Source of the DNA: Candidatus Scalindua sp.
GTDB taxonomy: Bacteria > Planctomycetota > Brocadiia > Brocadiales > Scalinduaceae
Length of the DNA stretch: 32,000 bases
Direction of reading: 5' to 3'
Assembly: GCA_031316235.1 (NCBI GenBank)
Contig: JALDRA010000001.1
Coordinates: 3,810,001 to 3,842,000, forward strand
The notes under the pieces are model-generated. The model ran no database searches. It was given only the letters and a program-made list of their open reading frames with translations, and was not told the DNA's origin. A program made the translations under genes and the position numbers. This document shows, one piece after another, positions 1 to 32,000 of this stretch. How positions within the stretch are numbered: the stretch's first letter is position 1; every line of letters starts with the position of its first letter.

Positions 1-119
1 AGGAAAATTATGTCAAAAGGATACTACCAGAAAAGATTAAGCTTTCCTCACACTATGTAGATAATCACAATCTTCTTACCGATCTGAGATTAATCTTTAC
101 GACCATTTTCAAAATATAA
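1..119 (+). CDS. 3' end of a bacterial sugar transferase (polyprenyl-phosphate glycosyl-phosphotransferase, WbaP/PglC-like); 5' part lies outside the window
   Basis: Frame 3 reads ENYVKRILPEKIKLSSHYVDNHNLLTDLRLIFTTIFKI* (stop 117-119). The Y-x-x-N-x-x-L-x-x-D-L-x-I-x-x-T tail is typical of the C-terminus of this family. Only 38 aa are visible. Confidence 0.45.
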   Translation, partial: ENYVKRILPEKIKLSSHYVDNHNLLTDLRLIFTTIFKI

Positions 120-339
120 TAACTATCCAGGTTGTAACTGATTTAGACAGTCAGGCTAACTGTCGGCGGTCCTATTGACCACAAAACTCCTGTTGTATAT
201 CGTGAAAGTCACCGTAAATTAGCTGCATAATTCTGTTGATCTTCAGGAGGACACAACAACTCCAGAAAAATTATTTTGTTATTACCTTATTACATAAAAA
301 CATAACCGAGCAACACTGAAAATCAATAAACTTTTCTTA

Positions 340-1830
340 ATGATGGATGGTAAGATGAAGACATGTAAGGGTATAAAATCTATTTCCTTGACAGCTTGTA
401 TTTTTCTTTTGTTCTCAATATTTACAACCTTAGAAGCATTTGCTGCAGAGTATTATATTGACCCGGTAAGTGGAAAGGATTCTGATACAGGGTTAAGTCA
501 GGCACTTGCATGGGCAACTATTTCGTATGCTATGGAACAGTTGTCAGCGGGAGATACCCTTTTCCTGATGGATGGAACTTTTACTGAGAGTCTTAATATA
601 ACAATATCGGGCAAACCGGGTGACCCAATTACGTTCAAAGCTCTTAATGATGGAAAAGTAATAATAGATGGGAAAAATTCCAGGATTCCATTGTTGATTG
701 AAGGGACTGATGCCAACCATAAAACGTATATTGATGTAGAAGGGATCGTATGCAGAAATTCTAACAGTGATATAGTTCAAATAAAACGGAGTGATAATAT
801 CAGCATTAAACGGGTATCTGCATATAATGCTGATCCTGACGGAAACTTCGTTGCTTTTTCTATAGCTTATGATTGTACTAATATCCTTGTTGAAGATTGT
901 GCAGCCTCAGGTACAGGGAGAAAACAGTATAATGCATTTTCAGATAGTAAAGTTACTTTCAGACGATGTTGGGGGAGGTGGATAGACCATCAATGGGGGA
1001 ATTGGAATTCATGTCTGGACATCTATGGGGCTGATGATTGTATAGTTGAGAACTGTATTGTTACTATGGATTCAACAGTAACAAAGAAGGTACATGGTAT
1101 AGAGATAGTCAATCAAAGTAATCCTGACGCAGACAGAAATAAAATTTATGGTAATATAGTCTACGGAATAAACGATTATGGTTATATTGTTGCCAGTGCA
1201 GGAGGGCATCATATAAGAGATAATAAGCATGTCGATAATGTGGCAATTATGGAGGGGAATTCTAAAGGTGGGTTCCTTCTAAAAGCAGATGGTAATTGGA
1301 CAGGAGATAGGTTAACACTTGTCGGCACATCAGATGTTGATTTAGTCAGGGTCGAGGCAAACCCATTTGGAGAAGATCCTGATTTTCAAATCCGAGGGGT
1401 TTTGCGTAATTCCGTTTTGCTTTCAGGTGATGTGGGTATAAAGATTACATCATCACCATTAATCAAATCTTTTACAAATAAATATAATAATCTTTGCAGT
1501 TTAGCAATCCCTTATTCCGGTAGGGCATCGCAGGGTGCAGGTGAAGCGGCTATTAAAGACACAATTCCCAGCTTCGATACAGTAAAATATGGTAAAGGGG
1601 CCTATTTAATCAGACCGGCAAACCTAAAAGGTAAAGGGGAGAACGGAGCAGATATAGGCGCGGAGATATTATATCAATATATCGATGGTATACTACACAG
1701 AGATGATCACCATAGATTATGGCCGTGGCAGATGGAAGATAGAATCTTTGCAGAAACAGGAGTCAGTGTGACCTGGGAAGCGAAGGGAGGTATTTGGAAA
1801 ACATTAAATGGTGTATATCCTGAGAATTAA
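340..1830 (+). CDS. Secreted right-handed parallel beta-helix repeat protein (pectate-lyase fold), paralog 1
   Basis: 496-aa ORF with an N-terminal hydrophobic signal-like segment ending LEAFA/AEYY. The cap motif YYIDPVSGKDSDTG...AGDTLFLMDGTFTE...SGKPGDPITFKALNDGKVIIDG is typical of beta-helix proteins. Alternative start ATG 355 (MKTCKGIKSIS) aligns better with the paralogs. Confidence 0.8.
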   Translation: MMDGKMKTCKGIKSISLTACIFLLFSIFTTLEAFAAEYYIDPVSGKDSDTGLSQALAWATISYAMEQLSAGDTLFLMDGTFTESLNITISGKPGDPITFKALNDGKVIIDGKNSRIPLLIEGTDANHKTYIDVEGIVCRNSNSDIVQIKRSDNISIKRVSAYNADPDGNFVAFSIAYDCTNILVEDCAASGTGRKQYNAFSDSKVTFRRCWGRWIDHQWGNWNSCLDIYGADDCIVENCIVTMDSTVTKKVHGIEIVNQSNPDADRNKIYGNIVYGINDYGYIVASAGGHHIRDNKHVDNVAIMEGNSKGGFLLKADGNWTGDRLTLVGTSDVDLVRVEANPFGEDPDFQIRGVLRNSVLLSGDVGIKITSSPLIKSFTNKYNNLCSLAIPYSGRASQGAGEAAIKDTIPSFDTVKYGKGAYLIRPANLKGKGENGADIGAEILYQYIDGILHRDDHHRLWPWQMEDRIFAETGVSVTWEAKGGIWKTLNGVYPEN

Positions 1831-2063
1831 ATCATTCAAACCGAGATTGTCTCTATTGCATAAATTAATCCACTCCAACATCCTTTTTACTTCACAATGT
1901 GTGTGTCCTTTTTTATATACTTTAGTCTTCCTGCTTATTTTTACCCTGGGATAGATTGCCCGTAATCCCATTTGACACATGTATGCCTGAACTCTCACTC
2001 CGCCTATTTCAAAATCTTATCGCCTTAATCCTTCCCGTATCTTTCGACTTCCATAAAACAGAT

Positions 2064-3911
2064 GTTCACCCCTGAAGCAAAAGGTCTTTTAGGCTATAAC
2101 CAGTTTATTTTACATTGTTTATACGCTGTTTCGTGAGCTTCTTTCTCGTGACTACACGCACCTCTCTATGGGGCAATACAATTGGCAAGGTTATCTTGAG
2201 TGCTTTAAGAAGCTTTTGGGTATTCTCCCTTGGTCTTGGTATTTTTATGCATGCTCCCTGGTCTTTGACTTTCATTTCTACAGAACAAAGTGTGCTCAGT
2301 TGAGCTATCCCCTCAGTGACTGTCATGTCAAATTTCTCCCATGCCCGGCGTAGATGCCGGATAATCATATATGACAACATTACTACCAACACATGGCCCC
2401 GAGTGCTTGATTCTAATCTGACATGGATTGGCCGTACCTCTAAATGTACTGTCTTGCAATCACGGAACGCTCTTTCTACTTCTGTCAAATCTTTGTAGCG
2501 GTCATGAACTCCTTCTTTATCCAATTCTTCTGCCGAAAGATCAGTCTTAATGACATAACACCCATCAAGCAGCGACATTTCTTTGAGCACCTTGTCGTCC
2601 TGTTCTAAAAACAACACCCTTCCTTGTTCCTTTGATTGGACAGATAGCCATTTATCCAGCTTTTAATCTAATTATCTTTTTCTCTACCTCTTTCTGTGCT
2701 GTTGTTACTCGTGCCTTCGGGTGTTTGCTGAGATACTCATCCTTGTTTTGAAGGAAGTTTTCGATACAGTGGAGTTTTGACAATCGAGTCTGTGTCATTT
2801 CATCTGCACGTACTGGATTACGCCTTAAGACATACCGGATACCGTCTTCCTCAACCTCGCATACCTCCTTATCGAACAGCTCCATCTGGATTACCCCTGT
2901 CTTGATGAGTGACCTGATCTGGGGTTTTGTTATTGCTGTTATGTAGTGAAAGTGCTCGGGAAGATTGTCTACTTGTGCCTTTTTAATCATTCCCCGATCA
3001 CCGACAAAGGTCATACTCTTGCAGCCAAAAAGCTCTCCTGCTTTTTCTACCTGTGAGAAAGGTTTTCGGGTCTTGAGTGTTACCATGGAATACCTCTGTG
3101 GAAACAGCGTCTCCATACTCGTCACACAATAACCCGATAACTATTTGCTTTTTCCCCTTCTTCCCATCTCTGCCATAGCCATAATCACCAAAGAAATTCT
3201 TCTCACCTTCCAGATAACTGCTCGTCACATCGTAGAGGAATAATTGTGGAAGAGCTTTTCCCCGTCTTGAAACAAACAGGGCTTTCTCTATTTCATCTTG
3301 ATTTATCGACAACCATTCAAGGTTTTCGTAGAGATTATTTTCATCAAATCCACGCAAGAGTGTCAGAACATCACATGCCGCATGGCTTTGCGCAAGCCGC
3401 ACTGCTGAGAGACGTGAACCTTGATCTATAACCCGCGCAATAACCTGCCAAAGCGCTAACTTCCCGGCAAAACTTGTCCCTAATGCCTTTTCTATTCCCA
3501 ACTTTTTTGCCGTCTGGTATACCGCCCAAACCGCTCCCACCGACAATCCTTCCTGCAATGCAACGGAATCTTTGAGGGAACCGAGTTCGGATAAATCGTC
3601 TTTGTGTTTCAGTGCAAGTTTTATTGCGGCAATTTCTCCCGGTGTACAGTGGGAAATATTAGCAATGGTGCGTTTTTTGACTTTGCCATTTTCACGATAA
3701 GACTCTCTCAAAAGAGTGGAGCGGTAAATTTTCTTCTTTGATGATGATTTGTTTTCTACTACATGCATGACTACTGTATTATAATAAACTCTCCCGTAAT
3801 TGCAAATAAAAAATACAATTTATAAAAATATATTAGTGACTACACAATAAGGGGGGGAATTTGCCTGACTACTATACTATAAGAGTGTTAATGCGTTTTA
3901 TAGGGGTGAAC
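2064..3911 (-). mobile_element. Decayed IS1634-family (IS4-like) insertion sequence; boundaries tentative
   Basis: Contains the three transposase fragments. The only candidate terminal inverted repeat I found is GTTCACCCCT (2064-2073) versus AGGGGTGAAC (3902-3911). That gives a ~1.85 kb element, which fits the family size. A 10-bp match is weak evidence for the ends. Confidence 0.5.
2105..3768 (-). pseudogene. IS1634-family DDE transposase, disrupted into three ORFs (2998-3768, 2652-3125, 2105-2617)
   Basis: The N-terminal fragment MHVVENKSSSKKKIYRSTLLRESYRENGKVKKRTIANISHC is typical of IS1634 transposases. A frame switch near 3050-3070 moves ...NTQDPKTF into the frame reading SQVEKAGELFGCKSMTFVGDRGM (DDE Asp context). 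A second break lies between 2617 and 2652. Confidence 0.8.
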
Positions 3912-4027
3912 TTCCGATACAAGCGTGATGATAAAAAAAAACTGAAGAAAAACTCATATCTGCGGATAATACAATAAAATAGCTATTTTATTGTAATGTT
4001 GCATAGTTAAATAACTGTTTTAATCGT

Positions 4028-4112
4028 ATAAAAGGCAAACCATTCGAAAGAATGCGACGCAAAGCTACTACCTAAGTCCTAATTCCAGGATACGGCCGCA
4101 GGGCTGCACAGT
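4028..4112 (+). promoter_or_regulatory. c-di-GMP-I (GEMM-I) riboswitch aptamer in the 5' leader of the beta-helix paralog 2 gene
   Basis: 4034-4066 reads GGCAAACCAUUCGAAAGAAUGCGACGCAAAGCU. This matches 30 of 33 positions of the V. cholerae Vc2 aptamer as I recall it (GGCAAACCAUUCGAAAGAGUGGGACGCAAAGCC). It includes the AUUC-GAAA-GAAU GNRA hairpin and the ACGCAAAGC core. The 3' element GCAGGGCUGC (4098-4107) fits the GCnGGGyUnC consensus. It lies 50 nt upstream of the ATG at 4162. Confidence 0.8.
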
Positions 4113-4161
4113 ATCTTCAATATGTGGCCTTTACGGTTAAAATTTATAAGGAGATGCTGTT

Positions 4162-5667
4162 ATGATACGACATTATCATGTTAAAGTATTCAAATCTATT
4201 TTTTTAATAGTTTGTTTTTTTGTTATGTTTTCGGTGGTTGTGACCTTAGAAGCATTAGCTGCAGAGTATTATATTGACCCGGTAAATGGAAAAGATTCTG
4301 ATACAGGGTTAAGTCAGACACTTGCATGGGCAACTTTTTCGTATGCTATGGAACAGTTGACAGCAGGCGATACTCTTTATCTCATGGATGGGACTTTTAC
4401 TGAGAGTCTAAAGGTGACTATTTCTGGAATACCAGGCAACCCAATTACGTTTAAAGCTCTTAATGATGGGCAGGCAACAGTGGATGGAAGAAATTCCAGA
4501 ATTCCTTTCAGCATGAGGGGGGCTTCTACTTCAAACCATTTAAAATATGTTGATGTTGAGGGGATTGTTTTTAGAAATTCTTCTAATAATGTGATAGATA
4601 CAAAATATATAGATCATGTAACTTTCAGGAGAGTATCAGGGTATGATGCTGATGCAAATCTTAATGTTGTGGTGTTTTCATTTTGGGCTTCAGACAATAT
4701 ACTTGTTGAAGATTGTGCAGCTGGCGGCACAGGGAGAAAAATGTTTTCTTTTTTCAACTGTACATTTGTAACATCAAGACGCTGTTTTGGTTTGTGGAAA
4801 TCAACTAATCTAACAGAGACGGAGGGTATAAATCCCTATGGTGCATCTGATTGTCTTCAAGAAAACTGCATCCATATGGATGATCCTGCAGGAGATAAAA
4901 ATGTAAAAAATGGAATACTGATAGTCGACAATGGTGGAGTGGGTGGATCCCGGAACAGAGTATATGGATGTATTTCAAGGGATGCTAATGCTAATTATAT
5001 GATAAGCTCTCAAAAATCTATATTAATGACAGGCAATGAGTTTAAAAACAATGTTTCACTCAATGCAGACAATTTTGGGATACAACAACGTGCTGGGAAT
5101 AATTGTAAGATGATGAATTTTACTATTGTTAATGCTGCGAAAAATGCTGTAAAGGTTAATGCACAGTTATTTGGGGATTCGGGTATACTTTATGGTGATA
5201 TGCGTAATTCTTCTTTAATTTCATCCGGCGGTACTGGTATCAATGTGGTAAATTCAATAGAAGTGAAAGGTTTTGTTCATAGCTATAACAATCTGTATGG
5301 CATGACGAACAACTATTCAGGGACATCTGCTGGAACAGGAGAAATCTCTGTTAATCCGAATTATGATACTGAGACTTATGGAGATGGTGCTTATCTTATG
5401 GTCCCTATTCCCTTAAAGGGGCGGGGTGAGAACGGTGCAGATATAGGCGCTGAGGTATTATATCAATATATCGATGGCACCTTATATAGAGATGATCAGC
5501 ATCGGTTATGGCCATGGCCAATGGAAGACAGAATCTTTGCAGAAACAGGTATCAGTGTTACCTGGAAAGCAAAAGGCGGGCTTTGGAAAACATTAACAGG
5601 AGTCTATGGTAATCCTACACACATTGCGGCCCCAAAAGGGTTTAAAATGCTTAATACCAACTCATGA
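4162..5667 (+). CDS. Secreted right-handed parallel beta-helix repeat protein, paralog 2 (divergent central region)
   Basis: 501-aa ORF with RBS AAGGAGA 7 nt upstream and a signal-like N-terminus ending LEALA/AEYY. The first ~110 aa and last ~90 aa are near-identical to paralogs 1 and 3; the core is diverged. Confidence 0.85.
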   Translation: MIRHYHVKVFKSIFLIVCFFVMFSVVVTLEALAAEYYIDPVNGKDSDTGLSQTLAWATFSYAMEQLTAGDTLYLMDGTFTESLKVTISGIPGNPITFKALNDGQATVDGRNSRIPFSMRGASTSNHLKYVDVEGIVFRNSSNNVIDTKYIDHVTFRRVSGYDADANLNVVVFSFWASDNILVEDCAAGGTGRKMFSFFNCTFVTSRRCFGLWKSTNLTETEGINPYGASDCLQENCIHMDDPAGDKNVKNGILIVDNGGVGGSRNRVYGCISRDANANYMISSQKSILMTGNEFKNNVSLNADNFGIQQRAGNNCKMMNFTIVNAAKNAVKVNAQLFGDSGILYGDMRNSSLISSGGTGINVVNSIEVKGFVHSYNNLYGMTNNYSGTSAGTGEISVNPNYDTETYGDGAYLMVPIPLKGRGENGADIGAEVLYQYIDGTLYRDDQHRLWPWPMEDRIFAETGISVTWKAKGGLWKTLTGVYGNPTHIAAPKGFKMLNTNS

Positions 5668-5881
5668 AGTACCTTTTTCGGCACATTTATTTATAAATCT
5701 AGAAATGGCCCCTTAAGGTATATATATCAAGCATCATAAGGCTGTTTTGATCATTCATGGACAATTTCCTATAACTAAGGTGAAATGCATATTTTGTTTT
5801 GACACTTACATCGCTAAAAAGCCAATAAAATTTATACAAAGCCTGGGATGATTGTACAGAAAATCTTAATACTACCATTAT

Positions 5882-6721
5882 CTATTCATTCCAAGAGCTT
5901 AAGTCCTTATTCAGCAGATTAGCTAATTCCCTGTTATCGTCACAAAATATCTTCTGCAGTTTCTTTCTTGTTTGATTATTCAATTCGCAGACATTTGGTA
6001 GATCTTTATAATTAAGATGCTGTATGGCTTTTTTTATTCCCACAGATTTTGCAAAATCTATTAAATAACCCACGCCAATTGTCCTCAAAATCTGTGACCC
6101 ATGAATAAGTCTTTCCAGTTTCCTGCTTTTAGGGAGAACTGCTTTATTAATGCGTCTGTTAACGTTATCCGGAATGAAACATGGGTCGATTTCTAAAAAC
6201 CGATAGACTGATTGAATAGAAGGAAGGGGATCCCTCAGCATCTCTTCAAAAATAAGCACCAGAAGTCTGCTTGAAAGCGGGAAGTACCCAGACCATGCCT
6301 TCAAATGTTCGTAATATAAGCCTTGTTCGATGTACATTGGATTGTTTTCCAGGGCATTTTCGAATTGAAGGTTTTTACCGCTAACATAACCTAATGATAT
6401 ATGCCAAAGATGCTGCGAATAGGCCCTTTCAATAGGATTTCTCAGGCATACAATAATCTTCATGTCCGGGTTATACCTATACACTCTTTTTGGAGCATTA
6501 TAATCATATAAATACGATGTAGAAAATTCACCAACTACCTTGCTACCGGAACAGCTTTCAAAACTTCTTTCATAGCTCTCGTATCCTTTATGGTAGTAAT
6601 GATCAAAGAAATGCTCCTCCTTGCGTTTACTATTGCAAACTTCAGGATGGTCTCTTAAGCAACTCGATAGCCAGGTAGTTCCACACCTTTGCCCACCAAT
6701 ACCAATAAAGTTCGGTTTCAT
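5882..6721 (-). CDS. Sulfotransferase family protein (PAPS-dependent)
   Basis: 5'-PSB-like motif IGGQRCGTTWLSSCL near the N-terminus and 3'-PB-like motif LRNPIERAYSQH. AGGAGAG RBS upstream of the ATG. Confidence 0.8.
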   Translation of the reverse strand: MKPNFIGIGGQRCGTTWLSSCLRDHPEVCNSKRKEEHFFDHYYHKGYESYERSFESCSGSKVVGEFSTSYLYDYNAPKRVYRYNPDMKIIVCLRNPIERAYSQHLWHISLGYVSGKNLQFENALENNPMYIEQGLYYEHLKAWSGYFPLSSRLLVLIFEEMLRDPLPSIQSVYRFLEIDPCFIPDNVNRRINKAVLPKSRKLERLIHGSQILRTIGVGYLIDFAKSVGIKKAIQHLNYKDLPNVCELNNQTRKKLQKIFCDDNRELANLLNKDLSSWNE

Positions 6722-6786
6722 TAATCACTCTCCTGCAAATTTTTTTTGATAAGACGCATAGCTTTTCTCGGCAGACTTCATAATGG

Positions 6787-7605
6787 TTAAAATTTTTTGA
6801 TAAGAAACCCATAAAAAGTCGATATACTTTGTCTCATGACATCAAGAAATGGTAAAAGGAAGCCTCGGAAATTCATATTTATATTATAGAAAATTTTCAT
6901 TCTAATTATGAATAAAAGATAGATCTTATAAAACTCTAAAGAAGGATTTGTATCGAAACTGCTGTTAGCATACTGTCTCTTAACCGCCAGAGGTTCCTTG
7001 AGGTTTGCACCCTTGTATTTTGAAAGCAGCCTTGCCCATAATTCATAATCCACAGAGCATTTTTGTTTTTCATTATACATTCCAACCACCTCTAAACTGT
7101 TTTTCCGTAGCATAACAGCGCTGTGAAAGAAAGGATTTCCCGTACTCATCTCTTTTCTGATATCGCCATCTGTAGTTGCATAAAGCTCTATCCGGCGTTT
7201 ACCTGTTCTTTCATCAATGATAAACCGTGAGCTTCCAACAATTACGATATCGGGATTTTCATCGAGGAATTTAACTTGTTTTTCCAGTCTTTCCGGTAGT
7301 GCAATATCGTCAGCATCAATATTTGCAATGTATTTACCCCTCGATAGTGTAATAGCAGTATTTAATGCTTTTGCACGACCGAGGTGTTCACGAAATTCCA
7401 GTATGACGTTAGGCTGCAGATAAGTTTTTAGAATGTCTCTAGTATGGTCAGTTGATCCATCATCCAGAATTACAAATTCAAAATCTTGAAAGGTTTGTTT
7501 TACAATACTCTCAATAGCAGTTTTTAGATATTTTTCTGCATTGTATGTTGTCATAATTACACTAACTAAAGGCTCAGGTTGTACCTTTTCTTCAGTGTTA
7601 TTCAT
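6787..7605 (-). CDS. Family 2 glycosyltransferase (GT-A fold)
   Basis: VSVIMTTYNAEKYLKTAIESIVKQTFQDFEFVILDDGSTDHT plus a DADD (DxD) motif, the classic GT2 N-terminal signature. Confidence 0.85.
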   Translation of the reverse strand: MNNTEEKVQPEPLVSVIMTTYNAEKYLKTAIESIVKQTFQDFEFVILDDGSTDHTRDILKTYLQPNVILEFREHLGRAKALNTAITLSRGKYIANIDADDIALPERLEKQVKFLDENPDIVIVGSSRFIIDERTGKRRIELYATTDGDIRKEMSTGNPFFHSAVMLRKNSLEVVGMYNEKQKCSVDYELWARLLSKYKGANLKEPLAVKRQYANSSFDTNPSLEFYKIYLLFIIRMKIFYNINMNFRGFLLPFLDVMRQSISTFYGFLIKKF

Positions 7606-7771
7606 GTTTTCCGTTCTTTAACATCGGGTTTTGATAAGATGATAGGTAATAGGTAATTGCTTTTCAGGAAAACGCGAGAATAGAACAATTACTTGTAAAA
7701 TTCAAGAATATTTTGAAAAGATAGGAGGAAATCGCTTTCTGCAACAGTGTAAGGAATATTAATAATTATCA

Positions 7772-7884
7772 ATATACTCATCTTATACTGGATTTCGGAT
7801 AAAATCCGAGATAAAATTGAGCGAGTATACCTTCACCAGGATTTGGTTTCCGGTAAAACCGAAAACCAAATCGGTTTTAGTATA
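7772..7884 (+). repeat. Copy A of a ~115-165 bp intergenic repeat family (terminus ATATACTCATCTTATA, internal hairpins, ends ...TCGGTTTTAGTATA)
   Basis: The first 39 nt (ATATACTCATCTTATACTGGATTTCGGATAAAATCCGAG) match the reverse complement of 11067-11105 with 2 mismatches. The 3' part CACCAGGATTTGGTTTCCGGTAAAACCGAAAACCAAATCGGTTTTAGTATA matches 17577-17622. Hairpins: TCGGAT-AAA-ATCCGA and AAAACCGA-N8-TCGGTTTT. Confidence 0.75.
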
Positions 7885-8445
7885 TTCAAAAATTCTCTGA
7901 GAATGTACTCGATAAAAATCAGCATAATGGTTAAAAAATTGCTGAAAGAGGAGTGGAAAAGTGTAGATGATGTTGTTAAACACACCAGTTAATGTGTAAA
8001 AAATAGACAGTAACACCAGGCAACTCCTGAGATTTGAAAAATAAAAATAGTTGATTCTACTCAAAATCAAATTTCTGCTGAAAATAGACCGCACATCAAA
8101 TCCAAATAACTCGCTGCAAACGGTAATGATGAAACCTTAATTTTCTCTCCTTCCGTTTCTGTTTGTGAAAAATATGGTCATTATGATTAATTCAAGGTTA
8201 AAGATTAAAGAGTATGTGCTTTGAGTGCCTGAAATATCCTCCATATGAAAACAGTGAATTTTCAGTAAATTAGCTTATCTTCGGAGTTTTTCATCTTCAT
8301 TCTGTGTGATATTCCCTTCAATATTTCTCCATCGTAAAACTCTCAAATATTGTAACTTCCTGATAACAGGAAAGATAACCCGTGCGATTAGTGGTGGTAT
8401 GCAATTTGCGATTTCAGTGCGCAAGGTAAAAACTTTTACCATCTG

Positions 8446-8520
8446 GAAAAGGCAAACTGCCTGAGAGGGTACGAAGCAACCCATTGGTCTCAGTACTGTT
8501 TTTCATGGTATGTTTGCAAT
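8446..8520 (+). promoter_or_regulatory. Structured 5' leader, possible degenerate or variant GEMM-I-like aptamer
   Basis: Shares the 11-mer AAAAGGCAAAC (8447-8457) with the riboswitch at 4030-4040. A GNRA-capped hairpin UGCCU-GAGA-GGGUA (8458-8471) follows, then ACGAAGCAAC where GEMM-I has ACGCAAAGC. I could not fit the 3' half to the consensus. An alternative fold exists: GCAAAC/GUUUGC outer stem with a CUGAGA/UCUCAG inner stem. Confidence 0.35.
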
Positions 8521-8525
8521 ATATT

Positions 8526-8579
8526 GCCGTACATATACCGTCCTTGGTGGGACGGTATATGTACGGCTCAATTTTTTTT
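8526..8579 (+). terminator. Strong intrinsic terminator or attenuator immediately upstream of the RBS of the paralog 3 gene
   Basis: Perfect 18-bp stem GCCGTACATATACCGTCC / GGACGGTATATGTACGGC with loop TTGGTG, followed by TCAATTTTTTTT. The RBS AAGGAGG starts at 8581 and the ATG is at 8599. Confidence 0.75.
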
Positions 8580-8598
8580 AAAGGAGGCACAGTAATCA

Positions 8599-10464
8599 AT
8601 GTATAAAAATTATGCTTTAAGGGTTTTTAAATCTATTTCAATTTATATTCTTTTATTCTTAACTTCAGGTTTATTATTATTCGAAACTGTTGAAACAAAT
8701 GCGGAAGATTTTTATATAGCCCCCAATGGATCAGATAACAATATTGGCTCGTCAAATGCACCATGGAGAAGTTTTGATAAGTCTATGGAAGTTCTTCGAC
8801 CTGGAGATACCCTTTTTCTCATGGATGGAATTTTTACTGAGAGGCTCAGGGTTACCATCTCGGGAACATCATCCAACCCAATTATCTTTAAAGCTCTTAA
8901 TGATGGAAAAGCGATAATAGATATGAAGGGAAGCGGTGATTTGGGTACGGAAGCTTTGAAAATTGCAGGAACAGATAATAAACATCTGGCATATATTGAG
9001 GTTGAGGGGATTGTATGCAAAAATGCTAACGGGAATGTGGTTGCAATAAGACGTGCTGACAATATCAGTATAAGACGAGTATCTGCGTATAATGCAAATC
9101 CCGATGAAAACTATGTTGTTTTTTCTGTAGCTTATGATTGTACTGATATCCTTCTTGAAGACTGTGCAGCTTCGGGTACAGGGAGAAAGATGTATGATGT
9201 GTTCTCAGACAGTAATGCCACTTTCAGGCGATGTTGGGGCAGGTGGGTAGATCATAAATTGGGGACTTGGAATTCATCTTTGGACGTCTATGGAGCTGAT
9301 GATTGCATAGTTGAGAACTGTATCTTTACTATGGATCCGAAAGTAACAAGGAGGGTTCATGGAATAGGGATAGTGGATCAAAGTAATTCTGAAGCAGACA
9401 GAAACAAAATCCATGGTAATGTCGTATACGGAATAAACTCGTATTGTTATTATGTCAGTAGTGGTGGAGGGCATCATATAAAAGATAACAGGCATGTCGA
9501 TAATGTGGCAATTATGGATAACCGTTCTATCGGCGGTCGTGGTTTTTTACAGTCAGCAGATGGGAATTGGGCAGGGGACAGGTTCACACTTGTCGGTTCA
9601 TCTGATGTTGATTTAGTTACGATAACGGCAATGGCTTCTGGACAAGACCGTGATTTTGAAGTCAGAGGAGTTTTTCGTAATTCAGTTTTATTTTCAGGTG
9701 ATGTGGGTATCAAGGTTACTTCTTCGCCTTTAATCGGCTCTTTTACAAATAAATATAATAATCTCAGCAGCATAACAAATCCTTATGCAGGTATAGCATC
9801 TCAAGGGTGGGGTGAAGGAAATATTGAAGGGGTAATTCCCGATTATAGTACATCCAAATACGGGAAAGGTGCCTATTTAATCAGGCCGGTAAACTTAAGA
9901 GGAAAAGGGGAGAACGGTTCAGATATAGGCGCTGAGGTATTATATCAATATATCGATGGGACACTACATAGAGATGATCAGCATAGATTATGGCCATGGC
10001 CGATGGAAGACAGGATTCGTGCAGAAACAGGTGTCAGTGTGACCTGGGAAGCAAGCGGGGGGTTGTGGAAGACACTGGATGGTGTTTATGATGGTCGCCC
10101 AACCACAGGTACACCAATCACAGGTACACCAACCACGGGTACACCAACCACAGGTACTCCTTTTGGTGTGCTGATGAGCAGCCCGGAACCGGGTTCGGCA
10201 TTGACAACTCAGGCCGTTACCTTTGAGTGGAACGCTGGTGCCGAAGTTACCGGGTACTGGCTGGGGGTGGGGACAAGCTTTGCATCAGTAAGCACTTCGC
10301 CATGGGGAGACATATATGCGGCATCATCAGGGACAAATACAATGCAACAGGTAACAGGAATCCCCACAAATGGGAATCCTGTCTATCTACGATTGTGGTG
10401 GAGGAATAATGGTGTGTGGGATTACGAGGACTATACTTACCAGACGGTTAATGACGGCTCTTAA
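8599..10464 (+). CDS. Secreted right-handed parallel beta-helix repeat protein, paralog 3, with a (PTTGT)4 linker and an extra C-terminal ~95-aa module
   Basis: 621-aa ORF with a signal-like N-terminus and the same cap motif (FYIAPNGSDNNIG...PGDTLFLMDGIFTE...PIIFKALNDGKAIID). The C-terminal extension VTFEWNAGAEVTGYWLGVGTS...GNPVYLRLWWRNNGVWDYEDYTYQ matches the modules of the 15217 and 19059 proteins. Confidence 0.9.
   Translation: MYKNYALRVFKSISIYILLFLTSGLLLFETVETNAEDFYIAPNGSDNNIGSSNAPWRSFDKSMEVLRPGDTLFLMDGIFTERLRVTISGTSSNPIIFKALNDGKAIIDMKGSGDLGTEALKIAGTDNKHLAYIEVEGIVCKNANGNVVAIRRADNISIRRVSAYNANPDENYVVFSVAYDCTDILLEDCAASGTGRKMYDVFSDSNATFRRCWGRWVDHKLGTWNSSLDVYGADDCIVENCIFTMDPKVTRRVHGIGIVDQSNSEADRNKIHGNVVYGINSYCYYVSSGGGHHIKDNRHVDNVAIMDNRSIGGRGFLQSADGNWAGDRFTLVGSSDVDLVTITAMASGQDRDFEVRGVFRNSVLFSGDVGIKVTSSPLIGSFTNKYNNLSSITNPYAGIASQGWGEGNIEGVIPDYSTSKYGKGAYLIRPVNLRGKGENGSDIGAEVLYQYIDGTLHRDDQHRLWPWPMEDRIRAETGVSVTWEASGGLWKTLDGVYDGRPTTGTPITGTPTTGTPTTGTPFGVLMSSPEPGSALTTQAVTFEWNAGAEVTGYWLGVGTSFASVSTSPWGDIYAASSGTNTMQQVTGIPTNGNPVYLRLWWRNNGVWDYEDYTYQTVNDGS
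10099..10158 (+). repeat. Coding 15-bp tandem repeat x4 (CCAACCACAGGTACA-like) encoding the PTTGT/PITGT linker
   Basis: Four consecutive 15-nt units, each with at most one substitution relative to the first unit, read directly from the sequence. Confidence 0.9.
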
Positions 10465-10542
10465 TACAGTGGAAGGATTTACCGTGATAAGTACTTGAAA
10501 TGTATTTCCTCAGTGTATATTTTTTATGGAAATAGAAACGGT

Positions 10543-10570
10543 CCCGTTAGATATAAAATTATCTAACGGG
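10543..10570 (+). terminator. Hairpin downstream of the paralog 3 gene (possible terminator; no clear U-tract)
   Basis: Perfect 10-bp inverted repeat CCCGTTAGAT / ATCTAACGGG with an 8-nt spacer, 79 nt after the stop codon. Confidence 0.3.
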
Positions 10571-10940
10571 GTACTTATCCTGTAACGAATTTAGTGAAAC
10601 TCTCTGCCTGCATTCTTGCTGACATTTCATTGAGAATCGGTTTGAAAGGTAGACGGTCAGGTTACATGGAGCTTCAGACTTCTCCTCGTTAATAATTAAT
10701 CAATAATATTCAATACATCAGCATACCATATGGTAACCATTCAAAGTTATTAGGCACAATACCCGGGAGGAAAGTTTGTGATGGGAAGGTTTTCGATAAT
10801 TTTCTACAAAGTAATTATTCTACACTCACTGCCTGACGGAGGCGATCTTCCTCCTTCAGGAAGTGAGCTGTCTAAAGCTTCTGCGTTTTCATGCCATGAT
10901 AGTGTATATTTCGGTACACAGCGAATCGAGCAACTCTGAC

Positions 10941-11105
10941 TCTTATACTAAAACCGGTTTAGTTTTCTCTAAAAACCAGTTTCTGGTTAATGGTGTCCCC
11001 GGATAAAAGGCGTCGAGGACTTTCCCCGGACAAACGACGCCGAGGAAAGTCCTCGCTCCGTTTTTTCTCGGATTTTATCCGAAAACCAATATAAGATGAG
11101 TATAT
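10941..11105 (-). repeat. Copy B of the intergenic repeat family (inverted relative to copy A; carries an extra internal hairpin insert)
   Basis: The reverse complement starts ATATACTCATCTTATATTGGTTTTCGGATAAAATCCGAG and ends ...AAACCGGTTTTAGTATAAGA. An extra segment holds the stem CGAGGACTTTCC / GGAAAGTCCTCG. The terminus abuts the stop codon of the aminotransferase gene (11105-11107). Confidence 0.75.
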
Positions 11106-12277
11106 CACGTTTTAAAGAATTGTTTAACAGATGCAATAATATAAGAAGTATCTTCATCCTCCTGCAATGGTTCTATAGGGAGAGAGCAAACCTCCTGAGC
11201 TGCTTGGATTGTATTGTTCAGAGGGTCCAGGACTTTCATTTTGCCAGCAAATACTTTCATTTTGTGTAGTGGTACAGGATAATAAATCATCGTACTTATA
11301 CCCTTTTCTTTGAAAAACTCCAGAAAGTCATTCCGTTTGTCATTATGAATTCTGATAGTGTACTGATGATAGACAGAATCGTCGTTGTTGCCAGGCCTTG
11401 TGGTGCTTGAGATTTGAGAAGTGGGAAGTGTTATACCCTTAACACATGATAGCTCTTTATTGTAGACGGCAGCAATTTTTTGCCGTCGTGCATTAAAATC
11501 ATCAATAAATTTGAACTTTGCCAGAAGAACCGCAGCCTGGAGTGTATCGAGCCTTGCGTTGTAACCAATATGGTCGACGTTATATTTATCTTTTCCGCCA
11601 TGTTTAAGGAGCATTCGAACAAGTTCCGATATTTCATCATTATTAGTTGAAATCATACCACCGTCTCCAAACCCGCCAAGGTTTTTAGAAGGGAAAAAGC
11701 TGAATGTGCCTGCAGTACCTGTTGAACCCAGTTTTTTTCTTTCCCGTGTGCCCCCGAATGCCTGCGCTACATCTTCGACTACAAAGAGTTTGTGCTTTTG
11801 AGCAATATCTGAGATTTCTTCCATGTTGCATGCCTGTCCATAGAGATGAACAGGAATTATTCCCACGACATTTGCTGGGTTTTGTGTTAAATATTCTCTT
11901 ATTTTATCTGTATCAATGTTGTATGTTACGGGGTCAATATCGACGAATACTGGAGTCGCACCGGATCGCAAAATGGCATCTCCTGTTGCCGTAAACGTAA
12001 ATGGTGTGGTGATTATTTCATCTTCCCGGCTGAAATATTCCTGTCCTTTTGATTGTATCGCGATTGCTCTTAATGCAAGAACTAACGCTTCAGTGCCTGA
12101 TGACACGCCGATGCAGTGCTTCACTCCAATGTACTCAGCAATTTTATTTTCAAGTTCATTTACTTCAGGGCCGAGGATCCATTTCTGGTGTTCAAGGCAT
12201 TTCTTGATAGCGGTGTCAATGTCTTCCTGCATGTACTCGTATTCACGTTTCAGATCAAGCATGGGTATTTGTTTCAC
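11105..12277 (-). CDS. DegT/DnrJ/EryC1/StrS-family PLP-dependent nucleotide-sugar aminotransferase (WbpE/WecE-like)
   Basis: 390 aa. N-terminus IPMLDLKREYEYMQEDIDTAIKKCLEHQKWILGPEVNELENKIAEYIG...GVSSGTEALVLALRA and the catalytic-Lys region FSFFPSKNLGGFGDGG. GTG start preceded by AGGAGA. Confidence 0.9.
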   Translation of the reverse strand: MKQIPMLDLKREYEYMQEDIDTAIKKCLEHQKWILGPEVNELENKIAEYIGVKHCIGVSSGTEALVLALRAIAIQSKGQEYFSREDEIITTPFTFTATGDAILRSGATPVFVDIDPVTYNIDTDKIREYLTQNPANVVGIIPVHLYGQACNMEEISDIAQKHKLFVVEDVAQAFGGTRERKKLGSTGTAGTFSFFPSKNLGGFGDGGMISTNNDEISELVRMLLKHGGKDKYNVDHIGYNARLDTLQAAVLLAKFKFIDDFNARRQKIAAVYNKELSCVKGITLPTSQISSTTRPGNNDDSVYHQYTIRIHNDKRNDFLEFFKEKGISTMIYYPVPLHKMKVFAGKMKVLDPLNNTIQAAQEVCSLPIEPLQEDEDTSYIIASVKQFFKT

Positions 12278-12360
12278 ATTTCTCTCCTAATTGGGATGCA
12301 GTTTGCCGATAATTTCCAGAACAACAAAAATCATCTTCGTACTAGGTTTATTTTCTTTTA

Positions 12361-12537
12361 TTATAAAGCGCCTTTCTTTTTACTTCCTGTTTTTGACAAA
12401 CGTTTAACAGTAAACTGTCTTCTGGATCTGCTGATTTCAGATAGTGTAGCAACCGGTCTTTTGTTCTTCAGAAGTATATTTTCAGCAAGCTCAGTGTATT
12501 TGTAAGTCTTAAAAACAGAGCCCATCTGCTTTCTCAT
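12361..12537 (-). CDS. Possible 58-aa basic small protein, translationally coupled (TAATG) to the upstream fusion gene
   Basis: Hand translation: MRKQMGSVFKTYKYTELAENILLKNKRPVATLSEISRSRRQFTVKRLSKTGSKKKGAL*. Its ATG shares one nt with the TAA of the 12537-14153 gene. No recognisable family and below the ORF-track length cutoff. Confidence 0.25.
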   Translation of the reverse strand: MRKQMGSVFKTYKYTELAENILLKNKRPVATLSEISRSRRQFTVKRLSKTGSKKKGAL

Positions 12538-14153
12538 TATTTCGTGGTTAGTTTTCCATCTTTAAGTTCATAGTTATTGCCACAATATCCACATACCCCG
12601 TGCCCGCTGTCAAATTTCAGTGTTGTACCACACTTACAGGCCCAGCCCCTTTGTTTTGCCGGTACACCTACCATGATAGCATGGTCAGGCACTTCGGTCT
12701 TCACCACTGCACCGGCACCGATCATTGCATACCTGCCTATTTCAACTCCGCATATTATTGTTGCATTTGCTCCTATGGTTGCACCTCTTTTAACAAGCGT
12801 CTGGCGGAACTCATGTTTTCTGCTTATGAATGATCTTGGATTGTAGACATTGGTAAACACGCATGACGGGCCGCAAAAGACCTCATCTTCAAGGGTGACT
12901 CCTTTATAGACGGAAACATTATTCTGGATTTTACATTTATCCCCAATTTTCACATCAGGTCCTATCTCTACATTCTTTCCTATTACGCAATTGCTTCCCA
13001 GTCTTGACCCGCTCATTATGTGTGAAGACTGCCATATCTTTGTGCCTTCACCGATATCTACCTGTTCGTCAATAGTGGCGCTTTCGTGTTTGAAGTAAGT
13101 TGCAGTATCTGATAACCCCTTTGTTTTGTGATTATTTTCACCATTATCAGGGAGAGTATTCGTATCAGCTAGAGATTCTTCAGCTATTTCCAATATCTTT
13201 AAGACCCTTAGCCCCTCTTCACCATCAGTTTTTGGTTTCACCCTTTGCTTCACGCATTCTGCAAAATGTTTTAACTCTTCTTTAAGAGGTTCTGAAGATC
13301 CTACAGGAATTACTTGGAAATCAGCTTTCTGGGCTACCGGTATCTTCCCTTTCATCCATTCTATTTTGTGTGGATAGAGAAATAATTTTTCTTTGGTCAT
13401 ATCATCGAAAACGACCATTGCCTTTGAGCCTACTATAATCAACTTCTGCTCTTTGTATGGATGGAGCCAGCTAACAAATATATGCCCCTTCACACCATTT
13501 TTGAACGTAAGCGTTGTAATTGTAGTATCACAAATTGCACTATTAAGATAACTTCCTCCAGACGCTGATACTTTTACAGGTTCCTCTTCGAGCAGCATCA
13601 GGATTACGGAAATATCATGGGGTGCGAAACTCCAGAGTATATTCTCTTCCATTCGAAGTTTTCCAATATTCAATCTATTGGAATAGACATACTGTAATTT
13701 CCCGAGTTCACCCGAAGAAATGAGTTCCTTCAATTTTATAACTGCGGAATGATACTGCAGAATATGACCAACCATTAATATTCTATTGCCTGAATCGGCA
13801 ATCTTTACCAGCTCTTCACCTTCTCTTACCGTCAAGGCAAGTGGTTTCTCAACAAATACATCTTTTCCAGCCAGCAAAGACTTCTTAACATATTCATAAT
13901 GCATTGCTGCCGGTAATGCTATAGCAACAGCTTTTATGTCAGGATCTTTCAGGAGCCCTTCAAATTCTGACGTAAAGGTGACATCAGGAAACTGTTCTTT
14001 TCTTTCAGAAAGAAGATCTTGATCTAAATCACACGCTGTATGTAAAGTTCCAAGTTCATGCAGACTTCGTAAAATATTCTTGCCCCAGTAACCTAGACCA
14101 ACTAAACCGATAAAGGGGTCTGTACCTTGTTTTTGATTTTTTGATATGTTCAT
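12537..14153 (-). CDS. Bifunctional Gfo/Idh/MocA-type sugar dehydrogenase (WbpB-like) fused to a left-handed beta-helix N-acetyltransferase (WbpD-like), with a C-terminal Cys4 tail
   Basis: N-terminal half: Rossmann GLVGLGYWGKN and the EKPLALT motif. C-terminal half: hexapeptide repeats (IGEGTKIW...IGKNVEIGPDVKIGDKCKIQNNVSVY...IGANATIICGVEIGRYAMIGAGAVV). Tail: CKCGTTLKFDSGHGVCGYCG (CxC...CxxC). Confidence 0.85.
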   Translation of the reverse strand: MNISKNQKQGTDPFIGLVGLGYWGKNILRSLHELGTLHTACDLDQDLLSERKEQFPDVTFTSEFEGLLKDPDIKAVAIALPAAMHYEYVKKSLLAGKDVFVEKPLALTVREGEELVKIADSGNRILMVGHILQYHSAVIKLKELISSGELGKLQYVYSNRLNIGKLRMEENILWSFAPHDISVILMLLEEEPVKVSASGGSYLNSAICDTTITTLTFKNGVKGHIFVSWLHPYKEQKLIIVGSKAMVVFDDMTKEKLFLYPHKIEWMKGKIPVAQKADFQVIPVGSSEPLKEELKHFAECVKQRVKPKTDGEEGLRVLKILEIAEESLADTNTLPDNGENNHKTKGLSDTATYFKHESATIDEQVDIGEGTKIWQSSHIMSGSRLGSNCVIGKNVEIGPDVKIGDKCKIQNNVSVYKGVTLEDEVFCGPSCVFTNVYNPRSFISRKHEFRQTLVKRGATIGANATIICGVEIGRYAMIGAGAVVKTEVPDHAIMVGVPAKQRGWACKCGTTLKFDSGHGVCGYCGNNYELKDGKLTTK

Positions 14154-14404
14154 TTGGTTAATAGTAAAAAGTTGTTAGTGTGATATGCTATGCCTGTCTG
14201 TTTGTAATATAGAGAGATTATCGGAGGAAATTGTTATTAATTTAATTTTCGTGCTTCAGCAGGTGGAAGGGTGATGGTTAACATGATTTAGTGATTGGTT
14301 TTTACTCTTCAAAGATGGTTGAAATGTGCATTACATTACCATCAAAAGAGCCTTGTGTCAACAAAATAATGGAGGATGTCTGGCCAAAAAGAAATGACAG
14401 GTTT

Positions 14405-14547
14405 GGTGTTTAAACGAAAACTACCCATCTACTGCGCTGCTGCAATAATGACGGGATACTCACGTACTTGAGTACGCTCCAGTTGCGTAATTATTTCACG
14501 CCTTGTACCCGGGCAGTTTTGGTTTAAACACAGGGTTTTCGTTTACG
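14405..14547. repeat. MITE-like long imperfect palindrome with a duplicated 3' arm
   Basis: GGTGTTTAAACGAAAACTACCC (14405-14426) is complementary to GGGCAGTTTTGGTTTAAACAC (14510-14530). The interior is also roughly self-complementary around CGTACTTGAGTACG. A second copy of the 3' arm, GTTTTCGTTTAC, follows a few nt downstream of the first. Confidence 0.45.
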
Positions 14548-15042
14548 CACTATCTAAGAGTGCTGTTAAAGGTTACAGGATATAATAAATCTGAAAAATA
14601 TAAGAATTATCAGTCACCCACAGGTTCAGCTGAGGGACTTGGAAGGAAAATTTCCAGTCTAAGCTGACCAATTTCCTCTCAAATTGTAATCTCCGTTTAT
14701 CATGTTTCTCCATTTCTTTTATCATTCTGAACTCATTTTTATTATTACAAGTGGTGAATACCTCCGCAATACAGCATGAGATCTCCGTTCTTCAAATAGT
14801 TACTCACTACTGGGGGGTAAGAATAGAGATTTTCAGGGAGAGGTTCGAATTTTATTGATCAAATCTGAGAAAGGTGTGTGAAACAACCTTCACTTGTAAC
14901 TTACGGTAATTTAGACATATAAGCTTGTGAAATTGTATTGTTCCTATTCGGTTGTATGATAATTACTACAGCAAGAAACGGTTTGATATTATTCAATATA
15001 TCGTAAGTCCTGTTAAATACTATAGATAGTTTTTATGTCTGA

Positions 15043-15216
15043 GTTTGGTATCATTCTTGCCTGTTTATTATAAAAATTTCTTATTTTACATTGAGTCCGG
15101 TCTGAACATAAGGTGTAATTTTAATAATTCTCATCTGGAACTCTTAATTTTCTGTTTGGTATCTGTGTATATCTGTGACCTGTTAATTTATTAGTTAAAG
15201 CTTAGGGAGGTAATGA
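15043..15216 (+). promoter_or_regulatory. Conserved ~174-nt leader/promoter region duplicated with the downstream gene (paralog of 18886-19058)
   Basis: Aligns with 18886-19058. Example: CTCTTAATTTTCTGTTTGGTATCTGTGTATATCTGTGACCTGTTAATTTATTAGTTAAAGCTTAGGGAGGTAATGAATG versus the near-identical string before 19059. GGGAGG RBS. Confidence 0.5.
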
Positions 15217-17403
15217 ATGAAAACGTTTTATGATTACTGGAAAAGTATACTGTTTTTTAATTTAATGTTTTGTCTCTTCACTTTTTTTGCGGGAACTGTT
15301 GATGTAAATGCGGCGTGTACTCCATCCATAACGTCACCTGCGTGCGGCGGCACGATACAAAGCGGTTCAGATATCTCCTTCAGATGGAATACATGTTCAG
15401 CAGATTCAGCGTATTGGCTGTCAGTTGCAACAGACCCTTCAAAATTTAAAAGGTCTCCCTTTGGAGATATTTTCAGCAAAAATTTGGGTTTTGTAAGTGG
15501 CCATACCGTAAAGATTCCTGCATCGGTACCCGATGGAAGCACCGTGTATGTGAGATTGTGGTATAAAAGAGCTGTCTGGAAATACATCCAATGCAACTAC
15601 GAAATCGGTTCAGGGGGGGGCGGAGTAGTATCAATGATGACAAGCCCTGTTCCAGATTCTATGCTGTCTGGTGCTACGGATACCTTCACGTGGTCCGCCA
15701 ACGGTGCGAACGTGTCAAAGTGCTGGCTGTATGTCGGGAGTACTGCAGGAGGTAACGACATATACGACAGTGGCGCTTTAGGATCGTCTACGAGTGATAC
15801 GGTAAGCGGCCTGCCGACAGATGGAAGTAAGGTATATGTGCGTCTTTTTTATAAAACCGGTACTGATACTACCTGGAACCAGATTGACTATACCTATACG
15901 GCATATACCGATAATACAACCGGCGGCGGCAGCGGTGGTGGCGGAGGAGGAACTCCTGAAATGACAAGCCCCACACCAGGTTCCACGCTGTCTGATGCAA
16001 CGGAGACCTTCACGTGGTCAGCTAATGGTGCAAACGTATCAGCCTGGTGGCTGCATATCGGCAGTTCAACAGGAGGTAAGGGCATACATGACAGCGGTGC
16101 TTTAGGATCGTCTACAAGTGATAAGGTAAACAGCCTGCCGGCAGATGGGAGCAAGGTATATGTGCGTCTCTTTTACCAGACTGGTACTGATGACTGGAGC
16201 CAGATTGACTATACCTATACGGCATATACCGATAATACAACCGGCGGGGGCGGCAGCGACGGTGGCGGTGGTGGAACTCCACCTCCCAGCGGTACCATAC
16301 AGGTCGGCAGCGACCAGGTAAGCCAGAATGCTGCCTTTCAGGCTGTAGCAAGCAGTAATACCCTTTATTTTGTCTATAATAAAACGGGGAAACTCTATCT
16401 TACAAAATCAACCAACGGAGGGACGGCGTGGAGCAGTCCTCAGCTTGCCAGCCACATCAACACAAACAAAAAGTTTTCACTTGCGGTTGATAGTTCTGGC
16501 AAATTGCATCTTGTCTATTCTAACGGTGACGGTACAGCGAGCTGGTATCGATCAAACTCCGGTGGGAAATGGAATAGCCCCGTACTGATGAACGATAAAG
16601 CGAATTTCCAGGATACCGCACCGGTTGTTGCCGTGGACGGCAATGATAACGTTCATGTTATTTTGTGGTCTTACGCTACCAATTGGAAAAGTACAAACTG
16701 GAAAGCGGGGAGCCGGATTGTCTACCGTCGCAAGCGCGCAGGCCAGGCCAATTTTGAGGCGCCAGAGTTCTGGAAAGCCGGGTTCGGCAGCCTCGGGGCG
16801 GGTAACGGAACGATAGAGACAAGTGCGCAGGGGGATGTGCATTTTATATATGCGGGTTTGGGGAGTTCCAACGGAAATAATGCGGTTGAACGGCGCATCC
16901 GACGCAAAAACGGTACCTGGGATTCGCGGCACGACATTTTTCCCAAAATATATATTGGTGACTATGCCATATCAGGTGCGGTCGGCAGTGACGAGGCCCT
17001 TCATTTAGCGATCTTTGAAGCGGGGTCAACTCCCAGAGGAGTCGGATACTTCAAGAGTACCCAGCCGAATATACTGAAAAGAGTCTGGCAGAAGTATGAA
17101 TACTGGGAAGCGAATACCGATATACTGGCGGCGCCCAACGGGGATGTCTGGATGACTTCAGCAAATCACCCCTGGGGAAATAAGAACGACCCTGAAGAGT
17201 ATCTGGCATCATACTGGCACTATGATAAATCGGCCGGTAAATGGACCAGCAGGATTCACGTATCGAAGGCTAATTATACCAATGTGGACCACACTCATTT
17301 CGGGCAGCCGAAACTCCTCCTCTATAACGGAAACGTACTGATGTTCTATGCGGAGAAGGCACCAGGATCAAACTTTAAATTCTACCAGCGCACCTTTAAA
17401 TAG
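15217..17403 (+). CDS. Secreted multidomain protein: Cys-containing N-terminal module, two tandem ~95-aa modules with poly-Gly linkers, and a C-terminal BNR/Asp-box beta-propeller-like domain
   Basis: 728 aa with a signal-like N-terminus (...GTVDVNA/A). Modules are of the form TFTWSANGANVS.WWL..GS..GG..I.DSGALGSSTSD.V..LP.DGSKVYVRLFY...IDYTYTA. Asp-box-like motifs: STNGGTAWSSP, SNSGGKWNSP and DKSAGKWTS. Confidence 0.85.
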   Translation: MKTFYDYWKSILFFNLMFCLFTFFAGTVDVNAACTPSITSPACGGTIQSGSDISFRWNTCSADSAYWLSVATDPSKFKRSPFGDIFSKNLGFVSGHTVKIPASVPDGSTVYVRLWYKRAVWKYIQCNYEIGSGGGGVVSMMTSPVPDSMLSGATDTFTWSANGANVSKCWLYVGSTAGGNDIYDSGALGSSTSDTVSGLPTDGSKVYVRLFYKTGTDTTWNQIDYTYTAYTDNTTGGGSGGGGGGTPEMTSPTPGSTLSDATETFTWSANGANVSAWWLHIGSSTGGKGIHDSGALGSSTSDKVNSLPADGSKVYVRLFYQTGTDDWSQIDYTYTAYTDNTTGGGGSDGGGGGTPPPSGTIQVGSDQVSQNAAFQAVASSNTLYFVYNKTGKLYLTKSTNGGTAWSSPQLASHINTNKKFSLAVDSSGKLHLVYSNGDGTASWYRSNSGGKWNSPVLMNDKANFQDTAPVVAVDGNDNVHVILWSYATNWKSTNWKAGSRIVYRRKRAGQANFEAPEFWKAGFGSLGAGNGTIETSAQGDVHFIYAGLGSSNGNNAVERRIRRKNGTWDSRHDIFPKIYIGDYAISGAVGSDEALHLAIFEAGSTPRGVGYFKSTQPNILKRVWQKYEYWEANTDILAAPNGDVWMTSANHPWGNKNDPEEYLASYWHYDKSAGKWTSRIHVSKANYTNVDHTHFGQPKLLLYNGNVLMFYAEKAPGSNFKFYQRTFK

Positions 17404-17425
17404 ATGTGACTGATGCTTTTCAGAC

Positions 17426-17470
17426 GATAGAGCGGCCGATGCCTGAGGGGATTGGCCGCTCTGTTCTATC
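17426..17470 (+). terminator. Hairpin downstream of the 15217-17403 gene (possible terminator)
   Basis: GATAGAGCGGCC ... GGCCGCTCT(GTT)CTATC stem with a 16-nt loop, 23 nt after the stop. No strong U-tract. The AAAACCGA/TCGGTTTT hairpin of repeat copy C follows at ~17600. Confidence 0.35.
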
Positions 17471-17560
17471 TGTCTGTAAGCACAAGCACCGATTCTCGCC
17501 GTACTCCGCTGCAGGGATCTATCCCCGATTCTCTAAGTAAAGTCTGCAACATAGCAAGCT

Positions 17561-17622
17561 TTTGTCCGGGGATACCAGCAACCAGGATTTGTTTTCCGGT
17601 AAAACCGAATCGGTTTTAGTAT
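17561..17622 (+). repeat. Copy C (3' part only) of the intergenic repeat family
   Basis: TTTGTCCGGGGATACCAGCAACCAGGATTTGTTTTCCGGTAAAACCGAATCGGTTTTAGTAT matches the 3' portions of copies A and B. It lies in the convergent gap between the 15217 and 17631 genes. Confidence 0.65.
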
Positions 17623-17630
17623 GGCAACCT

Positions 17631-18620
17631 TTATTTTTCCATGGGGTAAGTCAAATTCCACTGTGCACGTATTGTATCCATTGTTTTCATAATTGACAAA
17701 GACTCATCCAATGACATAATAGTGCTTTCTTTTTTACCGGATCGGATGCAGTTCATCATGTGAAGAACTTCATGATGCAAGCCATTGTGTTTTTCATCAA
17801 ACTCGTAAATTATATCATTCTTATCTCTGATCATTACGGTAACTTTTAATGATCTATGCCAGGATGCATCTAATTTAATGCTGCCTTTTGTTCCAGCGAT
17901 ATGAGCTTCTCTGTCTGTATCAAGTATGATTGCTGAAGATAATTGAGCTATTTTATTTTTTTGGTATTCTAATAGTATTGAATTTTGTTCATCGACTCCT
18001 GTCTTCCCAAAGGCTGCAGCGCTTTTAATATTAATAGGGTTACCAAATATCATCGATGCAAGTGAAAGAGGATACACCCCGACATCAAGAAGAGCACCAC
18101 CACCTAAATACGGATTAAAAAGTCTATGTACTGGATTATATTTTGCGAAAAACCCAAAATCTGCTCTAAGGTGCAATACCTCTCCTATTAATCTTTTACC
18201 AAGTATTTGCTGCAACTTGACCAAGGCAGGATTAAACCTTGCCCACATGGCTTCCATAAGAAATAAATTCTTCTTTCTTGCTAATGTAACCATATCGAGC
18301 GCTTCCAGCGCGTTAATGGCAAAAGGTTTTTCACATAAAACAGATTTTCCGGCTTTCAATGCTGAAATCGTGTTATCTCTATGAAGATTGTGCGGTGTCG
18401 CGACATAAACAGCATCGATATCTATGTCATTGACCAATGATTGATATGATCCGTAATATTTTGGAATATTGTATTTTAAAGCAAAGGAACGAGCACGACT
18501 CAATTTTCGGGAACCAACTGCATAAAGTCTTGCATTTTTTACTGATGGAAACTCCCTTGCAAATCTAGATGCAATGTGTCCAGTAGCAATAATACCCCAA
18601 TTAATTATCTTCATAATCAA
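17631..18620 (-). CDS. Gfo/Idh/MocA family NAD(P)-dependent oxidoreductase
   Basis: 329 aa with N-terminal Rossmann INWGIIATGHIASRFA and the EKPFAINALEA motif. The start may be the third codon (MKIINWG). Confidence 0.85.
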   Translation of the reverse strand: MIMKIINWGIIATGHIASRFAREFPSVKNARLYAVGSRKLSRARSFALKYNIPKYYGSYQSLVNDIDIDAVYVATPHNLHRDNTISALKAGKSVLCEKPFAINALEALDMVTLARKKNLFLMEAMWARFNPALVKLQQILGKRLIGEVLHLRADFGFFAKYNPVHRLFNPYLGGGALLDVGVYPLSLASMIFGNPINIKSAAAFGKTGVDEQNSILLEYQKNKIAQLSSAIILDTDREAHIAGTKGSIKLDASWHRSLKVTVMIRDKNDIIYEFDEKHNGLHHEVLHMMNCIRSGKKESTIMSLDESLSIMKTMDTIRAQWNLTYPMEK

Positions 18621-18885
18621 ACGTATTTTAATTATTCTTCTTCAATGGACCAACCCGTGTAAACTTGATAAGGCTTACAAATATAGCATATTGTAGACAA
18701 AATGAGTATCTTTATTCAAAGGGAATTCAACGTTACCATACAGAAAATCTATATAATACAGTGACAGTTGGAATGGTATAATCAGATAGTTGACAACTAT
18801 AGGGTAATAGGGGAGTAGTCTCTATTCTTTTCAGATTGGTAATCAATTTTTCTCTCCATTATATTTGATTTGTTTTAGTGCTTAC

Positions 18886-19058
18886 GTTTGGTATTAATCT
18901 TGCGTAGTTTTTATAAAAAATTCATACTAGTCTGAAATAACTCCGGAATCTTAAGAGGGAACATTAAAATATCTCGTCTATAACTCTTAATTTTCTGCTT
19001 GTTATCTTTCTATATCCGTGACCTGTCAATTTATTATTTAAAGCTTAGGAGGTAATGA
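18886..19058 (+). promoter_or_regulatory. Conserved ~173-nt leader/promoter region (paralog of 15043-15216)
   Basis: See 15043-15216. Homology starts at GTTTGGTAT and runs to the ATG. AGGAGG RBS. Confidence 0.5.
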
Positions 19059-21500
19059 ATGAAAACGTTTTGTGATTACTGGAAAAGTATACTGTTTTTT
19101 AACTTAATGTTTTGTATCTTCACTTTTTTTGTGGGAGCGGTTGATGCTAAAGCGGCCTGTACTCCGGTCATAACGGAACCGGCCTGTGGTGGAACGATAC
19201 AAAGCGGTTCAGATATCTCCTTCAACTGGAACACATGTGCGGAAGATTCAACGTACTGGTTGTCAGTTGCGACAGACCCTGTAAAATTCAAAAGCTCTCC
19301 CTTTGGAGATATTTTCAGCCAGGATTTGGGTTTTGTAAGTGGCCATACAGTATCTATTCCGGCATCGATACCCGATGGAAGCACTATATATGTGCGGTTA
19401 TGGTATGAAAGAGAAGTCTGGAAATACATCCAATGCAGCTACCAGATTGGTTCAGGGGGAGGTGGAGTAATACCCGGGATGATAAGCCCCGCTCCGGGTT
19501 CCACGCTGTCTGGTGCAACGGAGACCTTCAGCTGGTCGGCCAACGGTGCGAACGTGTCCAAGTGGTGGCTGTACATTGGCAGTTCTTCAGGGGGCAATGA
19601 CATTTACGACAGCGGTCTTTTAGGGAAGTCTACGAGTGATACGGTAAGCGGTCTGCCGACAGATGGTAGCATGGTGTATGTGAGACTTTTTTACAAAATT
19701 GGCACTGATAAGTATAGAGAAATTGACTACACGTATACTGCATGTACGGGAAATACCGGTGGTGGAGTAATACCCGGGATGACAAGCCCGGCTCCAGGTT
19801 CCACGCTGTCTGGTGCAACGGAGACCTTCAGCTGGTCGGCCAACGGTGCGAACGTGTCCAAGTGGTGGCTGTACATTGGCAGTTCTTCAGGGGGCAATGA
19901 TATTTACGACAGCGGTCTTTTAGGGAAGTCTACAAGTGATACGGTAAAAGGTCTGCCGACAGATGGTAGCATGGTGTATGTGAGACTTTTTTACAAAATT
20001 GGCACTGATAAGTATAGAGAAATTGACTACACGTATACTGCACATACGGGAAATACCGGTGGTGGAGTAATACCCGGGATGACAAGCCCGGCTCCGGGTT
20101 CAACGCTCTCTGGTGCAACAGAGACCTTCACGTGGTCGAGAAACGGTGCGGACGTTTCAGCCTGGTGGCTCCATATCGGCAGTTCTGCAGGGGGTAAGGA
20201 CATTTACGACAGCCGTGCATTGGGAACGTCTACGAGTGATACGGTAAGCGGTCTGCCGGCAGATGGAAGCACGGTATATGTGCGTCTTTTTTACCAGATT
20301 GGTACTGATGACTGGCGCGAAATTGACTATACCTATACGGCATATACAGATAACACCGATGGCGGTTGTGGAACTCTCCCTCCCAGCGGTATCATACAGG
20401 TCGGCACTATACAGGTAAGCAATGATGTTGCCTTTCAGGCGGTAGCAAGTAGTAATACACTTTATTTTGTCTATAATCAAGATGACAAACTCTATCTTTC
20501 CAAATCCGCCGACGGGGGAACGACATGGAGCAGCCCTCAGCTTGCCAGCCACCTGAATACAAACAAAAAGTTTTCCCTGGCTGTAGATAGTACAGGAAAA
20601 TTGCATCTTGTCTATTCGACCAGTAACGGTTCTGCAAGCTGGTATCGTTCAAACTCCAGTGGGAAATGGAATAGTCCCGTATTGATGAACGATACCCCGG
20701 ATTTCCAGGACACCGCTCCGGTTGTTGCCGTGGACGGCAATGATAACGTTCATGTTATTTTGTGGTCTTATCCTACCGATTGGCAAAATACAAACTGGAA
20801 AGCAGAGAGCCGTATTGTTTACCGGCTAAAGATCGCAGGTCAGGAAGATTTTGACGCACCCGAGTTCTGGAAAGCCGGGTTCGGCAGCCTGGGGGCCGGT
20901 AACGGAACGATAGAGATAAGTTCACAAGGGGATGTGCATTTCCTGTATGTAGGTTTGGCAAGTTCCAACAGTAATAATGCAGTCGAGCGGCGTATCCTGC
21001 ACAAAAACGGCACCTGGGATTCACGACATGACATTTTTCCCAAAATATATATTGGTGATTATGCCATATCAGGTGCGGTCGGCAGTGACGAGGTCCTTCA
21101 TATGGCCATCTTTGAAGCGGCGCCTACTCCCAAGGGGGTCGGGTACTTCAAGAGTACCCAGCCGAATGTACTTAAGAAAGTCTGGCAGAAGTACGAATAC
21201 TGGGAAGCGAATACCGATATATTGGTGGCACCCAATGGGGATGTCTGGATGACTTCAGCGAACCATCCCTTTGGAACCATGCATGACCCTGAAGAGTACC
21301 TCGCATCATACTGGCACTATGATAAATCATCCAGAACATGGTCCAGCAGGATGCACGTATCGGAGGCTGATTATACCAATGTGGACCACACTCATTTTGG
21401 TCAGCCGAAGCTCCTCCTCTATAACGGCAACGTACTGATGTTTTATGCGGAGAAGGCACCAGGATCAAACTTTAAATTCTATCAGCGGAACTTTAATTAG
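19059..21500 (+). CDS. Secreted multidomain protein, paralog of 15217-17403 with three tandem ~95-aa modules plus the BNR/Asp-box propeller-like domain
   Basis: 813 aa with the same architecture. Canonical Asp-box SKSADGGTTWSSP, then SNSSGKWNSP and DKSSRTWSS. The C-terminal ~370 aa are highly similar to the paralog at both protein and DNA level. Confidence 0.9.
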   Translation: MKTFCDYWKSILFFNLMFCIFTFFVGAVDAKAACTPVITEPACGGTIQSGSDISFNWNTCAEDSTYWLSVATDPVKFKSSPFGDIFSQDLGFVSGHTVSIPASIPDGSTIYVRLWYEREVWKYIQCSYQIGSGGGGVIPGMISPAPGSTLSGATETFSWSANGANVSKWWLYIGSSSGGNDIYDSGLLGKSTSDTVSGLPTDGSMVYVRLFYKIGTDKYREIDYTYTACTGNTGGGVIPGMTSPAPGSTLSGATETFSWSANGANVSKWWLYIGSSSGGNDIYDSGLLGKSTSDTVKGLPTDGSMVYVRLFYKIGTDKYREIDYTYTAHTGNTGGGVIPGMTSPAPGSTLSGATETFTWSRNGADVSAWWLHIGSSAGGKDIYDSRALGTSTSDTVSGLPADGSTVYVRLFYQIGTDDWREIDYTYTAYTDNTDGGCGTLPPSGIIQVGTIQVSNDVAFQAVASSNTLYFVYNQDDKLYLSKSADGGTTWSSPQLASHLNTNKKFSLAVDSTGKLHLVYSTSNGSASWYRSNSSGKWNSPVLMNDTPDFQDTAPVVAVDGNDNVHVILWSYPTDWQNTNWKAESRIVYRLKIAGQEDFDAPEFWKAGFGSLGAGNGTIEISSQGDVHFLYVGLASSNSNNAVERRILHKNGTWDSRHDIFPKIYIGDYAISGAVGSDEVLHMAIFEAAPTPKGVGYFKSTQPNVLKKVWQKYEYWEANTDILVAPNGDVWMTSANHPFGTMHDPEEYLASYWHYDKSSRTWSSRMHVSEADYTNVDHTHFGQPKLLLYNGNVLMFYAEKAPGSNFKFYQRNFN
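19461..20360 (+). repeat. In-frame 300-bp tandem repeat x3 (units 1 and 2 ~97% identical; unit 3 diverged)
   Basis: GGTGGAGTAATACCCGGGATGA recurs at 19461, 19761 and 20061. My hand alignment of units 1 and 2 finds 9 mismatches in 300 nt. Confidence 0.95.
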
Positions 21501-21502
21501 TT

Positions 21503-22060
21503 GTGACTTATATCGTAAGGAATATCAACCACGCATTGTACGAAAATTTTTTCTCTCCAACTAGTAATCGGTACGGGTATATCGATCTTGAAAATAATCA
21601 AGACCAGTCTGGAAAACTCGTCAAGGTAATCAAGAGCAGTATCTATGGGATTAACTTAAAGAAGATTTATCTTTTTGATATTGATGGCAGGATTTTTTTC
21701 AGTACTATTCGTGAGCAGATTGGATACGTTCTTGGGAGGGGTAAAAATGTACAGTTGGATTCGGCTATTAATTGAAGGCCGGTATCGGCTCTTCAGGAAC
21801 ACGGGATGAAGGATTCAAGAGGAGTAAAAGTAGAGGGATCTTTACTTGAGAGCTATTCCCTGAATATCTTAAGACGATCTGTGAGAAAACGTACCGGTGC
21901 ACATCGGAAACATCTAAATTACCGGATTTTCAAGGGTCATGAACCAGTCTTTAAAAAGTTTGAAATATACTTGCTTTTTGCCCCAAGACCTTTGATAATC
22001 TTTGGAGATCCAAATCAGCTCAATCAGCTACTCCTTAATTTAATTTTGAATGTTCTCTAG
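21503..22060 (+). pseudogene. Probable remnants of a sensor histidine kinase (sensor-domain-like fragment 21503-21775; N-box fragment 21806-22060)
   Basis: The second ORF ends ...PLIIFGDPNQLNQLLLNLILNVL*, resembling the HATPase_c N-box (gD...l.Q.l.NLi.NA) cut short. The first ORF has a Cache/PAS-like IYLFDIDGRIFFST. Both are far too short to be functional. Confidence 0.35.
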
Positions 22061-22068
22061 GCAACAAT

Positions 22069-22095
22069 CGAAAACTATTATGAGATGAGTATACA
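22069..22095 (-). repeat. Copy D (terminal ~27 nt only) of the intergenic repeat family
   Basis: The reverse complement TATACTCATCTCATAATAGTTTTCGAT matches the first 27 nt of copy A at 22 positions, including the first 11. It sits between the kinase remnant stop (22060) and the ATG at 22108. Confidence 0.5.
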
Positions 22096-22107
22096 AACAG
22101 ATAGAGC

Positions 22108-23355
22108 ATGGCAAAGGAACTGAAAAAAAAATTCCTGATTACGGGTGGGAAAGGTTTTCTCGGCAGTGCTGTTGTTAAAAGACTCCTGGCCCTGGGGTAT
22201 GAACTTCGGCTCTTAATAAGGCCTGGTAGTGAGAAAACTTCTTTTTATGACTATCTCCAGAAAAATTGTCATGGCAATTTTTTCAATGAGAGGGTTTTTT
22301 ATAATCTGGAAATATATGAGGGGGATATAACAGCTCCATTTTTAGGATTGGGGCAAGATGCGTATAACAGACTGGCTGATGAAACAGATGAGGTTCTTCA
22401 TTGTGCAGCAGCCACCCACTTTGAAAGTTCGAGGGCAGCGGAACTCAAGGCCGTAAATGTTCATGGTACAGAGAATATGCTGCGGTTTGCTGCCTCAGGC
22501 AGGACGAAGAGATTCCATTACATAAGTACTGCGTATGTAGCCGGGAGACAAAACGGTACTGTGTATGAAGAAGGTGATCTGGTTAATGTGCCAGTGTTTA
22601 ATAATGAGTATGAGAAGACCAAATTTTTTGCAGAAAAATGGGTCATTGAATATTCACGTAATAACGCAATCCCTTATACGATTTATCGACCAAGTATCAT
22701 CGTGGGAGACTCAAGAACCGGTTTCACGTGTAAATATGACAATATCTACACCTTTGCAAAGGCAATGTCAAACCTCCGGAATGGACATCTCACTGGAGAA
22801 ATGAGCAGGAGGTATCGTAGAGACGGAACTCTACCCGGTGAAGTTCTCGAAAGTGCTGCTCCTGTTCGTGTACCAGGTGATCCCGATGCCTTCGTAAACC
22901 TCGTTCCGGTAGACTATGTTGCAGACGCCATAATAGAAATTCTCAGTAAAAGAGAGACGATTGGAAAAATCTTTCATATTGTAAACCCTGATCCTCCAAC
23001 AATAAGTGAACTGAGAGATCTGCTCATCTCCATCCTCGAAATAAAGGGCATACGATTAATTATTGATGGAAAAATGGATGGAAAACGTTTGAGGTCGCAG
23101 GAGAGATTATTTCTGCGCCAGACTCGTACATACTATTCCTACTTATTTAATAAATTACGATTTGATTCCACAAACACCAGAGTGGCATTACAGGATACAA
23201 ACATTCAATGCCCGGCTATAAGCCATGATATAGTAAAAATATTAATGGAATACGCGCTTTTTCATGATTGGGGTGGAAGAAAAAATACTTCTGGTAAAGA
23301 GCCAGTACCATGTGAACGGCTGTTATCAGATTGTAAGGATTACGTATCCGGATGA
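22108..23355 (+). CDS. NAD(P)-binding thioester/acyl reductase-type SDR (male-sterility / NAD_binding_4-like)
   Basis: 415 aa. ITGGKGFLGSAVVKRLL Rossmann, GDITAPFLGL...VLHCAAATHF, YISTAYVAG, YEKTKFFAEKW (YxxxK) and RPSIIVGDSRTG. This pattern is that of terminal thioester reductase domains and fatty acyl reductases. Confidence 0.8.
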   Translation: MAKELKKKFLITGGKGFLGSAVVKRLLALGYELRLLIRPGSEKTSFYDYLQKNCHGNFFNERVFYNLEIYEGDITAPFLGLGQDAYNRLADETDEVLHCAAATHFESSRAAELKAVNVHGTENMLRFAASGRTKRFHYISTAYVAGRQNGTVYEEGDLVNVPVFNNEYEKTKFFAEKWVIEYSRNNAIPYTIYRPSIIVGDSRTGFTCKYDNIYTFAKAMSNLRNGHLTGEMSRRYRRDGTLPGEVLESAAPVRVPGDPDAFVNLVPVDYVADAIIEILSKRETIGKIFHIVNPDPPTISELRDLLISILEIKGIRLIIDGKMDGKRLRSQERLFLRQTRTYYSYLFNKLRFDSTNTRVALQDTNIQCPAISHDIVKILMEYALFHDWGGRKNTSGKEPVPCERLLSDCKDYVSG

Positions 23356-23834
23356 AGAGTAAAGCCTGTCAAGGGAAAGAGATTGAACAGAAAGATGCTG
23401 AAAAACAGCCTGAAATAACGGCACAGACTACCCACACGGAGTATTTCGAAAAAATGATGTACAACCGTGTAAACAATAGTCCAATACCAAAAATCAGGAG
23501 CCTCAACGCTATAATTCAGTTTGACATAGTTGGTGATAATCCGGGAAACTGGATTGTTATTATTGAAAAGGGGGTAGTGAAACGGATAGTGAGCGGCTTT
23601 GTTGAAAAAGGTTCTGCCGAGGGTGACTGCTTACAGGAAAACGTAAACAACGACACCGTATCATCAGGCACGATACGTAAGTCCAAATGCACTTTCCAGC
23701 TCGATGGGAATACGTTCATGTCTATTGTCCGACGGGAAATTACACCGCAACATGCCCTGTTTCAGAGAAAAGTACACATACGCGGTGATATGTTACTTGC
23801 TCTCAAGATGAATGTCCTGGTAAATTATTTATAA
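23352..23834 (+). CDS. SCP2 (sterol carrier protein 2-like) lipid-binding domain protein
   Basis: 160 aa. The C-terminal FQLDGNTFMSIVRREITPQHALFQRKVHIRGDMLLALKMNVL is the typical SCP2 ending. Its start overlaps the upstream stop (ATGA). Confidence 0.75.
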   Translation: MKSKACQGKEIEQKDAEKQPEITAQTTHTEYFEKMMYNRVNNSPIPKIRSLNAIIQFDIVGDNPGNWIVIIEKGVVKRIVSGFVEKGSAEGDCLQENVNNDTVSSGTIRKSKCTFQLDGNTFMSIVRREITPQHALFQRKVHIRGDMLLALKMNVLVNYL

Positions 23835-23845
23835 CGATACGAGCT

Positions 23846-26320
23846 ATGGAAATGATCATCAGATTAGTATTAAAATATCGAATACTTTTTGTGATACTGA
23901 TAGTTCTCGTTACAGGATTTTTTGGATACTACGCACGTAATTCAACCACTGACAATTCCATTGAAGTATGGTTAAGTAAAGAGGATGATGAACTTGATTA
24001 TTATTATCATTTTATCGATACATTTGGGGATGAAGAATTTCTCATTACTGTCATAGAAAATGAAGCGCACTTCAGCAGAAAAGGAATAAGACAGATTGAT
24101 AGTCTGACAAAAAAGTTTGAGAAACTTGAAGGTGTTAAAGAGGTAATCTCATTAGCGACTGTTTTTAAAGACAAATTATCGTCCTCTCACTTTAAAGAAG
24201 CAGTAAACAGAAGAGGCGGCAAAACGATCATTGAGGTCTTTAAAGAAGAAGTCGTATCAGATGTAATGTATGTGAATAACATTATATCTGCTGATGGGAA
24301 AATAACAGCAGTCATTGCTACCGTTGCCAAGGGGTCTCCTGAATCGAGAATGAAGCTGGTAAAAGAAACAAGAAACATAATAAATGAAACATATTCCAGA
24401 GGAGGTGCTATCGGAATGAGTGTGCCAGACAGTGAGCAGGGGGTAGATCTGGAAACTGAAAATGGAGTGCCTGGAATTAATTCATCGGATATCAGTGAAA
24501 TCCAGGCACGAGAGCTGTCACTATTCTCCAGGTCTGTTTCTATCGGTACACAGCTATTCAATAAATTTGCAATGAGATTGAATCTGGTTGAGCAGGAACC
24601 TCTCCCAGACACTGTATATTTAGCAGGCCCAACTATTGTCAATGCCGAACTTGATCGGATGTCACAGAGAGATATAAAAATTTTCATGCCTCTCATGTTT
24701 ACCATAGCCGTGGTTGTACTCATACTGCTGTTCAGGAATATTTCTGGTGTCCTGATTCCAATAGTAACGATCAGCATAAGTAGTGTGTGTATTGTCGGCC
24801 TGTTCACTTTCTTTGATAATAAGATGAATATGATCTCGGGAATGTTGACACCTCTCATTTTCATTATTTCTCTCGCGACTACGATACACATTCTCAACAG
24901 ATTTTATCTTGAATCGAAACTCTCGACAGATAGACAGAAGAACATTATTCAATCAATAAAAGAGATAGCTATACCCTGTTTCCTGACATCTGCAACAACC
25001 TCTATAGGTTTTCTCTCTTTTGTGGTGAGTGATGTTCAACCAGTCAAGACCATGGGAATATTTACTGCAGCAGGTGTCATGATGTCTTTTTTTATTTGCA
25101 TACTGTTGATTCCCATACTCGTCTCTCTGATTCCGGGAAAAGGGAGAGATATTCCTCCGCCTCTCTTGAAGAATGGGGTTACAGGTAATGAAAAATTCAA
25201 TGGTATTTTAGGTCATGTTGGAGCTTTTGTTCATACGCATAACCTGTTGATCATTATTATCAGCTTGATACTGATCTGTATTGCCGGGTATGGAGGAACA
25301 AGGATTAAGGTAGAATCTAACATTTTCGAATCTTTTCCCGGGGATAGTGAAATATCACGGTCTACTTCATTTATTGAAAGCAGTTTGATGGGACTCCTAC
25401 CCGTGGAGATCGTTTTAAGAGCTCCGGAAGCAGCGGGAATTTTTAGGCCGGAAGTATTGCATGAGATGGAGTCTCTGCAGAAGTATTTCCGTACGATTCC
25501 GGAAGTTACCGCCAGCATTTCTGTAGCAGATTATGTCAGGAGAATTCATACAGTGCTGGGTAATGATAAGGGAAACAGCGATGAGATACCTGAAGAGAAG
25601 GCACGTAATTATGCACAGCTTGCATCTCTCCGCGGAGATGCAATTGTAAAAACTCTTTATTCAAAGGATTGCGATGAGGGGCGGATTTCCGTCAGGATGA
25701 AAAATGTCAGTTCTTCCCGGTATCAGGAGATAATGAAGGACATTAAAGGGTATATCAATGGAAATGTCCCTGTGGGCATTGGTTGTACTATTACGGGCAT
25801 TGTTCCCCTCCTTATGGATATGCAGGGATATCTCGCCCTGAGTCAGATAAAGACTTTTCTGCTCGCGTTCATTTTTATTTTTATTTCGATTACGCTTTTA
25901 CTGAAATCCGTACGTTTCGGTATAATCAGCATGATTCCAAACCTGGTGCCAATTGTTATCACGCTGGGTGTAATGGGTTTTCTCAAAATCTCTCTGGATG
26001 TTGCAACTATCATGATTGCAAGTGTGGCAATAGGAATTTCCGTCGATGATACCATTCATTTTCTCTATCGCTTCAAAAGAGAGTTAGCAAAAGACAAACA
26101 CTACTATCAAGCAATACAGCGCACGCTGTCCGGCGTCGGTAAGGCAATACTCTTTACCACAATAATTGCAACATCAGGTTTCCTTATATTCTGCTTATCG
26201 AACTTCAAGCCTATTCAGTATTTCGGATTACTCACGGGCATCACTATGGTAACCGCATTAATTGCAGATATTTTCATTCTGCCTTCATGTATATTACTTT
26301 TTAAACCAAAATTTTTGTAA
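23846..26320 (+). CDS. MMPL/HpnN-like RND superfamily lipid transporter
   Basis: 824 aa with an N-terminal TM helix. Two large soluble loops are each followed by a block of ~5-6 hydrophobic helices (about aa 275-440 and 655-820). RND-type motif AIGISVDDTIHFLYRFKRE. Confidence 0.85.
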   Translation: MEMIIRLVLKYRILFVILIVLVTGFFGYYARNSTTDNSIEVWLSKEDDELDYYYHFIDTFGDEEFLITVIENEAHFSRKGIRQIDSLTKKFEKLEGVKEVISLATVFKDKLSSSHFKEAVNRRGGKTIIEVFKEEVVSDVMYVNNIISADGKITAVIATVAKGSPESRMKLVKETRNIINETYSRGGAIGMSVPDSEQGVDLETENGVPGINSSDISEIQARELSLFSRSVSIGTQLFNKFAMRLNLVEQEPLPDTVYLAGPTIVNAELDRMSQRDIKIFMPLMFTIAVVVLILLFRNISGVLIPIVTISISSVCIVGLFTFFDNKMNMISGMLTPLIFIISLATTIHILNRFYLESKLSTDRQKNIIQSIKEIAIPCFLTSATTSIGFLSFVVSDVQPVKTMGIFTAAGVMMSFFICILLIPILVSLIPGKGRDIPPPLLKNGVTGNEKFNGILGHVGAFVHTHNLLIIIISLILICIAGYGGTRIKVESNIFESFPGDSEISRSTSFIESSLMGLLPVEIVLRAPEAAGIFRPEVLHEMESLQKYFRTIPEVTASISVADYVRRIHTVLGNDKGNSDEIPEEKARNYAQLASLRGDAIVKTLYSKDCDEGRISVRMKNVSSSRYQEIMKDIKGYINGNVPVGIGCTITGIVPLLMDMQGYLALSQIKTFLLAFIFIFISITLLLKSVRFGIISMIPNLVPIVITLGVMGFLKISLDVATIMIASVAIGISVDDTIHFLYRFKRELAKDKHYYQAIQRTLSGVGKAILFTTIIATSGFLIFCLSNFKPIQYFGLLTGITMVTALIADIFILPSCILLFKPKFL

Positions 26321-27462
26321 TGCTCCCTATGTCAGAACAATCAGTCTTGCCGACCATTCAGGAATCCAGGTGGTTTGGCCTATCACCCAATGAATGGTTG
26401 CCTTCAATTATTGCCATACACTTTGATCCGGATCATGGTACTCGATACTGGCTTGATAAGGAAAAAGAGTTGGGAATCAAAGCTGCAGATGAGATAAAGA
26501 TGCTGGATGATTTAAAAGTACTTGGTCCTATGAATGAAGAAGATTTGAGGAGATATCCGATCGAATATTTTATCCCCAAGGCTTTTTTACATCAAAAAAA
26601 GGATTTTATTCTCGGAGAGACTGCAGGGACAACCGGTAGACCAAAGGTTACCGCATATCGGGAGGACGAATTCTACACGACATTTGTTGACTGGTTTGGT
26701 TATGTTGCTGAGAAAAGAAAGTTCCCCACCGGATGTAACTGGTTGTGGATAGGTCCGAGTGGTCCCCACATCATAGGCAAGGCGGTAAGGCCTGTAGCAC
26801 AGCGAATGGGAAGCATGGACCCTTTTTCTATAGACTTTGATCCCCGCTGGGCAAAAAAAATGAAACCCGGGACTTTTGGAAGCAGGCGATATCTGGATCA
26901 TATACTTGAACAGGCATTAGATATCCTGGAAACACAGGAAATTGGCGTATTATATACTACACCTCTTGTACTGGAGGCATTATCAGGAAGAATGACCGAC
27001 GACCAGAGAAGAGAAATTAAAGGTGTCCATTATGGTGGAGTAACAATAGGGAAAGATACTTACAGAAGATTCAAGGAAGAGTATTTTCCCGAATCAGTTC
27101 ATATATCCGGGTATGGAAATACACTTTTTGGTCTTTGCCTTGAAATAGTAGCGTCTTCAACCTATGACCTGGAGTACTTCCCCCCCGGGCCCAGAATGGT
27201 TGTTCAGGTCGTCTCGATGGAAACAGGGATCAGGCCTTCTCATAAACGCCTCTCCCAGATAGTTGATTATGGAGATTCCGGACAGGTAGTCTTTCATAGG
27301 CTTGATGAGTGTTTTTTTATACCCAATATGTTTGAACGCGACAAGGCTGTTCGGATTCATCCTGCACCATCAGTACGAGAGTTCGGTATCATGCTGGATG
27401 GAGTAAGAAACCCCACCCTGGTTGAGAGTAATGACGCTGGAGTAAAAACAGGATTGTATTAA
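26320..27462 (+). CDS. ANL-superfamily adenylate-forming enzyme (PaaK / coenzyme F390 synthetase / LuxE acyl-protein synthetase-like)
   Basis: 380 aa. The P-loop-like ILGETAGTTGRPKVTAYREDEF corresponds to SSGTTGKP of PaaK-type ligases. Short, single-lobe size similar to LuxE. The start overlaps the upstream stop (TAATG). Confidence 0.65.
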   Translation: MLPMSEQSVLPTIQESRWFGLSPNEWLPSIIAIHFDPDHGTRYWLDKEKELGIKAADEIKMLDDLKVLGPMNEEDLRRYPIEYFIPKAFLHQKKDFILGETAGTTGRPKVTAYREDEFYTTFVDWFGYVAEKRKFPTGCNWLWIGPSGPHIIGKAVRPVAQRMGSMDPFSIDFDPRWAKKMKPGTFGSRRYLDHILEQALDILETQEIGVLYTTPLVLEALSGRMTDDQRREIKGVHYGGVTIGKDTYRRFKEEYFPESVHISGYGNTLFGLCLEIVASSTYDLEYFPPGPRMVVQVVSMETGIRPSHKRLSQIVDYGDSGQVVFHRLDECFFIPNMFERDKAVRIHPAPSVREFGIMLDGVRNPTLVESNDAGVKTGLY

Positions 27463-27575
27463 GGAATTACAATTAAGCTGTTCCTTTTACACTATACTTA
27501 ATGTTTTAAAGAAAAGTTGAAAACCGCAGCTTTTCATTTGACAATACGTTCGAGCTAGATTGGAAAGGTAAATGA

Positions 27576-29576
27576 ATGAAACTATCAGAAACAAAAATTG
27601 AATTGCTGGCGCCTGCCGGCAAATGGGGTGTCCTGGAGGCCGTAATAGAGGCGGGTGCAGATGCCGTCTACCTTTCGGGGAAACAATTTAATATGCGGAT
27701 GCACCGGTCTGATTTTCACTTCTCTGATCAACAACTGGCATTAGCGGCAGAATTTGTTCACAAGCACAATGGAAAGATTTATATTACCGTAAACAACATC
27801 CTTGGTGATAGTGAATTAAAAAGACTGAACCACTACCTTGCATACCTGCAGGAGATTAACGTTGATGCAATAATAATTCAGGATTTGGCAGTTCTTTACC
27901 TCGCAAGGGAAGCGGGGATACATATACCCATTCATGCCAGTACCATGATGAACGTTCACAGTCCAGAGATGGCGATTGAGTTGAAAAAACTCGGAATCTC
28001 AAGGATAATTACGTCTCGCGACATTACGATTTCTCAGGTAAAAGAGATAGGGAGAAAGAGTGGATTGGAAATGGAGTATTTTATCCATGGTGATATGTGT
28101 GTTGCACAGAGTGGTCAGTGTTATTCAAGTGGAGTGATATTTGGTAAAAGTGCGAACCGTGGTGAATGCATGAAACCCTGCAGATGGAAATACGATATTG
28201 TGGAAACAACATCCGGTCAAACGATAGGAGACCTGCCAAAAGGATATCTCCTGGCCATAAAAGACATGTGCATGTTTCAGTTTATTCCCGAACTTATCCA
28301 GTCAGAGATCTGCTCCTTTAAAATAGAGGGGAGGATGAGGCATGAGAGTTTTCTCAAGCCTCTGGTAAGCCTTTACCGCAGAGCCATCAATGAGTATCTT
28401 GATTCTCCTTTTACGTTTTCGTCTAAGATTGAAGAATTCGAAAGTCTTTATACCAGCAGGGTCAGAGACTTTACGACATCAATGGCTTTTTCTCATACAA
28501 CACCATCTTCATTTGATTATACGGGAGAAAGAGAACCGCTGTTTTTAAGCCGTGGCGCTGTGGAAAAGAGTCTGACGTCTGCAGACTTACCCCACAATCC
28601 TTTTGAAATACCTTTTGGAAACCGGAATCGAGAAAAGTACCTTGCCGTTAAGGTTTCAACCTTTGATGCAGTTAAAAAATCACTTGCTGCAGGCGCAGAT
28701 TATGTGTATGTAAGCGGTGAAATTTCACCTGCCCGGGGAGAGATATGGACGAAAAGGACATTGGAAGAGGCAACCAGGATTGTGCATGACGCCGGTAAAA
28801 AGATTGCATGGGGAACACCGCGAATCTGTATGTCACGAGAATTGTCAGAGGTTGAATGGCTTTGTGAATTAGCCTCGAATATCGGTGTGGATGGAATTCT
28901 TGTCCAGAATCTGGGTGCCTTATCGTATGCCAGAGATTTCGGGCTCAATATAATTTCTGATTTTTCATTCAATATCTTAAACACCTGCGCTATAAAGATA
29001 TTGGAACAATCAGGCGTAAGCAGAGTTACCGCATCCATGGAATCGTCATTCAATGACATTTTCTCGCTTGCAAGAGACTCTACACTTCCTATAGAATGTA
29101 TTGTCCATGGTTCCTTGCCAAGCATGTTGCTGGAACATTGTCTGCCGGCAATGGTGGTTACCAAATCTAATTCGAAAGGAATCTGCCGGTTGCCGTGTAG
29201 ATATATGGGGTATGCACTTAAAGATGAAAAGGGAGAGATCAGGCCGATAGAAGTGGATCAGTACTGCAGAAATCATATCATGTTTTCAACAGACCTCTGC
29301 GTACTTCCGTATCTTAATTCATTTGTAAAAACTGAGGTTGAGGTGTTCCGCATTGAAGCGCAATATTACAATGAAGTCTTTGTTGAAACAGTGGTGAGGC
29401 TTTACCGGAACCGCCTGGATCAATGTATGGATAATCCAGACATTTTTTATCCGATTCCCGAGTCAGAGTGGGAGGGATTTATGGAAAAGAGTCCCAGGGG
29501 TCTCAGCTTGTGCGCCTATGCCCAGGATGTGACAAAGTCAAGGAGTACCCTGGAAGTTATGAAAACGTCAATATAA
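27576..29576 (+). CDS. Fused double peptidase-U32-family protein (two U32 domains in tandem; UbiU/UbiV, RlhA, TrhP family)
   Basis: 666 aa. First half: ELLAPAGKWGVLEAVIEAGADAVYLSG and the U32 signature EYFIHGDMCVAQSGQCYSS...NRGECMKPCRWKY. The second half repeats the pattern: AAGADYVYVSG ... ECIVHGSLPSMLLEHCLPA...KGICRLPCRYMGY. Confidence 0.85.
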   Translation: MKLSETKIELLAPAGKWGVLEAVIEAGADAVYLSGKQFNMRMHRSDFHFSDQQLALAAEFVHKHNGKIYITVNNILGDSELKRLNHYLAYLQEINVDAIIIQDLAVLYLAREAGIHIPIHASTMMNVHSPEMAIELKKLGISRIITSRDITISQVKEIGRKSGLEMEYFIHGDMCVAQSGQCYSSGVIFGKSANRGECMKPCRWKYDIVETTSGQTIGDLPKGYLLAIKDMCMFQFIPELIQSEICSFKIEGRMRHESFLKPLVSLYRRAINEYLDSPFTFSSKIEEFESLYTSRVRDFTTSMAFSHTTPSSFDYTGEREPLFLSRGAVEKSLTSADLPHNPFEIPFGNRNREKYLAVKVSTFDAVKKSLAAGADYVYVSGEISPARGEIWTKRTLEEATRIVHDAGKKIAWGTPRICMSRELSEVEWLCELASNIGVDGILVQNLGALSYARDFGLNIISDFSFNILNTCAIKILEQSGVSRVTASMESSFNDIFSLARDSTLPIECIVHGSLPSMLLEHCLPAMVVTKSNSKGICRLPCRYMGYALKDEKGEIRPIEVDQYCRNHIMFSTDLCVLPYLNSFVKTEVEVFRIEAQYYNEVFVETVVRLYRNRLDQCMDNPDIFYPIPESEWEGFMEKSPRGLSLCAYAQDVTKSRSTLEVMKTSI

Positions 29577-29677
29577 ATTAACAACTGTTCGAATTAACAC
29601 TCATTATTTTGGTGGAAGTGATTACTCATTTATTCATGAAATCATAAAACAGCACACCTTGGAAGAAGAATACCATT

Positions 29678-30454
29678 ATGCAGAATTCAAGTATTAAAAA
29701 AGTTTTATCGTCATTCTTGTTTTTTTCACTCTACACGGTTTTATCCATTCACGCTGCGACAGCGGAAACTGACAGCTTTGAATCAGCAGAACAGCTTCTT
29801 CGTGAAGGAATGCGAATGTACGATACGAAGCAGATACAAAAAGCAAAAGAGATCTTTGTCGAGCAGGCTGACAGGAAACCTGCTGATCATGTATCTGCCT
29901 ATTATGCTGCTCTCTCATATCTCGCTCTTTGTGATGTAAAAAACTTTGAAATGAGAAAGAGTCCGAACAAGGCGGAAATGAAAGCCAGAAAGGAAGAACG
30001 GGTAATACTGGCAGAGGAAGGGTTGACATACGCAGACAGATCAATTGAATTGAAGAAGGATTTTTCTGAATCACATCGGGTGAAGGGGGCCCTTTTGTCG
30101 AACAAGATCTCCGGTATGGTTTCAGGGATGAGAAACGGGAAACTGGCTGAGGAGGAGATAACACATGCGCTCAAGATTGACAATAAGAATATCATGGCTC
30201 AGATTGAGAATGCAAGAATGTTTATCAATAAGCCCAGGATTCTCGGAGGGAATACTCAGAAGGGAATCGAGATCCTTACTACTGTCATAAAGGATTTTCC
30301 CGGATTGGAAAAAGGATACCTCAATCTGGGTATTGTCTATTATGAAAATGGTAAAGAGGAATTGGCAGTGGACACATTTAAAAAGCTGCTGGAAATTAAT
30401 CCTGACAATCCGGAAGCCAGATATTTCGTTAACCATCTTACCATATTGAAATAA
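29678..30454 (+). CDS. Secreted tetratricopeptide (TPR) repeat protein
   Basis: 258 aa with signal-like LFFSLYTVLSIHAATA and TPR-like helices. Example: GYLNLGIVYYENGKEELAVDTFKKLLEINPDNPEARYF. Confidence 0.7.
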   Translation: MQNSSIKKVLSSFLFFSLYTVLSIHAATAETDSFESAEQLLREGMRMYDTKQIQKAKEIFVEQADRKPADHVSAYYAALSYLALCDVKNFEMRKSPNKAEMKARKEERVILAEEGLTYADRSIELKKDFSESHRVKGALLSNKISGMVSGMRNGKLAEEEITHALKIDNKNIMAQIENARMFINKPRILGGNTQKGIEILTTVIKDFPGLEKGYLNLGIVYYENGKEELAVDTFKKLLEINPDNPEARYFVNHLTILK

Positions 30455-30468
30455 GGGATAATCCTGAC

Positions 30469-31779
30469 ATGCAAAAAAAACAACCGTATATCGGGCCGGA
30501 AGAGATCATACGCAAGAAGAGGGAATTTCTGATTCCCTGTGTTTACCATTTTTATCAGAAACCCATGCAGATTGTCCGGGGAGAGGGGCAGTATCTGTTT
30601 GACCATCAGGGAAAACGCTATCTCGATTTCTATGGTGGTGTCTCTGTCCTCAATGCAGGCCATTGCCATCCAGAAATTACCGCTAAAATCTGCCAGCAGG
30701 TAAATACACTGCAGCATACGACCACTATCTATTTAACACAACCGATTGTTGATCTTGCTGAAAAAGTAGCACAGATTACTCCAGGAAATTTAAAGAAAAG
30801 TTTCTTCTGCGCCAGTGGGTCTGAGGCTAATGAGGGGGCACTTTTGATCTCCCAGCTCTATACGGGAAAACATGAGTTCCTGGCGCTCTCACACGGTCTC
30901 CATGGAAGAACGAAGCTGTCTATGAGTGTTACGGGGTTAAAATTCTGGCGTACCGATTCTCATCCGGTTGGAGGAATCAGTTTCGTACCCAACGCATATT
31001 GCTATCGTTGTGTTTTCAATCGTATGTATCCTGATTGTGACATCGAATGTGCGAAACAGATTAAAAATGTTATTGAAACATCTACTTCAGGAGAGGTTGC
31101 CGCACTTATTGTTGAACCGATTCAGGGCAATGGGGGTATCATCACACCGCCTCAAGAATACTTCACCGTTATGAAGGAAATTCTGGATACATATGGAATA
31201 TTACTTATCGTGGACGAGATACAGACAGGGTTTGGTCGAACGGGAAAGATGTTTGCCATTGAGCATACGGGGGTAGAACCGGATATTTTGACATTTGCCA
31301 AGTCTATTGCAAATGGAACCCCTGCAGGGGGATTTATCACGAATGATGATATTTCCTCATCCTACAAGAGACCCGGTGCTTCAACATTTGGTGGAAATCC
31401 CGTTACCTCTGTTGCAGCCCTTGCTACTCTGGAAGTAATCGAAAAATATGGATTGATCCAAAATGCCGAAATAATGGGGGCATATCTTACCGATTCATTG
31501 AAAGGGCTTCAGGAGAGACATCCAATAATTGGTGATGTTCGCGGAAAAGGACTGATGGTAGGAGCGGAATTGATTGGAAATGCGAAAGAGCCTGCAGCAA
31601 TGGAGACCGACGTAATCCTTGAATACATGAAAGACAGGGGGGCACTTATAGGAAAGACAGGGGCAGGACGAAATGTCCTGACATTTCAACCCTCATTGAT
31701 AATTTCGAAGGAGAACATAGACGAGATAATTGAAATTCTTGATGACGCGCTGGCCTGTGTCACAACGAAAAGAGGATAA
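30469..31779 (+). CDS. Class III PLP-dependent (omega-type) aminotransferase
   Basis: 436 aa. GGVSVLNAGHCHPEI, SGSEANEGAL, DEIQTGFGRTGKMFA and the Schiff-base Lys context TFAKSIANG. Confidence 0.9.
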   Translation: MQKKQPYIGPEEIIRKKREFLIPCVYHFYQKPMQIVRGEGQYLFDHQGKRYLDFYGGVSVLNAGHCHPEITAKICQQVNTLQHTTTIYLTQPIVDLAEKVAQITPGNLKKSFFCASGSEANEGALLISQLYTGKHEFLALSHGLHGRTKLSMSVTGLKFWRTDSHPVGGISFVPNAYCYRCVFNRMYPDCDIECAKQIKNVIETSTSGEVAALIVEPIQGNGGIITPPQEYFTVMKEILDTYGILLIVDEIQTGFGRTGKMFAIEHTGVEPDILTFAKSIANGTPAGGFITNDDISSSYKRPGASTFGGNPVTSVAALATLEVIEKYGLIQNAEIMGAYLTDSLKGLQERHPIIGDVRGKGLMVGAELIGNAKEPAAMETDVILEYMKDRGALIGKTGAGRNVLTFQPSLIISKENIDEIIEILDDALACVTTKRG

Positions 31780-31830
31780 AGGAGTCCGACCCTGAATAGA
31801 ATTTACAGAAGAAATAATTGGTTTTCGAAT

Positions 31831-32000
31831 ATGAAAGACTGGTTTGAAGAACGATACCAGCTTAGAGAAATCATAGAGATAAATGTAACGAAGAAACTGA
31901 TACCAAAGGGTCTTAGTTGGTTTGGCTGTATGGGTGGATTGGCATTCGTAGCATTTCTGCTCCAGGTTGGAACTGGCGTTTTCCTCGTATTTCATTACGT
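31831..32000 (+). CDS. Cytochrome b (b6/bc1-type) N-terminus; 3' part lies outside the window
   Basis: Hand translation MKDWFEERYQLREIIEINVTKKLIPKGLSWFGCMGGLAFVAFLLQVGTGVFLVFHY. It matches the DWF-ER...K-P...F-C-GG...Q-TG...Y pattern of PetB/QcrB N-termini. Not in the ORF track because it has no stop in the window. Confidence 0.8.
   Translation, partial: MKDWFEERYQLREIIEINVTKKLIPKGLSWFGCMGGLAFVAFLLQVGTGVFLVFHY

Follow-up and report, generated by a model that had tools for sequence, protein, structure and literature searches.

A c-di-GMP-I aptamer and a predicted translational OFF platform in the leader of a putative exported beta-helix gene of Candidatus Scalindua

The leader of a monocistronic gene for a predicted exported beta-helix protein of Candidatus Scalindua sp. 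carries a full-length c-di-GMP-I aptamer, which on the basis of our modelling most likely controls the initiation of translation as an OFF switch, a reading of the leader as a whole that we hold with moderate confidence. Its parts stand at different strengths: there is little doubt that 4024–4111 is a genuine c-di-GMP-I (GEMM-I) aptamer, control at the level of translation is probable, and the OFF sign is slightly favoured by the folding models. In this scheme, c-di-GMP would bind the leader and select between two conformers. Coordinates refer to the window, that is, the whole stretch of 32,000 nucleotides that was analysed. The elements of the leader and its gene are as follows, with nucleotide equivalents in Vc2 numbering.

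4017–4036, + strand: 5′ strand of the alternative helix, including G4034 and, at the base of the first hairpin, G4035-C4036
4024–4111, + strand: c-di-GMP-I aptamer (full-model RF01051 match, pair list checked)
4034, + strand: G20-equivalent purine (G, c-di-GMP type; RF01051 consensus alignment)
4108–4118, + strand: anti-SD strand ACAGUAUCUUC, directly abutting the C92 equivalent and paired with 4150–4160 in the MFE structure
4127–4143, + strand: 3′ strand of the alternative helix, GCCUUUACGGUUAAAAU, pairing with 4017–4036
4150–4160, + strand: SD strand GGAGAUGCUGU, with GGAG at 4150–4153, 8 nt before the AUG (4162–4164)
4162–5667, + strand: paralog 2, the gene under the proposed control (MRK01_16000, 501 aa; N-terminal hydrophobic helix and beta-helix)

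A cmscan of the whole 32-kb window returned a single match at the gathering thresholds, RF01051 (c-di-GMP-I) at 4024–4111 on the + strand, which scored 60.3 bits (gathering score, 35 bits; E = 1.3e-9) and spanned model positions 1–87 of 87, untruncated and with only three non-canonical pairs in the full-length alignment. This bears out the first-pass annotation, which had recognized a c-di-GMP-I aptamer here and had named a search with RF01051 as the appropriate check. The first hairpin (4035–4060; 2 bp + 6 bp) opens with the GC/GC pairs 4035–4036 x 4059–4060, followed by the conserved AAA and GAC internal loop and a stem (4040–4045 x 4050–4055) of five standard pairs and one C-C, which is capped by a GAAA (GNRA) tetraloop at 4046–4049. 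An AAA linker (4061–4063) leads to the second hairpin (4063–4105), where a receptor-like CCUAAG (4071–4076) lies opposite UACGG (4091–4095), one change away from the 11-nt CCUAAG/UAUGG receptor when compared by sequence only. The GACGCAAAGC core is located at 4056–4065, and the 3′ GCAGGGCUGC at 4098–4107 agrees with the consensus GCcggGcUgC; the GNRA hairpin, the core and the 3′ segment had all been picked out in the first pass. The earlier annotation counted 30 of the 33 positions of 4034–4066 as matching the Vc2 aptamer.

In the RF01051 consensus alignment, the ligand-contact columns are occupied by G4034, A4061 and C4107, which we take to be G20, A47 and C92 in Vc2 numbering. G4034 is the unpaired purine just 5′ of GCAAAC that had been read as being of the c-di-GMP type, and the alignment supports that reading. 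The G20 position is the one altered in cGAMP-responsive variants (PMC9481103), and therefore the G found there makes c-di-GMP the ligand expected from the sequence. The element is also placed as a 5′ regulatory element would be: it ends at 4111, 51 nt upstream of ORF 4162–5667, with aptamer and AUG (4162) both on the + strand, and no ORF of at least 80 aa overlaps it. GEMM was defined by the GNRA loop, the AAA linker, a receptor when the loop is GAAA and a 5′ regulatory position, and is common in Planctomycetes (Weinberg et al. 2007). The presence of all four features at 4024–4111 supports the identity of the aptamer. Two other assignments were rejected, namely RF03167 (c-di-GMP-I-GGC), as clan competition retained RF01051, and cGAMP-type GEMM-Ib, for which A is expected at the position held by G4034. 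As a separate observation, UCGUAU (4024–4029), just 5′ of the aptamer core, is complementary to AUACGA (4165–4170) in codons 2–3 of the ORF, forming a 6-bp helix that encloses the entire leader in the MFE structure; the AUACG motif also occurs within the aptamer (4090–4094), giving rise to further alternative pairings.

The terminator scan found no intrinsic-terminator-like site between 4111 and 4162, as the first-pass annotation had stated. The same annotation had drawn an RBS-covering pairing of GUAUCUUC (4111–4118) with GGAGAUGC (4150–4157). The pairing is real, includes exactly two G-U wobbles and exceeds chance, but its length was understated, because three additional pairs bring the anti-SD:SD helix from 8 to 11 bp (4108–4118 x 4150–4160). 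This helix is found in both the MFE and the centroid structures. The folding of the leader has a z-score of −2.95 relative to shuffled sequences, and in dinucleotide-shuffled controls the energy of the anti-SD:SD duplex (−15.8 kcal/mol) was reached in 22 of 2000 anti-SD shuffles and 10 of 2000 whole-linker shuffles. The probability that the SD strand is unpaired amounts to 0.10–0.26 in the free ensemble and to no more than 0.004 at most positions when the aptamer is enforced. With the SD-covering helix non-random and the terminator absent, the earlier suggestion of translational control is supported, its direction being predicted from the models.

Forcing the SD open revealed a second conformer, absent from the first-pass account, which supplies the switching logic of the platform. 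The sequence GUUUUAAUCGUA..AAGGC (4017–4028 and 4032–4036) is complementary to GCCUU-UACGGUUAAAAU (4127–4143), yielding a helix of 17 bp (12 + 5) between 4017–4036 and 4127–4143, the duplex energy of which (−16.5 kcal/mol) was reached in only 3 of 2000 shuffles. Because it consumes the G20 equivalent and the two closing pairs of the first hairpin, this helix and the ligand-binding core cannot coexist. The anti-SD is enclosed by the helix, with the SD remaining outside and free, and the unpaired probability of the SD rises to 0.36–0.92 when the helix is enforced. The energies of the two conformers are almost equal (MFE of −42.8 vs −40.5/−41.5 kcal/mol), and the gaps of 1–2 kcal/mol do not exceed the error of nearest-neighbour models, in which neither tertiary contacts nor the ligand are taken into account; in the free ensemble, the occupancy is ~0.71 for the anti-SD:SD helix and ~0.29 for the alternative helix. 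Enforcing the Rfam aptamer pairs costs ~6.8 kcal/mol, and typical binding energies of c-di-GMP are well above this cost. Since the SD is already ~71% sequestered in the apo equilibrium, a large dynamic range would need kinetic, co-transcriptional trapping; prefix folds ending at 4145–4160 hold the alternative helix, already at 4145 with the SD not yet transcribed, before the SD helix can form. The leader thus combines all the marks of a translational platform, that is, no terminator, an anti-SD helix and an alternative that excludes the aptamer, from which we infer its function.

The OFF mechanism would operate as follows. Without ligand, 4127–4143 would pair with 4017–4036 over 17 bp and take up both the G20 equivalent and the basal pairs of the first hairpin; the anti-SD would be enclosed, and the SD (4150–4153) and the AUG would be accessible. 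With c-di-GMP, the aptamer core would be locked and the strand 4127–4143 displaced, and the anti-SD (4108–4118), which follows right after the ligand-pairing C4107, would form the 11-bp helix with 4150–4160, leaving the SD occluded. Formation of the full alternative helix would require transcription to start at or before ~4017; the scan of the + strand upstream of 4024 detected no sigma-70-like promoter, and visual inspection gave only weak candidates. No orthologous leaders were recovered by exact-protein look-up or from the genome and metagenome contig collections, where no Scalindua was among the matches and the best relatives, 43–46% identical, belong to other phyla; because of this, the translational OFF reading is purely a product of modelling. 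Further points against it are the weak P1 (4025–4027 x 4108–4111), a potential competitor for the basal pairs of the SD helix, and the occurrence of such aptamers at only 2 of ~100 homolog loci elsewhere. A conventional P1 can take only two forms, this 3-bp bulged helix or a 5-bp ACUGU/ACAGU pairing (4014–4018 x 4108–4112) with a 15-nt spacer.

Upstream of homologs of the beta-helix gene, GEMM-I-clan aptamers were found at only two loci, L001 and L043, among 39 loci searched at Rfam gathering thresholds and all 103 loci, drawn from many phyla, screened with a regular expression, and the association is sporadic, not general. Both precede distant homologs, and the elements are non-orthologous to the one in the window. 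L001, from a Marinimicrobia MAG, encodes the closest homolog in the genome collection (46% identity), and its leader (2796–2946) contains, directly upstream of the gene, an RF03167 match of 70.9 bits (gathering score, 59) with a CCUCUUUAC anti-SD; a terminator is lacking, and an alternative partner of the anti-SD strand is the 5′ core of the aptamer. L043, a metagenome contig with a homolog of 35% identity, has tandem aptamers at 747–1152. The 5′ element matches RF03167 (747–834; 69.6 bits) and has its own terminator at ~874–900, and the gene-proximal element is a canonical RF01051 aptamer (1003–1092; 80.6 bits) with an anti-SD platform; the tandem may provide two-stage or two-input control. 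The gene-proximal elements of both loci have CU-rich anti-SD segments and lack terminators. Enforcing the aptamer and P1 of L043 yields an 11-bp anti-SD:SD helix around a small hairpin, with an SD unpaired probability of 0.00, the same shape as 4108–4118 x 4150–4160 in the window. The two loci lend support to translational OFF control at the Scalindua leader solely by analogy. It may also be recorded that the RF03167 copies of L001 and L043 carry A, not the G of the model, in the ACGC(G/A)AA column, and that a covarying GU/AC replaces GC/GC at the base of their first hairpin.

The same leader can be read with the opposite sign, such that a short, ligand-stabilised P1 (4025–4027 x 4108–4111) would capture the 5′ end of the anti-SD and open the RBS. 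The anti-SD does begin exactly at the expected 3′ strand of P1, immediately after the C92 equivalent, 4025–4027 and 4108–4111 allow three pairs and a bulge, and many GEMM-I switches are ON, the terminator-competing design having been described by Weinberg et al. (2007). However, with only 3 bp and a bulge this P1 is very weak, and when it is enforced together with the aptamer, the 7 bp that are left keep the SD sequestered (unpaired probability of 0.005–0.05 over GGAGAU) and the AUG becomes paired as well. We down-weighted the ON model because the SD stays closed under P1 enforcement; moreover, that model assigns no role to the strong complementarity of 4017–4036 with 4127–4143 (3 of 2000 shuffles). 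Translational activation by the ligand is accordingly unlikely in our estimate.

Also improbable is an arrangement in which the aptamer is genuine and its output is Rho-dependent termination, RNase access or mRNA stability, with the SD helix as a constitutive damper of translation. Such outputs would fit the ~71% pairing of the SD in the ligand-free equilibrium ensemble and the absence of an intrinsic terminator, and their mechanism would not be readable from sequence alone. What speaks against them is the presence of two mutually exclusive helices that both exceed shuffled expectation, one of which overlaps the ligand core, a signature of a structured platform, along with the parallel anti-SD architecture of L043. 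Translational OFF control remains the preferred reading of the leader.

The gene downstream lies in an array of three beta-helix paralogs. The further features of the window considered here are the following.

340–1830: paralog 1, a beta-helix paralog
2105–3768, − strand: pseudogene of an IS1634-family transposase, frameshifted (NF033559 profile) and lying upstream of the riboswitch
8441–8579, + strand: paralog-3 leader, with a degenerate GEMM-I-like element, a terminator hairpin and a U8 tract
8599–10464: paralog 3, a beta-helix paralog

The product of ORF 4162–5667 is 100% identical to MRK01_16000 of a Candidatus Scalindua sp. MAG. Pfam gave no match to paralog 2 even at E ≤ 10, and its fold was therefore taken from the profile-against-PDB search, AlphaFold and Foldseek. 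The AlphaFold model (pLDDT 87.9) begins with a hydrophobic helix at the N-terminus and continues as a right-handed parallel beta-helix; Foldseek matched it to carbohydrate-active beta-helix enzymes of the GH136, PL9, PL6 and AlgE types, and the family profile matched the N-termini of PL9/PL6 structures, with identities to the matched enzymes of 9–15% in both searches. Paralog 2 is thus predicted to be an exported polysaccharide lyase/hydrolase/epimerase-like beta-helix protein. Its neighbours include genes for a sulfotransferase, a GT2 glycosyltransferase, a DegT aminotransferase, GFO/IDH/MocA oxidoreductases and BNR-like proteins, which places the riboswitch locus in an exopolysaccharide-type gene neighbourhood. 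Farther along the window, two large paralogous-looking ORFs on the + strand (15217–17403 and 19059–21500; 728 and 813 aa) show weak BNR-repeat-like matches; after them, at 22108–26320, comes a reductase-SCP2-MMPL (RND-like) gene set. The IS remnant that the first pass had placed directly upstream of the leader is confirmed: three minus-strand frames (2998–3768, 2652–3125 and 2105–2617) tile positions 2–196, 199–330 and 346–481 of the IS1634 transposase profile NF033559, respectively. No inverted or direct repeats of at least 14 nt that could mark the IS ends were found in 1800–4200.

Paralog 2 is the most divergent of the three, as had been noted in the first pass: it shares 52% identity with paralog 1 and 46% with paralog 3, compared with 68% between paralogs 1 and 3. 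The coding sequences are mosaic. In alignment columns 1–100, paralog 1 is 59–84% identical to paralog 2 vs 38–53% to paralog 3, and in columns 150–400 it is 69–76% identical to paralog 3 vs 27–49% to paralog 2, a pattern suggestive of recombination or gene conversion. Within paralog 2, divergence is greatest in the central beta-helix region.

The statement that paralog 2 alone carries the aptamer is true at the Rfam threshold and needs qualification below it, since the paralog-3 leader contains a full-length RF01051 match (8441–8531; model positions 1–87) of 22.7 bits, collinear with the canonical aptamer, with an E-value of 0.037 when 600 nt were searched and of 0.67 when 11 kb were. The stems of the second hairpin of this GEMM-I-like element are broken. 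A perfect 18-bp terminator hairpin (8526–8568), the 5′ arm of which starts within the 3′ tail of the aptamer, is followed by a U8 tract (8572–8579). The 5′ part of the leader is homologous to the paralog-2 leader, the alignment being matched in 1 of 500 shuffles. Most simply, this is a decayed terminator-type GEMM-I leader, and it may have variant specificity. In its MFE structure, 8452–8516 is folded instead as one long hairpin. Before paralog 1, where 339 nt are available, no GEMM-like element was found at E ≤ 10, and comparison of the leaders gave no significant similarity. The decayed copy before paralog 3 at the same locus, the disruption of the region just upstream by an IS element and the best match of the homologs' leaders to the variant model RF03167 could be taken to mean that the paralog-2 aptamer is itself an inactive relic or senses another dinucleotide (3′3′-cGAMP or another), like variant GEMM-I classes, but this is very unlikely given its full-length 60.3-bit match with three non-canonical pairs only, the intact tetraloop and receptor, the G/A/C at the three ligand-contact columns, including a G at the position changed in cGAMP-type variants (PMC9481103), and the retention of RF01051 over the variant models in clan competition.

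The element at 4024–4111 is an ordinary member of a well-studied class, which automated Rfam-based annotation would flag. What the analysis adds is the two-helix OFF platform, the sporadic recurrence of the GEMM-I clan on a beta-helix family and the intact/decayed/absent series of paralogs. Tentatively, the three-paralog array may be seen as a case of riboswitch evolution after gene duplication, with the GEMM-I clan recurrently recruited to the beta-helix family across phyla. One copy, with an intact aptamer, would have been rewired to a translational OFF platform with an aptamer-invading strand; the second would retain a decayed aptamer still attached to a terminator; and the third would be aptamer-free, with a coding sequence that combines the other two in a recombinant mosaic. 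Recruitment would span Planctomycetota, Marinimicrobia and an unassigned metagenome contig, and would include the orphan GGC-type model. If this is true, it would point to a matrix-remodelling enzyme under c-di-GMP control, with relevance to the formation of anammox aggregates and biofilms. Aggregation and matrix production in anammox bacteria are important both ecologically and in wastewater technology, and the leader offers a testable cis-regulatory link between c-di-GMP and one exported protein of polysaccharide-active type in an uncultured marine anammox bacterium. The predicted OFF logic would suit the matrix-building state at high c-di-GMP, in which an enzyme that cuts or modifies the matrix would be repressed. 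The leader is a compact two-helix translational platform and is easily tested by mutation, and the decayed neighbouring copy, along with the occurrences at L001 and L043, makes the beta-helix family a candidate target of c-di-GMP effectors in several phyla.

Among known systems, the type example of RF01051 is Vc2 of Vibrio cholerae, upstream of tfoY (VC1722). Vc2 and the Scalindua element share the two hairpins, the GAAA tetraloop with its receptor, the AAA linker and the G/A/C contacts, as well as a 5′ position before a gene of extracellular function and the absence of a terminator. In Vc2, bound c-di-GMP reportedly represses translation of the gene. Unlike in Vc2, the host here is an anammox planctomycete, the gene encodes an uncharacterised beta-helix protein of carbohydrate-active type, and the platform would, in our models, use a long-range strand (4127–4143) that invades the 5′ core of the aptamer, besides the anti-SD. 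Terminator-type GEMM-I ON switches, exemplified by Bacillus Bc2, have the same aptamer class, and the paralog-3 leader displays their layout, whereas the paralog-2 riboswitch has no terminator and a predicted translational output of the opposite sign. Such terminator-type switches account for 78 of 322 GEMM instances (Weinberg et al. 2007). RF03167 (c-di-GMP-I-GGC) belongs to the same clan, CL00126, and precedes the closest homologs (L001 and L043); unlike L001 and the 5′ element of L043, the window element is best matched by RF01051, not RF03167. We know of no established ligand for the RF03167 variant class. Finally, the cGAMP-sensing GEMM-Ib of Geobacter has the fold and clan of the Scalindua element but a changed nucleotide in contact with the G or A base of the ligand (PMC9481103), the position that is G4034 in the window.

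What the first reader, a model, noticed from the sequence alone, without database searches (positions are those of the whole stretch)
22108..31779. Operon combining an SCP2 protein and two U32 domains (UbiT/UbiU/UbiV logic) with acyl activation, reduction, transamination and an MMPL exporter: candidate O2-independent lipid modification/export system
Seen: seven same-strand genes are packed with a 4-nt overlap (ATGA, 23352-23355), a 1-nt overlap (TAATG, 26318-26322) and gaps of 11-113 bp. The genes are:
- a thioester-type reductase;
- a 160-aa SCP2 protein;
- an 824-aa MMPL/HpnN-like transporter;
- a 380-aa PaaK/LuxE-like adenylating enzyme;
- a 666-aa double-U32 protein;
- a secreted TPR protein;
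- a class III aminotransferase.

Established:
- In E. coli the SCP2 protein UbiT and the Fe-S U32 heterodimer UbiU/UbiV perform O2-independent hydroxylations of a prenylated lipid (ubiquinone precursors).
- Other U32 members (RlhA, TrhP) are also O2-independent hydroxylases.
- MmpL/HpnN transporters export lipids.
- An adenylating enzyme plus a reductase (LuxE/LuxC logic) makes aldehydes, which omega-transaminases can aminate.

Inference: the operon activates, reduces, possibly aminates and anaerobically hydroxylates a lipid, then exports it. No ubiquinone-pathway genes (prenyltransferase, decarboxylase, methyltransferases) are visible here, so the substrate is probably not ubiquinone. I do not know a characterised system with this gene set.
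Basis: partly seen in the sequence, partly recalled or inferred. Interest (0 to 1): 0.82.

Follow-up and report, generated by a model that had tools for sequence, protein, structure and literature searches.

The report
Conserved quinone-linked lipid tailoring and export operon
This anammox-bacterium operon is real and belongs to an undescribed gene module found in several bacterial phyla; in relatives the module sits beside menaquinone (vitamin K2) synthesis genes and respiratory cytochromes, so it probably makes and exports a modified quinone-type lipid without using oxygen.

Summary
Seven co-directional genes lie at the stated coordinates in a Candidatus Scalindua (anammox) genome, and all seven domain calls hold.

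- The "PaaK/LuxE-like" enzyme is an EhpF-type adenylating enzyme, whose characterised relative activates an aromatic carboxylate.
- SCP2 partners the reductase, adenylase and hydrolase (by gene fusions), not specifically U32.
- U32 and the aminotransferase form their own sub-module, which stands alone in Firmicutes.
- A serine hydrolase and a cytochrome b6-like/multihaem gene set also belong to the system.

The core recurs in 23-25 of 25 well-flanked anammox loci. It also occurs in Thermodesulfobacteriota, Desulfobacterales, Sedimentisphaerales, Pirellulales, Omnitrophota and Gemmataceae. In 18 of 33 non-anammox loci it lies on the same strand as futalosine-pathway menaquinone genes (MqnD, or MqnA plus an MqnE::MqnC fusion).

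Best reading (confidence about 0.4): a module that tailors a futalosine-derived, lipid-bound naphthoate by carboxylate reduction, amination and, in anaerobes, O2-independent hydroxylation, and then exports it. The chemistry is inferred and the product is unknown. I found no published description. A cultured host, Frigoriglobus tundricola, carries the U32-less version.

The parts
21509..22012 (+). Decayed remnant of the sensor histidine kinase that precedes this cluster in other anammox genomes
   Evidence: tblastn with the 526-aa kinase of the closest relative (L018) matches only its residues 63-178 (72% identity), 333-359 and 384-409. The sigma54 response regulator and receiver genes seen upstream in L007 and L018 are absent from the window.
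22108..23355 (+). Thioester-reductase-type SDR (415 aa)
   Evidence: PF07993 NAD_binding_4, 167 bits. TIGR01746 scores 156.8 bits, below its cut-off of 213. The nearest solved relatives are the MxaA terminal reductase (E = 1e-30), PKS/NRPS R domains, CAR and FAR. The orthologue is fused to SCP2 in L060, L067, L081 and L090.
23352..23834 (+). SCP2 lipid-binding protein (160 aa); start overlaps the reductase stop by 4 nt
   Evidence: PF02036, 45 bits. The UbiT equivalog model gives 18.9 bits against a cut-off of 46.9. BLASTP against E. coli UbiT aligns only 49 residues at 29% identity.
23846..26320 (+). MMPL/HAE3-type RND transporter (824 aa, about 12-13 hydrophobic segments)
   Evidence: PF03176, 127 bits, two stretches. 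HAE3 TIGR00921 scores 204 bits and HpnN 106 bits, both below their cut-offs. In Gemmataceae it is replaced by a MacB-type ABC exporter.
26320..27462 (+). EhpF-like adenylating enzyme that lacks the ANL C-terminal domain (380 aa)
   Evidence: PDB 3l2k/3hgu EhpF at E = 2.5e-32, query residues 24-347 against EhpF 21-337. The P-loop-like motif GETAGTTGRPK is read from the sequence. The family is small: 539 representative clusters at 50% identity among 1.84 billion proteins. Fusions exist with a hydrolase, an aminotransferase, SCP2 and a Zn-ADH.
27576..29576 (+). Double U32 protein (666 aa): UbiU/TrhP-like N-half fused to a UbiV-like C-half
   Evidence: PF01136, 348 bits, two stretches. TrhP 195.7, UbiU 182.7 and UbiV 73.6 bits are all below their cut-offs. 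The N-half has CX6CX15CX3C (C175, C182, C198, C202). The C-half keeps the equivalents of UbiV C180/C193/C197 (C522, C537, C541) plus C564 and C575, and these are conserved into Firmicutes. The gene is split into two ORFs in L052.
29678..30454 (+). Secreted TPR protein (258 aa); a Scalindua-specific accessory
   Evidence: TPR Pfam hits. One N-terminal hydrophobic segment, residues 9-27. Present in 11 of 80 loci, all but one of them Scalindua-type.
30469..31779 (+). Class III (fold type I) aminotransferase (436 aa)
   Evidence: PF00202, 359 bits. No equivalog cut-off is reached. The orthogroup is tight: 65% identity to the Sporomusa copy, 47-64% to the others. It lies next to U32 in Firmicutes and next to MqnD in Gemmataceae. 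A fusion to an EhpF-like domain exists in P0175.
31831..32000 (+). First 56 codons of a cytochrome b6-like gene that continues beyond the window
   Evidence: Identical to L003:1722-1889. The full gene hits PF00033 and the NCBIfam ExtP and cytochrome b6 models at 171 and 166 bits, both below cut-off. It is followed by a subunit-IV-like gene and three multihaem cytochrome c genes. A cytochrome b gene is present downstream in 23 of 25 anammox loci.

Best explanation
The seven genes are one operon, and they belong to a larger conserved system for making and exporting a lipid-bound molecule related to menaquinone.

Shown here:
- The system has two sub-modules plus an export part.
- Sub-module 1 is a serine alpha/beta-hydrolase (not found within the sequence held for this Scalindua), an EhpF-type adenylating enzyme and a thioester-reductase-type SDR that is paired with or fused to SCP2.
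- Sub-module 2 is a fused UbiU-like/UbiV-like double U32 Fe-S protein and a class III aminotransferase.
- The export part is an MMPL transporter (a MacB-type ABC exporter in Gemmataceae) with a periplasmic protein.
- A cytochrome b6-like/multihaem gene set usually follows.

Inferred:
- The adenylating enzyme activates the ring carboxylate of a futalosine-pathway naphthoate (1,4-dihydroxy-6-naphthoate, probably carrying a prenyl or other lipid tail and held by SCP2).
- The reductase makes the aldehyde and the aminotransferase makes the amine.
- In anaerobes the double U32 hydroxylates the aromatic ring without O2, as UbiU/UbiV do with prephenate as the oxygen donor.
- The MMPL moves the product to the periplasmic side, where the adjacent quinol-oxidase-like cytochrome complex may use it.

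The order of steps, the exact substrate and the product are not established.
For: Operon and conservation:
- Searches show the packed operon.
- Searches show the order reductase-SCP2-MMPL-EhpF-like-U32-aminotransferase-cytochrome b in all anammox genera (23-25 of 25 well-flanked loci).
- The same set occurs in Thermodesulfobacteriota, Desulfobacterales, Sedimentisphaerales, Pirellulales and Omnitrophota.

Aromatic-carboxylate lead:
- The only characterised relative of the 380-aa enzyme is EhpF. From my own knowledge of the literature, not checked here, EhpF activates phenazine-1,6-dicarboxylate.

Futalosine link:
- An MqnD-like gene (PDB TTHA1568/3a3u at E = 9e-34, AF1704 at 6e-47) lies between the EhpF-like gene and the aminotransferase in about 14 Planctomycetota loci, including the cultured Frigoriglobus tundricola.
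- In Pirellulales and Sedimentisphaerales the operon begins with an MqnA-like gene and an MqnE::MqnC fusion (TIGR03700 709 bits, TIGR03699 777 bits, both above cut-off).
- In all, 18 of 33 non-anammox loci have an Mqn gene on the same strand within 10 kb.

One hydrophobic substrate:
- SCP2 is fused to the reductase, the hydrolase or the EhpF-like enzyme.
- The aminotransferase and the hydrolase are each found fused to an EhpF-like domain.
- YceI-family genes occur in several loci.

U32:
- Fe-S cysteines are conserved in both halves.
- Among the loci held, U32 was found in Brocadiales, Desulfobacterota, Sedimentisphaerales, Omnitrophota, Syntrophales and some Pirellulales and Phycisphaerae MAGs, and not in Gemmataceae-type clusters. 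From general knowledge, the first group is mostly anaerobic and the second mostly aerobic.
- The prephenate-dependent mechanism, and the need for an unidentified electron acceptor, come from PMC10990095.

Export and use:
- MMPL or MacB plus a lipoprotein or TPR protein.
- Cytochrome b6/ExtP-like and multihaem genes lie downstream in anammox bacteria and in Pirellulales/Sedimentisphaerales.
Against: - No Mqn gene lies within 10 kb of the cluster in any of the 25 well-flanked anammox loci, nor in the window. For this genome the menaquinone link rests on orthology with clusters elsewhere.
- No prenyltransferase, UbiD/UbiX decarboxylase or methyltransferase recurs beside the module.
- Thioester reductases normally need a thioester, but there is no carrier protein and the EhpF-type enzyme lacks the domain used for thioester formation. 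EhpF's own partner is annotated as an aldehyde-dehydrogenase-family protein, not an SDR.
- The aminotransferase is 65% identical in Firmicutes, where only U32 and a PBP-fold protein accompany it. Its carbonyl substrate therefore need not come from the reductase.
- From my own knowledge of the literature, the only quinone reported from Planctomycetes is ordinary menaquinone, and no amino- or extra-hydroxy-naphthoquinone has been described from any of these organisms.
- SCP2, MMPL and an FAR-like reductase would fit a plain fatty-acyl substrate equally well.
Confidence: 0.4

Rival explanations
1. One reading: the system acts on an ordinary lipid. A fatty acid, released or transferred by the hydrolase, is activated and reduced to a fatty aldehyde (LuxD/LuxE/LuxC logic). 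It is then aminated to a fatty amine, hydroxylated by U32 and exported by the MMPL. On this view the neighbouring menaquinone genes only reflect shared regulation of membrane and respiratory functions.
For: - The reductase is in the 'male sterility'/FAR family, and FAR and CAR are among its solved relatives.
- SCP2 and the MMPL are generic lipid handlers.
- A catalytically intact serine hydrolase (GYSFG plus Asp and His) accompanies the adenylase and reductase, as LuxD accompanies LuxE and LuxC.
- No Mqn gene lies near the anammox clusters.
Against: - The adenylating enzyme does not match the LuxE or fatty-acyl ligase families. Its only characterised relative acts on an aromatic dicarboxylate.
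- MqnD is wedged between the adenylase and the aminotransferase, or MqnA-MqnE::MqnC lies in the same operon, in several different arrangements across Planctomycetota lineages. That is hard to explain by chance or by regulation alone.
- From the literature as I know it, all characterised U32 hydroxylases act on aromatic or heteroaromatic carbons, not on alkyl chains.
Confidence: 0.2
2. A convergent route. The reductase::SCP2 and the aminotransferase make a long-chain amine from an acyl thioester. The EhpF-like enzyme then acts as an amide ligase, joining the futalosine-derived naphthoate to that amine. The result is a quinone headgroup anchored by an amide-linked alkyl tail instead of a prenyl chain, and it is then exported.
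For: - It removes the mechanistic problem that a thioester reductase has no thioester from an EhpF-type enzyme: the reductase would use acyl-ACP or acyl-CoA, as FAR does.
- It explains the aminotransferase::EhpF and SCP2::EhpF fusions as consecutive steps.
- It explains why no prenyltransferase recurs beside the module.
- It explains the MqnD adjacency.
Against: - I know of no precedent for amide formation by EhpF-type enzymes.
- It does not explain the Firmicutes trio of U32, aminotransferase and PBP-fold protein without a reductase.
- It is entirely inferential.
Confidence: 0.1
3. The module is an alternative set of late steps of the futalosine pathway. It makes ordinary menaquinone in these phyla, dealing with the C6 carboxyl group in place of the predicted UbiD/UbiX-like MqnL/MqnM decarboxylase.
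For: - The late futalosine steps MqnP/L/M are genomic predictions that, according to the paper itself, still need experimental verification (PMC4746308).
- Mqn early genes share an operon with the module.
- Planctomycetes appear to rely on the futalosine pathway.
Against: - No chemically plausible route leads from an aryl aldehyde or aminomethyl group to an unsubstituted ring carbon with these enzymes.
- Housekeeping menaquinone needs no MMPL or MacB exporter and no periplasmic lipoprotein.
- U32 and the MMPL are variable parts.
- I could not test whether these genomes lack MqnL/M.
Confidence: 0.1
4. The cluster modifies a hopanoid (bacteriohopanepolyol) side chain. The aminotransferase would act like HpnO on a terminal aldehyde, the transporter like HpnN and the SDR like HpnA.
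For: - There are weak NCBIfam hits to HpnA (76 bits) and HpnN (106 bits).
- GT2, YdjC, LPG_synthase_TM and PMT genes lie beside the cluster in L089 and in some anammox loci, and B12-radical-SAM genes with weak HpnJ/HpnR similarity lie in deltaproteobacterial loci.
- From the literature as I know it, anammox bacteria make bacteriohopanetetrols.
Against: - Every Hpn model score is far below its cut-off.
- No squalene-hopene cyclase, HpnH or HpnG appeared among the recurrent neighbours.
- The hypothesis does not explain the EhpF-like enzyme or the Mqn genes.
Confidence: 0.05

Closest known systems
UbiT/UbiU/UbiV O2-independent ubiquinone hydroxylation system (E. coli yhbT/U/V)
   Same: Two different U32 domains are present, one UbiU-like and one UbiV-like, and each keeps cysteines that could bind a [4Fe-4S] cluster. 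An SCP2 protein is encoded in the same operon. The setting is anaerobic. The likely substrate is a lipid-bound aromatic quinone precursor.
   Different: - The two U32 domains are fused in one 666-aa protein.
- No UbiT, UbiU or UbiV equivalog cut-off is reached, and UbiV ligand C39 is not conserved.
- SCP2 associates with the reductase, adenylase and hydrolase rather than with U32.
- There are no ubi genes nearby, and the hosts are menaquinone organisms.
- The conserved partner of this U32 is a class III aminotransferase.
EhpF/EhpG of D-alanylgriseoluteic acid (phenazine) biosynthesis
   Same: The 380-aa protein is a clear EhpF homologue (E = 2.5e-32, near full length) and likewise lacks the ANL C-terminal domain. 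It sits with a reductase, which fits conversion of a carboxylate to an aldehyde.
   Different: The partner reductase is a thioester-reductase-type SDR, whereas EhpG is annotated as an aldehyde-dehydrogenase-family protein. There are no phenazine genes. Identity to EhpF is low. Additional conserved partners are present: SCP2, a serine hydrolase and an aminotransferase.
Futalosine (Mqn) pathway of menaquinone biosynthesis
   Same: Orthologous clusters share an operon with MqnA, an MqnE::MqnC fusion or MqnD. MqnD's product, 1,4-dihydroxy-6-naphthoate, is an aromatic carboxylate of the kind EhpF-type enzymes activate.
   Different: None of the seven window genes is a known Mqn enzyme. The predicted late enzymes MqnP/L/M are not adjacent. 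In anammox genomes no Mqn gene lies near the cluster.
Terminal reductase plus class III aminotransferase pairs in natural-product pathways (for example MxcG/MxcL of myxochelin B; recalled from the literature, not tested here)
   Same: A thioester-reductase-type domain makes an aldehyde and a class III aminotransferase converts it to a primary amine. The reductase hits the MxcG model (93.5 bits) and the MxaA structure.
   Different: Here the reductase is free-standing or fused to SCP2. There is no NRPS/PKS and no carrier protein.
LuxC/LuxD/LuxE fatty-acid reductase complex
   Same: The three-part logic is the same: a serine alpha/beta-hydrolase-fold acyl-transferase, a short adenylating enzyme and a reductase that yields an aldehyde.
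   Different: There was no Pfam hit to the LuxE family at E <= 0.01. The reductase is an SDR, whereas LuxC (as I recall it) is ALDH-type. The context is not bioluminescence.
MmpL/HpnN-type RND lipid exporters
   Same: The protein has an MMPL fold with two transmembrane bundles and is encoded inside a lipid-handling operon.
   Different: Scores fall below the HpnN, MmpL3 and HAE3 cut-offs. In Gemmataceae the position is taken by a MacB-type ABC exporter.

Membership tests
UbiU (NCBIfam NF047963) | Score at or above the curated equivalog cut-off (440 bits) | tested here: not met
   182.7 bits, N-terminal half only.
UbiV (NCBIfam NF047965) | Score at or above the curated equivalog cut-off (275 bits), and all four cluster cysteines (C39, C180, C193, C197) | tested here: not met
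   73.6 bits. The equivalents of C180, C193 and C197 are conserved, but C39 aligns to Ser or Pro. Other invariant cysteines (C564, C575) could substitute; this is untested.
UbiT (NCBIfam NF047962) | Score at or above the curated cut-off (46.9 bits); SCP2 protein dedicated to the U32 pair | tested here: not met
   18.9 bits. SCP2 is fused to the reductase, hydrolase or adenylase and stays in clusters that lack U32.
Peptidase_U32 family (PF01136), Fe-S hydroxylase type | U32 domain with the conserved four-cysteine motif | tested here: met
   348 bits, two domains. The N-half has CX6CX15CX3C, invariant in anammox bacteria, Pirellulales, Desulfobacterales and Firmicutes. Hydroxylase activity itself cannot be tested here.
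TrhP / RlhA RNA hydroxylases | Equivalog score (TrhP cut-off 534 bits) | tested here: not met
   195.7 bits. The conserved context is lipid and aminotransferase genes, not RNA-modification genes.
EhpF-type atypical ANL adenylating enzymes | Full-length similarity to EhpF and absence of the ANL C-terminal domain | tested here: met
   E = 2.5e-32, query 24-347 against EhpF 21-337 of 366. The protein is 380 aa. Only a sub-threshold hit to the AMP-binding N-domain, ending at profile position 322 of 384.
EhpF/EhpG phenazine-tailoring pair | Aldehyde-dehydrogenase-family partner (EhpG) and phenazine core genes nearby | tested here: not met
   The partner is an NAD_binding_4 SDR. No phz genes appear in the window or among recurrent neighbours. 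The EhpG annotation is from the PMC11278526 table.
   PaaK model 17 bits against a cut-off of 700. No LuxE Pfam hit at E <= 0.01.
Thioester reductase domain (TIGR01746) / NAD_binding_4 | Family model match | tested here: inconclusive
   PF07993 at 167 bits is well above its cut-off. TIGR01746 at 156.8 bits is below its cut-off of 213.35. The nearest structures are terminal reductase domains. The acyl donor (thioester or adenylate) cannot be tested here.
Futalosine-pathway operon | Co-directional linkage with bona fide Mqn genes | tested here: inconclusive
   Met for orthologous clusters: 18 of 33 non-anammox loci, with MqnE and MqnC above their equivalog cut-offs. Not met for the window or for the 25 well-flanked anammox loci, where the count is 0.
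HpnN / HpnA / HpnO hopanoid proteins | Equivalog scores (HpnN 751.85 bits; HpnA 367.65 bits) and hopanoid core genes nearby | tested here: not met
   HpnN 106.2 bits and HpnA 76.2 bits. No cyclase or HpnH/G appears among the recurrent neighbours.
Ladderane-lipid candidate clusters of anammox bacteria | Restricted to anammox bacteria and linked to FASII, amxACP or radical-SAM genes | tested here: not met
   The module occurs in at least six non-anammox lineages. It is not mentioned in the candidate-cluster papers.

The most novel reading that the evidence does not exclude
Anammox bacteria and other anaerobes (Desulfobacterota, Sedimentisphaerales, some Pirellulales, Omnitrophota) make a so far undescribed quinone-type redox lipid. 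It would be a futalosine-derived naphthoquinone whose ring carboxylate is reduced and aminated, and whose ring is hydroxylated without O2 by a new subfamily of fused U32 Fe-S enzymes. It is then exported by an MMPL transporter to work with Cbc-type cytochrome b/multihaem complexes on the periplasmic side. The U32-aminotransferase pair would be a general O2-independent route for placing nitrogen on an aromatic or quinone scaffold. Aerobic Gemmataceae would make a related compound without U32.
Probability: 0.22. Interest if true: 0.9.

Novelty: new variant of a known kind. Interest (0 to 1): 0.76.

Why it matters
- **U32 enzymes.** According to PMC10990095, most of the twelve U32 subfamilies are uncharacterised and the electron acceptor of U32 hydroxylases is unknown. 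This work defines a fused UbiU/UbiV-like subfamily with a fixed partner (a class III aminotransferase) and a recurring genomic neighbour (cytochrome b/multihaem proteins). That gives concrete candidates for both the chemistry and the acceptor.
- **Futalosine pathway.** Its late steps rest on genomic prediction only (PMC4746308). A conserved module sharing operons with MqnA, MqnE::MqnC or MqnD opens either an unrecognised branch of naphthoquinone metabolism or a new exported quinone derivative.
- **Anammox bioenergetics.** The module is present in every anammox genus examined and lies next to a quinol-oxidase-like complex, so it bears on the poorly known quinone and membrane biology of these organisms.
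- **Testability.** A cultured, fully sequenced carrier (Frigoriglobus tundricola) makes the question experimentally approachable.

Tried and rejected
- **Ladderane biosynthesis or ether-lipid alcohol formation specific to anammox bacteria.** Rejected because the module is widespread outside anammox bacteria and is absent from the published candidate clusters.
- **True UbiTUV orthology.** Rejected on the equivalog cut-offs, on context, and on the fusion pattern of SCP2.
- **FbiC (F0 synthase) identity for the double radical-SAM protein in L081.** Rejected because the MqnE and MqnC models exceed their cut-offs, while the CofGH model scores 563 bits against a cut-off of 1018.
- **An O2-dependent hydroxylase replacing U32 in the U32-less clusters.** None recurs. 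The recurrent unknown 'UNK22' is a lipoprotein and also occurs in clusters that have U32.
- **Recurrent prenyltransferase, decarboxylase or methyltransferase neighbours.** None found.
- **Sequence search of the U32 protein against the PDB.** No hit at E <= 0.001.
- **First attempt to scan genomes with a 32-sequence alignment.** It failed for lack of a conserved stretch. An 8-sequence alignment worked.
- **Sigma54-type promoter upstream of the reductase.** Looked for by eye only, and not seen.
- **Literature.** Seven searches on anammox bacteria, U32, futalosine, SCP2 and the gene set found no description of the module.
- **Not run.** Structure prediction and fold search, because the tool output would not give the cysteine geometry or a substrate.

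Full report
**1. What is in the window**

The 4-nt ATGA overlap at 23352-23355 and the 1-nt TAATG overlap at 26318-26322 are read directly from the sequence. The remaining gaps are 11, 113, 101 and 14 nt. The consensus scan found no intrinsic terminator in any intergenic gap.

Pfam and NCBIfam confirm the following:
- an NAD_binding_4/thioester-reductase-type SDR;
- an SCP2 protein;
- an MMPL/HAE3-type RND transporter;
- a protein with two U32 domains, a UbiU/TrhP-like N-half and a UbiV-like C-half;
- a TPR protein with an N-terminal hydrophobic segment;
- a class III aminotransferase.

No curated equivalog cut-off is reached for UbiT, UbiU, UbiV, TrhP, HpnN, HpnA, PaaK or any named aminotransferase. 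These are members of the broad families, not orthologues of the characterised proteins.

The window comes from a Candidatus Scalindua genome: the 380-aa protein matches MRK01_16070 (377 aa in that record) at 100% identity over 99% of its length, on a 4.15-Mb contig. The operon continues beyond the window. A cytochrome b6-like gene starts at 31831. It is followed by a subunit-IV-like gene and three multihaem cytochrome c genes.

Upstream, 21509-22012 is a decayed histidine-kinase gene. Other anammox genomes carry an intact kinase, a sigma54-dependent regulator and a receiver at that position. The rest of the window encodes unrelated surface-glycan functions.

**2. The unassigned 380-aa protein**

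It has no significant Pfam hit, but it matches the solved structure of EhpF at E = 2.5e-32 over almost its whole length. From my own knowledge of the literature, EhpF is an atypical ANL adenylating enzyme that lacks the C-terminal domain, and together with EhpG it turns phenazine-1,6-dicarboxylate into the 6-formyl compound. In annotated phenazine clusters EhpG is an aldehyde-dehydrogenase-family protein (PMC11278526), so the reductase partner here is of a different type.

The family is small: 539 representative clusters at 50% identity among 1.84 billion proteins.

**3. The two U32 halves**

Alignment with E. coli UbiU and UbiV (fetched) shows two things.
- The N-half keeps the equivalents of UbiU C169 and C176 within a CX6CX15CX3C motif.
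- The C-half keeps the equivalents of UbiV C180, C193 and C197 but not C39.

These cysteines, plus C564 and C575, are conserved as far as Firmicutes. The gene is split into two ORFs in one deltaproteobacterial locus. The protein is therefore plausibly a fused heterodimer-like Fe-S U32 enzyme, but of its own subfamily.

**4. Conservation**

The same gene order is found in Brocadia and Kuenenia. A scan of one genome per species found 248 loci that encode a relative of the EhpF-like protein, of which 80 were retrieved.

tblastn with the window proteins gives these counts for the 25 anammox loci with at least 6 kb on both sides:

| Gene | Loci (of 25) |
|---|---|
| Reductase | 24 |
| SCP2 | 24 |
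| MMPL | 23 |
| U32 | 25 |
| Aminotransferase | 25 |
| Cytochrome b | 23 |
| Multihaem cytochromes | 22 |

The full enzyme set also occurs in Thermodesulfobacteriota, Desulfobacterales, Sedimentisphaerales, Pirellulales and Omnitrophota. A reduced set without U32 and MMPL occurs in Gemmataceae, Planctomycetaceae, Isosphaera-type and Tepidisphaerales genomes.

Unbiased clustering of all ORFs in the 80 loci added a further near-universal member, an alpha/beta-hydrolase. It is present in 30 of the 33 non-anammox loci; in anammox genomes it lies after the cytochrome genes. Its GYSFG nucleophile elbow and its Asp and His motifs are invariant. The TPR gene is essentially confined to Scalindua.

The module is therefore not specific to ladderane lipids, and it does not appear in the published ladderane candidate clusters.

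**5. The link to menaquinone**

In the U32-less clusters, the gene between the EhpF-like gene and the aminotransferase carries PF02621. It is MqnD-like: TTHA1568/3a3u at E = 9e-34 and AF1704 at 6e-47. JGI annotates it as 1,4-dihydroxy-6-naphthoate synthase.

In Pirellulales and Sedimentisphaerales the operon begins with an MqnA-like gene (closest to chorismate dehydratase SCO4506) and an MqnE::MqnC fusion. Both halves of that fusion exceed the curated equivalog cut-offs (709 and 777 bits).

Altogether 18 of 33 non-anammox loci have a futalosine gene on the same strand within 10 kb, in several different arrangements. As I read the flattened Table 1 of PMC3914697, all five Planctomycetes proteomes examined have MqnA/C/D and the classical pathway is not complete in them.

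MqnD's product is an aromatic carboxylic acid, which is the substrate class of the only characterised EhpF relative. YceI-family genes accompany several clusters. The downstream cytochrome b resembles cytochrome b6 and ExtP, and the first multihaem protein resembles ExtKL. Together they look like a quinol:cytochrome c oxidoreductase module. Multihaem genes also follow the aminotransferase in Pirellulales and Sedimentisphaerales.

The caveat is that no Mqn gene lies within 10 kb of any anammox cluster.

**6. How the parts group**

Gene fusions tie SCP2 to three partners:
- the reductase (L060, L067, L081, L090);
- the hydrolase (L089);
- the EhpF-like enzyme (four representatives).

The hydrolase, the aminotransferase and a Zn-alcohol dehydrogenase are each found fused to EhpF-like domains. 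So SCP2, hydrolase, adenylase, reductase and aminotransferase handle one hydrophobic substrate or consecutive intermediates.

Independently, full-length relatives of the double U32 in Sporomusa and another Bacillota genome sit in a minimal trio: a PBP-fold protein without a signal peptide, the double U32, and a class III aminotransferase. No reductase, adenylase, SCP2 or MMPL is present. That aminotransferase is 65% identical to the Scalindua one. Hence U32 and the aminotransferase form a second sub-module.

Export is by the MMPL or, in Gemmataceae, by a MacB-type ABC system, together with a periplasmic lipoprotein (UNK22) or the TPR protein.

**7. Mechanism (inference)**

The best-supported reading has four steps.
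1. The EhpF-like enzyme activates the carboxylate of a lipid-bound, futalosine-derived naphthoate.
2. The SDR, with SCP2 and perhaps the serine hydrolase as acyl relay, reduces it to the aldehyde. The aminotransferase then makes the amine. A reductase followed by a class III aminotransferase has precedent in myxochelin B biosynthesis (recalled, not tested).
3. In anaerobes the double U32 hydroxylates the ring by the prephenate-dependent chemistry proposed for UbiU/UbiV. That chemistry needs a still-unknown electron acceptor (PMC10990095).
4. The MMPL exports the product towards the cytochrome complex.

Three weak points remain:
- There is no thioester carrier for a thioester-type reductase.
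- The Firmicutes trio shows that the aminotransferase can work without the reductase.
- I know of no such quinone reported from these organisms.

They are weighed in the rival section of this report.

**8. Novelty and verdict**

Seven full-text searches found no paper that describes this gene set or links U32 proteins to the futalosine pathway. According to its proposers, the late futalosine steps are themselves only predicted.

Every component belongs to a known family, so I rate this a new variant of a known kind rather than categorically new. It is nevertheless a well-delimited, multi-phylum, uncharacterised system. It includes a new fused U32 subfamily with a fixed aminotransferase partner, and it is linked to quinone synthesis and respiratory cytochromes. 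A cultured carrier, Frigoriglobus tundricola, is available for testing.

Noticed in passing
window 21509-22012: Pseudogene remnant of the sensor histidine kinase that precedes this cluster in other Scalindua genomes, together with a sigma54-dependent response regulator and a single-domain receiver. Only three fragments of the 526-aa protein remain, and the regulator genes are missing. This strain may therefore have lost the dedicated regulation of the operon.
   Followed up: yes
window 340-1830, 4162-5667, 8599-10464: Three paralogous secreted proteins with nearly identical N-terminal regions and weak right-handed beta-helix/chondroitinase B-like hits. The third carries a Thr/Pro/Gly-rich linker and an extra C-terminal domain.
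   Followed up: partly
window 15217-17403 and 19059-21500: Two paralogous large secreted proteins with near-identical signal peptides. Each has two or three internal copies of a roughly 100-aa repeat (for example 'GMTSPAPGSTLSGATETFSWSANGANVSKWWLYIGSS...') and a C-terminal BNR/sialidase-like region. The repeats account for the local GC peak (0.51 at 16001-17000).
   Followed up: partly
window 2105-3768 (- strand): Three overlapping or adjacent ORFs (170, 157 and 256 aa). The two scanned (170 and 256 aa) have no Pfam hit. They look like one frameshifted gene, possibly a degraded transposase, lying between two of the beta-helix paralogues.
   Followed up: no
window 5882-7605 and 11105-14153 (- strand), 17631-18620 (- strand): Surface-glycan genes: a sulfotransferase, a GT2 glycosyltransferase, a DegT-family sugar aminotransferase, a GFO/IDH/MocA oxidoreductase fused to a hexapeptide-repeat transferase domain (which I take to be an acyltransferase), and a second GFO/IDH/MocA oxidoreductase. 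They are unrelated to the finding.
   Followed up: partly
L087:9089-13286 (Sporomusa carbonis) and L088:9095-13324 (Bacillota MAG): A minimal conserved trio in Firmicutes: a PF04392 PBP-fold protein with no signal peptide, a double U32 and a class III aminotransferase. The PBP-fold protein's closest PDB entries are uncharacterised or solute-binding proteins (3lft, 6hni). Its role is unexplained; it could be a substrate-delivery protein or an enzyme.
   Followed up: partly
L064:15376-17043, L075:4062-5174, L076:6798-8345, L090:13038-14144: 'UNK22' is a 370-555-aa predicted lipoprotein with no Pfam or NCBIfam match. It recurs in 12 of the 33 non-anammox loci, both with and without U32. It has conserved motifs such as 'CGCYYK(V/I)FP' and 'MIYFDQ'. 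It may be a periplasmic partner of the exporter.
   Followed up: partly
L052:4039-5427 and 14630-16081; L054 (466-aa ORF upstream of the reductase): B12-binding radical-SAM genes flank the module in deltaproteobacterial loci. Their best but sub-threshold hits are BchE, HpnR, HpnJ and the 'lipid biosynthesis B12/radical SAM' model, which suggests extra C-methylation or related tailoring in those lineages.
   Followed up: no
L004:2310-4991, L005:3391-4926 and 14607-16280, L089:13353-17978: GT2, LAB_N and PMT_2 (ArnT-like) genes lie beside the cluster in Brocadia and Kuenenia, and L089 adds LPG_synthase_TM and YdjC genes. These hint that the exported product, or a neighbouring envelope component, is glycosylated on the periplasmic side.
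   Followed up: no
L060:11090-12562: In one Gemmataceae MAG from a long-read assembly, the MqnD-like domain and the start of the aminotransferase lie in one 490-aa ORF, and the aminotransferase then continues in another frame. This is probably an assembly frameshift rather than a real fusion, because the two genes are separate in the other loci and in Frigoriglobus.
   Followed up: partly
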